In this document: positions 1 through 64,000 of the stretch, one piece after another | How the letters are laid out: the number at the start of each line of letters is the position of its first letter | How positions within the stretch are numbered: position 1 is the stretch's first letter | Assembly: GCA_004297075.1 (NCBI GenBank) | Contig: SCVK01000025.1 | Span: 11,139 to 75,138, forward strand | Direction: 5' to 3' | DNA length: 64,000 bases | DNA from: Chitinophagaceae bacterium | GTDB taxonomy: Bacteria; Bacteroidota; Bacteroidia; Chitinophagales; Chitinophagaceae | Program-made: the position numbers and the translations under genes | Notes under the pieces: generated by a model | Seen by the model: only the letters and a program-made list of their open reading frames with translations | Told to the model about the DNA's origin: nothing | Database searches by the model: none

Positions 1-1
1 T

Positions 2-1381
2 GGCAGCAATATCTTCATGAAACCGGCCACCATGGCCTCTCAACTGGGATCTCCCTACCTGTTGATTCTTGTTTGGATAGTGGCCGGTATCGTAAGTATG
101 TTCGGCGCTATGGCTTTTGCAGAACTGGGAACCATGTTTCCGGAAACCGGCGGACAGTATGTATACCTACGTTATGCTTTCGGCGATCTGGTGGCTTATT
201 TGTACGGCTGGGCCAGTGTAGCCGTGATCAATACCGCATCTATTGCGGCCATGGGTTTTGTGCTGGCTTCGTATGCAAGTTATTTTATTCCGCTGCCCAA
301 TTTCAGTTTAGCCACCGAACAATCCGTTGTATGGCACCTGCCCCTGATCGGAAATATTCTGCCCTTGCAGCATTTTGGTGTAAAAGCCCTGGCCATCACC
401 GTGATCATGGGGTTAAGCCTGGTGAATTATGTAAGTGCCCGATCCGGTAACAGGATCCAGTTAATTGCTACTGCCATGAAAGTGATCGTGATCCTGTTAC
501 TGATCATGGGTATCTTTTTTTCGGGGAAAGGTCATGCGGTTAATTTCATCACCAATGCGCCCGGCTTTCAACTCAGTAACTGGACATTACTCGCTGGTTT
601 TATGGCCGCCACCACCGGTGCGTTTGCCGCTTATGATGGCTGGAATAACCTGAACATGGTAGCAGGCGAAATCAAGGATCCTGCTACAACCATCAATAAA
701 AGTCTGATCCTGGGTGTATCTGCCTGCATTTTCATTTATGTATTGATCTCCCTCGCCTATCTGTATGTATTACCGGTTGATATTATGGCGCAATCACCGC
801 TGGTGGCCAGCGATGCCGCTGCCGTAGTAATGGGTAATATGGCAGGTGCTGTCATTGCTTTATTGATTGTAATTTCCTGTTTTGGATCTGCCAATGCCAA
901 CCTGCTGGCCAATGCGAGGGTTATTTTTGCCATGGCGGGGTCCCATCTTTTTTTCAGCTGGTCGGGCAAAATACATCCGAAATTCGATACACCCGGGAAT
1001 GCCGTATTGATACTCGGCATCTGGAGTTCGGTGCTGGTGATCAGTGGTTCTTTTGATATACTTGCCGATATGTTCATTTTTATAGGCTGGGTATTTTATG
1101 GGTTAACTGTTCTCGGTTTTTTTATACTGCGAAGAAAAATGCCTGATCAGGAACGTCCGTATAAAGTCTGGGGCTATCCATGGATCCCACTGATCTTTCT
1201 GGCTTTTACAGGCCTCTATATCGGCACTACGCTTTATACTGATATCACCAATTACCTCAGTGGAAAATCGGCCATCATCAATTCTGTATTTGGCCTGGTT
1301 TTAACTGCTATCGGCATACCACTTTATTTTTATTTCAAGCGGAAAAACAAAGGAAAGATGGAAGCCTTTGGTAAATGGTAG
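2..1381 (+). CDS. APC-family amino acid permease (5' end outside window)
   Basis: Frame is open upstream of ATG 17 (GSNIFMKPA, a TM1 GxxIF-like motif). Contains AELGTMFPETGGQYVYL and AYDGWNN motifs and ~12 hydrophobic segments. Confidence 0.9.
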   Translation, partial: GSNIFMKPATMASQLGSPYLLILVWIVAGIVSMFGAMAFAELGTMFPETGGQYVYLRYAFGDLVAYLYGWASVAVINTASIAAMGFVLASYASYFIPLPNFSLATEQSVVWHLPLIGNILPLQHFGVKALAITVIMGLSLVNYVSARSGNRIQLIATAMKVIVILLLIMGIFFSGKGHAVNFITNAPGFQLSNWTLLAGFMAATTGAFAAYDGWNNLNMVAGEIKDPATTINKSLILGVSACIFIYVLISLAYLYVLPVDIMAQSPLVASDAAAVVMGNMAGAVIALLIVISCFGSANANLLANARVIFAMAGSHLFFSWSGKIHPKFDTPGNAVLILGIWSSVLVISGSFDILADMFIFIGWVFYGLTVLGFFILRRKMPDQERPYKVWGYPWIPLIFLAFTGLYIGTTLYTDITNYLSGKSAIINSVFGLVLTAIGIPLYFYFKRKNKGKMEAFGKW

Positions 1382-1397
1382 CAGCTCTCTGTTAATA

Positions 1398-1898
1398 CTA
1401 CCTGCACAACCGGGCGATCAGTTCGCTCATAGCGGGATACAAGGCCGTTAATTCATCGGCCCTGGCTAATTCAAAATCTGCAAAATCAAAACCGGGAGCT
1501 ACCGTACAGCCTACAAAAGAGTAGATACCACCGGGCACTGTTTCAGAAGCAAACCAGCTACCCGCCGGTACCACGGCCTGGAAGCATTCGCCTGCAGCCA
1601 GGTTATTGCCCAGTTTCAACAGCTCATACACCCCATTGGGATGGATCACATGCACATGCAGACTGTCACCCGTATAAAAATGCCAGCACTCATCGCTTTG
1701 TATGCGGTGAAAGGCGGAGAAATTACCCTGCTCCAGCAGAAAATAAATGGCAGTAGAAAAACACCTGCTGCCACTGAATCTTTCCGGCAAAGCCGAGTCT
1801 GTTATCTGCTCGGCCGAGCGGTACATTTCTTTGTAATAACCACCCTCCGGATGCGGTAATAATTGAAACCGCTCTACCAATGCTGTTACTGTGTACAT
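1398..1898 (-). CDS. Cupin_5/DUF985 family protein
   Basis: LLPHPEGGYYKE, STAIYFLL, FHRIQSDECWHFY and GCTVAPGFDFADFEL motifs. Confidence 0.9.
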   Translation of the reverse strand: MYTVTALVERFQLLPHPEGGYYKEMYRSAEQITDSALPERFSGSRCFSTAIYFLLEQGNFSAFHRIQSDECWHFYTGDSLHVHVIHPNGVYELLKLGNNLAAGECFQAVVPAGSWFASETVPGGIYSFVGCTVAPGFDFADFELARADELTALYPAMSELIARLCR

Positions 1899-1950
1899 GC
1901 TGCAATGTACAAGTCTTCATTTTGAATTAGATCCTTCAATAGCCATCATT

Positions 1951-1989
1951 TTTCAACACTGCGTCACAGCGGAACAGAGACACACAGGA
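1951..1989. repeat. Degenerate single arm of the CACAGAG-type intergenic repeat
   Basis: tttcaacactgcgtcacagcggaacagagacacacagga aligns in length and spacing with the right arm at 10732-10770. Confidence 0.45.
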
Positions 1990-2024
1990 CTGTTGTATAT
2001 TTAACCCCTTAATCGCCCCCCATT

Positions 2025-3245
2025 ATGAAACAAAAGATCACTGTATTGTTTGCCAGCACAATTGCGCTGTTATTCCTTTTCTTTACGCCCGTTCAAAAAA
2101 AACCGGGTACTTCAAAAAAACAGATCCGCACCGGTGCGGATCAAACAGAAAAATATCTGCCCCTGCTAACAGGCAAAAGGGTAGCCATTCTTGCCAACCA
2201 AACCACTGTTATCGGTAACCAGCACCTGGTAGACAGTTTACAAAAACGGGGCATCAACATTGTAAAAGTATTTGGACCCGAACATGGTTTCAGAGGTAAT
2301 GCCAGCGCGGGCGCCAAAGTAGCCGATGAGATAGACCAGGCTACCGGCATTCCTGTGATCTCTTTGTATGGTGGCAAAAACAAACCCAGCAAAGAAGACC
2401 TTGCCGATGTGGATATCTTGGTTTACGATCTGCAGGATGTTGGCTGCCGTTTTTATACCAATATCAATGCCCTGGCAAGATTGATGGAAGCTTGTTATGA
2501 GAACAATAAGGAATTACTGATTCTTGACAGACCCAACCCGAATGCTTATTTTATCGATGGGCCTGTCCTCGACATGAAACTGAAATCAGGTATCGGCATG
2601 TTCCCTATCCCGATTGCACATGGTTTAACCGTGGGCGAGTTTGCTAAAATGGTGAACGGTGAAGGCTGGCTCAGCAATAAAGTGCAGTGTAAGATCACTA
2701 TCATACCCGTAGCCAATTATAACCATGATATGGCCTACACCTTACCCGTAAAACCTTCGCCCAACCTGAATACACAGCAATCAATTCTGTTATACCCCTC
2801 GCTCTGTCTGTTTGAAGGAACGATCTTCAGCCAGGGGCGCGGCACCTACTTTCCTTTCACCGTTCTGGGCAATCCGGATGTGAAAGACAAATACAGTTTC
2901 TCTTTTACCCCTACCGGCATCAAGGGTATGGCAGAAACACCGCTGCACATGGATAAAGCCTGTTATGGTCTTGATCTTCGTAACTACAACACTGATCTGT
3001 TGCGTAAAAAGAAACAGGTCAATATCAGCTGGATGATAGAACTGTACAATGCCTATCCCTACAAAGAAAAATTCTTTGATTATAAACAAAGCAAAGAGAT
3101 GGGCAATATTGATAAACTCTCCGGCACCACCCAGTTCAAAGAACAGATCATGGCCGATGTACCCGAAGCAGAGATCCGCAAAAGCTGGGAACCCGGTCTA
3201 ACCCAATACAAAACCATGCGCAAAAAATACCTGCTCTATCCTTAA
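2025..3245 (+). CDS. namZ: Exo-beta-N-acetylmuramidase NamZ (DUF1343) family, exported
   Basis: N-terminal hydrophobic signal, FGPEHGFRG, YDLQDVGCRFYT, LDRPNP, PSPNL, C-terminal RKKYLLY. Confidence 0.88.
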   Translation: MKQKITVLFASTIALLFLFFTPVQKKPGTSKKQIRTGADQTEKYLPLLTGKRVAILANQTTVIGNQHLVDSLQKRGINIVKVFGPEHGFRGNASAGAKVADEIDQATGIPVISLYGGKNKPSKEDLADVDILVYDLQDVGCRFYTNINALARLMEACYENNKELLILDRPNPNAYFIDGPVLDMKLKSGIGMFPIPIAHGLTVGEFAKMVNGEGWLSNKVQCKITIIPVANYNHDMAYTLPVKPSPNLNTQQSILLYPSLCLFEGTIFSQGRGTYFPFTVLGNPDVKDKYSFSFTPTGIKGMAETPLHMDKACYGLDLRNYNTDLLRKKKQVNISWMIELYNAYPYKEKFFDYKQSKEMGNIDKLSGTTQFKEQIMADVPEAEIRKSWEPGLTQYKTMRKKYLLYP

Positions 3246-3254
3246 AATAGAAAG

Positions 3255-3303
3255 CAATGGGTAAAAAAAGACAGCTATTATGGCTGTCTTTTTTTACCCA
3301 TTG
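3255..3303. terminator. Bidirectional intrinsic terminator
   Basis: Perfect 21-bp stem caatgggtaaaaaaagacagc / gctgtctttttttacccattg between convergent genes. Confidence 0.85.
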
Positions 3304-3310
3304 TTAATTT

Positions 3311-6175
3311 TTAATTTTTAATTTTCACTTCCTCCGTTGCATCCCTTAACAAATACAATACCGACTGGTAATTATGTCCCGTAGCTTCACTCATCGCCAT
3401 CTCACAGGTTTTACCCGATGAGTAGAACCCATCGCAACGGTGGCTGTAAGCATATACTTCCCTGGCTTCATCTTTGGTGGCGCTGGCAGTAAGTTCCGGA
3501 AAATAAAAACCTCTGTCGCCGGCCATACCACAACAGCCACTAAGGAAAGGGATATTGGCTTTTTCTGCACAGCAATCACCAATAGCCTGCAGTTTATGCA
3601 GCTGGTTCATTTTATGGGAGGTACATACCGGGTGAAAAGCCACCAGTTTTTTCTGCTTTGTAATCTTTAACCGCGGCAATAAATAATCCGCCGCAAAATC
3701 AATACTATCTATGATCTGCAGTTGTTTAAATCTCTGCTGATTCTCTTCTGTTAGATAAGGATAAGAGCTTTGCAGCGAATGAGTACAGGAAGTAACATCC
3801 ATTAATACCGGCACTTTGCCGCCCCTGGTCCATTTCCACAAAATCTCCATGGTGCGGTTCACCGTTTCTTTATAAGCCGGTTGAAACCCTTTGGAGGAGA
3901 ATAACTGTCCGCAACAAACACCCGTGGTATGATTGGCCACAAACAGTTTCAGCCCTGCCCGTTTACACAATAGCGCCACTACCTGGTTAATAGACATGGC
4001 GTCTTCTTTATCATCTCCCATCATCCGGGTAATGCAGGATGGGAAATAGACAACATCCGGTGCGGAAGGTTTGCGTCCGCGGATATACAGTGGTGAGGAA
4101 ATCGAATTACTCCACAGCGGAAAACCCGGAATCTTTGTGCGCAGCCATTTTGTAAACTTCGTCATGGTATCATCGCCACCAATCCAGTTAATCACATGGG
4201 CACCGTGTAAGGCTATTTTCACCACTGTTTCTACCAGACCAAAATGGCGGGCCACGCGCAGTGCGAGTTTATTTTCTTTGGGCGAATGATTCTCCCTGCG
4301 TAATCTTTTGATCAGCTCTCCCGTATTGATCGATACCGGACAATCAATGGCACACATACCATCTACCGCACAGGTATCCATACCTGAGAACTGAAACTGT
4401 TCTTTCAGTTTTTCGTAATCAACCGTATTACCCTGCGCATTCAGTCTTTGTAAAGAGCGGCGCACCTGGATCCGCTGCCGGGGTGTTAGTGTATAGTTGC
4501 GGCTGGGACAACGGTTCTCACAATACCCGCACTCTACACATTTATCTACTTCCTCTTCTACCACAGGCATGGTTTTCATATTCTTCAGGTGGCACCGATC
4601 ATCTTTGTTGATGATGACACCGGGATTCAGAATATTCAGCGGATCAACCAGCTGTTTCACCCTTCGCATAATCTTATAGGCTTCATCGCCCCACTCCTGT
4701 CTTACATAAGGTGCAATCTGACGGCCGGTTCCATGTTCCGCTTTCAGCGATCCATCATATTTACGGATCACCAGGTCGGCCAGCTCATCGTTGAACGCTT
4801 CAAATACCGCGATCTCTTCGGCGGTATTCACCGGCTGTGTTACCAGAAAGTGCAGGTTACCTTCTTTGGCATGGCCGAAAATGATCGCATCCGTATACCC
4901 GTATTTGGCAAACAATACCTGCAGATCCGTTACTGCCTTTCCCAGGTTCTCCAAAGGAACCGCCACATCTTCCAGCATGGCCGTAGTGCCCTTGGCACGC
5001 ACGGCTGCTACAGAGGGATACATACCTTTCCGCAGTTTCCAGAGTTTGGCCTGTTCATAGGATACTTTCGTAAAATCCAGCTGATCCAAAACCGGCAGTG
5101 TGCCGATGATGGGGCGGGCACGCTCTAAAAGTGCTTCCAGCGCTTCTTCCGAAGCTGCCTGGTATTCACACAAAATAGCCGTTGCCTGCGAGGGCATGGC
5201 TTTCACCATGGCCGGACAATATTCCAGGTGTTCTACCGAGCGCAGCGCCGGTCTGTCCATCAGCTCCAGCGCTTCTGCTTCGGTTGCTTTTAATGCCGGT
5301 ATGGCTTCTGCGGCTATGACCGGGTTCTCAAAAAACAACAGACCGGTTGCTTTGTATCGTTTATCAGGAATGGTGTGTAATACCGCTTCTGCAATAAAAC
5401 CCAGCGTACCCTCGGCACCGATAAGTAAATGTGCCATGATATCGAGCGGATGCTCATAATCGATGAAAGCGTTGATACCATAGCCCACCGTATTTTTAAT
5501 GCGGTACTTACTGCGGATCTTATCTGCAAGTGCTGGGTTGGACAAAATCTGTTTACGGATCTCGCGTAATCCTTCCGACAGCACTTCTTCTCCCGCCTGG
5601 AACTTGAAATAATCATCTCTGGCGGCTGTATTATATTCCTTTCCACTGGGCAGTACAAAACGGATGGTCTCCAGTGTGTGATAAGAATTATGGGTAACCC
5701 CGCAACACATACCACTGCTGTTATTAGAGAGAATACCTCCCATCATGGCGGCACTGATGGATGCCGGATCGGGACCAATTTTGGCAGAGAAAGATCCCAG
5801 TTTCTGATTCACGTGCGCCCCAATGGCACCGGGCTCTACCCTAACGCGGGCTCCGCTGCTGAGCGGATCGGCTTTTTTCCAGCCACGGGCCAGGTCAACG
5901 AGTATACCATCAGTGATGGATTGTCCGCTGAGACTGGTACCTCCTGTACGGAAAGTAAGCGGCACACTATATTGATGGGCAAATACAAATAACCACTTGA
6001 TCTCATCGATGGTGGTAGGTTGTACAATAGCCTGGGGAAGTAAGTAATAAAAACCCGCATCTCCCGCAAATGCATACCGGTCTATCAGCGATAATTTCAG
6101 TTTTTCCGGGGGAAAATAACGGCTCAGTTCATACCCGACATCTACGGCAGTATCCTTATTGGTTAATATTGGCAT
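3311..6175 (-). CDS. FAD- and Fe-S-binding oxidoreductase, D-lactate dehydrogenase (Dld-II)-like
   Basis: FRTGGTSLSGQ, GPDPAS, GSLKAEHGTGR, ferredoxin motifs CVECGYCENRCP and CAVDGMCAIDCP, CCG domains. Confidence 0.85.
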   Translation of the reverse strand: MPILTNKDTAVDVGYELSRYFPPEKLKLSLIDRYAFAGDAGFYYLLPQAIVQPTTIDEIKWLFVFAHQYSVPLTFRTGGTSLSGQSITDGILVDLARGWKKADPLSSGARVRVEPGAIGAHVNQKLGSFSAKIGPDPASISAAMMGGILSNNSSGMCCGVTHNSYHTLETIRFVLPSGKEYNTAARDDYFKFQAGEEVLSEGLREIRKQILSNPALADKIRSKYRIKNTVGYGINAFIDYEHPLDIMAHLLIGAEGTLGFIAEAVLHTIPDKRYKATGLLFFENPVIAAEAIPALKATEAEALELMDRPALRSVEHLEYCPAMVKAMPSQATAILCEYQAASEEALEALLERARPIIGTLPVLDQLDFTKVSYEQAKLWKLRKGMYPSVAAVRAKGTTAMLEDVAVPLENLGKAVTDLQVLFAKYGYTDAIIFGHAKEGNLHFLVTQPVNTAEEIAVFEAFNDELADLVIRKYDGSLKAEHGTGRQIAPYVRQEWGDEAYKIMRRVKQLVDPLNILNPGVIINKDDRCHLKNMKTMPVVEEEVDKCVECGYCENRCPSRNYTLTPRQRIQVRRSLQRLNAQGNTVDYEKLKEQFQFSGMDTCAVDGMCAIDCPVSINTGELIKRLRRENHSPKENKLALRVARHFGLVETVVKIALHGAHVINWIGGDDTMTKFTKWLRTKIPGFPLWSNSISSPLYIRGRKPSAPDVVYFPSCITRMMGDDKEDAMSINQVVALLCKRAGLKLFVANHTTGVCCGQLFSSKGFQPAYKETVNRTMEILWKWTRGGKVPVLMDVTSCTHSLQSSYPYLTEENQQRFKQLQIIDSIDFAADYLLPRLKITKQKKLVAFHPVCTSHKMNQLHKLQAIGDCCAEKANIPFLSGCCGMAGDRGFYFPELTASATKDEAREVYAYSHRCDGFYSSGKTCEMAMSEATGHNYQSVLYLLRDATEEVKIKN

Positions 6176-6278
6176 AGTGGGTACAAATTTAACCCAATTC
6201 AGATACCAATACAGACCGTTTAGCCATTTGCGTATAAATACCTGTAAAAAGTAACGGCCATAAAACCAACACTAAACA

Positions 6279-6329
6279 AAACCGTGCCTTTGTGTGCATT
6301 CTTTTCACACAAAGGCTAAGGCACGGTTT
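6279..6329. terminator. Hairpin downstream of the 6336 gene
   Basis: aaaccgtgcc/ggcacggttt and gcctttgtgtg/cacacaaaggc inverted repeats. Confidence 0.55.
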
Positions 6330-6335
6330 GATTTT

Positions 6336-9251
6336 TCATACTAGTGCCTGGTACAACACTTCCACCGTATGCAAAGCTTCTCTGCCGGTTCCGTCTTTTA
6401 CCTGGTGGCGGCAACTGGTGCCCGGAGCGGCAATGATGGTGTCTGCGGCCTGTTGTCGTACTGTTGGCAGCAATACCAGCTCACCGATCTGCATTGACAA
6501 ATCATAATGTTCTTTCTCAAACCCGAAAGAACCCGCCATACCGCAACAACCCGAAGCAATGGTTTCAACCGTATACTGTGCGGGCAGGGATAACATTTTT
6601 ACAGAAGCAGACAGATTGGAAACAGATTTCTGCTGGCAATGCCCATGCAGTTTTACCAATCGCTTTTCTCTGGTAAATGATTCGGAACTGATATTTCCTT
6701 TTTCTATTTCTGCCGCAATGAATTCATCAATGAGGAAAACATGTTTCGCCATTTCTTTTGCCGCAGACAGGTTTTCATCCAAAGCGAGATCAGGATATTC
6801 ATCGCGGAAGGTAAGAATGGCCGATGGCTCAATCCCGATCAATGGAGTATCGGCAGAGACCAGCGGACTTAATGCCACAATATTCCGGTTGATGATCTGC
6901 TGCGCCTTCCGGATCAACCCCTTCGATAACCAGGTACGGCCGCTTTCTTCGTGGTTGGGTATGGCTACAGTATAACCTAACTTCTCCAGTAAAAGAATGG
7001 CGGTAATACCGATATGTGCGTCGTTATAATTGGTAAACTCATCGCAGAACAGGTATACTTTTCTGCCGGATGCCGGTATGGCTTTTTTCCGGTGTTGTGC
7101 ATACCAGTTTTTCAAGGTTGTAGTGGACAAACTTGGCATGGATCGCTTTTGCGCAAAACCGGCAAACCATTTAATCAGGCTGCCCGTAACAACATTACCC
7201 ACAAAGAAATTATAAACGGAAGGCATTAAAGAACCCAACTTAGCCGACGCCGTAAAATTGGCTATCAGTTTTGACCGGAAAGGAACCCCATGTACATCAT
7301 AATACTGCTGTAGAAATTCTGCTTTCAGTTTGGCCATATCCACATTGGAGGGACATTCCGATTTACAGGCTTTGCAACTCAGACAGAGATCCATCACTTC
7401 ATAAATCTCTTTGTGATCGAAGCGGTTGATTTTATCGGAATGTGTTAAAAACTCACGTAGTATATTGGCCCGGGCACGGGTAGTATCTTTTTCATTGTGC
7501 GTGGCCATGAACGAAGGACACATGGTGCCGCCGGATAAATGCGTTTTCCGGCAATCGCCAGAGCCATTACATTGTTCTGCATGCTGCAAAATATCCTGCT
7601 GGTGAAACCGGAAAATGGTTTTAAACTCTGGCGTAGACTGTCCCGGCTCATACCGCAACATGGTATTCATCGGTGGCGTATCTACGATCTTGCTGGGATT
7701 GAAAATATGCAACGGATCCCAGCAGGCTTTGATCTCTTTCAGCAACCGGTAGTTCTTCTCCCCTACCATGTGGCGGATAAATTCGCCCCGCAAACGCCCA
7801 TCGCCATGTTCGCCACTCAATGAACCCTGGTATTTTTTCACCAGCGTGGCCACTTCTTCCGCAATCACGCGGAACAGGCGGTTTCCTTCCGCTGTTTTCA
7901 GGTTGAGGATGGGGCGCAGGTGCAGCTCGCCCGAACCGGCATGCGCATAATGCACCGAATGCAGTCCGTGTTTGGTCAGGATCTCATTGAACTCCCGGAT
8001 ATACGCCGGCAGATCATTCACATCCACCGCCGTATCTTCTATCACCGGCACCGCTTTCTCATCGCCGGGCAGGTTGCCCAGCAAACCCAGTCCGGCTTTG
8101 CGCAGGGTCCAGATCTTTTTGGTATCCTCTCCGAACAATACCGGAAAATGATAACCCAGTCCGGCAGCCCGCATGTCTGCTTCTACCTGTGCAGTAATGG
8201 CCAGAATTTCTTCGCGTGAAGCACGGGCAAACTCGATCACGAGAATGGCACCGGGATCGCCCTGTACAAAAAAGCGGTTTTTACGTTGTTCGATATTTTC
8301 TTTGGTGCACTCGAGAATATAATGATCGATCAGTTCACTCGCACTGGGATGGTATTTCAACCCGATCAGGTTGGCCCGCAGCGATTCATCTATCGAGTTA
8401 AAATGCACGCAGAGCAAACCCGTTTCTCTCGGCGGCAGGGGCACCACATTCAGTTTGATCTCGGTCAGAAAAGCCAGGGTGCCTTCCGAACCCGCTATCA
8501 GCGAACAAAAATTAAAGGGTGCACCACCGGCGGTAAAAGGTTCCGTATCTACCAGCAGGTCTACGGCATACCCGGTATTCCTTCTCTCCACCGTTTTTTT
8601 CGGAAATTCTTTACGGATCTCTACCTGGTTCTCATAATTACTCAGTAATCGGCGGGTTTGCTGGTAGATCTGTCCCTCCAGGCCGGGCTGTTCACATTTT
8701 TCGTGAAAAGCGTCTATCGATAATTCTTTGAATACGGTTTCGGCCCCATCGCTCAGAAAAGCGGTTACTTCGAGCAAATGCTCGCGGGTACTGCGGTACA
8801 CCACAGAATTGGAGCCGCAGGAATTATTACCCACCATGCCACCGATCATGGCCCGGTTGGCGGTAGAGGTTTCGGGACCAAAAAACAGGCCGTAGGGTTT
8901 CAGAAACAGGTTCAGTTCATCCCTGATTACCCCTGGTTGTACCCTTACCCATTTCTCTTCCACATTGATTTCGAGGATCTCGTTAAAATGGCGCGACACA
9001 TCTACCACAATCCCGCTGCCTACTACCTGACCAGCCAGCGAAGTGCCGGCAGTGCGGGGTATCAAAGAAGTTTGGTTAGCCGCGGCAAAAGCGATCAGTA
9101 ACTGTATATCAGCCTTAGATCGGGGAATAGCCACCGCCAATGGCATTTCGCGGTAGGCCGATGCGTCGGTGGCATACAGCGTACGCATGGTGGTGTCGAA
9201 AAAAAGATCGCCTTCCAGTTGTTCTGAGAGTAACTGCAGCTTGGCCTTCAT
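6336..9251 (-). CDS. FAD-linked oxidase with C-terminal Fe-S/CCG domains (YdiJ/GlcDF-like)
   Basis: RTAGTSLAGQ, GSLSGEHGDGR, CNGSGDCRK, CLSCKACKSECP, HGHCQQK, GCCGMAGSFG. Start moved to ATG 9251 (MKAKLQ). Confidence 0.85.
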   Translation of the reverse strand: MKAKLQLLSEQLEGDLFFDTTMRTLYATDASAYREMPLAVAIPRSKADIQLLIAFAAANQTSLIPRTAGTSLAGQVVGSGIVVDVSRHFNEILEINVEEKWVRVQPGVIRDELNLFLKPYGLFFGPETSTANRAMIGGMVGNNSCGSNSVVYRSTREHLLEVTAFLSDGAETVFKELSIDAFHEKCEQPGLEGQIYQQTRRLLSNYENQVEIRKEFPKKTVERRNTGYAVDLLVDTEPFTAGGAPFNFCSLIAGSEGTLAFLTEIKLNVVPLPPRETGLLCVHFNSIDESLRANLIGLKYHPSASELIDHYILECTKENIEQRKNRFFVQGDPGAILVIEFARASREEILAITAQVEADMRAAGLGYHFPVLFGEDTKKIWTLRKAGLGLLGNLPGDEKAVPVIEDTAVDVNDLPAYIREFNEILTKHGLHSVHYAHAGSGELHLRPILNLKTAEGNRLFRVIAEEVATLVKKYQGSLSGEHGDGRLRGEFIRHMVGEKNYRLLKEIKACWDPLHIFNPSKIVDTPPMNTMLRYEPGQSTPEFKTIFRFHQQDILQHAEQCNGSGDCRKTHLSGGTMCPSFMATHNEKDTTRARANILREFLTHSDKINRFDHKEIYEVMDLCLSCKACKSECPSNVDMAKLKAEFLQQYYDVHGVPFRSKLIANFTASAKLGSLMPSVYNFFVGNVVTGSLIKWFAGFAQKRSMPSLSTTTLKNWYAQHRKKAIPASGRKVYLFCDEFTNYNDAHIGITAILLLEKLGYTVAIPNHEESGRTWLSKGLIRKAQQIINRNIVALSPLVSADTPLIGIEPSAILTFRDEYPDLALDENLSAAKEMAKHVFLIDEFIAAEIEKGNISSESFTREKRLVKLHGHCQQKSVSNLSASVKMLSLPAQYTVETIASGCCGMAGSFGFEKEHYDLSMQIGELVLLPTVRQQAADTIIAAPGTSCRHQVKDGTGREALHTVEVLYQALV

Positions 9252-9338
9252 TGCACAGGGTAATTTTAGATCAGCAGAAGTGGCAAAAATAACCAATTCT
9301 GATACTTACCGGTGTTAGCCTGCCGTTTAAACCGCAGA

Positions 9339-9803
9339 TCAGGTGATCAGGATCAGTTTCTGGGGAAGGGAGAAGTATTCCGCCTTGATCTTTTCGAGGT
9401 TTTCTTTTTTATTGAATAACTCGTAATATTCTTCTACGTCAATATTGCCGTTATCCCTGTTCACATATACAGGACCGGTAACGGAACTGGCAGGACCGTT
9501 CTCGAACAGAGCGGTACGAACGATCCCGTTTACCACGGCATCTTCGTTCAGCATACATTTATTTTTGCAGATCACGTTGCCATCGATCAGGCCTCCGATC
9601 ACGATATCATGACAAAGAATATCCCCGTTTACAGAGGCTTTTTTATCGATAATGACCTTATTGGTGCAGAAAATAATTCCCTTAAAATCGCCTTCGATGC
9701 GGATAGGAGAACTGGTTTTGATGATTCCGAAATAAACACCACCCGATACCACCTGCACGGCGGGGAGAATCTCGTCGGGTTTCTCAGTTTTTTTAAACAG
9801 CAT
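9339..9803 (-). CDS. Bactofilin (polymer-forming cytoskeletal protein)
   Basis: Repeating beta-solenoid pattern IRIEGDFKGII / ASVNGDILC / IVIGGLIDGNV / AVVNGIVRT. Confidence 0.8.
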   Translation of the reverse strand: MLFKKTEKPDEILPAVQVVSGGVYFGIIKTSSPIRIEGDFKGIIFCTNKVIIDKKASVNGDILCHDIVIGGLIDGNVICKNKCMLNEDAVVNGIVRTALFENGPASSVTGPVYVNRDNGNIDVEEYYELFNKKENLEKIKAEYFSLPQKLILIT

Positions 9804-9985
9804 AGAATGGGGGTTCTCTGGTTATTGGATGGGTAAGATAGCTAAAAAGAAAGATTCACGCCGAAAGAAAGGTGATGGAATCGTTATTTTTCCATCGTGC
9901 AGGCCGACTCATCACTTTTCGTCAAAAAATATTGACATTTCGTCATAAAATGTAATAATTTAGCTGCATACCAAACAAAAGACCC

Positions 9986-10588
9986 ATGAACAAATTCCGG
10001 GAGCAACTGCTGCATGATCCTAATTCCGGCTTCGGTACCCAAAGCGCGTCAGAAGATAAACAGCTGTTTATTACCAGTTCTACCAATATCTCCGGTATCC
10101 TTGATTCTGAAAATGAAATCACCCTGGACGGAAATTTCACCGGTGTCTTATACAGCAAAAAAACCATCAATATCACCCCTACCGGCATAATGAACGGGGT
10201 CATTATCTGTAACGACATTAAAGTGGAAGGCGAATTTGAAGGATCGATCTATGCACTGAAAGTAAACCTTTGCAAAGACTCGATCGTAAAAGGTAATATC
10301 CATTGTACCATCATCAATACCGAAATGAACCAGTATGTAGATGCCAATATCAAACTGCTGAGTCTGGAAACACCGGTATTTGAAGCCAGTTCTTCCGAAC
10401 TGTTCTCACAACTGAAAGAGACTTTCAATAAAAACAACAAAGACAATAACTACCTCGCCATTTTCCAGGAAAAACTGAATGCGATCAAATCGTCTACCAA
10501 GTTTTACCACCAGACCATTTACGTGGAGAGCAAACCCGAAACGCCCCCACCGGCCCAGGAAAACGATTACCTCGATTCCAATAACTAA
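9986..10588 (+). CDS. Bactofilin with C-terminal extension
   Basis: ITLDGNFTGVL / GIMNGVIIC / IKVEGEFEGSI / SIVKGNIHC repeats. Confidence 0.8.
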   Translation: MNKFREQLLHDPNSGFGTQSASEDKQLFITSSTNISGILDSENEITLDGNFTGVLYSKKTINITPTGIMNGVIICNDIKVEGEFEGSIYALKVNLCKDSIVKGNIHCTIINTEMNQYVDANIKLLSLETPVFEASSSELFSQLKETFNKNNKDNNYLAIFQEKLNAIKSSTKFYHQTIYVESKPETPPPAQENDYLDSNN

Positions 10589-10607
10589 GCCACCCGCTTT
10601 ACGATAC

Positions 10608-10637
10608 AAAGAGAAAACCCCGGTTTTCTCTTTTTTT
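10608..10637 (+). terminator. Intrinsic terminator
   Basis: gagaaaacc-cc-ggttttctc stem followed by a T run. Confidence 0.7.
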
Positions 10638-10654
10638 ATACCCCATCACCTACC

Positions 10655-10770
10655 CTCTGTGCCCCTCTGTCCCTCCGTATCTCTGTGTTGAAAAAAACAC
10701 CGCTATTGAAAAAGACTGGTACAATCATGTATTTCAACACAGAGATACAGAGATAGGGAGTTGCACAGAG
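10655..10770. repeat. Intergenic inverted repeat (REP-like, CACAGAG type)
   Basis: 39-bp imperfect arms 10655-10693 and 10732-10770; inner part gtatctctgtgttgaaa/tttcaacacagagatac is perfect. Confidence 0.75.
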
Positions 10771-10811
10771 CGGCAGCTTTTTACCCAAACAAGTTCTTAA
10801 TTCTCCGTATA

Positions 10812-10854
10812 TGATTCAAATCACAAACTGACAGTTTTATGACAGTTAGATTTG
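10812..10854 (+). promoter_or_regulatory. Crp/Fnr-type box plus -7 promoter element of the fasciclin gene
   Basis: tgattcaaatca (10812-10823), 23-bp spacer, tagatttg (10847-10854); same geometry as three nos-cluster promoters. Confidence 0.7.
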
Positions 10855-10883
10855 ATCTCAGTTAACTACTTAAAACTGCACAT

Positions 10884-11450
10884 ATGAAAAAGAAATTACT
10901 AGTTGTAGCCGGTTTTGCGCTGATAGTAGCCGCTGGTTGCGAAAGCAAAACAGAAACCGCCACAGAAACCGCCAGTGCCCCGGCAGAACAGGCCGCCGGC
11001 CAATCGGGCGTACAGGATGAAACTTCGCAGAAAAACGTGGTACAGGTGGCCATGGGCAGCCAAGACCATACTACCCTGGTAACCGCTGTTAAAGCAGCCG
11101 AACTGGTAGATGCGTTAAGCAATGCCGGTCCCTTTACCGTATTTGCCCCCACCAATGCCGCCTTCGACAAATTACCAGCCGGCACTGTAGAAGGATTACT
11201 GAAGCCCGAGAAAAAAGAAGCCCTGACCGATATTCTGCAATACCATGTATCAGTAGGTGTGTACAAAGCAGAATCGCTGCAGGACGGGCAGATCCTGGGC
11301 CAGGTAAATGGCGGCAATATCACAGTTAGTAAAAAAGACGGAAAAATTATGCTGAACGGAACTGCTACCATTGTAGCATCTGTACCGGCATCTAATGGCA
11401 TTATACATGTGATTGATGGTGTGCTCTTACCACCACCAGCCGGGAACTAA
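10884..11450 (+). CDS. Fasciclin (FAS1) domain lipoprotein
   Basis: Lipobox AAGC, GPFTVFAPTNAAF, ILQYHV and ASNGIIHVIDGVLLP motifs. Confidence 0.92.
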   Translation: MKKKLLVVAGFALIVAAGCESKTETATETASAPAEQAAGQSGVQDETSQKNVVQVAMGSQDHTTLVTAVKAAELVDALSNAGPFTVFAPTNAAFDKLPAGTVEGLLKPEKKEALTDILQYHVSVGVYKAESLQDGQILGQVNGGNITVSKKDGKIMLNGTATIVASVPASNGIIHVIDGVLLPPPAGN

Positions 11451-11477
11451 AATTTTTTACTTGTTTTTTTAAGCGAT

Positions 11478-11508
11478 AAGCATGGGTATTCTTGCCCGTG
11501 CTTTTTTT
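11478..11508 (+). terminator. Intrinsic terminator
   Basis: aagcatggg...cccgtgctt stem with T tail. Confidence 0.7.
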
Positions 11509-11551
11509 GTTTACAACTTTATGACCTATCTACGAACGCATGTTCACTAAA

Positions 11552-12007
11552 GTCAGGGCTGAAGCCCGGCAGCAAGTTACAGTTTATATAACCCCAGCCT
11601 GAAGACTGGGGTTAATGGATCGAATACACTTGATCTGTATTAGCTACCTTAGGAATCTGCGTCATTCCTCAATCGATATTTCCTTCATATCACAACCATT
11701 CATTTTATAACCTCAGGCTTGGGCATGGGAATTAAGACAGTTTATTGATCTCTTTACGGGCTTTAGCTCACCAGATCAGGGCTGAAGCCCGGTATATGAA
11801 TGAGGCTGTTGTCCCCAGCCTGAAGGCTGGGGTTAATGGGTAGAAGAAGTTTAAGTTAGTTGGGGGCCTGGGAATATGTATCATTTCCCTGCGGTCATTT
11901 CTTTCGCATCATAACCCAATCATTTTTATAACTCCATGCTTCAGCATGGGGTTAACAACTCATAACTGTTTGCGGGGCTTCAGCCCTGACCTTAGGGGCT
12001 ATGCTCA
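11552..12007. repeat. Two tandem REPIN/BIME-like composite palindromic units (223-bp period)
   Basis: Each unit: GGGCTGAAGCCC hairpin, CCCCAGCCTGAAGGCTGGGG hairpin, ~90-bp spacer, then inverted versions. GGGCTGAAGCCC occurs at 11556 and 11779. Confidence 0.8.
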
Positions 12008-12127
12008 ACCGTAGTAAAGAGAGGAAGCAATCTGCCGAAATCGATTTCGTAACTAAACGCTGTTGAAAAGAAACCGCTTTCTTCTTTTATATAACTTACC
12101 AGTTTCTATGAATGAATATATCCAACT

Positions 12128-13693
12128 ATGCACCATACAGTATCTACCATGAATAAAATACAGAAAGCCGGGTTTACAGGTTTATTGCTGTTACTGCTGT
12201 TTTCATTGCCCGTTATGTCACGTAACCTATCAAGCCATGCATTTTACAGTGTAAAAGACTATGGTGCCAAAGGGGATGGAAAAAGTCTTGATACCAAACA
12301 GATCAATGCAACCATTGATGCAGCGGCACTGGCGGGTGGAGGAACCGTTTATTTTCCGGCAGGAAACTATATAACGGGCTCAATACATCTCAAGAGTAAT
12401 ATTACGCTTTATATAGATCGCGCTGCGGTAATCATTGCTGCCTCGCGCGAGGATTCTACTGAATACGATAAAATTGAGCCGGTTAGCGAAAGCAAAACCA
12501 AATACACCGACCTAGGACATAACCGTTTTCACAACAGCCTTATCTGGGGCGAAAACCTGCACGACATAGGAATCGTAGGCGGCGGCATGATCTGGGGAAA
12601 AGGTTTATTGGGTGGCGAAGTGAAAGGCGGCAGTAATTATGCCAATAAATCCATAGCGTTGTTATTGTGCCGCAATGTTATTATTCAGAATATCATTATC
12701 AAACATGGAGGATGGTTTGGTATACTGGCCACAGGAGTGGATCATCTTACCATTGACAATGTAATCATGGATACCAACCGCGACGGTATGGATATTGACT
12801 GTTGCCAATATGTACATATTTCCAATTGCACCATCAATTCCCCATCCGACGATGCCATCTGCCTGAAAAGTTCTTTTGCCCTGGGTTATACAAGAGCCAC
12901 CAAAAATGTAACTATCACCAATTGTATTGTAAGCGGATATTTTGAAGGCAGTGTACTGGATGGTACTTATCGGAAAGACTATCGGAAAGCACCTACCGGC
13001 AGAATTAAAATGGGTACTGAATCCAATGGTGGTTTTCAGAATATAGCCATCTCCAATTGCGTATTTGACCATTGCAGAGGGTTGGCACTGGAATCGGTGG
13101 ACGGCGCTTTACTCGAAGATATCAGCGTGAACAATATCACCATGCGCGATGTTACCAATTCGCCCTTTTTTATCCGCCTCGGAGCCAGAATGCGGGGACC
13201 GGACAGTTTGGTCATTGGCCAATGCCGCCGGATAAATATCAGTAATATAAATGTATACAATGCTACAGACGACAGCTCAGCCTCGATCATCAGCGGAATA
13301 CCAGGGCATGATATTACAGATGTTGAAATGAGTAATATCCATATTTATTATAAAGGGGGAGGCACAAAAAATATGGATACCATTCAGGTACCTGAATTTG
13401 AAAAAAGATATCCTGATCCCAATAAGTTTGGTGTGATACCTGCCTATGGCTTTTTTATAAGACATGTTACCAATATGGTGATGCACGATATCACAATTGA
13501 ATTTCTGAAAGATGATTTCAGGCCACCCTTCATCCTCAGCCAGGTTACCGGCGCTACGTTCAGGCATGTAAAAGCACAGAAGGTGAAAGAAGCTGGTTTC
13601 TTTATACTGGACCAGGTAAAGGATTTTACACTTCAGGATTTTCCGGGACTGAAAGATGTAAAGCTGAAAGATGTGGTCCGTAAAACATTATAA
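12128..13693 (+). CDS. Glycoside hydrolase family 28 (polygalacturonase-like), exported
   Basis: Signal peptide, VKDYGAKGDG, NRDGMDID, DDAICLKS and RIKMGTES GH28 motifs. Confidence 0.88.
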   Translation: MHHTVSTMNKIQKAGFTGLLLLLLFSLPVMSRNLSSHAFYSVKDYGAKGDGKSLDTKQINATIDAAALAGGGTVYFPAGNYITGSIHLKSNITLYIDRAAVIIAASREDSTEYDKIEPVSESKTKYTDLGHNRFHNSLIWGENLHDIGIVGGGMIWGKGLLGGEVKGGSNYANKSIALLLCRNVIIQNIIIKHGGWFGILATGVDHLTIDNVIMDTNRDGMDIDCCQYVHISNCTINSPSDDAICLKSSFALGYTRATKNVTITNCIVSGYFEGSVLDGTYRKDYRKAPTGRIKMGTESNGGFQNIAISNCVFDHCRGLALESVDGALLEDISVNNITMRDVTNSPFFIRLGARMRGPDSLVIGQCRRINISNINVYNATDDSSASIISGIPGHDITDVEMSNIHIYYKGGGTKNMDTIQVPEFEKRYPDPNKFGVIPAYGFFIRHVTNMVMHDITIEFLKDDFRPPFILSQVTGATFRHVKAQKVKEAGFFILDQVKDFTLQDFPGLKDVKLKDVVRKTL

Positions 13694-13729
13694 ACTGAAA
13701 CAGCAGATAACTCAGGGGCAGCCCTACTT

Positions 13730-14548
13730 TTATAGCGCCGAAAGAAAATCAAGAAGATGTTTATTGAATAATTGAGGTTGTTCAAGATTGGATACATGAC
13801 CCGCATCCTCGATCACATGCAGAACTGATCCTTCTATGGCTGTATGCATGCTTTCTGATTGCGCCAGTGGTGTAACCGAATCCCTCCTGCCGCAAATAAT
13901 CAATGTAGGCAAGCGTATGCCACTTAGTGAAGAGCAGGTTTCTGCACGTTCGGCCAGCGCGGTTAGTCCCATGGAGATGATATGCGGAGAATTGGCAAAT
14001 ACTACCTTACGCAGACTTTCGACTAATTCCTTTTTATCACGGAAAGAATCCGCATGAAAGACTTTTTTGAGAAACCCTTCATTGAAATCAGTTACCCCAT
14101 TTACCGCTATAGCATCAATACTCTTATAGCGCTTAGTCTTTATTTCAGCCGTATCGGCTATACACTGTGTATCACATAAAATCAATGCTGCAAACCGATC
14201 AGGGAATCTTTGCACGGCATTCAGGGCTATAAAACCGCCCATAGACAAGCCGCAAACAATCGCTTTCTTAATATGCAAAGTGTTCATAAACGCAACCAGA
14301 TCTTCACCAAACAAATCCATACTCAGCGAAGACACTTCGTCAGTCGATTTTCCAAAACCTCTTATATCACAGGCAATTACCCGGTAATCAGTCTTTAACG
14401 ATGCCAGTTGCCCCTGCCACATCGATTTATCAAAAGGAAAACCATGCAGAAAGATAACCGGAACATTCCCTTCACCGAGATCATCATAAGATAATAAAAA
14501 GTGATTAACCGGTATTGTCAGATGGCAACCTTTACTTGCGTTTGGCAT
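13730..14548 (-). CDS. Alpha/beta hydrolase (3-oxoadipate enol-lactonase-like)
   Basis: HGFPFD, GLSMGG nucleophile elbow, AGHVSNLE. Start moved to 14548 to avoid overlap with the upstream gene. Confidence 0.85.
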   Translation of the reverse strand: MPNASKGCHLTIPVNHFLLSYDDLGEGNVPVIFLHGFPFDKSMWQGQLASLKTDYRVIACDIRGFGKSTDEVSSLSMDLFGEDLVAFMNTLHIKKAIVCGLSMGGFIALNAVQRFPDRFAALILCDTQCIADTAEIKTKRYKSIDAIAVNGVTDFNEGFLKKVFHADSFRDKKELVESLRKVVFANSPHIISMGLTALAERAETCSSLSGIRLPTLIICGRRDSVTPLAQSESMHTAIEGSVLHVIEDAGHVSNLEQPQLFNKHLLDFLSAL

Positions 14549-14558
14549 AGATAGTATT

Positions 14559-15230
14559 TTAAAACATTTCTTTGGTAATGAGATCTTCTTTAACACCTAT
14601 ATTGATTAACTGCTTTTCTATTTCCTTCATCATGGGCGGTGGACCACAGATATAAAAAGGCTGTGTAAAATCAGATACATGGGCTTTCAGGAATGCTTCT
14701 GTTATTCTTCCATACTGATAACCTTCTACCTCCTGATCGGATAAGATGTTCACAAATGCATCGCCGAGCAAGGTTTCGAATTCGTTTTCGAGAATAATAT
14801 CCGCCTGGGTTTTGTTGGCAAACAGTAACTGGTTTTTACCGATTTCACTTTTGACCTTCAGGTCTCTGAATATGGAAATAAAGGGCGTAACCCCTGCCCC
14901 ACCGGCTATAAAAACACCTTCGCCTTTATAGGTAATGGCCCCGAAAACGGCATGTGCCACTAACTCGTCATGTTGCTGCAAATGCAATAACTCGTTGGTT
15001 ACACCTTCTTTTTCCGGATAGGTTTTGATCGTAAACTCCAGAAAATCATCAGTTGGCAAACTCGTAAAAGTGAAAGGCCTTTCTGCTTCCAGCCAATCAG
15101 TTTTGTTAATAGCGATTTGCGTAGCCTGACCGGGCAGGAATTCAAATCCTTTGGGCTTGTCTGTAACTATTCGTAACACATCATGTGTGATATGATGGAT
15201 AGAGGCTATTTTGATAATATGATTTTCCAT
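14559..15230 (-). CDS. Ferredoxin/flavodoxin-NAD(P) reductase family protein
   Basis: RPFTFTS, IAGGAGVTPF and YICGPPPMM motifs. Confidence 0.87.
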   Translation of the reverse strand: MENHIIKIASIHHITHDVLRIVTDKPKGFEFLPGQATQIAINKTDWLEAERPFTFTSLPTDDFLEFTIKTYPEKEGVTNELLHLQQHDELVAHAVFGAITYKGEGVFIAGGAGVTPFISIFRDLKVKSEIGKNQLLFANKTQADIILENEFETLLGDAFVNILSDQEVEGYQYGRITEAFLKAHVSDFTQPFYICGPPPMMKEIEKQLINIGVKEDLITKEMF

Positions 15231-15367
15231 AGTAGTATTTACAACTGTTAAACCGGACATTGTAACACTTGCAAACCTACAGATGGATCTACCGGGTCAT
15301 CTTACACTAATCATCACAAGAATTACATGATTTACGCTTTACTCTTTCCTACTATTCAGTCCGGTTA

Positions 15368-15595
15368 TCGGGGCTGAAGCCCAGTATAGTGGATGCGATT
15401 ATTCCCCCAGCCTGAAGGCTGGGGTTAATGAAGAGGAAAAGATCAGCTGTATTAACTGATTTAAAAAAATCCATGTTTATCATCTCCCCCTATAATACAA
15501 GCGCTGAAACATTTATAACCCCATGCTTCAGCATGGGGGTTAACAACTCATGATTATTTGCGGGGCTTCAGCCCTGACCTTAGGGGCTATGCTCA
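15368..15595. repeat. Third copy of the REPIN-like composite unit
   Basis: Same four hairpins; terminal 39 bp (15557-15595) identical to 11969-12007. Confidence 0.82.
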
Positions 15596-15786
15596 GCAGC
15601 AGGTTACTGTTGGTTGGTGGCAACCAACTGCAGCCGGAGACCATCACTACGTTGTAGCAATTCGGGAATAGCCTGTGGTTTGGTTAAAAGGGATTCTGCC
15701 GGACAGTATCTCTAAACTTCGCCTTTTAGTTATACATTTAGTTTCAATGCCTCATAGGCAGCTGGCAATCATTAAAATATGCTCAG

Positions 15787-17436
15787 ATGAAATATGCGCT
15801 ATTCTGTTTCTTGCTCTTTACCTGCCCAACGTTGGGATGGGGACAAGCTAAGACTCCCGTTGAAAAGATTCTGATAAGCGCTAAAAAAAAGAAAACCGGT
15901 GTATCCACCAGCGAAAAAGGAGAATTACAGATAAGTGTATCTCCCGGGGATTTACAAAAATTCAAAAAAAGAGGTTGGGTTCGTTATAGTGACTTCGGCG
16001 CAAGGGGTGATGGAAAAACCGATGATATGGATGCTATAGCGGCAACACATGCAGTGGCCAATCAGTACGAACTGTCGGTAAAAGCGGATGAGGGTGCTAC
16101 GTATTATATTGGCGGGAAAGATCGTACTGCAGTAATCCAAACCAACACAGATTTCGGAAGGGCAGCCTTCATCATCGATGATACCGAAGTGCAAAACCGG
16201 AATGCATCCGTTTTTATTGTCAGCTCTGTATTACAACCCATTAAATTGGAAACGATCCCTGTCTTAAAGAGAAATCAGCAGCAAATCGGGCAATCACTGC
16301 CCCAGCCCTGCCTTATCACTGTTACCAATGCAAATGTAAAACGTTATATACGTTTCGGACTCAATCAAAACAACGGCGCTTCTCAAACAGATATTTTTGT
16401 GGCTGACAAAAACGGGAACCTGGACAGGAACGCCCCTATTATCTGGGACTTCGACCAGGTTACTGATATCACCGCTCTTCCCATAGATGAGAACACGCTA
16501 ACCATTACCGGTGGGCGCTTTACCACCATTGCCAATAAAGCGGAATCAAAGTACACGTATTATAACCGGAATATCGCCATCAGGCGTTCTCATGTAATTG
16601 TACAGGGGCTTGAGCATCGCGTTACCGGTGAAGGAGAGCATGGAGCGCCGTATGGCGGATTTATCAATATTGGTGATTGCGCCTATGTAACCGTTAAGAA
16701 CTCCGTGCTTACCGGTCACAAAACATATGTTACCATTGGGGCTGCGGGTAAACCCGTTTCGATGGGTAGTTATGATCTTTCGGTGAACCGTGCCCTTAAT
16801 GTATCGATCGTGAACTGCGGCCAGACAAATGATATCAATGACAAAACATACTGGGGAATCATGGGGTCTAACTACAGCAAAAATCTGTTGTATGATTCAT
16901 GTACTTTTTCCCGTTTCGATGCCCATATGGGTGTTGCCAACGCTACCATCCGCAACTCTACCCTCGGACACATGGGTTTGAATGCCATTGGCAGCGGGGT
17001 ACTGACCGTAGAGAATTCAACCATTAACGGCTACTCCTTCATTAATCTCCGCCCCGATTATGGCAGTACCTGGCAGGGAGAAATTTTTATCCGCAACTGC
17101 ATTTTTGTACCCGCCGACGGCAGGCCCATCAGTAGCAGCCTGATTGGCGGCGCTAATTCCGGTCAGCATGATTTTGGCTACACTTGTTATATGCCAGAAC
17201 GGATCACGATCGAGAACCTTCGTATCAACGATTCCAATCATCCGGGATCTTACCAGGGTCCCGCCATTTTTTCAAATATCAATCCGGAAATGAAAGATGC
17301 TTCTTACCGGGAACTATTTCCCGTTGTAAGACCCAAAGAGGTCATTCTCCGGAATATTACCACGGCCAGCGGAATGAAACTGAGGCTGAGCGATAACCCC
17401 ATTATGTTTAAGGATGTAAAAGTAGTGACCGATTAA
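15787..17436 (+). CDS. Exported right-handed beta-helix protein, probable polysaccharide-active enzyme
   Basis: Signal peptide, VRYSDFGARGDGKTDD (pectate_lyase_3-like start), repeated Asn/Ser/Thr-rich beta-helix rungs. Confidence 0.6.
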   Translation: MKYALFCFLLFTCPTLGWGQAKTPVEKILISAKKKKTGVSTSEKGELQISVSPGDLQKFKKRGWVRYSDFGARGDGKTDDMDAIAATHAVANQYELSVKADEGATYYIGGKDRTAVIQTNTDFGRAAFIIDDTEVQNRNASVFIVSSVLQPIKLETIPVLKRNQQQIGQSLPQPCLITVTNANVKRYIRFGLNQNNGASQTDIFVADKNGNLDRNAPIIWDFDQVTDITALPIDENTLTITGGRFTTIANKAESKYTYYNRNIAIRRSHVIVQGLEHRVTGEGEHGAPYGGFINIGDCAYVTVKNSVLTGHKTYVTIGAAGKPVSMGSYDLSVNRALNVSIVNCGQTNDINDKTYWGIMGSNYSKNLLYDSCTFSRFDAHMGVANATIRNSTLGHMGLNAIGSGVLTVENSTINGYSFINLRPDYGSTWQGEIFIRNCIFVPADGRPISSSLIGGANSGQHDFGYTCYMPERITIENLRINDSNHPGSYQGPAIFSNINPEMKDASYRELFPVVRPKEVILRNITTASGMKLRLSDNPIMFKDVKVVTD

Positions 17437-17481
17437 TAGAGGATATGATAACGACCATCCATGGTACAGGATTTGTACTGA

Positions 17482-17877
17482 TCATAATAGATGCTGTTCT
17501 ATTCGGTATTGCAGAATCTTCTCTTCCATCACTGCGGCAATACTGATGGCCCTTTGCCGGGCGAGGGAGGCTTTTTCTCCCTCAAAATTGTCATCCACCG
17601 TTTCCAGGAAAATATCTACCCAGCGGGAAAAATGTTTACTGTCGAGCGGGCGGATATGGTGCAGGTGTTTGTGCAGGTTCATCGGATTGCCGGAATAGGT
17701 ACCGGTGAAGAACAGGGCATTATCCCAGAAATCATACATGATAGGCAGGTGTTTCTCCCAATTCATTTTCACTATATTAGAGAAGATGAAGCCGATCACA
17801 TCATCTTCCGTTACTTTCCGGTAAAATTCATTTACCAGCAGTTCTATATCAGCACGGTTCTCAATATCTCTTTTCAT
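17482..17877 (-). CDS. Group III truncated haemoglobin
   Basis: IELLVNEFYRKV, IGFIF, WEKHLPIMYDFW, YSGNPMNLH, HFSRWVDIF. Confidence 0.88.
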   Translation of the reverse strand: MKRDIENRADIELLVNEFYRKVTEDDVIGFIFSNIVKMNWEKHLPIMYDFWDNALFFTGTYSGNPMNLHKHLHHIRPLDSKHFSRWVDIFLETVDDNFEGEKASLARQRAISIAAVMEEKILQYRIEQHLL

Positions 17878-17902
17878 AGAAAACAGGATTAAGCAGTTCA
17901 GA

Positions 17903-18670
17903 TCAAAGGTCTTTGCGGTTAAAATTTCGCACCGATAACCAGACGGGCAAACTTACCCAGGTTAACAGCACCAGCAGCGAGATCAGCATGCCGGTAGTGG
18001 TACCAAAAAAATCTTTAAAAATAGCACCGGTATACCCCATCATCGCAGATACATCCAGTTGAAGCAGAATCAGGATCCGGGACAGATCAATGGGATTTAA
18101 CGCACTCACTCCCACCATCGCTTTCTCCAGCGGATAATCGGCGAACTGGAACAGGAGAAATAATACAAGCCCATCAAACAGAATTGAAAAATACACCCAC
18201 AGCAGAATGGCCATTCCAATGCCTTTGGCTTTGTCGCGGGTTTTTACCGCGGCCAGCATGGCAATGGCCACAAAAATGATACTCAACAGAATGCCCACCC
18301 CGATCATCAGAAACCCAACCATATTGGCCTCATACAACAACACGGGAATACCCACTCCAATAAAAAAGGCGATGGACAAAGAGCCCGCCAAACCAATAAA
18401 AAGGCTGATCCAGATGCTTTTCCGTTTCAGTGGCTGGCTTACCAGCAGTTCAATAAACTCTGCACTGTTATACACGTAGATGGTAGAGAATATGATACTG
18501 ATCAACGGCACTATGAGCAGGATAATATTCAACAGGCTCAGTAATCCTTTACTGCTGTTGTCTTCCAGACTAAACACGCTGAACGATGCCACCAATAAAA
18601 AAAGCAGGTACACCAGCACAATCCGGTTCCGCAGTATATCAGCCATTACATATTTGATGATCTTTTTCAT
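17903..18670 (-). CDS. nosY: NosY, ABC permease for CuZ maturation
   Basis: Hydrophobic, EFIELLVSQP and LNPIDLSR motifs; follows nosF. Confidence 0.85.
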   Translation of the reverse strand: MKKIIKYVMADILRNRIVLVYLLFLLVASFSVFSLEDNSSKGLLSLLNIILLIVPLISIIFSTIYVYNSAEFIELLVSQPLKRKSIWISLFIGLAGSLSIAFFIGVGIPVLLYEANMVGFLMIGVGILLSIIFVAIAMLAAVKTRDKAKGIGMAILLWVYFSILFDGLVLFLLFQFADYPLEKAMVGVSALNPIDLSRILILLQLDVSAMMGYTGAIFKDFFGTTTGMLISLLVLLTWVSLPVWLSVRNFNRKDL

Positions 18671-19380
18671 ATTGTAGATGCATTTAACATGACATGCGCA
18701 ATGGCTTTGGACAATTTTTCCTGACCGGTATCTTCGCGCAGCGCTTCAATGGTTTTGTGAAAGCGGAGTTCTCCATCCTGCATATAAATGACCTGTGTTA
18801 CCAGGTCGTCCAGCTCGCTCAGCACATGCGAGGTTACGAGCACCAGTTTGCCTTTCTGTTTTTCGCGGATAATTTTTTCTTTCAGTATCTCAGAGGAAAC
18901 AGGATCCAGTCCGGCCGTAGGTTCATCTAAGATCAATACCTGCGGATCAAACAGAAATGCCAGGCAGGCACTTACTTTCTGGCGGGTACCACCCGAGAGG
19001 GTGCGCATCCGTTTCTGTTTCAGTTCCTCCAGTCCAAAAGCGGCAACCAGCTCTTCATCAATAGCACTTTTGTGCTGGCGGATATCTTTCATCATATTCA
19101 ACACATCCACGATCCGCATATTATCTGGGTAGCGACCGATCTGAGGCATATAACCGATCTCGCTCCTGTACTGCCAGTGATGCAGGATGTTATTGCCATT
19201 GAAAGTGATAAAGCCACTATCAGGCACTACCATACCCAGTATACTTTTGATCAGGGTGGTTTTACCGCTACCATTGGGGCCGATCAATGCAATACATTCG
19301 CCTTTGTTACAGGTAACCGATACATTCTGCAATGCCTGCAGTTTGCCGAATTTCTTAGAAACATTATTGGCTAGGATCAT
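18667..19380 (-). CDS. nosF: NosF, ABC ATPase
   Basis: GPNGSGKT, LSGGTRQK, ILDEPTAGLD; lies between nosD and nosY. Confidence 0.88.
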   Translation of the reverse strand: MILANNVSKKFGKLQALQNVSVTCNKGECIALIGPNGSGKTTLIKSILGMVVPDSGFITFNGNNILHHWQYRSEIGYMPQIGRYPDNMRIVDVLNMMKDIRQHKSAIDEELVAAFGLEELKQKRMRTLSGGTRQKVSACLAFLFDPQVLILDEPTAGLDPVSSEILKEKIIREKQKGKLVLVTSHVLSELDDLVTQVIYMQDGELRFHKTIEALREDTGQEKLSKAIAHVMLNASTI

Positions 19381-19406
19381 ATCAGGTTCTTTAATCAGTT
19401 GGTTGA

Positions 19407-20639
19407 TCAGAATAATCTTTTCATCTGTGGGCGGCTATCCTTCAATCCCTCGGGTGTTAAACTGGGTAATACTTTTTCGGTTTTGTCCAGCAGCGTAGTA
19501 ATAAAACTCCGGAACAGCAACATAGCCGGTGGATTCTTCTCCACGATCATTGAATACATACTTACAGGACGATAGGGCACATCGCCCACTTTATCTTTGT
19601 TCAGATCATACCCGTCGTATTTATCCCAGTAATTACTGTTGAAAGTGTTCAGCACCAATGAGCCATTGGTACCCACATCAAATGTGTTACTAATGAAATT
19701 ATTTTTGGTTACTTCTATATCCATGCAGCTGGCCTGGATCTTCATACCCCAGCCATTGTTCTGAAACTGGTTCTTCTGCATATGAATACGGCTGGCACCT
19801 TCCATATAAATACCGCTGGTGTTTTTAACAAAAGTGTTCCCGTCTATATAGCTGTCTGATATCTCTTTTAACAACAAACCATAAGCGGCATCACCCCAGT
19901 TTTCTTCAAACACATTACTGTACATTTTAACGCCATGCGAATACATAACTGCCACACCTGCTCCATTGTGTGTGAAGTGATTGAAGATATAAGCGTCGTT
20001 ATGCGAGAACATAAAGTGTAAACCATAACGAATATTGCGGAAAGAATTATTTCGCCAGATCACCGAGTTGGTTACAAATTCAAAATAGATCCCATCCCTC
20101 TGGCCGCTTATCGTATTGCCGATGATCTGCAAGCTGTCGCTTTTCCAGCAATGAATGCCGTTACCACTCTGCTGCTCTTCCTGTGCATACGCAGTGATGC
20201 GGTTATTCTCGATAATGCAATGCTTCCCATATTGTACGTAAATGCCAAAGAAGGTATCCTCCAGAATATTATTCCTGATCACCACATCGCGGCTATCATA
20301 GATCTTAATGCCCCCCATATCTTCAATACTGGATACGCCGGAATGTATAATGCGGAATCCCTCTACCACTACCCCATCTGTTTTAACGGAGATTACTTCG
20401 TATTTTTTTTCACCGTCCAGTACCGGGTATCCGGTTCCCTTCAGTACAATTTTTTTGGCGATAACGAGGTTTTTTTCGCGGTACAGGCCCGCAAACACCA
20501 GCACCGTATCGCCTGTGCTGGCCGCTTTAACAGCAGCCGTAACGGTTGCATATTCCTTGTTTTTGCCAACCTGCCGGGTAGTTGCCTGTAGGTTGGTTAC
20601 AAGAACACACAAAGAGAATATAAAGAGAAGGTATTTCAT
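19407..20639 (-). CDS. nosD: NosD periplasmic maturation protein
   Basis: Beta-helix with GNGIHCW, RDGIYFEF, RYGLHFMFSH and NYWDKYDGYDLNKDKVGDVPY. Confidence 0.92.
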   Translation of the reverse strand: MKYLLFIFSLCVLVTNLQATTRQVGKNKEYATVTAAVKAASTGDTVLVFAGLYREKNLVIAKKIVLKGTGYPVLDGEKKYEVISVKTDGVVVEGFRIIHSGVSSIEDMGGIKIYDSRDVVIRNNILEDTFFGIYVQYGKHCIIENNRITAYAQEEQQSGNGIHCWKSDSLQIIGNTISGQRDGIYFEFVTNSVIWRNNSFRNIRYGLHFMFSHNDAYIFNHFTHNGAGVAVMYSHGVKMYSNVFEENWGDAAYGLLLKEISDSYIDGNTFVKNTSGIYMEGASRIHMQKNQFQNNGWGMKIQASCMDIEVTKNNFISNTFDVGTNGSLVLNTFNSNYWDKYDGYDLNKDKVGDVPYRPVSMYSMIVEKNPPAMLLFRSFITTLLDKTEKVLPSLTPEGLKDSRPQMKRLF

Positions 20640-21652
20640 TTATTGAGTTGAGCCCAGTTAATCCGGGCAGCTGTATATTGGATCTCCTTTTTTTTCATAC
20701 TGTCTTCCACACGGAAGGCAGCCAGGTTTCCATTCATGGGACTCTGGAACAGTTCGCTTTGCAGGAAAAAAGCTTCTGTAGCATTTACGAGTTGATGATC
20801 GCCGGTAAAATCGGTAAAATATACGGCTGCAATCTCTTTTTTATCTACTGCATCTGCATGCAGGAAGGATAAGATACAATGTGCATCATCAAACTTATAG
20901 GTCTTTCCTTTCCGGGTTACCAGTTCGGCTCCAAAACGGTTATCGGTAATCGTCATTTTGCAGGAATAGCAATTGTCTTTCCCGTAACGTATCGCTTCGG
21001 GTGCGGTACTGCAACCAGTGAGGCTTGTGATAGAAACGGCCAGTATTAATATGCCCGCAACACCGGTAAAGTTCCGCGAAAGTTTAGCGCGGCGTGTTTC
21101 CAGAATTACCAGCAACAGCAGGATGGCTCCTACTCCTACAAAGATCCATCCGCCAATATCGGGAATGGAATAGGCGCCAAAATTCAATAACTGTTTAAAC
21201 CCGATCAACGGAGGCTGGTAAGCCATACCGGGAATACGGATGGCTGCATCAGGATTAAGGTCGTGACCATATTGGTACTCCCATCTCCAGAAATCGATCA
21301 TCGCAATAACACCAAATAAAATGAATAATGTCAGTAACAGGTTCAGCCATTTTCTTTTACCTACAACTGCTACGATGATGGACAGTAAACTGAAAAATAC
21401 AATGATGCCGGGCAGGATCCTGAACTCGGGGAAATCGTCTGCATGCAGTGTTTTCATCCCGATATAATGGTTCAGTCCGTTAATAATATCCACGTTACCC
21501 GCCAGTTTATTGGCATAGATCTGTAACATCAATCCTTCCGGGTATTGCGGTGCGTCAAGGTCTATCCGCCACATGGGTACAAACAATACAACCAGCAAAG
21601 CCAGGCCGCACAGGATCAACAAAGAGCGGGAGGATGTTTTTAACTTGTTCAT
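20636..21652 (-). CDS. nosL: NosB-like membrane domain fused to the NosL copper chaperone
   Basis: N-terminal APQYPEGL / INGLNHYIGM / YGHDLNP membrane domain; C-terminal CYSCKMTI, KFDDAHC and SPMNG NosL motifs. Confidence 0.85.
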   Translation of the reverse strand: MNKLKTSSRSLLILCGLALLVVLFVPMWRIDLDAPQYPEGLMLQIYANKLAGNVDIINGLNHYIGMKTLHADDFPEFRILPGIIVFFSLLSIIVAVVGKRKWLNLLLTLFILFGVIAMIDFWRWEYQYGHDLNPDAAIRIPGMAYQPPLIGFKQLLNFGAYSIPDIGGWIFVGVGAILLLLVILETRRAKLSRNFTGVAGILILAVSITSLTGCSTAPEAIRYGKDNCYSCKMTITDNRFGAELVTRKGKTYKFDDAHCILSFLHADAVDKKEIAAVYFTDFTGDHQLVNATEAFFLQSELFQSPMNGNLAAFRVEDSMKKKEIQYTAARINWAQLNK

Positions 21653-21740
21653 GGCAATGATTTGTGAGATTCAACTATCACATAAAAAATCAGCACGGAA
21701 ACAGCATCAGCAGTTTTCCGCAATGGGTTTCCGGGCTGGC

Positions 21741-21777
21741 AAAATGGCTGTAACAGGTAATTCACCTGTTACAGCCA
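21741..21777 (-). terminator. Intra-operon hairpin after nosZ
   Basis: 14-bp perfect stem tggctgtaacaggt/acctgttacagcca followed by a short T run on the minus strand. Confidence 0.7.
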
Positions 21778-21785
21778 GGTAAAAG

Positions 21786-23786
21786 CTATTTCTTAGGAGC
21801 CGGAACGGGTTCTGCTTTAGGCTGGTTGGTTCCCAAACTAAACGTCAGCGGCACATTACTTCCTGCAGGCGATACCCTTACATAGCCCTGCATTTCCTGG
21901 TGTAAAGCACTACAGAAATCAGTGCAATAGATCGGGAACATACCTGGTTTTTCAGGGGTCCAGCGCAGTGTCTGTGTTTCTCCCGGCATAATCAGCAGTT
22001 CCGCATTGGAAGCACCTTTCACTGCAAAACCATGTGGCACATCCCAGTCCTGCTCCAGATTGGTTACATGGAAGAGTACTTCATCTCCTACACGGATACC
22101 TTCAATATTATCAGGAGAGAAGTGTGAACGGATGGCTGTCATGTACACATGTACTTTGTTGCCTTCACGCACCACTTTGGACTCACCTTCCCCTTTGGAT
22201 ACATAAGGATGTTTGTTCTCATCGATCTTGAAGAATTTAACGGAGTTTTTCCGGATAAGATCTGCCGGCGCAGATTGCGCATAGTGCGGTTCACCAATGG
22301 TTGGGAAATCCAGGATTAGCTGCATCTTATCACCACTGATATCATAGAGCTGTGCACTTTGCGCCAGTTCTGGTCCGGTAGGCAGGTAACGGTCTTTGGT
22401 GATCTTGTTATACGCAACAAGGTATTTGGCCGATGGTTTTTTGGTATCGCCACCGGGGATTGACAGGTGACCTACAGAATAATAGGTAGGCACACGATCC
22501 AGCACTTTCAGGTCCTTGATATTCCATTTCACCACTTCGCTCGATACGAAGAAAGAAGTGTAGGCATTACCCTTACCATCAAACTCGGTATGCAAAGGTC
22601 CGAGACCAGGTTTTTTCACTTCTCCATATAAAGCTGATTCGTATTTGATCACGGGGATACCATCGTATTCGCCGGCATAATCTTTGGCAGCAATGGCTTT
22701 GATCATTTTATCGAAACTGAATACAGGGATCAACGCGGCCAGTTTACCACTACCTACGATATATTCACCGGTAGGATCTACGTCGCAGCCGTGTGGAGAT
22801 TTAGGACAGGGGATCATGTAACAGATATCTTTCAGCTCTTTCGCATCCAGCACGATCACTTCTGTTTTGATGGTAGAAGTGGCAGAATGCGTTTTTTCAT
22901 CCCAGCGGTTGCTGGCATATTTAACAGACTGTTTTCTGCCTTTACCGGCTTTGAGGTACTCTTCTGCTTTTTTCCAGTTAACTGCCATGATAAAATCCTT
23001 ATCGCGCTGCGAAGCATTTACTTCCAGCAGGGTATTGGCTTGTTCGGTATTATAACAGCTGAAGAAGAACCAGCCATGTGATTTGCCTTTACCGGCATGG
23101 CTCAGGTCGAAGTTCACACCCGGACACTGGATCTGGAAAGCGATATCCATTTTACCATCTTCCTTGGCCACGCTGATAAAACTCAGGGTACCTTTAAAAT
23201 TCTGTTTGTAGGTATTGATCGGGATATCACCGCTTACATTATCCGGTGGTACACTAAAACGGGTACCGGCCACAACGTATTCGGTATTTTCTGTAATGAA
23301 GGGAGAAGAGTGGTTACCGGCACTATTGGGTAACTCTATGATCTCTGCCGTACGAAAGGTAGTCAGATCGATACGAGCCACGCGGGGGGTATTATTGGCG
23401 TTACCGAATACCCAGCGACCATCGATCTCTCCGTTGGTCTGAGACAGTTCGGGGTGGTGAAGATCATCCCAGGGAACAAAACCGTGAGAAGTGTTCAGCA
23501 TAGGTTTGGTTTCTTCGCTGTAGCCCCATCCTTTTTCCGGATCTACCGAAAAAGCCGGAATTACGCGTAACAAGCGGCCGCTGGGTAATCCGTAAACAGC
23601 CATTTGTCCGCTGAAACCACCGGAAACAAAATTATAATACTCATCATATTTGCCTGGTGCCACATACGCTTTGGCAGCGGCATCGGCACTAACGGCATTT
23701 CCGGCGTTCTTGGGTTTGCAGGAAAGCATCCCCAGCAATAATGCGAAGGACGCCATGGCGATCGCATTATAATTTGTCTTTTTCAT
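21786..23786 (-). CDS. nosZ: Sec-dependent (clade II) nitrous-oxide reductase, lipoprotein
   Basis: Lipobox MLSC with no twin-arginine motif; CuZ His motifs DDLHH, GNH, PHG, PLH, EPH; CuA motif CTDFCSALHQEM. Start taken as ATG 23786. Confidence 0.97.
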   Translation of the reverse strand: MKKTNYNAIAMASFALLLGMLSCKPKNAGNAVSADAAAKAYVAPGKYDEYYNFVSGGFSGQMAVYGLPSGRLLRVIPAFSVDPEKGWGYSEETKPMLNTSHGFVPWDDLHHPELSQTNGEIDGRWVFGNANNTPRVARIDLTTFRTAEIIELPNSAGNHSSPFITENTEYVVAGTRFSVPPDNVSGDIPINTYKQNFKGTLSFISVAKEDGKMDIAFQIQCPGVNFDLSHAGKGKSHGWFFFSCYNTEQANTLLEVNASQRDKDFIMAVNWKKAEEYLKAGKGRKQSVKYASNRWDEKTHSATSTIKTEVIVLDAKELKDICYMIPCPKSPHGCDVDPTGEYIVGSGKLAALIPVFSFDKMIKAIAAKDYAGEYDGIPVIKYESALYGEVKKPGLGPLHTEFDGKGNAYTSFFVSSEVVKWNIKDLKVLDRVPTYYSVGHLSIPGGDTKKPSAKYLVAYNKITKDRYLPTGPELAQSAQLYDISGDKMQLILDFPTIGEPHYAQSAPADLIRKNSVKFFKIDENKHPYVSKGEGESKVVREGNKVHVYMTAIRSHFSPDNIEGIRVGDEVLFHVTNLEQDWDVPHGFAVKGASNAELLIMPGETQTLRWTPEKPGMFPIYCTDFCSALHQEMQGYVRVSPAGSNVPLTFSLGTNQPKAEPVPAPKK

Positions 23787-23844
23787 GCTGATATGTTTAA
23801 AGGTTTGTTGATACACAACAGTGATTGTAACAGGTAATGATGCA

Positions 23845-24321
23845 TTATTTCACGCCATCATTCTTACGCATAAACTCATACAGGCTGCGCGCATCATCAT
23901 CACTCAGGTTCTGATTAGGCATACGCACCAGACAAATCTCCAGCTGCGCCTGTGCTTTGGGATCCTTGGTCAGCATCTCATCGGTATTGGTGATGAAGTT
24001 CATGATCCAGGGAGCGGTAAAACGGGCAGTTACCCCTTTCCAACCAGGTCCTACCAGTTTCTCTTCAGTTAACTTATGACAGCTGCTGCACTTTACGCCA
24101 TACACTTTGTTCCCTTTCTCGGCCAGGGTCGCATCCAGTGTTGCAGGAATTTCTACGGTTTTGAATTTGCCTTCTCCCCTTTCAGGATCATAGGAAGGAT
24201 TGGTAGAGGCTTCTTTCTTTTCTTCACCCGCTGCCACGTTATCCGTAGTAGTTGTTCCATTCTGGTTTCCGCATGCGTACATAGCCGCTACAACAATAAT
24301 GGCTGTAATCGTTTTTTTCAT
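23845..24321 (-). CDS. Monohaem cytochrome c lipoprotein (NosC-like)
   Basis: Lipobox YAC, CSSCH haem motif, distal Met in RMPNQ; immediately upstream of nosZ. Confidence 0.9.
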   Translation of the reverse strand: MKKTITAIIVVAAMYACGNQNGTTTTDNVAAGEEKKEASTNPSYDPERGEGKFKTVEIPATLDATLAEKGNKVYGVKCSSCHKLTEEKLVGPGWKGVTARFTAPWIMNFITNTDEMLTKDPKAQAQLEICLVRMPNQNLSDDDARSLYEFMRKNDGVK

Positions 24322-24354
24322 GGTCGTAGTTTTTTGATTGAATAATTGCATATA

Positions 24355-24397
24355 CAAGATTACCCATGCTTTCACCGGCATTTTATGCGTTGAATCA
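24355..24397 (-). promoter_or_regulatory. nos operon promoter with Crp/Fnr-type box
   Basis: Minus strand: tgattcaacgca (24397-24386), 23-bp spacer, taatcttg (24362-24355). Confidence 0.65.
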
Positions 24398-24473
24398 TAC
24401 CGGATAAAAAAAAGGGAAGTGGGGAACAGTTATACTGACAATCAACCTGTTAGAAATCAATCTTGCAAAAACC

Positions 24474-24538
24474 TGATTTAAATCATATATTCAGATGATA
24501 CTGGTCATCAACAAAGGTATTGGGGAAGGATAGTTTTG
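24474..24538 (+). promoter_or_regulatory. Crp/Fnr gene promoter with two boxes
   Basis: tgatttaaatca (24474-24485) and tgatactggtca (24496-24507), then 23-bp spacer and tagttttg (24531-24538). Confidence 0.7.
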
Positions 24539-24563
24539 GCAGCAACTACATAAACCGCCACTT

Positions 24564-25160
24564 ATGATGATAGACATTGATCTTTTGCTTGCCTGCGGGG
24601 CTGCTTATAAAAAAGTATCCGCTGGCGAAATCATCTTTCAGGAAGGAGCTGCCTGCCATTTTTATTATCAACTGGTCAGTGGCATTGTTCGGTGGGTAAA
24701 CGTAGATGAGGAAGGCAATGAATATATTCAGACCCTGATAGACCCCGGCGAGTGTTTCGGAGAAATCCCCTTATTTGATGAAGGCCCTTATGCCGCCACT
24801 GCTATTGCCGATGAAGATGCTGTGCTGATCCGCCTGCATCGCAGTTCGTTTATACAATTATTGAAAGATAGTCCGGAGATCCATTTTTCTTTTACCCGCT
24901 TACTCGCCAAAAGAGTTCGTTTTAAATTCCTGCTCATTAAATCACTGGCACTATATGCACCGGAAGCCAGAATTGCTGCGCTGATCAACTATCTGAAAGC
25001 AGAGAACAAGAATTTCTGTCCCAAATGCAATCAACTGAAACTGACCCGCCAGCAGATCGCCGACATGACCGGTTTACGTGTGGAAACAGTGATCCGCGCC
25101 ATGCGTCATATGCACGACAGAGGCGAACTGGTGATCGAAAAAGGAAAAGTGTTCTGCTGA
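24564..25160 (+). CDS. Crp/Fnr family transcriptional regulator
   Basis: cNMP-binding fold (GECFGEIPLF) and HTH LTRQQIADMTGLRVETVIR. Confidence 0.93.
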   Translation: MMIDIDLLLACGAAYKKVSAGEIIFQEGAACHFYYQLVSGIVRWVNVDEEGNEYIQTLIDPGECFGEIPLFDEGPYAATAIADEDAVLIRLHRSSFIQLLKDSPEIHFSFTRLLAKRVRFKFLLIKSLALYAPEARIAALINYLKAENKNFCPKCNQLKLTRQQIADMTGLRVETVIRAMRHMHDRGELVIEKGKVFC

Positions 25161-25163
25161 ATA

Positions 25164-25206
25164 TGATTACAATCATACCCACATAGCCTTGTTTGCAGTT
25201 CCTTTG
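25164..25206 (+). promoter_or_regulatory. Crp/Fnr-type box plus -7 element of the membrane protein gene
   Basis: tgattacaatca (25164-25175), 23-bp spacer, ttcctttg (25199-25206). Confidence 0.65.
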
Positions 25207-25222
25207 CCGGTAAACGACAGGT

Positions 25223-26440
25223 ATGCGTTCTTCTTTATCCAGGTGGTTACAGGTTTCGCTGATCAATTTGTTACTGGTTGCTCTTATCGGTGTAATACTG
25301 CGTTATAAGATCGCCTTCTCCTTACCTTTTATCGATCAGAAACACCTGCTGCATGGCCACTCGCATTTTGCCTTTGCCGGCTGGATCACCCATACACTGA
25401 TGGTATTCCTCGTAGAGTACCTATCCCGCGAAAGCGGCGTAGACATGTTTCGCAAATACCGTGGTTTAGTATGGGCCAACCTGCTTACCGCTTATGGTAT
25501 GCTGTTCTGGTTCCCGATACAGGGGTATGGTGGGTGGAGTATCAGCTTCTCCACTTTATCCATTATTGTCTCTTATATCTTCACCATTGCTTACTGGAAA
25601 GACCTGAACCGTCTCAGAAAAAACAGGATCAGTCACCAGTGGTTCAAAGCCGCACTGCTGTTAAATATCCTTTCTTCACTGGGAGCTTTCGCACTTGCCT
25701 TTATGATGGCCACCCATACCGTTCACCAGAACTGGTACCTGGCCGCCGTATATTTTTTCCTCCATTTTCAGTACAATGGCTGGTTCTTTTTTGCGGTCAT
25801 GGGTTTGCTGACAGCCCGCATGGAACATCTGACAGCACTCAGGCTAACCTTACTAACTGTTTTCCGCTTATTTGCTTTTGCCAGTATACCCGCCTATTTC
25901 TTATCGGTCCTTTGGCTACCAATGCCAGTAGCGGTGTATGTGCTGGTGATCTTTTCTGCATTGGCACAGGCACGGGGTTGGTTTTTGTTTCTCCGGCTTT
26001 ATAATACTTACAAAACCGTTTTGACGGATATCTTCCCCAAAAATATCAGTTGGTTATTGATACTGGCTGCATTGGCCACCACTATCAAGATCCTGCTGCA
26101 GCTGGGATCTACCATTCCATCACTGAGCCAGCTGGCATTCGGTTTCCGGCCAATTGTGATCGGTTACCTGCACCTGGTACTGCTGGGTATGTTCAGTATT
26201 TTCCTGATAGCTTATATCGTTTCTTACAAATGGTCTACTGCAGGCAAAACATTACTCATCGGCATCAAATGGTTTGCAGGAGGTGTTATCATTAACGAAT
26301 GTGTTTTGATGATACAAGGGATGGCGGCACTTGGCTACCACACCCTTCCTTTGATCAATGAATCCCTATTATTAACAGCAGTTATCCTTTTCACCGGTAT
26401 CCTCCTGATGCTGCTCGGTTTCAGTAAAGTAACATCCTGA
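25223..26440 (+). CDS. Polytopic membrane protein with intramembrane His motifs, function unknown
   Basis: About 12 hydrophobic segments; HGHSHFAFAGW, FLHFQYNGW and GYLHLVLLG motifs. Confidence 0.75.
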   Translation: MRSSLSRWLQVSLINLLLVALIGVILRYKIAFSLPFIDQKHLLHGHSHFAFAGWITHTLMVFLVEYLSRESGVDMFRKYRGLVWANLLTAYGMLFWFPIQGYGGWSISFSTLSIIVSYIFTIAYWKDLNRLRKNRISHQWFKAALLLNILSSLGAFALAFMMATHTVHQNWYLAAVYFFLHFQYNGWFFFAVMGLLTARMEHLTALRLTLLTVFRLFAFASIPAYFLSVLWLPMPVAVYVLVIFSALAQARGWFLFLRLYNTYKTVLTDIFPKNISWLLILAALATTIKILLQLGSTIPSLSQLAFGFRPIVIGYLHLVLLGMFSIFLIAYIVSYKWSTAGKTLLIGIKWFAGGVIINECVLMIQGMAALGYHTLPLINESLLLTAVILFTGILLMLLGFSKVTS

Positions 26441-26473
26441 AATCGACCGGCACCAGTTTGTACATAGTAAAAT

Positions 26474-26511
26474 AAGAGAAGCTATCTCAGACTTTTGAGA
26501 TAGCCTCTCTT
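26474..26511. terminator. Bidirectional terminator
   Basis: gctatctca/tgagatagc stem with extended pairing between convergent genes. Confidence 0.7.
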
Positions 26512-26646
26512 TATCAGGATGTGTCGCCGGGCGCATATAATATTTACCATGCTCAAAAATAGAAACGAGGAAATCAATGGCTGGTCTTCTTCCCTTTATC
26601 ATTACTGGCTCACTGTTTCACCAGTGTCCAAGCTATTCAAAACAGT

Positions 26647-28059
26647 TCATCTCCATCCTCCGCCTAAGGCCCTGTATAATTCAACATTCTCGCTAAGCTG
26701 TGCCTTCCGGATAGCATCTGTTTCCAGTTCGCTTTGGAGCAGGTTACTTTGTGCAGTGAGTACTTCCAGATAAGTTGCCATGCCGTTCTTAAACAGCAGT
26801 TGTGCGTTCCTGATGGCTTTCTCGAGTGTATTCCGGCGCTGCGAAGCAATGGTTTGCTGCTCTTGTAATTTCTGGATCTTCACCATTGCATCCGAAACTT
26901 CACCAACAGCCTTTAACACTGATTGCCGGAACTGTATGACCGTTTTCTCCCTTTCCACTTTCGCAACATCGTATTGTGCCTGTAATTGTTTCCGTTGAAA
27001 CAATGGTGCCGTTATACCGCCTGCCACTGTTCCAAACAGTGATGCAGGAATAGAAAACCAGTTGGATGCTTTAAACGCATTCACCCCTGCACCGGCAGTA
27101 ATATTCAGAGAGGGATACATATTGGCCTGGGCAATACCTGTTTTGGCATTGGCAATTGTGAGTGCCAGTTCATATTGCTTCACATCCGGCCTACGACTCA
27201 CCATTTCCGAAGGCAGACCCGTTGTTGAATTATCCGGCACAACCACATTAGCCAGTATTGTATTACGTTGGATATTTCCTGGCAAAGCTCCTGTTAATAT
27301 GCTGAGTGCGTTTTCCTCTACTACTATTGCCTGCTCAAACTGAGGGATCAGCTGTACAGCAGACAGCCGTTGCGCCTCTGTTTGCTGAACAGCCAGTTCC
27401 GTTACTTGTCCGGCACTGTATTGCAGTTTAACGATCTGCAGTGTACTGTCGTTCAGTGCTACGTTCTTTTTTGCAACGGCAAGTTGTGCATCCAGCATTA
27501 AAAGATTGTAATACCCTTTCGCAATATTGGCTACAAGATTTGTTTGAACGGTTTTTCTGGCTTCTCCGGTTTGAAGAAATGCCGCCAATGCAGTTGCCTT
27601 TTGTTTTTTGATCTTACCCCAGATATCAGCCTCCCATGAAATACCAATACCTGTTGTATAATCTTCTACATACGATTTTCCAAGAAACTGGCTAAGGCTG
27701 AGTCCATTCAGACTATTATCCGATGGACGATTCACAGTAATACCTGTCTGCAGTTTCACATCAGGCAGGTAAGCATACCGGGTTTGCGACAATAAGCGTT
27801 GCGCCGACTCTATATTTTTTAGCGCAACAAGCAGGTCGTAATTTTTTACAATCGCGGTATCGATCAGTCTCTGTAAAGAGGGATCTGTAAAATAATCTTT
27901 CCACGGCAGATCGGCAATGCTGCTACTGTCGGCATTTACCGCATTCCTGAAACTGGCTGGCAGTTCAGGTATGGGTTTCACCATCTCTTTTGATACACTG
28001 CACCCGGCCAGTACAGCCAGCAGTATGGTTATGATGTAAGTATTGAAATATTTGTTCAT
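26647..28059 (-). CDS. RND efflux outer-membrane factor (TolC/OprM family lipoprotein)
   Basis: Lipobox LAGC, SWEADIWGK, RRPDV, LYRALGGGW. Confidence 0.93.
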   Translation of the reverse strand: MNKYFNTYIITILLAVLAGCSVSKEMVKPIPELPASFRNAVNADSSSIADLPWKDYFTDPSLQRLIDTAIVKNYDLLVALKNIESAQRLLSQTRYAYLPDVKLQTGITVNRPSDNSLNGLSLSQFLGKSYVEDYTTGIGISWEADIWGKIKKQKATALAAFLQTGEARKTVQTNLVANIAKGYYNLLMLDAQLAVAKKNVALNDSTLQIVKLQYSAGQVTELAVQQTEAQRLSAVQLIPQFEQAIVVEENALSILTGALPGNIQRNTILANVVVPDNSTTGLPSEMVSRRPDVKQYELALTIANAKTGIAQANMYPSLNITAGAGVNAFKASNWFSIPASLFGTVAGGITAPLFQRKQLQAQYDVAKVEREKTVIQFRQSVLKAVGEVSDAMVKIQKLQEQQTIASQRRNTLEKAIRNAQLLFKNGMATYLEVLTAQSNLLQSELETDAIRKAQLSENVELYRALGGGWR

Positions 28060-28093
28060 TTTATTTGTTTTTTACTGACTAATAACGGGACCT

Positions 28094-31000
28094 TTATTTC
28101 TTTTCTATCCTTTCTTCTATCCAGTTATCGTGTTCAACAATTTTTTTCCGGCTGATTTTTTCCTGCAGGTGTTGAAAAATCACGAACAGTACCGGTATGA
28201 TGAAGATGCCGAGCAATACCCCTGTTAACATTCCTCCTACCGCACCTGTACCAATCGAACGGTTTCCCATGGCAGAAGCACCTTTGGCCGTTAACAATGG
28301 AAGCAGACCGGCGATAAATGCAAATGAGGTCATCAATATCGGGCGCAACCGCAATTTTGCGGCTTCAATGGCTGCATGTGGGATGGATAGCCCTGCATGT
28401 CTTCTTTGCACAGCATATTCCACTATCAGGATAGCGTTTTTTGCCAGCAGGCCAATCAGCATGATCAGGCAAACCTGTACATAAATATTGTTATCAATAC
28501 CCGCCAGGTTAATAAATGCAAAAACACCCAGTATCCCGGTTGGTACGGAGAGTATCACCGCCAAAGGCAATATGTAACTTTCATACTGCGCCGCCAGCAG
28601 AAAATATACAAATACCAGCGACATGATAAAGATCAAAGAGGTTTGAGAACCAGATTGCTGTTCTTCCCGCGTTAATCCGGACCATTCATAAGCATAGCCT
28701 CTTGGCAAATAAGCCGCAGCAACTTCTTCCACAGCTTTTAATGCCTCACCGGAGCTGAACCCCGGTTTGGGAATACCGTTAACAGTTACTGCATTAAACA
28801 GGTTGTTCCTGGTAACAGTTTCAGGGCCATATACTTTTTCAAGCGAAATCAATGTTGTAATGGGGATCATTTGCCCTGTACTGGTTTTAACCTGAACATT
28901 GTTTAAAGTAGACGGATCAATGCGGTAGTTTACATCTGACTGCAGTATCACTTTGTACTGTTTTCCAAATCGATTAAAATCAGATGCCATATAACTGCCG
29001 TAAAACACCTGTAATGTTTGCAGTAATTCGCTCACAGATACCCCTAATTGCTTTGTTTTTTCTTCATCAATATTTACTCTGTATTGCGGGTTACTGGTAT
29101 TAAAAGTGGTAAACGCGTATGCAATCTCTTTCCGTTTCATCAGTTCCCCGATAAACCCGTTGGTAACATTGTTCAGATCCGAAAGTTTTCCACCTGCCCT
29201 GTCCTGTAGCAGTAACTCAAATCCGTTGGTATTACCAAACCCCTGTACAGTAGGCAGGGTAAATGTGAAAAGATTGGCTTTCGATATCACAGATAGCTTC
29301 TGGTTTACTTCGCCAAGTATCTCGTTAATATCTTCTGTTTTTCCCCTGGTACCGGGTTTCTTCAGTTTAACAAAAGCCAGGCCGCTCATCGGACTGGTGG
29401 CATTGGTAATAATATTCATACCGGCCACGCTATAAACTTTTTCAACACCTTCTACTGTACGAATAATACTATCTGCCTCGTCTACCACTTTCCGGGTTCT
29501 TTCCAGTGAAGAACCGGCAGGCATATTCAGCGAGTACAGAAAAATACTCTGATCTTCGGTAGGAATAAATCCGGATGGGGATTTTTTTACCATTACGATT
29601 GTTGTAACAGTGATGGCCACTAATGCCGTGATGGCCACCCATTTTGTTTTAATCAGGAAATGAAGACTATGCGTATAACGCGTGGTCATATGCTGAAACG
29701 AAGTATTGAATGCATGAAAAAACTTTGCCTTAAATCCTTCGGGTTTTGCATCGGCCAGGTGCGGATTTCGTTTTAAGAAAAGTGCCGCCAGGGCAGGACT
29801 CAGTGTTAATGCATTCAGTGCAGAGATCAGGATGGCAATGGCCAAGGTAAATGCGAACTGTTTATAAAAAATTCCGGCCGGCCCCTGCATAAATCCAACC
29901 GGTACAAACACAGCAGCCATCACCAAGGTAATAGAGATGATCGCTCCGGATATCTCACCCATACTCTTAATAGTAGCTGCACGTGCGGGTAAATGTTCTG
30001 TTTCCATTTTTGTATGCACTGCTTCCACCACCACAATGGCATCATCCACCACAATACCAATGGCAAGGATCAATGCAAAAAGTGTAAGCAGGTTAATGGT
30101 AAATCCAAATAACTGCATAAAGAAAAATGTTCCCAATATGGCTACCGGAACTGCTATGGCAGGTATCAGCGTTGACCTTAAATCCTGTAAAAAAAGAAAC
30201 ACTACAATAAACACAAGTACAAATGCCTCCAGTAAAGTGCGTTTTACTTTATCGATGGATGCATCCAGAAATTCTTTTGCAGAATAAGGAATAAAGGTTT
30301 TGATACCCTTTGGTAAAGATTTGATGGTCTCCTGTAATATTCTGTCCACTTCTGTAAGGATATCATTTGCATTAGAGCCCGCCGTCTGGTATATCAGGAT
30401 GCCCGTAGATGGTCCTTTATCCACTTTGGCCGATGCCGTATAACTGAATGAACCAAACTCAACACGGGCAACATCTTTCAGCCTGATCATGGAGCCATCT
30501 TGGTTAGCTTTTAGTATGATGTTCTCATACTGCTGCCCTTCATTTAATTTCCCTTTGTATTTGATCACATATTCAAACGATTCCTGGCTACCCTCGCCAA
30601 ACTTACCAGGGGCCGCTTCCACGTTCTGCTCCCTGATTGCCGCCAGTACTTCCTGTGCAGATAAATGATACGCGGCAAGCCGATCGGGTTTCAGCCATAA
30701 ACGCATGGCATAATCTTTCGAGCCAAATATCAGTGCCTGGCCCACACCATGTACACGTTGTATCTGCGGGATCATGTTGATTTTGGCATAGTTCTGCAGA
30801 AAACTTTCTGTAAAAGCTGTATCGTTACTATACAAAACGATCGCCATAATAATACCGTTCTGCTGCTTTTGCGTAGTAAGGCCCGCCTGCAATACTTCCT
30901 GCGGAATCAGGCTGTTTGCTTTTGCAACACGGTTTTGCACATTCACAGAAGCGATATCGGGATCCGTACCGGATTTAAAGAAAACATTCAACGTCATCGT

Positions 31001-31258
31001 ACCATCATTATTGGAATTGGACGTCATATAGGTCATATTTTCAACACCGTTGATCGATTCTTCCAGTGGTGTGGCCACCGAACGGGCTACTACTTCCGCA
31101 TCAGCACCGGGATAATTGGCCGTAACCTGAACACTTGGCGGTGCGATATCGGGGAACTGGGTAATCGGTAAAGAAAAAAGAGAGATCAGGCCAAGTAACA
31201 CCAACAGGATAGAGATCACAGTTGATAATACGGGCCTTTCGATAAATGTTTTTATCAT
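28094..31258 (-). CDS. HAE1-family RND efflux permease
   Basis: FPDIAPP, GIVVDDAIVVVE, AKNAILIVE, RLRPILMTS. Confidence 0.95.
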   Translation of the reverse strand: MIKTFIERPVLSTVISILLVLLGLISLFSLPITQFPDIAPPSVQVTANYPGADAEVVARSVATPLEESINGVENMTYMTSNSNNDGTMTLNVFFKSGTDPDIASVNVQNRVAKANSLIPQEVLQAGLTTQKQQNGIIMAIVLYSNDTAFTESFLQNYAKINMIPQIQRVHGVGQALIFGSKDYAMRLWLKPDRLAAYHLSAQEVLAAIREQNVEAAPGKFGEGSQESFEYVIKYKGKLNEGQQYENIILKANQDGSMIRLKDVARVEFGSFSYTASAKVDKGPSTGILIYQTAGSNANDILTEVDRILQETIKSLPKGIKTFIPYSAKEFLDASIDKVKRTLLEAFVLVFIVVFLFLQDLRSTLIPAIAVPVAILGTFFFMQLFGFTINLLTLFALILAIGIVVDDAIVVVEAVHTKMETEHLPARAATIKSMGEISGAIISITLVMAAVFVPVGFMQGPAGIFYKQFAFTLAIAILISALNALTLSPALAALFLKRNPHLADAKPEGFKAKFFHAFNTSFQHMTTRYTHSLHFLIKTKWVAITALVAITVTTIVMVKKSPSGFIPTEDQSIFLYSLNMPAGSSLERTRKVVDEADSIIRTVEGVEKVYSVAGMNIITNATSPMSGLAFVKLKKPGTRGKTEDINEILGEVNQKLSVISKANLFTFTLPTVQGFGNTNGFELLLQDRAGGKLSDLNNVTNGFIGELMKRKEIAYAFTTFNTSNPQYRVNIDEEKTKQLGVSVSELLQTLQVFYGSYMASDFNRFGKQYKVILQSDVNYRIDPSTLNNVQVKTSTGQMIPITTLISLEKVYGPETVTRNNLFNAVTVNGIPKPGFSSGEALKAVEEVAAAYLPRGYAYEWSGLTREEQQSGSQTSLIFIMSLVFVYFLLAAQYESYILPLAVILSVPTGILGVFAFINLAGIDNNIYVQVCLIMLIGLLAKNAILIVEYAVQRRHAGLSIPHAAIEAAKLRLRPILMTSFAFIAGLLPLLTAKGASAMGNRSIGTGAVGGMLTGVLLGIFIIPVLFVIFQHLQEKISRKKIVEHDNWIEERIEKK

Positions 31259-31285
31259 AAAATAGTTTGGTTGATAAGGATAGGG

Positions 31286-32422
31286 TTACAGGCTTGCACG
31301 AAGCACACTGTCTAAAGAAATAGGTTGTGGTGCGATAAAAATTCCGTCTCTCACTCTCTGTAAACCACTGAATAAAATGGTTTCTCCGCTTACAAGACCT
31401 TTGTTTACCAGGTAATTGGAACCGCTTTTCCCACTTACGAAGATTTGTTTACTGGCTACTTTATTACTATCGCCCAGGGCAAATACAAATATTTTATCCT
31501 GCACTTCATAGGTTGCTTCCTGCGGAACAATGATTTGTTCGTGCAGCATGGAGGGTATACGGATTTTTCCTGTCATACCGGAACGCAGTTGTTTATCTGC
31601 ATTATTAAAAACGGCCCTGAAACTGATGGCACCGGCATTTCGGTCAAATTGACCCTGTACCAGCTCCACCCTGCCTTTTGTTTTATAAGTCGTATTATCG
31701 GGTAATTGTAATTCTACCGGTAAAATGTTTTTTACCTTTTCCTCCGTTGTTTTGCCTTCTACTTTGGATAAAAAGGTTAAAAAATCACTTTCACTCATAG
31801 AAAAATAAGCATGCACATTATTCACCTCCGAAAGAACCGTTAATGGTATTATATCGGTTTTGCTTACCACAGTTCCTTTTTTGAAAGGGATATGACCAAT
31901 ATAACCGTTTACGGGAGCTTTGATCAATGTGTACCCAACAGTAATATCTGCACTTCCCTTTGAGGATACCGCCTGTGCAAGAGCCGCTTTGGATGCAGCC
32001 AGGTTTGCCAGAGCGGTTTTTAATTGTACATCGGCAACCACTTTATTATCTACAAGTGGTTTAATACGGTCCACTTCAACCTGCGCCCTTTCCATATTGG
32101 CTTTTGCCAGCTGTATAGAGGCTCCGGCATTGTTTGCATACTCTTTGTATTCGCTACTATTGATGCTGAATAAAGGTTGCCCCTGTAATACATAAGCCCC
32201 TTCTTCCACATATATTTTTTCCAGATAACCGTTCACCTGCGAACGGATTTCAACATTCACGGTTCCCTCAAGAGATGCAGGATATTCCTGCCAGATGGTG
32301 GCAGAACCGGTGTTCAGTTTAATAACGGGTAAAGCTTGTGGTGGCGGCGGTGTTTGGTTCAACTGGTTGCCGGCGCAGGCAACTAAAACTAAAAAAACGC
32401 CTGGGTAGATGATTTTTTTCAT
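31286..32422 (-). CDS. RND membrane fusion protein
   Basis: Lipobox LVAC, VEIRSQVNGYL, IKAPVNG. Confidence 0.92.
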   Translation of the reverse strand: MKKIIYPGVFLVLVACAGNQLNQTPPPPQALPVIKLNTGSATIWQEYPASLEGTVNVEIRSQVNGYLEKIYVEEGAYVLQGQPLFSINSSEYKEYANNAGASIQLAKANMERAQVEVDRIKPLVDNKVVADVQLKTALANLAASKAALAQAVSSKGSADITVGYTLIKAPVNGYIGHIPFKKGTVVSKTDIIPLTVLSEVNNVHAYFSMSESDFLTFLSKVEGKTTEEKVKNILPVELQLPDNTTYKTKGRVELVQGQFDRNAGAISFRAVFNNADKQLRSGMTGKIRIPSMLHEQIIVPQEATYEVQDKIFVFALGDSNKVASKQIFVSGKSGSNYLVNKGLVSGETILFSGLQRVRDGIFIAPQPISLDSVLRASL

Positions 32423-32438
32423 AACGTAATTAAATTGT

Positions 32439-32566
32439 TTAACAGTGTTAAGGTTTAAGGATTAAAAAAACAGCTTTGCTACTGCTTTCTATAGGGTGAA
32501 TATTGGATTTTAAAATGGGCGGCTAATTATTAATAAAAACATAATTAAATAATCTAACAGTGTTAA
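32439..32566. promoter_or_regulatory. Two TetR operators (TTAACAGTGTTAA)
   Basis: ttaacagtgttaa at 32439-32451 and ctaacagtgttaa at 32554-32566; a third copy lies upstream of tetR. Confidence 0.75.
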
Positions 32567-32589
32567 CTTTTGAATAAATAAAAAACCGC

Positions 32590-33192
32590 TTATTTCATTG
32601 AGTTAATAATTCCGGATATCGCATCTTTTAAAACTTGTTTATTGATTTCATCGCTTGCCTGGCGGGTCTGGCGTGTCATATTAATCGATATCAACCCATG
32701 TACAACCGACCAGAACGTATAATACTTGGTACAGATATAGTCCTCTGTACGGTTTTCTTCAGGAACCAGCTCGGTAATTTTATCCCAGATCAGGTTGGAA
32801 GGTCCTTGTATGTCCGGGCAGCTATTTTCAAACACACAACAGTTCATTTCAACGCCATACATAACCTGGTACAATTCCTTATTGGCAAAGGCAAAATTCC
32901 AGTAAGCCAGCCACATGGCTTCCAATTGCGCCGAGGGGTCTGAAAAAGCCTTGCTTGCTCCATCCATTTCCAGGGCCAACTTTACAAAACCCTGCCGCGT
33001 AAGTTCATTAAGAATAGCATCCTTATTGGCAAAATATTCATAAATGATAGGGGCTGTATATTCAATCCTGTCTGCAATCTTACGCATACTAAGCGATTGC
33101 CAACCTTCCTCCTTTACAATATCAAGCGAAGCTTCAAGGATCCGGATCCTTGTTTCTTCTTTCAATCTTTGTATTCTTTCTTTGCTGGCCAT
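32590..33192 (-). CDS. TetR family regulator
   Basis: SLSMRKIADRIEYTAPIIYEYFANK HTH. Start at 33192 (MASKER). Confidence 0.92.
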   Translation of the reverse strand: MASKERIQRLKEETRIRILEASLDIVKEEGWQSLSMRKIADRIEYTAPIIYEYFANKDAILNELTRQGFVKLALEMDGASKAFSDPSAQLEAMWLAYWNFAFANKELYQVMYGVEMNCCVFENSCPDIQGPSNLIWDKITELVPEENRTEDYICTKYYTFWSVVHGLISINMTRQTRQASDEINKQVLKDAISGIINSMK

Positions 33193-33218
33193 TGTAAGCA
33201 ATAACAATAGTTAAATAA

Positions 33219-33233
33219 TTTAACACTGTTAAA
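33219..33233. promoter_or_regulatory. TetR autoregulatory operator
   Basis: tttaacactgttaaa palindrome matching the 32439 and 32554 sites. Confidence 0.75.
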
Positions 33234-33313
33234 CAAAAATAAAGGACTTTTTACCAATACGCCAAATTTTTTATCAAAAACCGGGATTACCAGAAAATCC
33301 ATCTCAAATACTA

Positions 33314-34459
33314 TTATTGGTCTGTTCGTTTATTGGGCAGGCGGACTTTTCTTTTTCTACCCCACCAGATCAAAAAGCCGGTTACGGGTAAACTGGCGCA
33401 TATAAGACTGGCTGTGAATGCAATAATCTTCCCTGTGAAACCAAAAGCGGCCCCCACATGGATATCATAATTCATGCGGTAAATTTTTTCTCCCGTGGTA
33501 GCAGGCGCGGGTATGCTGGTTGGAAGTTCTTTCGCTGTATATCGGTCAAAATACCGGAAGATCCTTTTGTAATATGTTTTCTTATCCGGGTTATACGTTA
33601 CAGCCACCGGGTCTGCTGTTTTGCCTGGAAAACTGATCTGCAACAAACCTGTAATAGGTGCATATTCCTGCATCGCCAGTTGCCAGATGCTATCTTCGGT
33701 GTTTTGCACCAGAGTGGGTAGTATATAGGCAGTATCTGATAATGGTTTTTTGGTTGCGGGTAATGTCTTCCCTCCGGTTACCAGATAATGATAAGATCTG
33801 GCAAACCACTTAAATCCAAACACCAGTCCGGTAACAGCGATCACAAAAGCCAGCAGCAGCACATAAAACCCCAACACGTTGTGCAGGTCATAATTCAACC
33901 GCTTGAACCGGGCTTTCCAGTTGATACCGAAACTGTTTTTCCTTGTTGTGCGGTTCCATTTTTTGGGCCACCACATAATGATCCCACTGATGAGCAGGAA
34001 TACAAAGATCAATACTGTAACCGATACCACCGGCTGCCCGATTTTGGGAGGCAACCAGAGATAAAAATGACCGGCCAGTACGATCCGGAAAAAATCCCTG
34101 TCACGGATTTTTTCCCGGATAAAATCCCCGGTATACGGATTCAGGTATACGTATGTAAATCCCTGCGATTTTTTGGTATAGGTAACCGCCGCAGCTTCAC
34201 CCGGTCTGCCGTATTGCACACCGGTTGCCCTAACTCCCGTTCGTTTCTCAGCAATAGAACGTAACACCGATGGCGGCAGCAAGGGTTTATTTTCGACAGT
34301 AACAAAACGGTAAGGTTCGGTGATATCCCGCAGGTCGCGCTCAAATACGTACAAACATCCTGTGATACTGATAATCACCACCAGTATGCCTGTGATCAGG
34401 CCCAGCCACAAATGCAACCAATCGCTGATCCGTCTTATCCGTGATTTTCTGTTTACCAT
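33314..34459 (-). CDS. PepSY-associated TM helix protein (iron-uptake associated)
   Basis: LHLWLGL, GHFYLWL, YDLHNVLG and YDIHVG motifs. Confidence 0.88.
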   Translation of the reverse strand: MVNRKSRIRRISDWLHLWLGLITGILVVIISITGCLYVFERDLRDITEPYRFVTVENKPLLPPSVLRSIAEKRTGVRATGVQYGRPGEAAAVTYTKKSQGFTYVYLNPYTGDFIREKIRDRDFFRIVLAGHFYLWLPPKIGQPVVSVTVLIFVFLLISGIIMWWPKKWNRTTRKNSFGINWKARFKRLNYDLHNVLGFYVLLLAFVIAVTGLVFGFKWFARSYHYLVTGGKTLPATKKPLSDTAYILPTLVQNTEDSIWQLAMQEYAPITGLLQISFPGKTADPVAVTYNPDKKTYYKRIFRYFDRYTAKELPTSIPAPATTGEKIYRMNYDIHVGAAFGFTGKIIAFTASLICASLPVTGFLIWWGRKRKVRLPNKRTDQ

Positions 34460-36834
34460 TTGAAAGCAAGATTTAGGGCGAAACGTCTTGGCATCTGTGG
34501 TTCAACGGTTGTCCAGCCACTCCAGTACTGCTGATTGGCGAGATTATCCAGTTTAACACCGATCCGGAAGGCAGGCTGATCAAAGAATACCGTTGCATTC
34601 ATGACCGTATAGGCTGGTAGTATAAACTGGCCGGTTACAAGACTATTGGTAATGATATTTTCACTGGCATAATTTCCGCCGAAACCAATACCCACTCCTT
34701 TTAGTTTTCCCTTACCGGCTTTGTAACTCAACCACACATTAGCCAGGTGTTTGGGTCCGGAAGAAACCGGGCGCAGGCCGTTGGTATTTTTTTCTGTCTG
34801 ATCATTTACTGCATGGTTATAACTGTAACCGGCCACGATGTTACAATCGGTAAATAAAGCAGCTACCAGATCCGCTTCAAATCCTTTGCTGGAGATATTG
34901 CCATCCTGCACGGTAAACCCTGTAAATGTGGGATGCGGACGGGTTACATTACGCACATAGATATCGTAGTAAGTAATGGTTCCCGTAATCTTGCCTCCCA
35001 GCATTTCAGTTTTAATACCCGCTTCCCACTGGTTGGCCTGCTGTGGTTTAAAGATGCTTACAGTTCCGTCGGCCTGTGTTACAGGTGCCAGGTTCTGGAA
35101 ACCATTCATATAATTGGCGAACAAAGACATATGTCTTGGAATCAGTTCATAGGTAATCCCGAATTTGGGAGAGAACGCAGTTTGCGCATACGCGCCGGTG
35201 GTAAGGTTGGTCCGCTGGTTATAACTGCCACGGTTATCAAACCTGTCTACCCGCAAACTCGCCATAATATGCAGTTGCGTTGTCAGATCCAACACATCAG
35301 ATGCATACATACTGTAGCTGTTGGTGATAGCAGTGGTTTTAGTAGGCACGCCCCCATTCAGCCTCGCATCTACTGCGGCCTTTGTCAGGTTGGTGTATTT
35401 GACATCGTTGCGGATATACTGTACTGTATCAAAACTGACATAAGCACTGCTGGCATTATTCAGCTGTGAGGATAAAAAATCAACACCAATTACAACCCGG
35501 TTCCGTTTACCACCGATCAGAAAATCACCGATAAAATTCTGCTGAAGATCGGTGAGTATGCTGTAGGAATTCTGGTTACTGATCAACCGACTCAATGAGC
35601 TATCGCCGGGCAAAATACTCAGGTAAGAGTAATAACCATCCGATTTCCGGTTGCTACGTGATAAAAGGGTTTGTGATACCCAGTTTTTGCCCAGTTGGTA
35701 TCTGACCGCCGCTTCAAGGTTCATCACCGGCGTTTTAATGGTGATATCGTTGCTGGTGAAAGACCTTGAAAAATCGATCCGCATATCCTGCGGACGGGTA
35801 ACTTTCAATGCAGCTGTCCGGGTAAGGAATAACATTTCGGCATTGGTAGCTTCAGCTGAATAAATGCCAGCCTGCAGATCAAAAGTTAATCCGGGCGATA
35901 CCTTGTAAGTAAGTGCCGGTGCCAGGAAAAAGGATTTTTTAAACCCTGCATCCTGCCAGCTGTTTTCGTAATGATACGCTGCATTGGTACGAAGCAATAA
36001 TCTTCCGGCAGAATCAAGCGGCGTATTGATGTCGGCAGTAAGTCTTGTTAAACCATAACTGCCGCCTGTAATAGATAGTTCGCCGCCGGGAATTACCTGC
36101 GGACGTTTGGTAACGGTATTAATGAGTCCGCCAAAAGACACCAGGCTGCTGCCGAATAAAGTACCCGACGGACCTTTGATCACTTCGATCCTTTCCATAT
36201 TGGCAGGGTCAGGACTACCGTTGCTGGCACCTGCCACACCATTCACTATCCTTGCCTGTAAAGAGAACCCGCGTAAAGAATAATAGCTGCCACCATCATT
36301 ACCCCTTCCGGTAGACGACCATAAACGATTAATCCCGGGCGCATTTTTCAATGCATCATCAAAACTGGTTACTACCTGTTCTTTTAACAAAGCAGCCGGT
36401 ACCACACTATATACCTGCGGATTTTCCAGATTCTTTAAAGGCATCTTCGCTACCATTGCTGATTGCCGGTTGGCAAAACGGAGTCCGTTTTTTACCAGCA
36501 CTTCTTCCAGCTGGCGTACTGTTACAGCCAATGGTATGGTTACTATTGTTTCTTTACCGGCCACTACCGCGATTTTTTCTGTTACCGGAATATAACCCAG
36601 TAATGAGAATTCAAGCGTATACTCGCCAGCCGCCAGTTTTGTAAAAATGAAAATACCTTCCTCATCTGTGAGTGTGGTTTTGTTAAGTGTAGTTATCTTC
36701 ACAACTACACCCGCTGCCTGCAGCTGGTCCTGTGTAATTACTTTCCCTTTAATAGTTCCGGTTTTGGGATCCGCTGCGCTTCCATATGCGAATACACTGA
36801 TCAACAGTGCTAAAAAAAATCCGATGTTTTTCAT
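34453..36834 (-). CDS. TonB-dependent siderophore-type receptor
   Basis: Signal peptide, carboxypeptidase-regulatory-like N-domain, ERIEVIKGPSGTLFG plug motif, C-terminal aromatic residue. Confidence 0.9.
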   Translation of the reverse strand: MKNIGFFLALLISVFAYGSAADPKTGTIKGKVITQDQLQAAGVVVKITTLNKTTLTDEEGIFIFTKLAAGEYTLEFSLLGYIPVTEKIAVVAGKETIVTIPLAVTVRQLEEVLVKNGLRFANRQSAMVAKMPLKNLENPQVYSVVPAALLKEQVVTSFDDALKNAPGINRLWSSTGRGNDGGSYYSLRGFSLQARIVNGVAGASNGSPDPANMERIEVIKGPSGTLFGSSLVSFGGLINTVTKRPQVIPGGELSITGGSYGLTRLTADINTPLDSAGRLLLRTNAAYHYENSWQDAGFKKSFFLAPALTYKVSPGLTFDLQAGIYSAEATNAEMLFLTRTAALKVTRPQDMRIDFSRSFTSNDITIKTPVMNLEAAVRYQLGKNWVSQTLLSRSNRKSDGYYSYLSILPGDSSLSRLISNQNSYSILTDLQQNFIGDFLIGGKRNRVVIGVDFLSSQLNNASSAYVSFDTVQYIRNDVKYTNLTKAAVDARLNGGVPTKTTAITNSYSMYASDVLDLTTQLHIMASLRVDRFDNRGSYNQRTNLTTGAYAQTAFSPKFGITYELIPRHMSLFANYMNGFQNLAPVTQADGTVSIFKPQQANQWEAGIKTEMLGGKITGTITYYDIYVRNVTRPHPTFTGFTVQDGNISSKGFEADLVAALFTDCNIVAGYSYNHAVNDQTEKNTNGLRPVSSGPKHLANVWLSYKAGKGKLKGVGIGFGGNYASENIITNSLVTGQFILPAYTVMNATVFFDQPAFRIGVKLDNLANQQYWSGWTTVEPQMPRRFALNLAFKW

Positions 36835-37087
36835 AAACAGTTTTATTTGTGCGCAAAACTGTTGCTAATCAAAACACAAATACTGCCGCATCGGGAAAAC
36901 CTGTTTACGCAAACGGGAAAGAGATTGTCTTTTACTTTTTAGCGGTATTGCAGTTGCATTCACCGATATTTCCGGATTTTGATAACAGGCAATGAATCGG
37001 CTGGTATGAAATAGTACGCGGTCTGTCTGTACATTGATGAAGAAGAAATATCTTTATGCATCATCTCGCCACTATAACCCTTTCAAT

Positions 37088-37999
37088 ATGCAAATAAAAC
37101 ATTGGTCAATTGCACTCTTCTTATCGTTGTCCGGCATCTTATCTGCTGCAAAAAGTGCTGCACAGCATTTTGTAGCAGGCACTTATAATATCCGCTACGC
37201 TAATGCCGGCGATAGTGTAAACGGCAATGGCTGGGCACAACGTTACCCGGTAATCGTATCCATGATCCGTTTTCACAATATGGAGATCTTTGGCATACAG
37301 GAAGGACTGCACCACCAGTTAGAAACCCTGCAACAAAACCTGCCCGGCTATGCATATACCGGTGTGGGCAGAGATGATGGAGAACAGAAAGGAGAATATG
37401 CCGCCATCTTTTATGACACCAACAAATTTGATCTGCTGGAAAAAGGAAATTTCTGGCTCTCTCCCATTACCGACCGGCCTAACAAGGGATGGGATGCCGC
37501 TTTGCCAAGGATCTGCTCCTGGGGTAAATTCCGGGAGAAAAAAACCAGATTCGTTTTCTATTTCTATAACCTGCACATGGACCATATCGGCGTACAGGCC
37601 CGTGCCGAAAGCGCCAAACTGGTGATGCAGAAAATGCGGGAACTGCCGGCCAATATGCCGCTGATACTTACCGGAGATTTTAACGTGGATCAGTTCAATG
37701 AAAGTTATACCCTCCTCAACAATTCCGGCCTGTTACGCGATGCTTATGAACTGGCACCTATCCGCTTAGCTACCAATGGAACCTTCAATAACTTCAATGC
37801 CGATGCACAAACAGACAGCCGGATTGATCATATTTTCGTCAATCAATTCTTTCATGTAAAAAGATACGGTATACTCACAGACACCTATCGTGGTAAAAGA
37901 ACCGAGAAAGAATTAGTTAACAATAAAGCACCTTATATCGCAAGGGTACCTTCTGATCATTTTCCGGTAGTGGTGGAACTGGATGATCAAAAAAAATAA
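37088..37999 (+). CDS. Endonuclease/exonuclease/phosphatase family protein, exported
   Basis: TYNIRY, GIQEG, LTGDFN, IDHIF and PSDHFPV motifs. Confidence 0.88.
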   Translation: MQIKHWSIALFLSLSGILSAAKSAAQHFVAGTYNIRYANAGDSVNGNGWAQRYPVIVSMIRFHNMEIFGIQEGLHHQLETLQQNLPGYAYTGVGRDDGEQKGEYAAIFYDTNKFDLLEKGNFWLSPITDRPNKGWDAALPRICSWGKFREKKTRFVFYFYNLHMDHIGVQARAESAKLVMQKMRELPANMPLILTGDFNVDQFNESYTLLNNSGLLRDAYELAPIRLATNGTFNNFNADAQTDSRIDHIFVNQFFHVKRYGILTDTYRGKRTEKELVNNKAPYIARVPSDHFPVVVELDDQKK

Positions 38000-38044
38000 A
38001 TCGATTCAGACAGCTTTTTAATCCCGTTATACAACCTTTATCCC

Positions 38045-38875
38045 GTGCCCAAAAACGAAGCACTACAACCGGCAGGCATTTCAGCCTTTTGGAAACCGAT
38101 ACTCTTCATGCTGGTTTTTACCGGTCTACTATTTCTCTGTGGCAATGCCCGCTCCCTGTTTTCGCCCGCGTACAGCTTTTTGGCTTATGGCATACTGGGT
38201 TCGCTGGCCGGCCTGGTAACAGCAAGGTTCTTTCAACGGAACAAACAGCCCTCTTTTGCTTCCATGGGACTGAGCTGGGAAAAGAAAACCTTGTTCAGGT
38301 TTGTATTGGGTTCGCTGATAGGGGTGGTTATTTTTGCCATCATCCTTTTTGTGCTACTGCAATTCAGTGAGTTAACCATCCGGTATCAGCCGCAATCGTC
38401 TCCTGCTGATTATATGTTCCTATATCTACCCATACTGCCATTGGCTTTGATGGAAGAGATCGGGTTCAGGTCTTACCCGCAACAAAAATTATATCAGGCT
38501 TACGGCCCATGGATCAGCCAGTTGGTGATCGCAGTTGCTTTCGGACTGTATCATGTATTAAATGGATGGAGCCTGCTCAGTTCTTTTGCGGGACCTTTTG
38601 TGTGGGCTTTCGTATTCGGATTGGCTGCCATCTGGTCGCGCGGTATTGCCGTACCTACCGGCATTCACTTTACACTCAATATGCTGCAAACAATCACAGG
38701 CATGAAAGGAAGCAAAGGCGCTGTCTGGATCCTGGATTATCCGCCGGGCACCAACCCCGTATTATTGGAAAGAACCGATAAGATCGGATTGATGATACAA
38801 GTGGCGGTATTGATTACTGCCTTATTGGCCACTTACTGGTATGTACGTAAAAAAAGGGAACGGTCCATTAAATAA
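38045..38875 (+). CDS. CPBP (Abi/CAAX) intramembrane glutamic endopeptidase
   Basis: MEEIGFR, FGLYH and IHFTLN motifs. Confidence 0.85.
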   Translation: MPKNEALQPAGISAFWKPILFMLVFTGLLFLCGNARSLFSPAYSFLAYGILGSLAGLVTARFFQRNKQPSFASMGLSWEKKTLFRFVLGSLIGVVIFAIILFVLLQFSELTIRYQPQSSPADYMFLYLPILPLALMEEIGFRSYPQQKLYQAYGPWISQLVIAVAFGLYHVLNGWSLLSSFAGPFVWAFVFGLAAIWSRGIAVPTGIHFTLNMLQTITGMKGSKGAVWILDYPPGTNPVLLERTDKIGLMIQVAVLITALLATYWYVRKKRERSIK

Positions 38876-38892
38876 AAACAAGAAAGTGCCGA

Positions 38893-39936
38893 TCAGAAAA
38901 CAGGATCCAGCCGAACATATTGAATCTGCTTCCGCTGGTTGGTATAGCTGATATGAACAACTCCATCCCTGTCCTGAATGATAGCAGGATAACTGTATTC
39001 ACCGCTCGTATGGTCCTCCAGTGTACAGATCTCTTTCCAGTTGCGCCCGTCGGAAGAAATAGCCACTTTTAAAACCGATCTTCCCTCCCACCATTCTTTA
39101 CCTGCGCTGAGGGGATTATATACCAATAACTGTCTCCTATCCCGTAAACTAACCGCATCAATCCCCGAATTGGGATTGGGCAAAGCAATGGGTTGCATGG
39201 CCCCCCATGTTTTACCGCCATCTTCCGACCAACTTTCTGTGATCACATTCTGGCGGCTACGGCAGAGGATCTGCAGTTTCCCTTGCGGGTGTTGCAGGAT
39301 AGTGGGTTGTATCACACCATATTTATCTCCAGGAACGGCATACGCTTTCCAATTGGTCAACGATTCACCAGAGATCTCCATATGCACTTCCCATTTACCG
39401 TCCAGACTTTCTGTACTGGATGGATAGAGTATTTCGCCTGATGGCAGTTGAATAGGTTTATTGCGGATAGGACCCAGCATTCCCTGCGGTAATCGAATGG
39501 GTTCCGACCATGATTTGCCATTGTCGGCAGATCGGATATACAGCGCCCACCATTCGCGCGGATTGGGGCCCACTTTGTAATGCAGATACAACATCCCATT
39601 GCGGGCTTTGAACAAAACGGGGTTCCAGCAGGGAAACTGTTTACCATCGGCCTGTTTGCCGGTAACCAGCAATTGGGGCCGGCTCCATTTTCCCTGCTGT
39701 AAAAAAGCTCCCCAGATACAGACATCATTCTTACCCTCGGCACTGCCACCAAACCAGGCACTCATCAGCACCCCCTTCTCCAGCGATACCAAAGTGGATG
39801 CGTGACAGGATACAAACAAGTCAGTTGAATCAAAAACTGCACTACGCTGTGTGATACGGAAAGTACCGGGCTGCGCTATTACCTGTGTTGTATTACAGCA
39901 AAACAGAAGAACCAACAAGAGGATGGATCGCATCAT
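38893..39936 (-). CDS. BNR/Asp-box sialidase-like protein
   Basis: Asp boxes SADNGKSW, SEDGGKTW, SSDGRNW; LGPIRNKP; YSYPA. Confidence 0.85.
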   Translation of the reverse strand: MMRSILLLVLLFCCNTTQVIAQPGTFRITQRSAVFDSTDLFVSCHASTLVSLEKGVLMSAWFGGSAEGKNDVCIWGAFLQQGKWSRPQLLVTGKQADGKQFPCWNPVLFKARNGMLYLHYKVGPNPREWWALYIRSADNGKSWSEPIRLPQGMLGPIRNKPIQLPSGEILYPSSTESLDGKWEVHMEISGESLTNWKAYAVPGDKYGVIQPTILQHPQGKLQILCRSRQNVITESWSEDGGKTWGAMQPIALPNPNSGIDAVSLRDRRQLLVYNPLSAGKEWWEGRSVLKVAISSDGRNWKEICTLEDHTSGEYSYPAIIQDRDGVVHISYTNQRKQIQYVRLDPVF

Positions 39937-39957
39937 ACAATATCAGCTGTTTACCAA

Positions 39958-41016
39958 CTATTGTTTTAAACTGGCCATATCAATTACAAAACGGTAACGC
40001 ACATCACTTTTCAGCATTCTTTCATAGGCTTCATTGATATCCTGCATGTTGATGATCTCTATATCCGAAACAATATTGTGTTCACCACAAAAATCCAGCA
40101 TTTCCTGTGTTTCTGCAATGCCGCCGATCAGGGATCCGGCTACGGCTTTTCTTCCGAGAATCATGGGAACCGTATTCAGTATCGGTTCCAGTCCGCCTAA
40201 ATACCCCACCAACACCAATGTGCCGCTGATATTCAAGGTAGCCACATAGGGATTTACATCGTGTACATAGGGAACCGTATCAATGATCAGGTCAAACTTA
40301 CCTTTTACTTTACTCATCTGATCTGCATCTGTAGAAATCACCACCGCATCGGCTCCCAATCGGATGGCATCTTTTTCTTTGCCCGGTGTTCGGGAGAACA
40401 GGGTTACTTCTGCACCGAGACCTTTGGCGAGTTTAATGGCCATATGGCCCAATCCACCCAAACCTACAATAGCCACTTTACTACCCTTACCCACTTTCCA
40501 GTGGCGCAATGGCGACCAGGTAGTGATACCGGCGCATAATAAAGGAGCCGTAGCAGCCAGGTCCAGGTTGGCGGGCACTTTCAGCACAAAATGTTCATCC
40601 ACTACAATACGTTCAGAATAACCACCAAAGGTTTGTGTGCCGGAATGTTTGTCCTTGCCATTGTAGGTGCCTACAAAACCGTTTAAACAGTATTGTTCCA
40701 GATCATGCTGGCAGCTATCGCAGGTACCACAAGAGCCTACCAGACAGCCCACAGCGGCAAAATCGCCAACTTTCAGTTTGGTTACTTCGGCACCTACTTT
40801 GGTTACTTTCCCTACAATTTCATGACCAGGTACAGCAGGGTAAATGGTTCCACCCCAATCGTTGCGGGCGGTGTGCAGGTCTGAATGACAAACCCCGCAA
40901 TACAGGATCTCGATTTCAATATCTTTCGGCGTAACCGTTCTGCGCTCAATCTGCATTTGTTGTAAAGCCGCTTCGGGCGAGGCCGTTCCGAATGCTTTGG
41001 TGTTAGGTGTTCCCAT
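39958..41016 (-). CDS. Zn-dependent NAD(P) alcohol dehydrogenase (cinnamyl-ADH type)
   Basis: CGVCHSD, GHEIVG, structural Zn cysteines, GLGGLG. Start at 41016. Confidence 0.93.
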   Translation of the reverse strand: MGTPNTKAFGTASPEAALQQMQIERRTVTPKDIEIEILYCGVCHSDLHTARNDWGGTIYPAVPGHEIVGKVTKVGAEVTKLKVGDFAAVGCLVGSCGTCDSCQHDLEQYCLNGFVGTYNGKDKHSGTQTFGGYSERIVVDEHFVLKVPANLDLAATAPLLCAGITTWSPLRHWKVGKGSKVAIVGLGGLGHMAIKLAKGLGAEVTLFSRTPGKEKDAIRLGADAVVISTDADQMSKVKGKFDLIIDTVPYVHDVNPYVATLNISGTLVLVGYLGGLEPILNTVPMILGRKAVAGSLIGGIAETQEMLDFCGEHNIVSDIEIINMQDINEAYERMLKSDVRYRFVIDMASLKQ

Positions 41017-41220
41017 TTGTATAGTTTTTAAAGGCTGATGTATAAATGAAACGCGCACCTGCGTTTTACACTGCACGGATAAAGTTGATTGGTTCAAGTT
41101 ACACCATTCTTCTCTCCCACTTTTTTCATTACGCATTCAAAGGTATAACAGTCTGCTCCGGTAGCTTAATAAATTACAAGCAGATTCTTACACTTTTCAA
41201 ACATCCGGCTCCTTAACCGG

Positions 41221-41847
41221 TTATTGGGTAAGCACCAGGATCCGGATCTCCACAGGCTGGCTGTTATCCACCACGGTTTGCAGAACGGATTCTTTGATAT
41301 AAGGCTGGATGGCTTCTGCAAATGGCGTAATAGTGATCCGTTGCGGGGTTGCCAGAATAATGGTCGTGCCCTGCACCAGCATTCTCCGGATCAATGCCAG
41401 CAATGGTGCAAACTGTTCGGGGGCATAATTGATATCACTTAACAATAAGGTATCGGCCCTGATCACTTCCGGAAGATCGTTCCAGTCGAGGCAAACTGCT
41501 TTTACATTTGCCAAACCCAGGTATTGTATATTTTTCTGCAACAAAACCACGGCTTCCGCTGCGTGGTCGCTGATGATCATTCCGGCAGCCTGTTTGGCCA
41601 TCAGCAATGAAGGCAAGCCAATACCCGCTCCCAATTCAAGCACCTGTTTGTCTTTGATCCAATGAGGATGCTGTTGCAGAAAATCAGTCAAAGCCATCGC
41701 AGAGGGCCAGATCTTAGCCCAGAAAGGGAACGGCGTTCCCTGGTCTTTTGTACGCAATTGCTCATATACCCGTTTAACCTGTTCCGGATCGGGTACATAC
41801 AGGGAAAAACCCTTTTGTATTTCGAGTAATATATCGGGATAAGACAT
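41221..41847 (-). CDS. Class I SAM-dependent methyltransferase (lysine-MTase/METTL21-like)
   Basis: FWAKIWPSA, VLELGAGIGLPS, LDWN and SDINY motifs. Confidence 0.82.
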   Translation of the reverse strand: MSYPDILLEIQKGFSLYVPDPEQVKRVYEQLRTKDQGTPFPFWAKIWPSAMALTDFLQQHPHWIKDKQVLELGAGIGLPSLLMAKQAAGMIISDHAAEAVVLLQKNIQYLGLANVKAVCLDWNDLPEVIRADTLLLSDINYAPEQFAPLLALIRRMLVQGTTIILATPQRITITPFAEAIQPYIKESVLQTVVDNSQPVEIRILVLTQ

Positions 41848-41899
41848 GTGAGTGCAAGATAATCTGGAACAAGGGAAAATCAAGGAAACAGAAGAATAT

Positions 41900-42028
41900 C
41901 GAACAGATGAACAGGGAACGGAAGAATGACAGCCGGTCTATACTCATATTCTCGTCTTTTCTTGGTTCTGCTTCCTCGTACATCCGTTCATCTGTTCCTT
42001 GTTCATCTGTTCGTCTGTTCATTTGTTC
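41900..42028. repeat. Inverted repeat built from GAACAGAT-type short units
   Basis: cgaacagatgaacagggaacgga (41900-41922) pairs with tctgttccttgttcatctgttcg (41991-42013); further gttcatct-like units nearby. Confidence 0.6.
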
Positions 42029-42072
42029 AACTATTCGCACAGGGCTCCGATAAAAAATTATTTTATCAAAAT

Positions 42073-42086
42073 ATACCAATTGGTAT
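42073..42086. promoter_or_regulatory. TetR operator
   Basis: Perfect palindrome ataccaattggtat; related site at 42731. Confidence 0.7.
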
Positions 42087-42109
42087 TATTTATCTTATAT
42101 TTGATTCTC

Positions 42110-42715
42110 ATGATGAAAGATTCCCTGTCAAAAGCAGAACGTACCCGCCGGTATATTATCGAAAAAACGGCCCCGGTTTTCAATACCAAGGGGTATGCGG
42201 GTACCTCGTTGGGTGATCTTACACAGGCTACCGGTTTAACCAAAGGCAGTATCTATGGCAATTTCACCAATAAGGATGAAGTGGCACTGGCAGCTTTTGA
42301 TTACAATTTTGAGAAAGTGACAGCTTACCTGAAAACCAGGATCCTTGCAAAAGAAAACGCCATCGACAGGCTGCTTGCCTATCCGATGGTATACCGTGAT
42401 TTTTTAAAGATTCCCTTCCTGCAACCAGGCTGCCCGATCCTGAATACCTCTACCGAGGCGGATGATACGCACCCGGAACTGCGTGCGAAGGCGGCCGAAG
42501 CCCTGGCCTTCTGGAAACGGTCGGTGGAAAACCAGGTGAAAAGAGGCATTGAAAGAAAAGAGATCAAAGCTGATACAAATCCGGCAGGGTTTGCGGTCAT
42601 CTTATGTTCCCTCATCGAAGGCGCCGTGATGCAGGCAAAAGTGACCGGCAAATCAGGCGACCTGCGGATAGCCATGAATTTTCTCGAAAAAATGATCAGG
42701 GATATGGCGTATTGA
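42110..42715 (+). CDS. TetR family regulator (LmrA/YxaF-like)
   Basis: GYAGTSLGDLTQATGLTKGSIYGNF HTH and GCPILN motif. Confidence 0.92.
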   Translation: MMKDSLSKAERTRRYIIEKTAPVFNTKGYAGTSLGDLTQATGLTKGSIYGNFTNKDEVALAAFDYNFEKVTAYLKTRILAKENAIDRLLAYPMVYRDFLKIPFLQPGCPILNTSTEADDTHPELRAKAAEALAFWKRSVENQVKRGIERKEIKADTNPAGFAVILCSLIEGAVMQAKVTGKSGDLRIAMNFLEKMIRDMAY

Positions 42716-42730
42716 TTTTTTTTGCATACT

Positions 42731-42750
42731 AATATACCGATCGGTATATT
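42731..42750. promoter_or_regulatory. TetR operator upstream of the thioesterase operon
   Basis: Perfect 20-bp palindrome aatataccgatcggtatatt. Confidence 0.75.
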
Positions 42751-42774
42751 TTACAAACCGACTAAACACCTTGT

Positions 42775-43260
42775 ATGAATCCACTGAAGAAAACCCTTGC
42801 AAGCAAAATGAAAGTCCGCTTTCATGATTGCGACCCGTTTAACCATCTGAACAATTCGCGGTATATCGATTATATGCTGACGGCCCGTGGCGACCAGTTA
42901 CTCGAAAATTATGATTTCGATATCTACCGGATCGCACGCGAGCAATCGGTGGGTTGGGTATCGGCACAAACGCAGATCAGTTACCTCTCTCCTGCTTTGC
43001 TCGCAGAAGAAATACTGATCCAGACACAACTCATCGCTTATAGCGGCAGCAGTCTGCTGTTTGAAGCCGTAATGTGGAACAGCGGGCAGACAGTTGTCAA
43101 ATCTGTTTTATGGGGACGACTGGTGCATGTTCACCTGCAAACACAAAAAAGTCACCAGCACTCGGAACCATTGCTGCAGTTCTTTGAACAGGTAGTGAAT
43201 CCACTTGCGCCAGCCATGGGTTTTGAGGAAAGAGTAAAAACCCTTCGTAAAACCAGTTAA
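42775..43260 (+). CDS. Hotdog-fold acyl-CoA thioesterase
   Basis: VRFHDCDPFNHLNNSRYIDY (4HBT-like motif). Confidence 0.88.
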   Translation: MNPLKKTLASKMKVRFHDCDPFNHLNNSRYIDYMLTARGDQLLENYDFDIYRIAREQSVGWVSAQTQISYLSPALLAEEILIQTQLIAYSGSSLLFEAVMWNSGQTVVKSVLWGRLVHVHLQTQKSHQHSEPLLQFFEQVVNPLAPAMGFEERVKTLRKTS

Positions 43261-43267
43261 CATCCAT

Positions 43268-43792
43268 ATGCAACAATATTCTGTCAAAACAGCTTTACAG
43301 TTATTGGAACGAACACCCGGCACCCTTTCTTCCTTACTCAATGAATTACCCGATGATTGGGTTATGCGGAACGAAGGGCAGGGCACCTGGAGTCCGTTGG
43401 AGATAATGGGTCATCTGATCTTCTGCGAAAAGAATAATTTTTTTGGGCGGATACGAACCATTCTTTCCGATGACGATCAGAAACGTCTCTCACCATTTGA
43501 TATGAGCAGACAGTTTGAGTGGATCAAAGGCAAAAACATGAGCACCTTATTAACTGAGTTCACAGACCTGCGACAACAGAACCTCGCATCACTCCGTTCC
43601 CATCCGCTTTCTGAAACAGACCTCCACAAAACGGGCTTACATCCGAAAATGGGTACCGTAACCTTACAAAATGTATTATCCACCTGGGTAACCCATGACC
43701 TCTCACATACCACACAGATCTTACGGGTAATGGCTAAGCAGTACAAAGAAGACGTAGGTCCCTTTATTGAATATTTACGGATACTTAACTGA
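43268..43792 (+). CDS. DinB family protein
   Basis: WSPLEIMGHL and WVTHDLSH His triad. Confidence 0.87.
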   Translation: MQQYSVKTALQLLERTPGTLSSLLNELPDDWVMRNEGQGTWSPLEIMGHLIFCEKNNFFGRIRTILSDDDQKRLSPFDMSRQFEWIKGKNMSTLLTEFTDLRQQNLASLRSHPLSETDLHKTGLHPKMGTVTLQNVLSTWVTHDLSHTTQILRVMAKQYKEDVGPFIEYLRILN

Positions 43793-43798
43793 ACCAAT

Positions 43799-44503
43799 AT
43801 GAAAAAAATCGGTCTTGTAGGCGGTATCAGCTGGAGCTCCACCATCGACTATTACCGCATCATCAACGAAGAAACCAACAGGCTGTCCGGCGGTTTGAAT
43901 TATGCGGAGTGTATGATCTATTCCGTCAATTTCCAACGCTTCCATACCTGCAATGCGGCCCATGATTGGGACGGTAGCTTTGCCTTGCTCCTGGATGCGG
44001 CACTGCAGCTTGAAAAAGCCGGCGCAGAGTTGATTTTGCTCTGCGCCAACACAGCACATATAGTGGCAGAACGGATTGCTGAAAAAATGCAAAGTCCCCT
44101 GGTTGATATCAGGCTGGTTACCGCAGCTGCCATTGAGCAAAAGAAATTAAAAAAAGTGGGACTGCTTGGCACCACTTATACCATGGAACTGGATTTCTAC
44201 CGGCGAACACTGCGTGAAAACGGGATCGATTCGATTATTCCGGCCAGCAAAGCTGAACGTGACTTTATCGAGTTTACATTACTGCACGAGCTGGGTAAAG
44301 GCATCCTGTCTGCACAAACCAAAAAAGTCTATCTCAGGATCGCTGAAGCACTGATCGAACAGGGGGCCGAGGGCATCATACTCGGTTGCACCGAAATTCC
44401 GTTGCTTATCGGTCAGGAAGATTTTTCTGTTCCTGTTTTTAATACTACTGAGATCCACGCCAGGGCCGCCGTTGCACAGGCCATGTTGTCCATTACCCAC
44501 TAA
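43799..44503 (+). CDS. Aspartate/glutamate racemase family (YgeA/RacX-like)
   Basis: GGISWSST, LCANTAH and ILGCTEI catalytic Cys pair. Confidence 0.9.
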   Translation: MKKIGLVGGISWSSTIDYYRIINEETNRLSGGLNYAECMIYSVNFQRFHTCNAAHDWDGSFALLLDAALQLEKAGAELILLCANTAHIVAERIAEKMQSPLVDIRLVTAAAIEQKKLKKVGLLGTTYTMELDFYRRTLRENGIDSIIPASKAERDFIEFTLLHELGKGILSAQTKKVYLRIAEALIEQGAEGIILGCTEIPLLIGQEDFSVPVFNTTEIHARAAVAQAMLSITH

Positions 44504-44513
44504 ACATCCCACT

Positions 44514-45983
44514 ATGTCATTCAACAAGTATTTTCGTATTAAACCGATCAGCGCGTACCACAGCGACATCAAATCAAGTGAACTCAACCGCAGCCTTGGC
44601 AAATGGGAACTGACAGCTATTGGTGTGGGTGCCGTTATTGGCGGCGGCATTTTTGTGCTGACCGGTGTAGCTGCCAACCTGTATGCAGGTCCCGCGCTGG
44701 CGCTTTCGTTTATCCTGGCCGGTATTGGTTGTTTATTTGCTGCCTTATGTTACGCTGAATTTGCTTCCATCTTACCGGTATCCGGTTCTGCCTATGCCTA
44801 TTCCTACGGCACTATGGGCGAATTGTTTGCCTGGTTCATTGGTTGGAACCTGATCCTGGAATATATGATGGGAGCCACCACCGTAGCGGTGAGCTGGTCG
44901 AAATATTTCGTAAAACTATTACACCTGGCGGGTGTCAGTAATATCCCGCTATGGTTGGTCAATGATCCTTTTACCGCAAATGAAGAAGCAGCGAAACTGG
45001 GTTTGGCCCCTTTCCCTTTCGCCATTAACCTGCCTGCCGGTTTAATTGTATGGCTGGTAACATGGATCCTGTACCGGGGCATCAAAGAATCGGCTAAAGT
45101 AAATAATACCATCGTTGCCTTAAAAGTGGCAGCTGTGCTGTTTGTGATAGGCGTAGGTGTGTTTTATATTGACCCCTCCAACTGGCACCCCTTCATTCCC
45201 GAAAGGGTTACGGATGCTGCTGGTGGGCATCATTATGGCTGGAGTGGCGTGCTGACGGCCGCCGGTATCGTTTTTTTTGCTTTTATTGGTTTTGACGCCG
45301 TATCCACGCAATCACAGGAAGCCATCAATCCCACCAAACATATTCCCTTCGCCATCATCGCTTCGCTGATCATTTGTACCAGTTTGTATATCCTCGTATC
45401 GATGGTTTTGACAGGCATGGTGAATTACAAGAAGATCGATCTGGGTGCACCGGTAGCATCGGCATTTGATGCTGCGGGATTGAGCTGGGCCTCGCTCCTG
45501 ATCACTATTGCGGCAGTGATCGGTTTGATATCCGTGATGCTGGTCATGTTACTGTCGCAAACACGGATCTTTTTTAATATGGCGAAAGATGGTTTACTCC
45601 CACCCAAACTTTTTGCGGCCATCCATCCTATTCACAAAACACCCTGGAAAAGCACCCTCCTGCTGGGTGCCGTGGCATCTGTGGTAGCAGCAGTAACGCC
45701 GATTGAAAAAGCCACAAAGATGACCAGCATCGGTACCCTGTTTGCTTTTGCCATGATCTGTGGCGCAGTACTGATTCTGCGCAGGAAAGAACCTGGTCTT
45801 TACCGGCCCTACAAAGTAAAAAACATCCAGCTGGTGGCGCCATTGGGCATTGCTTTTAACCTGTTGCTGATGTGCAGTCTCGACACAGCCACCTGGATCC
45901 GATTCGTTGTCTGGAGTTTCATCGGCTTACTGCTGTATTTCATGTACAGTGCCCGCCACAGCAACCTGAATAATAACCAATAA
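44514..45983 (+). CDS. APC-family (CAT-type) amino acid permease
   Basis: GAVIGGGIFVLTG, ALCYAEFAS and FAFIGFDAVST motifs. Confidence 0.92.
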   Translation: MSFNKYFRIKPISAYHSDIKSSELNRSLGKWELTAIGVGAVIGGGIFVLTGVAANLYAGPALALSFILAGIGCLFAALCYAEFASILPVSGSAYAYSYGTMGELFAWFIGWNLILEYMMGATTVAVSWSKYFVKLLHLAGVSNIPLWLVNDPFTANEEAAKLGLAPFPFAINLPAGLIVWLVTWILYRGIKESAKVNNTIVALKVAAVLFVIGVGVFYIDPSNWHPFIPERVTDAAGGHHYGWSGVLTAAGIVFFAFIGFDAVSTQSQEAINPTKHIPFAIIASLIICTSLYILVSMVLTGMVNYKKIDLGAPVASAFDAAGLSWASLLITIAAVIGLISVMLVMLLSQTRIFFNMAKDGLLPPKLFAAIHPIHKTPWKSTLLLGAVASVVAAVTPIEKATKMTSIGTLFAFAMICGAVLILRRKEPGLYRPYKVKNIQLVAPLGIAFNLLLMCSLDTATWIRFVVWSFIGLLLYFMYSARHSNLNNNQ

Positions 45984-45993
45984 ACCCATTGTC

Positions 45994-46497
45994 ATGATCA
46001 CACCTGCCAACTTTAACGATCTACCCATTATATACAAACTGTTTGAAGAAGCCATCGATTACCAGCAAAAGAACAACTTTACAGGATGGAAGAATTATGA
46101 CAAAGCATTCCTGCAGCGGGATGTTGAAAGCGGACAGTTATACAAGATCATTAATAACGAACAGATCTGCGGCATCTTCAGCGTCTGTTACACAGATCCA
46201 TTTATCTGGCGCGAAAAGGAAAAAGGCGATGCCATATACCTTCACCGAATTGTTGCCAACCGCCATGTTAACGAAGGCCCCGTATTCGGCCTGGTATTGA
46301 ACTGGGCAAAAAATATGGCCAACGAAAAACGAATGCGTTTTATCCGGATGGATACCTGGGCTGAAAACAATAAGATCATCGGTTATTACAGAAGTTATGG
46401 CTTTTCCGTAGTAGAAACCTATACAACACCGGATACACCCGATCTTCCGTTGCAACATAGGAATCTGAATATTGTTTTGTTGGAACTGGTTATATGA
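45994..46497 (+). CDS. GNAT acetyltransferase
   Basis: IYLHRI and FIRMDTWAENNKIIGYYRSYGF (GNAT motif B). Confidence 0.8.
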   Translation: MITPANFNDLPIIYKLFEEAIDYQQKNNFTGWKNYDKAFLQRDVESGQLYKIINNEQICGIFSVCYTDPFIWREKEKGDAIYLHRIVANRHVNEGPVFGLVLNWAKNMANEKRMRFIRMDTWAENNKIIGYYRSYGFSVVETYTTPDTPDLPLQHRNLNIVLLELVI

Positions 46498-46732
46498 GTA
46501 AAATATAATTACTGAGACGATCCAACTGCATGGTATTTTACTGACGTATTACCTGTATGATACATCCTATCCCATTCAGCTGCTGCAACGGAATCTTTTC
46601 TTCTGCCATGACGGTGAATCAGAAAGCCAATCTGACTTTATTTTCACCAAAATGGTGCAACAAATTTCCTGAAATTGTGACTTTCTAATAGCAGCATTCT
46701 CAGCCTAACTAAACAATGCGCTCACATGTGGT

Positions 46733-49096
46733 ATGATTGTAAAACTTACCAACACCCTAAAAAACAGCATTATTCTGTTCTTTCTTTCAATGGGTCTGCT
46801 TTCCAACGCACAATTTAAAGTGTCTGGATATATTATCGATTCAACAGGCTCCCGCGTTTCTTTTGCCGCTATAAATTTATCGGCCGACAGCAGTAAGATA
46901 ATTCGGATATCTGTTTCGGACAGCCTCGGCTCATTTGCCTTTGCAGGCTTGCCGAAAGGGAATTATACACTTACCGCCAATTTAATTGGTGCCCAACTTT
47001 TTTCGGGCCGGTTTCATCTGGCAAATGATACAATGCTTGTGGTAAAAGTTAAATTTACATCTTCCATCTTACAGGATGTTATTGTTACGGCCTCGAAACC
47101 TCTGCTCGAAAGAAAAATTGATCGTACGGTTTTCAATATAGGAAACTCCCTTGCGGCGAGAGGAACTGATCTCGCAACAGCGATTGGGCTTGCCCCCATG
47201 CTCAAGGTTTCCGAAAACGGGATCTCTATCATCGGCAAGAGCAGTGTTGCCGTAATGATTAATGAACGCATAGTACACTTAGGAGGATCGGATCTTATTA
47301 ACTACCTGAAATCTTTAAGATCGGATGACGTAGCAAAAATTGAAATCATTACTACCCCGCCCGCAAAATATGAGGCGCAAGGCAACAGCGGCCTGATCAA
47401 CATCGTACTCAAGAGAGATCTTTCACAGGGTATAGGAGGTAGCATCAGTACTTCATATGCACAACGGATGTACCCTGGCTTCGGCAACAACGCCAGCCTC
47501 AATTTCCAGTCGGCCAAAATAAGCGCATCGATAAAACTTCGCCATTACAACCGCAAGGGTTTTATACAAGAGCAAAATGACATAGTAGGCCTTAACTACG
47601 CAATCTTTAGCCATGATCCGCGGCTCACATTGGCCACAGGAATCGGTGCAAATACGAGTTTTGAATACAAAATCACGAATACAGGCGCAATCGGCTTTGT
47701 TTATGATGAAGGCAGCACCAATTATGAGCTCAATCTGGAAAATACCACCACATACCAGAGAAATAATGCAACGGATTCTATTTTACAAACATTGTCGCAT
47801 AGCAAAAATCCGACTGAAACACGCACCATCACATTATATTACGACCAGAAATTGGGCAGTTCTGGCAAGAAACTAACTACCGACTTAAACTATTTTTCTA
47901 ATGCGCCCATTACAAATATCGATTTTACAACACTGTCGGATCATTCATCGAATATTCAAGCAGTCAGAACGTTCAGCGGCATTCGTTACCAGATCTGGTC
48001 TGCTCAGTCCGATCTTATACTTCCGTATAAATGGGCAACAGTAGAAACGGGCACCAAATTCACCAACTTCGATAACAACTCCGATGTACGCTACAGCGAT
48101 TTGGTTGCGCAGCAATACGTGATCGACCATTCAAAAAGCAATCATTTCGATTACAATGAAAAGAATATTGCAGGTTATGTCAGTATGCAGAAAGTGATCA
48201 ACAAAAAGTGGACAGGGAAAGCGGGGCTTCGTTATGAGTACTCGATTATTGAAGGTTATTCCCCCACCACCAGTTCCCGCAATCGCTCCGAATACGGCAA
48301 ACTGTTTCCCACTGCATACCTCACTTACAAACCAGGCTCTACCCATACTGTATCCTTAAGTTATTCGAAACGAATCAACCGGCCCAATTTCCGGGCCATT
48401 AATCCGTTCCGTTATTACACTAATCCATATACTTATTCAACAGGTAACCCCTTGTTACAGCCATCGTTAACGCACAACATTGAACTCACCTGGTTATACA
48501 AAAGCTATCTTTCTGTTACATTCTATACGCAGCACCTTGATAATGGATTTGGGTACATCACACAAGTAATCGGCACCTATAAAGTGGTGGATGCTAAAAA
48601 TTTTCTGACCCAAAACAGCACTGGCCTGACCGCTACCTCAAGTATCAGATTTTTCAAGTGGTGGGAAAGCAGCAGCCATGTAACGTACAGCATGTCTGCT
48701 TCAAGTTCTACAGTAGCGGATTTTATCACAGAAAAAGGCTCACTGTTTAATCTGGGCACAAACCATACCTTCCGCATCAGCAACAAATTAACAGTTTTTA
48801 TCAATTATTCTAAAACACTTCCTGGCACACAAGGTAATACCTACCGCGCTGCCCAGTTCGATTTTTCATCCGGTGCAAGGATGCTGGCCCTCAACAACAA
48901 ACTGCAATTCACCGCATCAGCAGCATTGGGTGCGGTTGACCGATCCCGCTCATACTTCAAGGGTTATACGCAGTATGTCTACACCGATTACAATTACCGC
49001 ACCGCCAACTTCAGCCTCACTTATATTTTTGGCAGATCCAAAGTAAAAGGCAATACCAAAAAAGTTGACTTTAAGGAAACGCAGCGAACAAATTAA
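46733..49096 (+). CDS. Outer-membrane beta-barrel, TonB-dependent-receptor-like
   Basis: Signal peptide, ERKIDRTVFN, IEIITTPPAKYEAQG, RINRPNF, GNPLLQP. Confidence 0.85.
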   Translation: MIVKLTNTLKNSIILFFLSMGLLSNAQFKVSGYIIDSTGSRVSFAAINLSADSSKIIRISVSDSLGSFAFAGLPKGNYTLTANLIGAQLFSGRFHLANDTMLVVKVKFTSSILQDVIVTASKPLLERKIDRTVFNIGNSLAARGTDLATAIGLAPMLKVSENGISIIGKSSVAVMINERIVHLGGSDLINYLKSLRSDDVAKIEIITTPPAKYEAQGNSGLINIVLKRDLSQGIGGSISTSYAQRMYPGFGNNASLNFQSAKISASIKLRHYNRKGFIQEQNDIVGLNYAIFSHDPRLTLATGIGANTSFEYKITNTGAIGFVYDEGSTNYELNLENTTTYQRNNATDSILQTLSHSKNPTETRTITLYYDQKLGSSGKKLTTDLNYFSNAPITNIDFTTLSDHSSNIQAVRTFSGIRYQIWSAQSDLILPYKWATVETGTKFTNFDNNSDVRYSDLVAQQYVIDHSKSNHFDYNEKNIAGYVSMQKVINKKWTGKAGLRYEYSIIEGYSPTTSSRNRSEYGKLFPTAYLTYKPGSTHTVSLSYSKRINRPNFRAINPFRYYTNPYTYSTGNPLLQPSLTHNIELTWLYKSYLSVTFYTQHLDNGFGYITQVIGTYKVVDAKNFLTQNSTGLTATSSIRFFKWWESSSHVTYSMSASSSTVADFITEKGSLFNLGTNHTFRISNKLTVFINYSKTLPGTQGNTYRAAQFDFSSGARMLALNNKLQFTASAALGAVDRSRSYFKGYTQYVYTDYNYRTANFSLTYIFGRSKVKGNTKKVDFKETQRTN

Positions 49097-49474
49097 AATC
49101 TGTATTTTTAAACTAAACCCACCCTCTTTCCGCTATCAGTCGTCTGACCAACAACACTTGTGTGAAACAAAAGCAGGTTGTTTTGTTGTAACTATCTAAA
49201 TATGAGCATCCTGAAAATCAGACAGTTAACACTACTATATAGCCTTACCTGATTCAGCTAAAACTACAAAACCAGCTAAGGTTTAAAAAGGAGTAACACC
49301 CTCACTACAGCAAATACTTCTTATATACAAGTACCCTTATATGGCAATGTATTCCAAACCATGCAATTGCAGAAACAAAAACATCTGCGGCCAAAAGTAG
49401 AAAGCCTGCCGAATAAAATATTCAACAGGCCCAATACTTACTTTCAAACAATTTAAATGATTCTTACAGATTCA

Positions 49475-49744
49475 CTATTCTGCAGTAGTGGGATCAATAA
49501 TTGCGCTGATTTTGTTAATGGCATTTGCAGGGAAACCTCCTAATTTGGCATGTTCCCTTACCAATTCTTCATTAGGAGCAATATAAACACAATAGAGTTT
49601 ATCAGCAGTTACGAAGCTGTTCAGCCATTGAACTGAGTTCAACCTATTTAAAACAGCACAGGAAGTTTGTGAAGCTTTTTTAAGCTCTTCAGGAGTCAGT
49701 TTTCCTAATCCCGGCATCTCTCTTTCGATTAAAAATTTTGGCAT
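49475..49744 (-). CDS. DUF4242 domain protein, cytoplasmic single domain
   Basis: MPKFLIER start and DKLYCVYIAPNEELVREHAKLGGFP motif. Confidence 0.85.
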   Translation of the reverse strand: MPKFLIEREMPGLGKLTPEELKKASQTSCAVLNRLNSVQWLNSFVTADKLYCVYIAPNEELVREHAKLGGFPANAINKISAIIDPTTAE

Positions 49745-49983
49745 ATACTATTTATCCTACTCATTTGGCTTTTCGGTTACGCCCCGTTTTTACAATGGTT
49801 ACTGGTCTCCATTTATTTTTTCGCTGAAATTTCAGCAGTTATTATGCTGTTTTCTCCTTTGAAACCCTGATAAGTTAGAAAACAAAAAATTGAGCTGTAT
49901 ATTGGCAGACTGATCGGCTAACCTTGAATGCACAACTTTTTGTCTTCGATCTAACAGCTTATAGCTGATTCTCAAGATAGCTA

Positions 49984-50583
49984 CTATTGACCCTGTTTTA
50001 CTGTTTGCACAGCATTAGGCAATAAACCGTGGGCTTCTTTATGTGTTTTGATCAATGCAGCACTATCAGCAGCTTGTGCAAGACAAAAGATTACACCTTT
50101 TTTCTCATCAAGCCAGTAGTTAATCAGGTTAACGCCATACTTACGCTGAACACTCAGATCTTTTTCATGCGCCCCGGCCACTGCCTGCTCAGTAACTTGA
50201 CCAGGACCTACATAATGAAAATCCATAAAATATTGTTTACCAGGCACTTCCGGATCAACCATACTGCTTTTTACTTCATACACATCCTTTGGTAATAATC
50301 CATGCGCATGTTTATGCGCCGTAGTAAGATCACTTGCCTTACCTGCGGATGCAAGACAGTATATCAATCCTTTTTTTTCATCTACCCAGAATTTCATAAA
50401 ATCTACACCGTATTCAGGCCCTGTCTTAAGATCTTTCTGATGAGCCTCCATTACGGCGTCAAAAGTTACTTTTCCTGGCTCCATTTGATGTACATCCATA
50501 AAAAACCTCTTAGATGCACTTTTTTGTGCGAATGCCCCTGACATTGCTACAAGGAAAACTGTTGTCCAAATACTTCTTTTCAT
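49984..50583 (-). CDS. Exported tandem DUF4242 (SCO4226 nickel-binding-like) protein
   Basis: Signal peptide ending AFA, then two repeats of MDxH...AHxKD...YGV...W(V/L)DEKKG.I.CLA...HxxAHGLLP. Confidence 0.83.
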   Translation of the reverse strand: MKRSIWTTVFLVAMSGAFAQKSASKRFFMDVHQMEPGKVTFDAVMEAHQKDLKTGPEYGVDFMKFWVDEKKGLIYCLASAGKASDLTTAHKHAHGLLPKDVYEVKSSMVDPEVPGKQYFMDFHYVGPGQVTEQAVAGAHEKDLSVQRKYGVNLINYWLDEKKGVIFCLAQAADSAALIKTHKEAHGLLPNAVQTVKQGQ

Positions 50584-50616
50584 TGCGTTAATTTAATTAT
50601 GGAATATTTTACGGTG

Positions 50617-50663
50617 CAAAGCAACCATAGTTACATCTAAATAGTATAGGTAATATTCCCTAT
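50617..50663 (-). promoter_or_regulatory. Putative LuxR-type operator and promoter of the DUF4242 genes
   Basis: ataggtaatattccctat (50646-50663), 21 bp from ttgctttg (minus strand, 50624-50617). Confidence 0.6.
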
Positions 50664-50693
50664 ATTTCAAAGCCAGTACCCCATATTTCATAT

Positions 50694-53300
50694 ATGCAGT
50701 TAATCGAAAGAGAGAACGATCTATTAACACTTGCTAGTGGCATAAAAAAGATCCCTTCAGAAGGAGGGCATAACTATATCATTACCGGTGAGGCAGGTAT
50801 TGGAAAAACCATGCTGCTAAACCACTTTCTGAATAACCTCCCAACAGGAGTGAAATTCTATATTGGAAACTGCGATTCATTATCTACGCCAAGACCCCTT
50901 TCGCCCATAATCGATCTGGCTATGCAGCTAAAAATAGATTGGAGTGAACCATTTGTGAATAGCCTTTCAAGGGGTGACTTATTTAACCACTTTGCGCAGG
51001 ATCTTATCAATAAAAGAGAACCAGTAGTAATTGTTTTTGAAGATATACATTGGGCTGACGAAGCGACAATAGATTACATCAAATTTCTGGCGAGAAGAAT
51101 CAGTAAAACCAGGTGCATGTTCATTATAACATGCAGAGACACAGATTTTGAAGGAGACAGAATCCTTAGTTCCATACTAAGTGGATTGCCCAGTGATACG
51201 TATACAAGGGTACCATTGAAACCACTATCTCAAACAGCTGTGTCCCGGCTGGCAGAGCAGAAAGGTTATGATGGAGAAAATCTCTATCTTTTAACCAATG
51301 GGAACCCCTTCTTCGTCCATGAAATTATAGCCAATTATAGCCCCGGGGTTCCTGCCAATGTAAAGGATGCGGTTCTTACAGTATTTCGCCATCAGAATGA
51401 CGCTACCAAAAACTTATGGGAAATTCTTTCAGTAATCCCCGATGGTCTTAAAACCAAATTACTTTCAAAAATAGACCCAAAATGGCATGAAGCAATTGAG
51501 ACTTGCCTTAATGCCAAAATCCTCATCGCAAACAATGATAAGATACAATTCAAGCATGAATTATACAGGAGAACAATAGAAGAATCATTCTCTCCCATTA
51601 AAAAAATAAATTTGCATAAATATATACTCGAATCATTCTTCGAACTGCTCAAAGAAACAGGCGAGATAGAAAAAATAATTCATCATGCCAAAAATGCAAA
51701 CCTGGATTCAATTGTATATGAATTTGCCCCGATAGCTGCCCAACAGGCCAGTATTGCGGGTGCACACCTCGAAGCTTCAAAATTATACCTGACGGCAATT
51801 AAGTATGCTGGAAAAAGAGGAGAAACTGAACTTGTAGAATTGTATAAATCTTATGCATATGAATGCTACTTGACTAATCAAATTACCGAAGCTATTCTAT
51901 ATCAGACCAACGTATTCGAATTGGAAAGATTACAAAATGATATGGAAGATACGGCCAGTAATCTTCTGTTTCTTTCTAGGTTATGGAGGCTTGAAGGGAA
52001 TAACGTAAAGACAGAAAAATGTGCGATACAAGCCATTGAAATGTTGAAAGATTTGCCTGCCTCTGAGGTGAAAGGGATGGCATTCAGCAACTTTTCTGAG
52101 GTTAAAATGTATTCTGCCAATACGCTGGAATGTATTGAATGGGGAGAAAAAGCATTGGCTATCGGCCGGGAGATCAATGATAATGTAATCATCAGTCACG
52201 CTTTAAATAATATTGGATCAGCTTTATGGAGGCAAACAAAAGATACAGCCAAAGGGGAACAATTTCTATATAAAAGCTTATCAATAGCATTCGAACATAA
52301 TTTGGAAGTAGATGTAGAAAGGGCCCAAACCAATATTATATTTAGTTTAATAATAGTAAAAGAATATAACAAAGCTCGTAGCCTGCTCACTGAAAACAAC
52401 CTGTATTGTGAACAACGAAATCTAAACACATCAAAACCCTTTACATTATATTTAGAAGCCCGGATATTATTGGAAACAGGTAATTGGAACGAAGCAGATT
52501 CAATAGCCGATAATCTTATAAAATACCAGGTTCATCCGGAAGCAGTAAGAATTGGAGCACTTACAATAGCTGCGGTTCTCAAGTTACGTAAAGGGAACCC
52601 CGAAGCAGAGATTTGTCTTGTCACAGTTAAAGAAATGGCATTCAAAACAAAAGAATACCAAATAATTATGCCCGTTGTTACGGCTATTTTAGAATACGAA
52701 TGGCTCTCAGGGAAAACACTACTTTCAGCTAAAGAATTAGAAACCTGCTTTAACCTGATTGCCCGTGTAGATTGTGGCACTGCCAATAGTGAATTTGCAT
52801 TTTGGTTTTATAAATCCAGAAAAACAAAACTGGCAATTAAAGAGCCATACACTCCCTATAAATATATTCTCGAAAACAAGATCACAAATGCGGTTATTTT
52901 CTGGGATGAACTGGGCTGCCCCTATGAAAAAGCCATTACACTATTAGATGGGGATGAAGAAAATAAAAAAACGGGATTGATGGAACTACAAGAGATGGGC
53001 GCGACTGCCATCTTTGAAAAAGCAAAAAAAATAGTACGGGCTGCAGGTATTCGCAGAATTCCAAGGGGCAAAAGAGCTAGTACAATAAGCAACCCGGCTC
53101 ATCTCACTAATAGAGAAATTGAAGTTCTGCAATTATTACAAACAGGGAGGCAAAATAAAGAAATTGCTTCCTCTCTATTTATATCAGCTAAAACAGTTGA
53201 TCACCACATTTCTTCAATCTTATTTAAACTGGACGTTAACTCACGAAACAAAGCTGTAGCCGAAGCGGTTAAACTTGGAATTCTACAACAGGTCAACTAG
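50694..53300 (+). CDS. STAND (AAA) ATPase-TPR-LuxR regulator (LAL/MalT-like)
   Basis: Walker A GEAGIGKT, Walker B IVFEDIHWAD, GNPFF, TPR-like HALNNIG, C-terminal LTNREIEVL...NKEIA...KTVDHHISSIL HTH. Confidence 0.92.
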   Translation: MQLIERENDLLTLASGIKKIPSEGGHNYIITGEAGIGKTMLLNHFLNNLPTGVKFYIGNCDSLSTPRPLSPIIDLAMQLKIDWSEPFVNSLSRGDLFNHFAQDLINKREPVVIVFEDIHWADEATIDYIKFLARRISKTRCMFIITCRDTDFEGDRILSSILSGLPSDTYTRVPLKPLSQTAVSRLAEQKGYDGENLYLLTNGNPFFVHEIIANYSPGVPANVKDAVLTVFRHQNDATKNLWEILSVIPDGLKTKLLSKIDPKWHEAIETCLNAKILIANNDKIQFKHELYRRTIEESFSPIKKINLHKYILESFFELLKETGEIEKIIHHAKNANLDSIVYEFAPIAAQQASIAGAHLEASKLYLTAIKYAGKRGETELVELYKSYAYECYLTNQITEAILYQTNVFELERLQNDMEDTASNLLFLSRLWRLEGNNVKTEKCAIQAIEMLKDLPASEVKGMAFSNFSEVKMYSANTLECIEWGEKALAIGREINDNVIISHALNNIGSALWRQTKDTAKGEQFLYKSLSIAFEHNLEVDVERAQTNIIFSLIIVKEYNKARSLLTENNLYCEQRNLNTSKPFTLYLEARILLETGNWNEADSIADNLIKYQVHPEAVRIGALTIAAVLKLRKGNPEAEICLVTVKEMAFKTKEYQIIMPVVTAILEYEWLSGKTLLSAKELETCFNLIARVDCGTANSEFAFWFYKSRKTKLAIKEPYTPYKYILENKITNAVIFWDELGCPYEKAITLLDGDEENKKTGLMELQEMGATAIFEKAKKIVRAAGIRRIPRGKRASTISNPAHLTNREIEVLQLLQTGRQNKEIASSLFISAKTVDHHISSILFKLDVNSRNKAVAEAVKLGILQQVN

Positions 53301-53438
53301 TTAAGTATCCCACAGGTGCAAGGCCAGTCATCTTGCGCACCAACAGCTCAGAACATACAAAACCAGCATTTTCGTATTACTATAACTCCATTCTTACTAA
53401 AAGTAAAGCCAGCACAGTAGGTGAAGATGTTCGGAATT

Positions 53439-53876
53439 CTATCGGAAATTGAATTCCAGATATTTAAGTCTTGCACCGATACCAAATGTATCTATATGAT
53501 TGGATGTACCAATATTCTCCAGTATATATATAAACCCTACTTTTAATACTGAAGTATCATTATCAGGAACTTCTTTTTCGATACTAATGGGATTGAATTT
53601 AGAAGGCACGTCTTTTACGCGCATTGCAGGCAATGTCGAATCCCAGAGAATACGGTTTTGTCTGTTTGCCATGTGCAGCGTAAATGTAACCATGCTGCTA
53701 TCTGATCCTAAAACAGACTGGTCCCCGTAGAGAATATACCGCACTTTTCTATTTGCCTGCGTTTTGGCAGATGCGTACCCGGACTGGTCAATATAGTAAA
53801 CCTGTTTCTTGCATGCCACCATGCATTGAAATACTATTGCAACTACCCCCATTCGGAAAATCACCCGATTTCTCAT
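53439..53876 (-). CDS. Hypothetical lipoprotein
   Basis: Basic N-terminus, hydrophobic stretch, VACKK lipobox. Start codon uncertain. Confidence 0.65.
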   Translation of the reverse strand: MRNRVIFRMGVVAIVFQCMVACKKQVYYIDQSGYASAKTQANRKVRYILYGDQSVLGSDSSMVTFTLHMANRQNRILWDSTLPAMRVKDVPSKFNPISIEKEVPDNDTSVLKVGFIYILENIGTSNHIDTFGIGARLKYLEFNFR

Positions 53877-54021
53877 TAGCCTACTTTTTAATAAATGATA
53901 CACTTATAATATACAACCTGGGCGAAATGCCTCACGCAACAATTAATTCTTAAATTGGGGCCAAACGTTATCGTATAATACACATTTATATTAACGAACC
54001 CAATTGCTTATAAGCGTATTG

Positions 54022-54068
54022 CAAAAAGAAGAACTATTCCGATGAAAGAAATAGGGAATTTACCCTAT
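54022..54068 (-). promoter_or_regulatory. Second LuxR-type operator and promoter
   Basis: atagggaatttaccctat (54051-54068), 21 bp from tctttttg (minus strand, 54029-54022). Confidence 0.6.
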
Positions 54069-54411
54069 TTTACAAGTTCCTGAACCCTTAACACTTAAAA
54101 CAACCTCTGGAAGACAAAAATAAAAAGAGCAGAAAATATCTCCGTGTAAAGCTTGCTGACAGGCTGCTTATAGTTATTATGCAAATATGCTGTTCCCCTC
54201 ACTCAAATTTCTGCAGCACTATTTTGGTTTTCGTTCGAACATCACCGGGTAACATTTATTGTAAAATCGAAGATTTTGCAATAAAATCGTCCGCAGGCTA
54301 TTGGGCAATGCGTACAACCTATTGGTAAAGGAGCCCTTATTGAGATGCAAGTAATAATTGCCATCAAATAGGCAATCGTGAACTATACATTACTCTAACG
54401 GCTAATTATTT

Positions 54412-55305
54412 CTACCCTTGGGCTCCCCCTTTTCCAAAACCAACTGTGGCTCGATAAGCCTGGGGAGATACATCCGCATTTATTTTAAAAAAACGGCTAA
54501 AATAATATTCATCTTCATATCCTAACTCATAGGCAATCTCTTTCACCGTTTTATTTGTCAGATACAATTCTCTTTTTGCCTCGATTATTATCCTCTCATT
54601 GATCAGGCTGGAAATCGTTTTATTAAAATGTGATTTTGTGATTTTTGCCAGTGCCTTAGAAGAAATAAACAACAAATTTGCATACTCACTGGCAGAATGT
54701 TTAGTTCTGAAATTTAATTCGATAGCATCTTTTAATTTTTGAAGTATAAAAGGTTCAGTTTTATCATTTGTAGTAGCAAACTTAACCGATTGCTGTTCGA
54801 TTTTTAAACGGGTGGCTGTTATTAAGAGTATCTTGAGATAGGTTACTAACAACTCATATTGTGCCGGGGCAGGGTTCTGCATCTCGGTTTTTATCTGATC
54901 GCACACCATGGCAAATGTGGCGGATGCTTTTGCATCAACGTTAATAAAAGGCGGCAGGAAGACATTATTATACAGTACTCCATTCAACTCAAGATCCTTA
55001 TGGTGTTTATGTATGCAAAAGAAGTCGAAATGAAAATAGATCGCAATTCCATTAATCGGCATATCAGCAGAAATCATATAAGGCTGATAGGGAGCAAAAG
55101 AGAACAGGCTGTTTTCTGTAAAATCATATTCACTAACATCGGCCTTGACTTTGCCACTTCCATTGGTAACCCAGATAAGGGAAAAGAAATTATTTCTTTG
55201 AATTTGATTGAAATAGGAATTGTCCGCAAATGAAAAAAGCTTAAACGCCTCACTTCCGTTTAGCGGGTTTACCATGGTAAAAGAAGTTGGATTAAGCATG
55301 CTCAT
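54412..55305 (-). CDS. AraC family regulator
   Basis: Cupin-like N-domain and C-terminal VKEIAYELGYEDEYYFSRFFK. Start at 55305. Confidence 0.92.
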   Translation of the reverse strand: MSMLNPTSFTMVNPLNGSEAFKLFSFADNSYFNQIQRNNFFSLIWVTNGSGKVKADVSEYDFTENSLFSFAPYQPYMISADMPINGIAIYFHFDFFCIHKHHKDLELNGVLYNNVFLPPFINVDAKASATFAMVCDQIKTEMQNPAPAQYELLVTYLKILLITATRLKIEQQSVKFATTNDKTEPFILQKLKDAIELNFRTKHSASEYANLLFISSKALAKITKSHFNKTISSLINERIIIEAKRELYLTNKTVKEIAYELGYEDEYYFSRFFKINADVSPQAYRATVGFGKGGAQG

Positions 55306-55327
55306 TGTTTCGGAAATTAAAAATAGG

Positions 55328-56584
55328 TTAATCACTGTATTTTTTGAAAATACTCGTAGCGATATGTCCACCAAAACCAAAAGTATTATTCATCGCATAT
55401 TTAATCTCTTTTTTTACGCTCTTTCCCAAAGTCAGATTTAAAAAATCAGTGTACGTTTCATCAACTTCTTGGGTATTGATTGTTGCTGGTACTATTCCTG
55501 ATTCAATTGCCTTAATGCAGATAATAGCTTCAATGGCACCAGCGGCTCCCAAAAGGTGCCCTGTCATGGATTTTGTGGCACTTATATGCAAATCCTTTCT
55601 TATCGAAAATAGCCTTTTCATTGCTTTTAGTTCACTGTCATCTCCCATAGGGGTAGAAGTGGCGTGCGCATTGACATATTCAATCATTTCTGGCCCGATT
55701 TCAGCATCATTCAAAGCATCCACCATTCCCAGATAGGCCCCTTCCCCTTCGGGATGGGTGCCGGTTAGATGATAAGCATCAGCCGCCATTCCTGTACCCA
55801 CAATTTCGGCAAATATTGGTGCCCCTCTTTCCTGGGCACTAGTAAGACTTTCAATGACCAATGCGCCGGCGCCCTCCCCTATTACAAACCCGTCCCGTTT
55901 ACGATCGAAAGGCCTGGATGCTGCCTCCGGGCTTTTGTTATTAATTGATAAAGCCCTGGAAGCATTAAATCCTCCAACAGAGGCTTCGTTAATGGGTGCC
56001 TCAGATCCACCCGTAATGATCAAATCTGCCCTGCCTAACCGAATATAATTACAGGCATCTATAATAGCATTATTTGATGAAGCGCAGGCAGATACGGTGG
56101 AAAAGTTGAGTCCATGCAAGCCATGCCTGATGGATATAACACCTGAAGGGATATCAGCAATCATCTTAGGAATAAAATAGGGGTTAAACCTGGGTTGCTT
56201 ATTATTGGCGAAATATTCCAGTATTTGCTCCTGAAATGTCTGAATACCCCCATTTCCTGAACCCCAGATTACGCCGACCCGGGCTCTGTTTACTTTATCA
56301 AAGTCGATACCCGCGTGCCTGATGGCCTCATCCGAAGCTGCAACGGCATACTGGGTAAACAAATCATATTTACGCACCTCATTCTTTTCAAAGTAATCAG
56401 AAGGTGAAAAACCTTTGATCTCAGCGGCTATTTTGGTTTTAAAATGAGTGGTATCAAATTTTGTAATCAGGTTAACCCCGCTTTTTCCAGCAACAATATT
56501 TGACCAAAACTGATTCACTGAATTACCCAAAGGTGTGATGGCCCCCATTCCTGTAACAACTACCCTATTCAATTCCTTTAGCAT
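55328..56584 (-). CDS. fabF: Beta-ketoacyl-ACP synthase II
   Basis: RVVVTGMG and Cys-His-His triad in SACASS, NAHATST, TGHLLGAAG; FGFGG. Confidence 0.92.
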   Translation of the reverse strand: MLKELNRVVVTGMGAITPLGNSVNQFWSNIVAGKSGVNLITKFDTTHFKTKIAAEIKGFSPSDYFEKNEVRKYDLFTQYAVAASDEAIRHAGIDFDKVNRARVGVIWGSGNGGIQTFQEQILEYFANNKQPRFNPYFIPKMIADIPSGVISIRHGLHGLNFSTVSACASSNNAIIDACNYIRLGRADLIITGGSEAPINEASVGGFNASRALSINNKSPEAASRPFDRKRDGFVIGEGAGALVIESLTSAQERGAPIFAEIVGTGMAADAYHLTGTHPEGEGAYLGMVDALNDAEIGPEMIEYVNAHATSTPMGDDSELKAMKRLFSIRKDLHISATKSMTGHLLGAAGAIEAIICIKAIESGIVPATINTQEVDETYTDFLNLTLGKSVKKEIKYAMNNTFGFGGHIATSIFKKYSD

Positions 56585-56615
56585 AATTAATTCGTATTAT
56601 TTCAAAGTCTATTAA

Positions 56616-57248
56616 CTAATAGTCAATACCCGATTCTTTCAATCGGGTTTTTAAATCCCCTACTTCTTCTTCCAGTTTTGCCAACTGTTTGATTTTAGGA
56701 GCAAATGCATCCTGAATTTCTTCTAAAGAATAGCGTTGGGTAATATGCTGGGGACAATTCCAGTCGTAAGCCTCAATGTTAAATACCATCATTCTTTCAG
56801 GGCGAAACTTGTAATCAGCTATATCTAACAGGTTATATAAAGCGGCATTATCCTTCAGATCAACTACCTCTGCTTTGGCATATATTTTTAGCCGGGCCTT
56901 TGCCGGATAATCCATCATAAACAAAGCTACTTTGTTATTCGTCGTAAGATTACCTACAGAAATATATTGTTTGTTTCCCGTGAAGTCGATAAACCCAATC
57001 CGGTACGGATCTAATACCTTAATAAACCCTTTGGGGCCACCCCTGTGCTGGATATACGGATACCCTGATTCACCTATTGTTGACAGGTAAAAACTATCTC
57101 TTCCGGAGATAAAATTGATTTCATTTGCCGATAATCCATCGATGTAGGAATCCCTTTCCATCCTGGCATAACCATTCCGGCTACCAGATTTTACCTGCAA
57201 CTGCTTTGCAGCATCAGAAAAGGCGATAGCCCCGAAATTTTTGGCCAT
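56616..57248 (-). CDS. Pyridoxamine 5'-phosphate oxidase-like FMN-binding protein
   Basis: PYIQHRGGPKGF, DFTGNKQYISVGN, DWNCPQHIT. Start at 57248 (MAKNF). Confidence 0.87.
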   Translation of the reverse strand: MAKNFGAIAFSDAAKQLQVKSGSRNGYARMERDSYIDGLSANEINFISGRDSFYLSTIGESGYPYIQHRGGPKGFIKVLDPYRIGFIDFTGNKQYISVGNLTTNNKVALFMMDYPAKARLKIYAKAEVVDLKDNAALYNLLDIADYKFRPERMMVFNIEAYDWNCPQHITQRYSLEEIQDAFAPKIKQLAKLEEEVGDLKTRLKESGIDY

Positions 57249-57258
57249 AATAAACAGT

Positions 57259-57429
57259 TTACTTACTGGCTTTGATTTCCTGTTCCAAAACCTGATCCCA
57301 CAAACTATCGCCACATTCATCACTGTTGATCACCTGTACATCCGTTTCCATGTGTTTTTTAGTAGATTCTGCATCCACGGTGGCAGAAATATTTTCGCTA
57401 ATCGGGCTACCCGTTTGTTTATCTTCCAT
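57259..57429 (-). CDS. 56-aa acidic small protein missing from the ORF track
   Basis: MEDKQTGSP...ECGDSLWDQVLEQEIKASK; fills the gap between co-directional genes with 16-bp and 10-bp spacing. Confidence 0.6.
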   Translation of the reverse strand: MEDKQTGSPISENISATVDAESTKKHMETDVQVINSDECGDSLWDQVLEQEIKASK

Positions 57430-57445
57430 AATTTAATAGTATAGG

Positions 57446-57856
57446 TTATAATCTACGCTCAGATTCTTTAATGGGAAGATCATTGATACTGGCATAACGT
57501 TTTCGCATTAATCCATTCTCATCAAACTCCCAGTTTTCATTACCATAAGCCCTGAACCATTGGCCGTCAGCGTTACGGTATTCGTACTCGAATCTTACGG
57601 CCATTCTGTTTTCCCGAAAACCCCAAAGCTCTTTTTTAAGCTTATAATCCAATTCTCTCTCCCACTTAGACTTTAAAAAAGATTTAACAGCTTCCCTGCC
57701 ATTAAGAAAATCGGTTCTGTTTCTCCATTCTGTATCGATGGTATAAGCTAAACATACTTTTTCAGGGTCCTTACTGTTCCATGCATCTTCTGCAAGCTGA
57801 ACCTTTTGAAGAGCTGATTCCAGGGTAAAGGGAGGTAGCGGGTGTTTTTGTTCCAT
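57446..57856 (-). CDS. DUF1348 / NTF2-like (SnoaL-like) protein
   Basis: PLPPFT, AEDAWN, WRNR and [13 protein letters not shown] motifs. Confidence 0.88.
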
Positions 57857-57866
57857 TATGGGTTTA

Positions 57867-58490
57867 TTATGATAAACAATCGGTACAATAGATATTTGTA
57901 CGTACTAATAATTTTGAAATGTCAAGTTCTAGTGATCTTTGCTGATCTTTAGCATACCACAAATGCAGGGCCTTTGAGTAGTCATTTGCTGTCTTTGGAT
58001 CGGATTTTAATTTCTTCACTAGTTGCTGAGCCTCATTCGGCCTTGGCCCCCATATACCCGTTAGCTGAAAATTCGTGTCCAATTGGATCAGCTTCGGGAT
58101 CGATCTGGTTTGATTAGTCAGAAAAGCATCCATCAGTTCAGGATTTTTATCCCGGTAAACCAGTTTCATCTCAATTTTACCTTCACTGATCACTGCAACC
58201 TTGTTTAAAACAGGCAGGATCTGTGATGCATCACCACACCAGCTTTCTGTCAGCACCAGCCAATAAACTTTGTGAGGTAGTCTTTTAACTTTTTCAACCA
58301 GCTCGGCTGAAACCATATACGTTTTCTCTATCCGGTACATTCGTATCTGGTTCATCTCAATATACCCCTGCACAACTGGATCTTCATTCAATACAAGCTC
58401 AGCTGCGACCTGCTGCCTGTAGGTTGCGTAATCAACCCCGGTATCCATGTACTTTTTAAAGTCAGACCTTTTTAATCTATTGATCTCCAT
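57867..58490 (-). CDS. Thioredoxin family protein (WCGD type)
   Basis: [20 protein letters not shown]; additional C-terminal CTDC. Confidence 0.85.
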
Positions 58491-58533
58491 ATCCCTTTTA
58501 TTTAGTTCTGCTTATCGCCCGGCATTCATCGAT

Positions 58534-58589
58534 CAAAATTGCTTTAAGCAAACCAGAAACAAGATGGATGATTAGCGCAATAGGATGGA
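58534..58589 (-). promoter_or_regulatory. AraC-type tandem site plus -7 element
   Basis: atgga at 58564 and 58585 (21-bp period), 22 bp from caaaattg (58534-58541). Confidence 0.6.
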
Positions 58590-58766
58590 TTTTTTTACCC
58601 ATACCTTTCAAGATCTCCTGTCCGGATATTCAGGTGTATATTGAAAAGCTCCACTTTCACCGGCGGTATTTACAAACAATTTTCCACCACACGGATTATG
58701 CGTCCTGAATAGGGGTGCCGCCCTGTATTCAACCGGCGAGGGGTCGGTGTTCCACTAAGAAACCTG

Positions 58767-58800
58767 AAAAAGCAGGCTGTATATTTTCTACAGCCTGCTT
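58767..58800 (-). terminator. Intrinsic terminator of the CMD gene
   Basis: aagcaggctgta/tacagcctgctt stem with T tail on the minus strand. Confidence 0.75.
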
Positions 58801-58828
58801 ACTTGTATCCTGCTGATGGTTGGATGTA

Positions 58829-59359
58829 TTATAATGGCGGGGCCAAAGGAAAATCAACGGGCACCTTGGTAAGATTATGCAGATAGTTCATGGCTGTTTT
58901 ATCACTCACCTGCAATACCAGGTCCACAAGATTTTCATTTGTATAACCCTGGGCAAAAAAAGCATCCACTAATTCCTCATCAGCATTGCCTCTGTTTTTG
59001 GTGATGCTTGCTGCTAATTGTACCAATGAGTTCAGCCGAACATCTTCGGATTTCCCCCGGCGTATATCAACCAGTTGCGCATCTGTAAAGCCGTTCATTT
59101 TACCAATAACGGTATGCGCACTTTGGCAGTAAACGCAGGAATTTACCTGGCTAACGATCAGGTTTACTGCTTCCTTTTCCCTGTTAGTAAGTGAGGTCTT
59201 CGCATTCTGGTAGGCAAGGTATTTACCAAGCCCACTTGCTGAATAGGCAATAGTTGCATACAAATTAGGAACAAAGCCCAAAGCCTTCTGTAAGGTATCA
59301 AAAATAGCCTGGTTGGCCGGAGTAACCTGTTCCCTTGTAGGAACTGCAAAATTTTTCAT
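58829..59359 (-). CDS. Carboxymuconolactone decarboxylase / AhpD-like peroxidase
   Basis: GFVPNLY and SQVNSCVYCQSAH (CxxCxxxH). Confidence 0.9.
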   Translation of the reverse strand: MKNFAVPTREQVTPANQAIFDTLQKALGFVPNLYATIAYSASGLGKYLAYQNAKTSLTNREKEAVNLIVSQVNSCVYCQSAHTVIGKMNGFTDAQLVDIRRGKSEDVRLNSLVQLAASITKNRGNADEELVDAFFAQGYTNENLVDLVLQVSDKTAMNYLHNLTKVPVDFPLAPPL

Positions 59360-59396
59360 GTTTTTGTGTTAATATATTTTGTCAATATTGACAGTA

Positions 59397-59452
59397 CAAA
59401 ATTGTTCTGTAATGATTATCCGTAAAATGGATCTATTACGCAAAGTGATGGA
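59397..59452 (-). promoter_or_regulatory. AraC-type tandem site plus -7 element
   Basis: atgga at 59427 and 59448 (21-bp period), 22 bp from caaaattg (59397-59404). Confidence 0.6.
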
Positions 59453-59581
59453 GATATTTTCGGCCGGTCAGATCAGAAAAAAAACAGGGCAATCCAACAC
59501 CTTATCTTTTTTTGCAGGGTCTTTTCAATTACTCATCTTCGAACAGTGCAAACTGTTAAAACCCGGGTCAGGAGCCCCTCC

Positions 59582-60544
59582 CTATTTAATGCCTCTCCTG
59601 TTTAAGAAATCCTTGATCAGGGATGCCGCTTCCGTATGCTTTTCTTCCAGTACAAAATGTCCACCATTCAATAAACTGATTTGCGCATCTTTTATATCTT
59701 TCTTAAAAGCTTCTGCTCCCGGATAGGTAAAAAGTTTATCATTCTTGCCAGAGATGACAAGTGTGGCTGGCTGATATTTTCTGAAATAAGCTTGCCATTT
59801 TTCGTATAAGGGAAGATTGGTTGCATAGTTCCTGAATAACGTTAACTGAATCTCCTCATTACCCTGGCGATCCAGGTAATGCTGATCCGTAGTATAACTG
59901 TCGGGACTGATTTTGCTTGGATCTTCGGCCCCATCTGTATATTGCCATTTCGTTCCTTCTGCAGAAAGAATACCTTTTGCAGCTTTGATGGTTTCACTGT
60001 TCGGGTTTTGAATATACTTTACCAATGGTTGTAGGGCCTCACCCAGTCCTTCATTATAAGCGTTGGCATTCTGTATGATTAGGGCCTGAATAGAAGAAGG
60101 TCTTTGACTGGCAATCCTGAACCCTACAGGTCCTCCATAATCCTGCATATATAGGCTGTATTTCTGAAGGCCCAGTGCATCAATGAGCTGAGTAACAATA
60201 GAAGACAGGTTGTCAAAACTATAGGCAAATTCAGAAGGAGATGGTGAGGCACTTTGCCCAAACCCGGGATAATCCGGAGCAATCAAATGATAACTATCTG
60301 CAAGATCTGCTATCAGATCCCGGTACATATGTGAGGATGACGGGAACCCATGCAATAAAAGGATAGTTGGCTTTGATTTATCACCGGCTTCACGATAGAA
60401 AACATTCACTCCTTTGATAGTAATTGTATGGTAGTAAACGGGGCTTCTGGACATATCCGGATTTGGATTACCCGTAGATGCATAAACTTCCGGTTGCAGA
60501 ATACTGCTGATTATCAGGATAACTGATAGAATTCTTTTTTTCAT
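59582..60544 (-). CDS. Exported alpha/beta hydrolase (epoxide hydrolase/haloalkane dehalogenase-like)
   Basis: Signal peptide, HGFPSSS, QDYGG Asp nucleophile, GGHF. Confidence 0.87.
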   Translation of the reverse strand: MKKRILSVILIISSILQPEVYASTGNPNPDMSRSPVYYHTITIKGVNVFYREAGDKSKPTILLLHGFPSSSHMYRDLIADLADSYHLIAPDYPGFGQSASPSPSEFAYSFDNLSSIVTQLIDALGLQKYSLYMQDYGGPVGFRIASQRPSSIQALIIQNANAYNEGLGEALQPLVKYIQNPNSETIKAAKGILSAEGTKWQYTDGAEDPSKISPDSYTTDQHYLDRQGNEEIQLTLFRNYATNLPLYEKWQAYFRKYQPATLVISGKNDKLFTYPGAEAFKKDIKDAQISLLNGGHFVLEEKHTEAASLIKDFLNRRGIK

Positions 60545-60547
60545 TTT

Positions 60548-60952
60548 TTAGATTTTAATTGATTTGAAAAGATTGTCAATGGAAATGGTATTGTGTTCAA
60601 TCCCTGCAATAAGAATTGCATAAAGGGATATATAAATCATTTGCAGGGTTACGATGAGCCAGTCTGATTTTACTGCCTTACCGAATAAAAGGATGAGCAT
60701 TAAACTGAATCCGAAAAAGATGGTCTGGGCCGTAAATACACCTAACAGCAGGAATACACCGGTGACCAATTCAAGCACCGGCAAAACCTCCGCAAAAATT
60801 CTTACGAGCCTTTTGGGTAAATAGGTGTCAGCGAATTCCTTTTGTACAGCTTCGATAAAAGGTGCCTTGTTCTTCCCCGATCTTACCATACCGTGCATCA
60901 GAATATTCAGTCCGATTCCGACTCTTATCATTAAGTATGCTTTTTCCATCAT
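60548..60952 (-). CDS. DoxX family membrane protein
   Basis: RVGIGLNILMHG and LELVTGVFLLLGVFT motifs. Confidence 0.8.
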   Translation of the reverse strand: MMEKAYLMIRVGIGLNILMHGMVRSGKNKAPFIEAVQKEFADTYLPKRLVRIFAEVLPVLELVTGVFLLLGVFTAQTIFFGFSLMLILLFGKAVKSDWLIVTLQMIYISLYAILIAGIEHNTISIDNLFKSIKI

Positions 60953-60974
60953 TTGAGGTATATGGGTGAAAATT

Positions 60975-61880
60975 TTATTGGATTCCTTTTCTTTTAAGAA
61001 AATCTTTGATCAGGACTGCAGCCGCAGCATGTTTCTCCTCTAGTACAAAATGGCCGCCGTTGAGTAAACTGATCTGCGCATCTTTGATATCTGTTTTATA
61101 GGCTTCTGCGCCTGCCTGGATAAATAATTTGTCGTTTTTCCCTGAGATAACAAGTGTTGGTGGCTGGTAGGTTCTGAAATATTGCTGCCATATTTCATAC
61201 AAAGGCAGGTTAGTGCCGTAATTCCTGATCAATGCCAATTGTATTTCCTTATTTCCCGGACGGTCCAGATAGTATTGATCCGTTATATAACTGTCTGGGC
61301 TTATTTTGGTAATATCATCTGCTCCATCAGTATACTGCCATTTGGTTCCATCAATGGTTAAGAGATCTTTAACTGGCTGTTCGGTAGTTTCATCCGGGTT
61401 CTGGATATATGCCACCAATGGCGCCAAAGCTTCCCCAAGTCCTTCAGTATAGGCATTCGCGTTTTGTATGATAAGTGCCTCAATCAGTTCGGGCCTCAGC
61501 GTTGCAATACGGAAGCCGATCGGCCCGCCGTAATCCTGAACATACAGGGAAAACTTAGTCAGGTTAAGCGCGTTAATAAAACCATTAATGATTAAGGCAA
61601 GGTTATCAAAACTGTATTCAAATGCATCTGGCGAAGGGGCATCACTTTGTCCGAACCCCGGATAATCAGGTGCAATCAGATGGTACGAATCCGAGAGGTC
61701 ATTGATCAGATCCCTGAACATGTGAGAGGAAGACGGGAACCCGTGTAACAAAAGAATAACCGGATTTGCCGGATCTCCCGCTTCACGATAAAATAGCTCA
61801 AGTCCTTTAACAGATACGCGCTTGTGGTACACGATCCGTAAATCATTTTCAGCAAAATCAGCTGAATGTTCGCTTTTCAT
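60975..61880 (-). CDS. Cytoplasmic alpha/beta hydrolase, paralog of 59582-60544
   Basis: Same motifs, no signal peptide. Start at 61880. Confidence 0.87.
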   Translation of the reverse strand: MKSEHSADFAENDLRIVYHKRVSVKGLELFYREAGDPANPVILLLHGFPSSSHMFRDLINDLSDSYHLIAPDYPGFGQSDAPSPDAFEYSFDNLALIINGFINALNLTKFSLYVQDYGGPIGFRIATLRPELIEALIIQNANAYTEGLGEALAPLVAYIQNPDETTEQPVKDLLTIDGTKWQYTDGADDITKISPDSYITDQYYLDRPGNKEIQLALIRNYGTNLPLYEIWQQYFRTYQPPTLVISGKNDKLFIQAGAEAYKTDIKDAQISLLNGGHFVLEEKHAAAAVLIKDFLKRKGIQ

Positions 61881-61894
61881 AGTTTTCAGTTTAT

Positions 61895-61912
61895 AGACAG
61901 ACAAGTCTGTCT
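61895..61912. promoter_or_regulatory. TetR operator
   Basis: agacagac-aa-gtctgtct palindrome; core repeated at 62502-62515. Confidence 0.75.
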
Positions 61913-61929
61913 TTGTTGGTTAAAAAAAA

Positions 61930-62460
61930 TTATATCAGTTTCTCCACTATTTTCTTAGTGGTTTTAACGGGCCAGACATCCCGGTAAACTTTACTGGAAA
62001 TCAATGCCGCATCGAATAAGATATATAATTGATCGGCAAGCTCCTCCTTTCTCAATGGTTTCAGAATATCAGCGAACATCCGCCGTATAGAGTCTTTCTG
62101 GTTCCGGATGATGGCACGCACCCGCTCATTTTCAGTAGGGATCTCTGAAGCAATATTTAAAAAATTGCATCCTGTAAAATCATTCTGCCTCACATTTTTC
62201 AGTAAAAAATCAAACATCGCAATCACTTTCTCTTTAGGAGTATGTTGCTTCTCAATAGCCAACTGTAAAGCTTTCCGGGTCAGGTCAGATGTAACCGTCA
62301 GGTATTCTACCAATAAATCTTCCTTTGAAGGAAAATGCTGATACAGACTGGCTTTTGCCACTTCTGCCTCTTTGATTACCTGATTAATTCCTGTGCTGTT
62401 ATAACCCTGGGTGTAAAAAAGCCGCGATGCTACATCCACTATCCTGCTTCGGGTATCCAT
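61930..62460 (-). CDS. TetR family regulator
   Basis: GYNSTGINQVIKEAEVAKASLYQHF HTH and GCNFLN motif. Confidence 0.92.
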   Translation of the reverse strand: MDTRSRIVDVASRLFYTQGYNSTGINQVIKEAEVAKASLYQHFPSKEDLLVEYLTVTSDLTRKALQLAIEKQHTPKEKVIAMFDFLLKNVRQNDFTGCNFLNIASEIPTENERVRAIIRNQKDSIRRMFADILKPLRKEELADQLYILFDAALISSKVYRDVWPVKTTKKIVEKLI

Positions 62461-62501
62461 GACTAATAATTATGGAGCAAATATAGGAGTTATTTTAAAA
62501 A

Positions 62502-62515
62502 ACAGACAAGTCTGT
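62502..62515. promoter_or_regulatory. TetR autoregulatory operator
   Basis: acagacaagtctgt, identical to the core of 61897-61910. Confidence 0.75.
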
Positions 62516-62906
62516 ATGTTTTTTTTTAAAAACTTTCGCATTCCTCTTTGGCAGCTTCCCTCAGACCCAGATCTTAGGTAGATTATCCGCTTACTTACTT
62601 CCTACAACCTGTACCTATAACTGACTACTCCACCCTCCTTCAGCCTGTCACCATCGCCCGATCCATCCCTGGTAATCCGCGATCATATACTGCTTGATCT
62701 GCTGATCTTTAAGTATTCGTCCGCAGAGCTGCGGCAGTTACATGGAAAATCCAGGCTTTTGATCCCGTTTTCCAGCGCACTTTGCCCCATCTTCGCCAGA
62801 TCAAATTAACACCAAGAAGTATTGAACGTCATACTGTTGTTCCCACTTCGCAAACATTATAAATAAATATTATACGGGCACACACACCAATGGTATCAGG
62901 GGTACT

Positions 62907-63131
62907 AAATTCGCGCAGAACCTATACTATAAAGAGGGTGCCTATCGAACCCCAACATTAATAAAAACGTTTGCACATAACGAATTGAAATTAAAAGAGA
63001 AAAGGCTATTATTCTGGGAAAGAAAAGGGGAAAATTTTTCAATTTTCCCCTTGGGTGGAGTCAAGGGGAATGGAATCGAACCTCTGATACCATTATTGTT
63101 ATTCTTAAATAGCACCTCAATAATTCGATAA
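62907..63131 (+). pseudogene. Probable C-terminal remnant of a large serine recombinase
   Basis: Open frame without a start codon: FAQNLYYKEGAYRTPTLIKTFAHNELKLKEKRLL...GNGIEPLIPLLLFLN. Resembles, from recall only, tails of Bacteroidota recombinase-family proteins. Confidence 0.45.
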
Positions 63132-63315
63132 CCAATTAGTCTTTGCATTCAACTGGCTAAATAATTTTAAAACTACTGGAGTTCGATTACCCCTAAAAAT
63201 TTGTTAGTTACAAAAAATCATCTCTCGATATTTTTCAGCTTTTAGATCAATCTCTCTTATTGTCAGTTTATTAATTCCGTTTCTCACCATCTTTGTAATT
63301 ATAAATATAATAACT

Positions 63316-63717
63316 ATGTATGATCCAGAAACAATAGAAGTAGGTCACTACTTGAAAACACCCGAAGGATACTGGGAAGTAACGGATGTTGTCCCTGATC
63401 CTAAAAATCCTCAGCTTATCGGAACCAGTGCCATTCCAATTAAGCATAAATCAATATACGGTCCAGGTCCTGTTCCGCTTGAGGAAATAGAGATACTGGG
63501 TAATGTACTAGAGGACTTCGGCTTTGATCATGTAGGGCCAAACCAATATGAAATTACAACTGCTAATAACAATACGATAAACATTACAAGGCATAATGCG
63601 GCTGACATCCGGGTAGATGTTAATGGAAGTATAGACACGTTGGTGGGAAACAGCATCCATACCCTTCAGAAGTACCTTCTCGAAAACTACCAGGAAGAAC
63701 TTACAATTACAATATGA
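63316..63717 (+). CDS. Hypothetical protein
   Basis: 133-aa ORF with AT-rich leader; its stop overlaps the next ATG (ATGA). Confidence 0.65.
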   Translation: MYDPETIEVGHYLKTPEGYWEVTDVVPDPKNPQLIGTSAIPIKHKSIYGPGPVPLEEIEILGNVLEDFGFDHVGPNQYEITTANNNTINITRHNAADIRVDVNGSIDTLVGNSIHTLQKYLLENYQEELTITI

Positions 63718-64000
63718 AAGATAAAATAGATGAAATAACAGGTCTGTTCAAATACCGGTCTTACGAATCTGCAAAGCAGATTATAGAATCAAGGCAGCTT
63801 TGGTTCAGTAGACCAACACAGTTCAAGGATAGTTTCGACTGTTCACCAAAAATCCTTGTCAAGCATTTTGATTTTATTTATTCGAAAACAAGTGATCAAC
63901 TGTTTGAGGAAGAATTAACCGAATTAGCCGAAATCTATAAAAAGAGTGGGACTGTTAAGCAGTGGCTAAGTAATCCCGCAAAAGTTGCTGAAATCTACAG
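63714..64000 (+). CDS. DUF2971-like protein (3' end outside window)
   Basis: MKDKIDEITGLFKYRSYESAKQIIESRQLWFSRPTQFKDSFDC matches the LyKYR...LwFs.p..FnDpfd pattern; frame open to the window end. Confidence 0.65.
   Translation, partial: MKDKIDEITGLFKYRSYESAKQIIESRQLWFSRPTQFKDSFDCSPKILVKHFDFIYSKTSDQLFEEELTELAEIYKKSGTVKQWLSNPAKVAEIY

What the first reader, a model, noticed from the sequence alone, without database searches (positions are those of the whole stretch)
10812..25206. Hidden N2O-respiration regulon: four promoters with identical geometry, including a fasciclin gene 6 kb away from the nos operon
Seen: a TGA-N6-TCA-type box lies exactly 23 bp upstream of a TAnnTTTG-like element at four places: fasciclin (tgattcaaatca/tagatttg), nosC-nosZ (tgattcaacgca/taatcttg), the Crp/Fnr gene (tgatactggtca/tagttttg) and the His-rich membrane gene (tgattacaatca/ttcctttg). 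Established: Crp/Fnr HTH domains with ExxxR read TGA half-sites, and TAnnTTTG is the Bacteroidota -7 element. Inference: the local regulator activates all four, and the FAS1 lipoprotein is a functional nos accessory protein separated from the operon by intervening carbohydrate genes. This gives a concrete activator-promoter architecture for clade II nosZ.
Basis: partly seen in the sequence, partly recalled or inferred. Interest (0 to 1): 0.72.

Follow-up and report, generated by a model that had tools for sequence, protein, structure and literature searches.

The report
Two-tier switch for N2O-reductase genes
In this Bacteroidota bacterium the N2O-reductase operon, a distant fasciclin lipoprotein gene and an oxidase-like membrane gene share one precisely spaced DNA box that is likely read by a neighbouring dedicated regulator, which is itself likely switched on by a general low-oxygen sensor, giving a testable control circuit and a candidate new helper protein for a major greenhouse-gas sink.

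Summary
Observation confirmed: four boxes, each 23 bp before a -7 element. The spacing peaks genome-wide (10 sites against 0-3 at other gaps) and in orthologous promoters, and puts the box at about -41.5, the class II Crp/FNR activator position. The regulon is larger than the window and comes in two dialects. Dialect A (TTATGAY-T-nn-A-RTCATAA) marks nosC-nosZ, fasciclin and the membrane gene and tracks the local RVETVIR Crp family: 5.2 of 6 signature bases with it, 2.2 without, same direction in 6 of 6 families. Dialect B marks cbb3 oxidase, Usp, OmpW, pdxH and the regulator's own proximal box; a cysteine-bearing FNR-like gene beside the cbb3 genes is the likely reader. So the local regulator likely drives three of the four promoters, in an ANR-to-DNR-like cascade. 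The fasciclin type occurs in 53 of 62 nosZ genomes and 0 of 48 others in the order, but in only 7 of 34 nosZ genomes outside it. The membrane protein has a haem-copper-oxidase fold without the full ligand set. No binding or function is shown. This scan noted the fasciclin, membrane gene and shared box before on other DNA; the two-dialect test was run here.

The parts
10812..10823 (+). Dialect A box of the fasciclin promoter (6 of 6 signature bases), predicted centre -41.5
10847..10854 (+). -7 element TAGATTTG; predicted start 10859
   Evidence: position -12..-5 from PMC9723704; RNA contigs begin at 10877-10889
10884..11450 (+). nos-type FAS1 (fasciclin) lipoprotein, 188 aa, invariant Cys19 and N-terminal GQ..S motif
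   Evidence: Pfam PF02469 121.9 bits; alignment A3; profile across genomes; model pLDDT 82
11538..17436 (.). Insert between fasciclin and globin: palindromic repeat clusters (11538-12014, 15367-15602), GH28 rhamnogalacturonidase, alpha/beta hydrolase, FAD/NAD oxidoreductase, 549-aa unassigned protein; not part of the regulon
   Evidence: none of these genes in 80 related nos loci; L019 has globin-fasciclin-bactofilins contiguous
17482..17877 (-). Truncated-globin-like gene, last gene of the nos operon
   Evidence: weak Pfam PF01152; in 46 of 80 nos loci
17903..21652 (-). nosB-L fusion, nosD, nosF, nosY
   Evidence: TIGR04247 above cut-off, PF05573; NosB motif LNHYIGM in the sequence, as described in PMC9697520
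21786..23786 (-). Clade II (Sec-type) nosZ, predicted lipoprotein
   Evidence: TIGR04246 938.9 bits, cut-off 625; Cys23 invariant in 68 rows
23845..24321 (-). c-type cytochrome (nosC), first gene of the operon; likely start 24321
   Evidence: in 79 of 80 loci
24355..24397 (-). nos operon promoter: dialect A box 24397-24386 (6 of 6) and -7 element 24362-24355; predicted start 24350
   Evidence: RNA contigs of 7 runs end at 24301-24337
24474..24485 (.). Fifth box TGATTTAAATCA, 22 bp upstream of the regulator's proximal box (about -63.5); candidate feedback or co-activation site
   Evidence: same 22-bp offset in 16 of 24 divergent regulator promoters with a called site
24496..24538 (+). Regulator promoter: dialect B box 24496-24507 (2 of 6) and -7 element 24531-24538; predicted start 24543
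   Evidence: RNA contigs begin 24511, 24533, 24561, two of them upstream of the predicted start
24564..25160 (+). Crp/Fnr-family regulator, RVETVIR subfamily, no N-terminal cysteine cluster
   Evidence: PF00027 and PF13545; alignment A1; one clade, SH-aLRT 99, quick tree
25164..25206 (+). Membrane-gene promoter: dialect A box 25164-25175 (5 of 6) and -7 element 25199-25206; predicted start 25211
25223..26440 (+). 405-aa 12-helix membrane protein with haem-copper-oxidase fold and conserved His46, His48, His181, His317
   Evidence: AlphaFold pLDDT 91.7; Z 35.1 to cbb3 CcoN and 34.4 to NorB, rmsd about 3.2 over about 400 residues

Best explanation
The four promoters share one activator geometry but two box dialects, and are likely wired as a cascade: a general low-oxygen Crp/Fnr sensor likely activates the local regulator gene, whose product likely activates the nos operon, the fasciclin gene and the membrane gene. 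Shown: the box is centred about 41.5 bp before the predicted start of a sigma-A (-7) promoter; dialect A (flanks TA..TAA, inner T-nn-A) marks nosC, fasciclin and the membrane gene; dialect B (inner mostly R-nn-T) marks cbb3 oxidase, Usp, OmpW, pdxH and the regulator's proximal box; dialect A tracks the RVETVIR family across genomes. Inferred: the RVETVIR protein binds dialect A as a class II activator; the cysteine-bearing FNR-like protein at G000:C267:5871-6572 (or a receiver-Crp fusion in genomes without it) binds dialect B; the box 22 bp upstream gives feedback; the signal is probably low oxygen plus NO. The fasciclin is inferred to be a lineage-restricted periplasmic helper of lipoprotein NosZ (scaffold or chaperone), which kept its own promoter when an unrelated insert separated it from the operon.
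For: Spacing peak in the genome and in orthologues. A matrix trained on 129 relatives' sites finds only four genome sites with a -7 partner, the top three being the membrane gene, fasciclin and nosC. In 60 independent nos loci the operon box has 5.2 of 6 signature bases in genomes with the RVETVIR family (17 sites from 19 genomes) and 2.2 without (27 from 41); same direction in 6 of 6 families, 0 of 20,000 within-family permutations. Strict dialect A pattern: 14 of 23 genomes with the family, 13 of 87 without; dialect B: 12 of 23 and 31 of 87. In 9 genomes with both, the ccoI box next to FNR has inner A..T in 8 and the nosC box T..A in 9. Dialect A boxes persist in genomes with no match to the FNR-like protein (G016, G027). 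Fasciclin: 53 of 62 nosZ genomes, 0 of 48 others; 22 of 31 against 0 of 48 after removing genomes in the profile; copies away from the nos stretch keep the box in 7 of 8 RVETVIR genomes. RNA contigs stop short of the nos and fasciclin promoters.
Against: No binding or start site was measured. Five genomes without the RVETVIR family still have A-like nos boxes (G054 and G060 score 5; G071, G151, G160 score 4) and two with it have B-like inner bases (G057, G085). The distal boxes at ccoS and C470 are of mixed type. Where the regulator heads a regulator-membrane operon its box is more A-like (mean 3.9 of 6, 14 sites), so wiring varies. Two of three RNA contigs over the regulator begin 10 and 32 nt upstream of its predicted start. 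43 of 62 nosZ genomes lack the RVETVIR family and 9 lack the fasciclin; outside the order only 7 of 34 nosZ genomes have it. Genomes are related, so p-values overstate. G000 is 82.75% complete, so another regulator may be missing.
Confidence: 0.62

Rival explanations
1. The local RVETVIR regulator alone activates all four promoters, including its own.
For: Same geometry at all four; an A-like box sits 22 bp upstream of its promoter in 16 of 24 relatives; where it heads an operon with the membrane gene its box is often A-like.
Against: Its -41.5 box scores 2 of 6 here and 2.1 on average in 24 divergent promoters; it is not recovered by the dialect A matrix; an FNR-like gene and dialect B targets exist in the genome.
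Confidence: 0.17
2. One global low-oxygen regulator (FNR-like or receiver-Crp fusion) reads all boxes; dialect A only reflects stronger sites or shared ancestry, and the local regulator is a passenger target.
For: Both dialects share the TGAY-N4-RTCA core; 27 of 41 nos loci in genomes without the RVETVIR family keep the same geometry, a few with A-like boxes; receiver-Crp genes lie beside nos in several of them.
Against: The signature switches with the RVETVIR family within 6 of 6 families; nos and cco boxes differ within single genomes; the recognition helices differ (RVETVIR against ATESAIR).
Confidence: 0.16
3. The promoter circuit is real but the fasciclin is a generic low-oxygen adhesion or envelope protein that only hitchhikes with nos.
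For: FAS1 domains are known as adhesion modules (solved relatives); it is absent from most nosZ genomes outside the order; a paralogue exists in G000.
Against: 0 of 48 nosZ-negative genomes have this type, including two that keep nosC and the regulator (G094, G115); it stays with nosZ even when far away on the same contig (G054, G058, G123, G065); it often sits inside the operon.
Confidence: 0.25

Closest known systems
Pseudomonas aeruginosa ANR-to-DNR cascade (review PMC8139620, passages read)
   Same: A general FNR-type sensor controls the gene of a second Crp/Fnr protein that activates nos; related palindromic boxes.
   Different: Different phylum, clade II nosZ, sigma-A -7 promoters, a distinct RVETVIR subfamily, a box without the outer TT..AA of the recalled FNR consensus TTGAT-N4-ATCAA; signal unknown.
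Class II CRP/FNR-activated promoters (E. coli -41.5, recalled); Crp/Fnr sites 48-49 bases before starts in Nitrosophilus labii (PMC11539149, passages read)
   Same: Box centre at about -41.5 when TAnnTTTG is placed at -12..-5 (PMC9723704).
   Different: Paired with the Bacteroidota -7 element; two dialects and a conserved second box 22 bp upstream.
Flavobacterium azooxidireducens and Dyadobacter-type clade II nos clusters (PMC9697520, passages read)
   Same: nosZ, fused nosB-L, nosD, nosF, nosY in the same order.
   Different: The paper's main text has no occurrence of fasciclin, FNR or Crp; regulator, box and accessory genes are not described there.
Bacterial single-domain FAS1 proteins (PDB 1w7d, CupS 2mxa/6tjv, MPT70 1nyo)
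   Same: FAS1 fold and motifs; CupS shows a FAS1 protein can be a subunit of a bioenergetic complex.
   Different: Lipoprotein with its own conserved N-terminal GQ..S motif and strict co-occurrence with nosZ in the order.
Haem-copper oxidase subunit I / NorB; NnrS (recalled as an NO-stress haem-copper membrane protein)
   Same: 12-helix fold (Z 35) with His on three pseudo-symmetric helices.
   Different: Only four near-invariant His instead of the recalled six; no Pfam COX1 or NnrS match for the window protein.

Membership tests
Class II Crp/FNR-activated promoter | Palindromic TGA..TCA-type site at a fixed position about -41.5 | tested here: met
   Gap 23 peak; -12..-5 from PMC9723704 gives -47..-36; start sites predicted, not mapped
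Class II Crp/FNR-activated promoter | The regulator binds the site and activates RNA polymerase | not testable with these tools
   Needs EMSA and reporter or in vitro transcription
FNR oxygen sensor (local regulator 24564-25160) | N-terminal cysteine cluster plus central cysteine for an Fe-S cluster | tested here: not met
   No conserved Cys in A1; NF008365 48 bits, cut-off 228
FNR oxygen sensor (G000:C267 protein) | Conserved cysteines in FNR-like positions | tested here: inconclusive
   Cys7, Cys10, Cys56, Cys109 in 23-24 of 27 homologues; best family Fnr 89.9 bits, below cut-off 228; cluster binding untested
DNR/NnrR NO sensors (local regulator) | Haem-mediated NO sensing | not testable with these tools
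   No family above cut-off; DNR is only a mid-rank structural relative; no DNR row was in the tree
Clade II nos cluster | Sec-type NosZ with nosD, F, Y, L and nosB | tested here: met
   TIGR04246 and TIGR04247 above cut-off; NosB motif present
FAS1 domain proteins | Pfam PF02469 above cut-off and FAS1 fold | tested here: met
Nos accessory protein (fasciclin) | Needed for or bound to NosZ | not tested
Haem-copper oxidase superfamily (membrane protein) | 12-helix subunit I fold | tested here: met
Catalytic haem-copper oxidase or NOR (membrane protein) | Six conserved His ligands for two haems and CuB or FeB (recalled) | tested here: not met
   His46, 181, 317 in 66 of 66, His48 in 65, His44 in 54; no conserved His pair in the middle helices
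NnrS | Match to PF05940 | tested here: inconclusive
   No member of A2 matched at E 0.1; no match in G000; no profile-profile test run

The most novel reading that the evidence does not exclude
Bacteroidota N2O sinks have their own dedicated nos activator family (RVETVIR Crp) that reads a distinct 18-bp box downstream of an FNR-type oxygen sensor, and it switches on two undescribed Nos components: a fasciclin lipoprotein that directly scaffolds or chaperones lipoprotein NosZ, and a stripped-down haem-copper-oxidase-fold membrane protein that handles NO, haem or copper for it.
Probability: 0.35. Interest if true: 0.8.

Novelty: new variant of a known kind. Interest (0 to 1): 0.62.

Why it matters
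Clade II nosZ organisms are regarded as important N2O sinks and their regulation is little studied (introduction of PMC11539149); nosZ was found in 62 of 110 sampled genomes of this order. The result names a regulator family, a box, a position and a hierarchy that can each be tested in cultured Flavobacterium or Chitinophagaceae strains, and the box dialect would let one predict from sequence whether a strain's nos operon answers to oxygen alone or needs a second signal. It also proposes a new Nos accessory protein and suggests that FAS1 expression read as adhesion in such bacteria may belong to N2O respiration.

Tried and rejected
The window-only count of matches is not significant and was replaced by genome-wide and orthologue tests. 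A loose -7 pattern gives no spacing peak. Seven hits each at gaps 19 and 23 upstream of nosZ were not followed up. Complex prediction of fasciclin with NosZ was not available, so binding is untested. The protein atlas did not answer. Sequence searches leave the membrane protein unassigned: no PDB match, no Pfam family in more than 3 of 66 members, top 120 of 6091 homologues unnamed or hypothetical. RNA contig depth was not used to rank genes, and poor cover of the insert genes is not taken as evidence. RIC (Fe-S repair) genes near nos do not discriminate regulator types: motif in 21 of 64 loci with and 24 of 76 without the RVETVIR gene. No nirK above cut-off in G000, which is incomplete. The careful tree did not finish; the quick tree was used only to show the RVETVIR rows group together, and it warns of long-branch joins. 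Literature: fasciclin+nosZ and fasciclin+nitrous oxide reductase each gave one paper that does not link them; FAS1+N2O+nosZ gave none; clade II+nosZ+Bacteroidota+FNR+promoter none; searches listed nothing on this box by title or abstract start. Subscription reviews and supplements were not seen and may show the fasciclin in cluster figures.
Full report
Context. The window holds a complete clade II nos operon on the minus strand (nosC, nosZ, nosB-L, nosD, nosF, nosY, globin), a divergent Crp/Fnr gene followed by a 405-aa membrane gene, and a FAS1 lipoprotein gene 6 kb beyond the operon's end. The nearest NosZ relative (98%) is labelled Sediminibacterium sp.; the genome G000 is 4.07 Mb and 82.75% complete.

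Observation. The four box/-7 pairs are present with identical 12+23+8 geometry. Four matches to a loose pattern are not more than chance (14 of 100 shuffles), so I tested the spacing. Genome-wide, TGA-N6-TCA with strict TAnnTTTG occurs 10 times at gap 23 and 0-3 times at each of 19 other gaps. In 80 related nos loci the same gap is the mode upstream of nosC, fasciclin, regulator and membrane gene and is absent upstream of internal operon genes nosL, D, F, Y and the globin. With TAnnTTTG at -12..-5 (PMC9723704, passages read) the box spans -47..-36, centre -41.5, the class II Crp/FNR position (E. coli value recalled; Crp/Fnr sites begin 48-49 bases before starts in PMC11539149).

The regulon is wider than the window. 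Other sites with this geometry precede ccoS-ccoNO, a Usp, an OmpW, pdxH and several unassigned genes. Next to the cbb3 cluster lies a second Crp/Fnr gene (G000:C267:5871-6572) with cysteines conserved in 23-24 of 27 homologues; its best NCBIfam match is Fnr, below cut-off.

Two dialects. Aligned sites show TTATGAY-T-nn-A-RTCATAA at nosC (67 of 76 regions called), fasciclin (34 of 47) and the membrane gene (30 of 56), and a looser box at the regulator (37 of 58). A matrix from 129 relatives' sites, leaving out the 98% relative, finds four G000 sites with a -7 partner; the top three are the membrane gene, fasciclin and nosC, and the regulator's box is not among them. Scoring six signature bases gives 6, 6 and 5 for these three, 2 for the regulator and 0-3 for eleven other genome sites. 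In nine genomes with an FNR-like gene divergent from ccoI, the ccoI box has inner A..T in 8 and the nosC box T..A in 9; these are mostly one genus.

Which protein reads which. The local regulator belongs to a subfamily with an RVETVIR recognition helix that forms one clade in a quick tree of 73 Bacteroidota Crp proteins. In 110 genomes of the order (at least 95% complete) it is found in 23, with a clear gap between E 1e-52 and 1e-39; nosZ is in 62, and 19 have both. I fetched 60 of the 62 nos loci; none shares a contig length with the training loci. The operon box scores 5.2 of 6 in genomes with the subfamily (17 sites from 19 genomes) and 2.2 without (27 from 41); the direction holds in all six families having both states, and 0 of 20,000 within-family permutations reach it. 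A strict dialect A pattern hits 14 of 23 against 13 of 87 genomes (40 matches, 7 for the reversed control), dialect B 12 of 23 against 31 of 87. Exceptions exist on both sides (G054, G060, G071, G151, G160; G057, G085, G148), and kin are not independent. Dialect A boxes remain in genomes with no match to the FNR-like protein, which was found in 29 of 50 searched; such genomes carry receiver-Crp fusions beside sensor kinases. A second box lies exactly 22 bp upstream of the regulator's proximal box in 16 of 24 divergent promoters with a called site, here at 24474-24485; the same offset occurs at ccoS and one other G000 site. Where the regulator heads an operon with the membrane gene its box is more A-like (3.9 of 6, 14 sites), so self-activation is plausible there. 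The best reading is a cascade like ANR to DNR in Pseudomonas (PMC8139620).

Fasciclin. It lies within 10 kb of nosZ in 49 of 80 and 33 of 60 loci, after the globin, between nosZ and nosB-L, or before nosZ. L019 has globin-fasciclin-bactofilins in a row, so the four genes and palindromic repeats between them here are a later insert. A profile of nos-linked copies matches 53 of 62 nosZ genomes and 0 of 48 others at E up to 1e-65, a cut set afterwards at the gap before 3e-57; 31 of these genomes were in the profile, and without them it is 22 of 31 against 0 of 48; 30 candidates per genome were scored. Two genomes that keep nosC and the regulator but lack nosZ also lack it. Of 20 copies outside the fetched nos stretch, 11 have the box at gap 23-24: 7 of 8 with the RVETVIR family, 4 of 12 without. 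Outside the order only 7 of 34 nosZ genomes match at E up to 1e-59, six of them next to nosZ, and one nosZ-negative genome scores 1.1e-58. So it is nos-specific but not universal. In a Flavobacteriaceae symbiont nosZ ranked 11th and a FAS1 gene was in the top 20 transcripts, read by the authors as adhesion (PMC10199937, passages read); whether that gene is the nos type was not checked.

Membrane protein. A confident model (pLDDT 91.7) matches cbb3 CcoN and NorB at Z 35 and 34 over about 400 residues, far above the best non-oxidase match at 11.6. Only His46, 48, 181 and 317 are near-invariant, so it is likely a haem- or metal-binding relative, not a complete oxidase. With the globin and frequent RIC neighbours this points weakly to NO as the second signal.

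RNA. Contigs from seven metatranscriptome runs (six study codes, related strains) end at 24301-24337, short of the predicted nos start 24350, while a run of unrecorded kind spans the region; fasciclin contigs in four runs begin at 10877-10889 against a predicted 10859. Regulator contigs begin at 24511, 24533 and 24561 against 24543, and two contigs bridge regulator and membrane gene. This is a weak hint only: contigs show no strand or start.

Novelty. The parts are known kinds: class II Crp/FNR activation, a two-tier cascade, a FAS1 domain. I found no paper on this regulator family, box or fasciclin link in ten searches of the open library; subscription papers and supplements were not seen. 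Earlier notes of this scan report the fasciclin, membrane protein, regulator and one shared box in other genomes; in the lines shown they do not mention two dialects or the upstream FNR tier. Verdict: real, a new variant of a known kind, interest 0.62.

Noticed in passing
window 11538-12014 and 15367-15602: Clusters of short palindromic repeats (for example a 67-nt pair, 91% alike) flank three of the insert genes; contigs of related strains join 11584 or 11796 to 15404, skipping 3.6-3.8 kb, which may be deletion between repeats or misplacement on repeats.
   Followed up: partly
window 9339-10588: Two divergent bactofilin genes beside the fasciclin; the same pair follows the fasciclin in L019 only.
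   Followed up: no
G000:C67, L257:2373-4152: A small cytochrome c gene followed by a 481-aa divergent haem-copper oxidase subunit (Pfam COX1 106 bits, no NCBIfam family near cut-off); possible unusual NO reductase.
   Followed up: partly
G000:C417, L258:1876-8027: Rrf2 regulator, a second CcoN-like protein of 720 aa with an N-terminal extension, FixO-like cytochrome, globin paralogue and RIC: a likely NO-stress cluster.
   Followed up: partly
G000:C267:2796-2818 and C470:220-242: The same 22-bp tandem box arrangement as at the regulator promoter occurs at ccoS and at a gene cut by a contig end.
   Followed up: partly
L118, L119, L121, L122, L124, L125, L137; G146, G130, G122, G113, G071, G054: Receiver-Crp fusion proteins of about 352 aa next to sensor kinase genes; in several genomes without the RVETVIR family they lie within about 10 kb of nosZ.
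   Followed up: partly
G094:C12 and G115:C11 (L159, L161): nosZ-negative genomes that keep nosC with a dialect A box and the RVETVIR gene but lack the fasciclin.
   Followed up: partly
window 15787-17436: 549-aa secreted-looking protein with no Pfam or NCBIfam match; shares a short N-terminal repeat with the GH28 gene.
   Followed up: no

Follow-up and report, generated by a model that had tools for sequence, protein, structure and literature searches.

The NLR immune receptors and MalT, an activator of Escherichia coli, are examples of STAND switches. In MalT, an inducer binds a TPR-type sensor and the protein then multimerizes and binds cooperatively to its boxes, as described in the available sections of PMC4381067, while the arm toggles between the nucleotide-binding domain (NBD) and the sensor to couple inducer binding to opening, and protein inhibitors stabilize the resting form (available sections of PMC6468293 and PMC4381067). 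According to the same sections, MalT is regulated by the partner proteins MalK and MalY. As for the second family considered here, SCO4226 of Streptomyces coelicolor (PF14026; PDB 4OI3/4OI6) binds four nickel ions per dimer with a Kd of 10 μM and is induced 2–3-fold by nickel, as stated in the accessible part of PMC4186839. In the window, i.e., the whole stretch of 64,000 nucleotides of a Chitinophagaceae genome that was analyzed, a regulator resembling MalT lies next to two DUF4242 genes and a lipoprotein gene (Table 1). A sequence-only reading had regarded these genes as a sense-and-respond module under a shared palindrome, and the ORFs and the domain layout that it claimed for the window genes were confirmed by ORF translations and Pfam. 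Overall, we consider the locus to be a MalT/LAL-like activator module in which partner-protein feedback is likely.

Table 1. Features of the regulator–DUF4242 locus in the window (minus, −; plus, +).
Feature	Position	Strand	Remark
Terminator-like hairpin behind the single DUF4242 gene	49402..49432	−	folding z-score −3.05
Cytoplasmic single-domain DUF4242 protein, 89 aa	49475..49744	−	PF14026; candidate regulator partner
DUF805 RNA motif (Rfam RF03081), structured leader	49750..49817	−	ends 5 nt before ATG
Tandem DUF4242 protein, 199 aa, signal-peptide-like N-terminus	49984..50583	−	two PF14026 domains
Degenerate Bacteroidota −7 box of promoter A (TTGCTTTG)	50617..50624	−	predicted start near 50612
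Operator A, proximal site	50646..50663	−	palindrome ATAGG-N8-CCTAT; center near −42.5
Operator A, distal direct-repeat half-site	50679..50688	−	21 bp upstream of proximal site; 5 bp from regulator ATG
STAND NTPase-arm-TPR-LuxR regulator, 868 aa	50694..53300	+	AAA_16 + TPR + GerE; motifs intact
All-beta lipoprotein, 145 aa, unnamed Bacteroidota family	53439..53876	−	occasional module accessory
Degenerate −7 box of promoter B (TCTTTTTG)	54022..54029	−	weight-matrix scan; predicted start near 54017
Operator B, proximal site	54051..54068	−	best operator-only score in genome
Operator B, possible weak distal half-site TAAGGG	54085..54090	−	22 bp upstream; absent from L034 at that spacing

The regulator has the NTPase-arm-TPR-LuxR architecture of MalT and the LAL proteins with its motifs intact: Walker A is G32–T39 (GEAGIGKT) and Walker B is V114–D122 (VFEDIHWAD), and in 149 alignment rows G35, G37, K38, E116, and D117 are invariant and D122 is kept in 99–100%. 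Further residues of the NOD module are the sensor R148 (100%), G203-N-P205, and H288 of the winged helix (WHD; 99%). The LuxR helix-turn-helix (HTH) is evident (PF00196, 65.2 bits with a cut-off of 23.5); TPR_12 stays under its Pfam cut-off (24.8 vs 30.1 bits), and despite this the regulator profile matches the TPR region of PH0952 as well as other TPR proteins. By profile, PH0952 of Pyrococcus horikoshii (PDB 6MFV) is the closest structural relative (E 3.7e-23); the NOD module of the regulator aligns to that of PH0952, and the likeness extends over NBD-HD-WHD-arm and TPR. Judged from its sequence, the protein is thus a member of the STAND/LAL (MalT-like) class, in which NTPase, arm, TPR, and LuxR HTH are all recognizable. 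Orthology to MalT itself was rejected, given that NCBIfam NF003420 reached 50.9 bits against a cut-off of 537 and matched in the HTH region only; the operator and the targets are also different from those of MalT.

The palindrome ATAGG-N8-CCTAT, noted in the sequence-only reading at 50646 and 54051, is present at both positions with 15/18 identity, and the minus-strand TnnnTTTG element is indeed found 21 bp from each copy; of the four copies in the 4,074,383-bp genome, two are these. As a conserved unit, however, the palindrome did not hold: of 22 sites, 19 retain the complete left arm ATAGGG but only 5 the complete right arm CCTAT, and the conserved element consists of two ATRGGG half-sites that are 21–23 bp apart. 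The motif search upstream of orthologues proposed in that reading thus did find a conserved operator, albeit as a half-site pair, and the degenerate right arm together with the second direct-repeat half-site upstream rules out the palindrome as the operator unit. Also, ccccatattt at 50679, taken for a related half-site preceding the regulator, is there but represents the distal direct-repeat half-site of operator A; its proximity to the start codon suggests that autoregulation of the regulator is possible. A strict half-site pair was found in only 17 of 34 regulator-upstream regions.

When 22 sites from other genomes were combined into a weight matrix and the whole 4.07-Mb genome (assembly 83% complete) was scanned with it, sites A and B were the only matches, and no site of a wider regulon was found beyond these two. 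With the operator columns alone, 32 places in the genome scored at least 12, site B ranking first and site A eighth, and among the top 15 of these places the −7 box was also present only at A and B. The half-sites are two helical turns apart and the promoter geometry is fixed; with the Bacteroidota −7 box placed at −12 to −5 (available part of PMC9723704), the proximal site spans −51 to −34. At all of the 22 sites the −7 box lacks the canonical TA, as would be expected for activator-dependent promoters. A sigma-70 promoter scan remained at chance level. The genome-wide matrix, the pattern in family genomes described below, and the fixed promoter geometry all support the site as an activator operator, and the predicted operator is very probably bound by the regulator acting as an activator. 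Several operator boxes beside a promoter are a feature shared with MalT and fit cooperative binding of a multimer (available sections of PMC4381067). The operator of PAS-LuxR (PimM-type) regulators, CTVGGGAWWTCCCBAG, likewise has a GGG...CCC core over the −35 region that is bound by a LuxR-type HTH (accessible part of PMC9774167), but it is a single palindrome with a four-base spacer, whereas in the element described here the spacer has six bases, the right arm is degenerate, and a further direct repeat is present.

The linkage between the regulator and DUF4242, for which a neighborhood analysis had been suggested, holds at the sequence level in family genomes, loci of the tandem protein, and distant phyla. 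With the tandem protein as query, 33 loci were obtained, from which two short fragments were dropped and a near-identical locus (L034, whose tandem protein is 98% identical to that of the window) was set aside; in the remaining 30, the regulator is divergent from the tandem gene in 20 and absent from 8, and 2 end too early to show it. The operator was present in 20/20 loci with the regulator and 0/8 without it, by a pattern that was written after viewing these same loci. In 18 loci there is room for a gene directly behind the regulator, and 16 of these have a single-domain DUF4242 gene there; the half-site pair with 21–23-bp spacing occurs upstream of 25 of 26 regulator-linked single genes (6 of 6800 in shuffles). 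Among 200 family genomes, furthermore, 12 possess the regulator in a total of 13 copies, with the tandem gene on the divergent side at 12 and the single gene behind at 9; an adjacent single gene is hence absent at 2/18 loci and 4/13 copies, respectively. A fixed operator pattern matched 10 of the 12 regulator genomes (one of which was in training) vs 7 of the 188 without the regulator, and a reversed-pattern control matched 5 of 201 genomes. In regulator genomes this fixed pattern occurred once each and always at the divergent promoter, and in the genome of the window it caught only site B.

At the level of the phylum the regulator is rare (1 of 400 genomes, G678), and the gene row in that genome comprises the regulator, a half-site pair, cytoplasmic and exported DUF4242-type ORFs, and a lipoprotein-like gene. 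More distant regulators were sampled as eight plasmid homologues, four of which (Rhizobium, Deinococcus, Streptomyces, and Terrarubrum) have the half-site pair beside them. An annotated DUF4242 neighbor accompanies those of Rhizobium and Deinococcus; the pair in Streptomyces precedes an ORF start resembling DUF4242 by eye, and that in Terrarubrum precedes a GFA-family gene. Near the other four, neither DUF4242 nor a half-site pair was found.

The window departs from this family plan in the place of its single gene, which follows the tandem gene and not the regulator. Control of the cytoplasmic DUF4242 gene through the shared site, as had been claimed, could not be upheld, since the window gene has no operator and its protein groups apart from the regulator-linked copies. 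Direct operator control was rejected because the 130 bp in front of the gene contain no site and no match of the genome-wide matrix falls in that stretch; with no operator of its own, the gene could be regulated only via read-through. Its product is 62–72% identical to a widespread type and 44–56% to regulator-linked copies, and it falls across the tree from all of the 26 linked copies (SH-aLRT 98), in a quick tree of 92 columns whose metagenome rows were selected for closeness to the window protein. This regulator was detected in none of the 80 metagenome loci, many of them short, that carry its closest relatives. Judging from these sequences, a copy of another lineage has apparently taken the place of the original operator-driven partner gene here. 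An integron-cassette origin of the single gene was also considered and rejected, as RYYYAAC is found on neither side. In 39 homologues of the single-domain protein, E7, R8, P11, G12, one Cys, and one His are invariant; both of the Cys residues pointed out in the sequence-only reading are thus present, but just one is invariant. The single type has this Cys and one His in common with the tandem domains and carries Glu-Arg on strand 1, and a search by sequence found no solved relative.

The structured leader in front of the window single gene, missed in the sequence-only reading, matches the DUF805 RNA motif over its full length (positions 1–68 of 68; 85.5 bits, cut-off 51.1), and no difference was found from the Rfam model, a catalogued leader just before a start codon. 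The motif reportedly originates from a 2017 survey. DUF805 is not mentioned in the main text of PMC5737381. Among 38 loci scanned, the motif precedes a widespread-type single gene in 3 (L034, L006, and L162), and it was found at 0 of 8 regulator-linked ones; it occurs in 45 of 149 family genomes, with varied genes downstream in the 12 of 30 loci parsed. The DUF805 RNA is no fixed part of the module.

A prediction of a complex between DUF4242 and the TPR domain had also been proposed, and the pair modeled was that of a relative (L036), namely the regulator (residues 1–790) together with the single protein in two copies, each with its alignment. The complex scored 0.73, whereas the best of three controls scored 0.00; 116 of 157 solved complexes attain the mark for this score, as do 2 of 215 mismatched pairs, although these figures are only rough for alignments of the present kind. 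Agreement between the runs amounts to at least 90% of contacts, and the pLDDT of the partner is at least 84. In the predicted interface, the DUF4242 dimer uses the PG loop (residues 9–17) and residues 49–50 and 73–76, and the regulator uses residues 297–305, 333–336, 370–373, 398–402, and 612–613. By alignment to PH0952, whose domain limits were taken from the accessible part of PMC6468293, the arm spans about 300–417, so that most contacts fall on the arm; the prediction therefore passed for the relative's pair, but with contacts mainly on the arm instead of the TPR sensor. A DUF4242 partner would parallel MalK and MalY in regulating through protein contact, and yet MalK touches the NBD and the sensor of MalT, as far as the available sections tell, whereas a 90-aa ferredoxin-fold dimer is predicted here on the arm. 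No such complex was found among the regulator profile matches.

In terms of the window itself, the regulator keeps the patch residues P301, K333, N334, N336, Y371, E399, and I401 and matches the consensus of linked regulators at 11 of 20 interface positions, with the replacements E370K and R304K. A charge swap between regulator E370K and partner Glu9 was examined and discarded as unspecific, several linked pairs having Glu at both positions. The PG loop is not specific evidence either, because it is also kept in unlinked DUF4242 proteins. Conservation at the interface in 20 linked regulators is no better than that in the rest of the arm (0.78 vs 0.77), and in distant regulators the interface is variable (0.37 vs 0.51 overall). 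Taken with the model, the chance that the cytoplasmic DUF4242 partner binds the regulator in relatives would be somewhat better than even, and that it does so in this genome too would be slightly under even.

The predicted complex might instead be a false positive, or docking might have been lost here, in which case the regulator would be a one-component activator that senses a ligand with its TPR and has the DUF4242 proteins as pure outputs. Such an activator would resemble MalT in the site of inducer binding described above, and is consistent with an interface no more conserved than the arm, with the tolerance of the window for a single gene of a different lineage, and with the activator-type promoter that each linked single gene possesses as an output gene would; on the other hand, the complex score is far from that of the best control and its mark is seldom reached by mismatched pairs, and the cytoplasmic DUF4242 gene is the most constant neighbor across phyla while exported targets vary. 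We thus regard a regulator with DUF4242 proteins as mere outputs as rather improbable.

The reading that we prefer, whose probability we put at about even, is a STAND-LuxR activator of the tandem and lipoprotein genes with the DUF4242 dimer on its arm as a ligand-gated brake. By analogy with MalT, an inducer would open the nucleotide-binding module and the regulator would multimerize, and the multimer would then bind both half-sites beside the weak promoter and recruit RNA polymerase. The DUF4242 dimer is predicted to bind the arm via its conserved PG loop; in the weakest step of the scheme, this partner would hold the regulator off, like MalK and MalY on MalT, as long as its Cys/His pocket is not occupied by a small ligand, and induction of the partner itself would make the feedback negative. 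Outside the cytoplasm, ligands of the same class would be bound or converted in the His4-Asp2-Cys pocket of the exported tandem protein, and the window single gene, led by the DUF805 RNA, would be reached by read-through from promoter A.

The same predicted arm interface would also serve a partner of the opposite sign: a ligand-loaded DUF4242 dimer might pull the arm off the NBD, as a required co-activator or a detachable sensor subunit, and thereby give positive feedback. DUF4242 domains are indeed fused at the N-terminus of AraC-type regulators in the family, a sensor-like position, and a dimer could bridge two protomers. Nonetheless, the operator is retained where the regulator has no single gene next to it (L038, L063, and L098–L100), and the MalT partner proteins described in the available sections of PMC6468293 and PMC4381067 are inhibitors; we therefore think positive feedback through the dimer improbable, and our analysis leans modestly toward a brake rather than a co-activator. 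In one genome (G112), the neighbor of an exported gene of the single type encodes an AraC-type regulator whose N-terminal DUF4242 domain bears the full residue set; the two DUF4242 types thus occur together again, with their locations exchanged. The count of ten AraC-fusion domains came from a pattern requiring the His/Asp/Cys set and, being circular, was not used.

Both window DUF4242 proteins score far above the PF14026 gathering cut-off (88.2 and 118.6 bits vs 28.5). The MDxH, AHxKD, CLA, and HxxAH motifs reported twice in the tandem protein were confirmed, and D-x-H, H-x-x-D, C, H, and H are kept in both of its domains in 37/37 sequences; its signal peptide, as well as the lipobox of the lipoprotein, was called by eye. 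The model of the tandem protein (pLDDT 96) has a predicted ferredoxin-like fold that matches 4OI6/4OI3, and SCO4226 comes closest to it in structure (Z 14.8, rmsd 1.3 Å, 81 aligned; 1.1–1.3 Å over the comparisons). Next come dimeric alpha/beta barrels, with similarity of the degree usual among proteins that share a fold, e.g., the sulfur oxygenase reductase 6QPA (Z 9.9, rmsd 4.0 Å, 169 aligned, 8% identity), which is tied with several other barrels. SCO4226 shares D6, H8, H23, D26, C51, and H65 with the tandem protein, and its dimer core is formed by M5, W41, Y50, L52, and V78 (accessible part of PMC4186839). From these core residues and strand alternation, D6, H8, and C51 would face the helices that carry H23, D26, and H65, and we infer an internal pocket in the tandem DUF4242 protein that is distinct from the surface nickel sites. 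The window proteins differ from SCO4226 in that they comprise an exported tandem and a single subtype with Glu-Arg replacing Asp-x-His. Contigs from four metatranscriptome runs of one study cover the tandem gene, the gap toward the single gene, and the lipoprotein gene, from which co-transcription is not inferable because the runs were chosen for holding the DNA, the contigs are strandless and need not stem from one transcript, and one run covers much of a control stretch.

This likeness to SCO4226 raises the reading in which the regulator senses nickel or another metal and both DUF4242 proteins sequester it for detoxification. SCO4226 does bind nickel and is induced by it, as noted above, and the tandem protein is structurally closest to SCO4226 and His-rich. 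The nickel analogy drawn before is nonetheless weak, with only two of the nine side-chain ligands, namely H23 and D43, kept in tandem domain 1, and the site regarded as conserved by the authors of the structure (D43, S46, and H76) is broken, S46 being replaced by Lys and H76 by Tyr. The nickel structure, moreover, came from a soak in 0.8 M NiSO4 (accessible part of PMC4186839), and NCBIfam NF033706 was not reached by the tandem protein (90.9 vs 125) and gave no match to the single protein. Also, no metal-transport family was found among the 26 neighbor families scanned with Pfam at 44 module or tandem loci, and, according to the available part of PMC4991794, SCO4226 is under PhoRP control, its gene adjoining phoU-phoRP and not a STAND regulator. 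A nickel sink is thus the least likely of the readings, and metal detoxification by this module seems highly improbable.

As for the lipoprotein, the likely start is the ATG at 53876 rather than the GTG at 53903, and of 22 aligned homologues at least 90% have the lipobox Cys. Homologues were found in 15 of 300 family genomes; in the first 200, 6 of the 12 regulator-bearing genomes have one, compared with 5 of the 188 that lack the regulator, where kin are not independent. Among 20 other loci, a module-linked lipoprotein gene is found in two, in an operon behind the tandem gene (G140) and behind the single gene (G211), and in the remaining lipoprotein loci neither a regulator nor a site was found within about 6 kb on each side (one contig-end fragment excepted). 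The proposed place of the lipoprotein in the regulon is hence probable here by way of operator B, but elsewhere the lipoprotein is only an occasional member, and its candidacy as a core module part was dropped with just 2/20 loci linked. A 42-bp block around site B, furthermore, is identical in L034, with diverged flanks and a lost distal half-site. This conservation together with the 2/20 linkage makes the lipoprotein a plausible local target, one of several optional envelope add-ons, and from the operator sequence it is quite probably regulated in this genome. In a fold search nothing matched the lipoprotein model at E ≤0.001, the rows obtained being weak beta-sandwich hits, and an atlas search gave unnamed Bacteroidota clusters. 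Other exported or lipoprotein families recur in 3–6 module loci each. By Pfam, the recurring neighbor families across the 44 module or tandem loci are exported proteins.

In conclusion, the parts of the module come from known families, and a literature search, which left most subscription journals outside its coverage, found nothing on the linkage, the operator, or a contact between DUF4242 and a STAND protein; the predicted feedback by docking on the arm would thus be undescribed in the literature searched. We tentatively propose, at a probability somewhat short of even, that the input of a widespread branch of bacterial STAND activators comes from a 90-residue DUF4242 dimer that docks on the arm and can detach, the gene of which is controlled by the regulator itself; on this view, DUF4242 would serve regulation by sensing a ligand, as a fused domain in AraC-type regulators and as a free protein here, and would not be a nickel sink, and the partner would have been swapped in this genome for one of another lineage under an RNA leader. 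The operator consensus is a ready reporter for an inducer search. If the docking is wrong, a well-supported but ordinary set of regulator, operator, and targets with uncharacterized genes remains. If the docking is true, the arm of a STAND switch would offer a new point of control through its small soluble partner, and PF14026, a family with one studied member, would gain a concrete role.

Accessory genes of three families recur in operons of the module, the locus type in which a STAND NTPase-TPR-LuxR regulator accompanies DUF4242 genes and paired ATRGGG half-sites (loci L089, L061, L098, L233, L042 and L054). The first comprises lipoprotein-like proteins of 190-215 aa with no match in Pfam, the second exported proteins of 175-182 aa with a single weak PepSY-like match, and the third BNR-repeat proteins of 510 aa with a type IX secretion tail. 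At four module loci (L055, L057, L090 and L096), we also noticed that the regulator gene was apparently frameshifted or interrupted, while the operators and the DUF4242 genes were still there; this could be an assembly error or decay.

In the window, a TonB-like beta-barrel gene converges on the single DUF4242 gene; no operator was detected 5' of the barrel gene. The latter is absent from the corresponding place in the near-identical locus L034, and homologues with 26-27% identity lie 3' of the tandem DUF4242 gene in L054 and L061. On the other side of the module, the window carries a gene row with the appearance of a cluster for redox or stress functions, in which the ketoacyl-synthase-like ORF was assigned by eye; no counterpart of its AraC gene was found in L034. 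Elsewhere in the window, numerous unrelated contigs from the RNA runs matched two short stretches, which are probably a repeat or a conserved motif.

Features of the window and of related loci
Feature	Locus	Position	Strand	Arrangement
Outer-membrane beta-barrel (TonB-like) gene	window	46733-49096	+	convergent with single DUF4242 gene
AraC regulator, ketoacyl-synthase-like ORF, PNPOx-like, DUF1348, thioredoxin-like, CMD-family and alpha/beta-hydrolase genes	window	54412-60544	-	consecutive
Short stretches	window	41982-42028; 40091-40140		
DUF4242-AraC-like regulator and exported single-type DUF4242 gene	L222	2889-4553		adjoining
Two single DUF4242 genes	L061	121-2566		
GFA-family gene with half-site pair	L216 (Terrarubrum)	1752-2174		pair 5' of gene
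GGACGATCGG-like direct repeat	L102, L105, L125-L127, L138, L147, L151, L164, L168			upstream

A second module type was also noticed, in which a regulator of 365-385 aa, with DUF4242 N-terminal and an AraC-like region C-terminal, adjoins an exported DUF4242 gene. Besides L222, this type was found in many genomes of the family, and in G112 it lies 3.1 kb from a homologue of the window's lipoprotein. The two single DUF4242 genes of L061 belong to different subclades, the second having a half-site pair of its own, and between them are a ydhR-like monooxygenase gene and, by eye, an AraC-like fragment. In Terrarubrum, the module-type half-site pair precedes a GFA-family gene, not DUF4242, a target possibly hinting at thiol or aldehyde chemistry. 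Loci of high GC content that carry the unlinked single type, furthermore, share the GGACGATCGG-like direct repeat, which is unlike that of the module, upstream of the match, suggesting a different regulator over the same small DUF4242 gene there.
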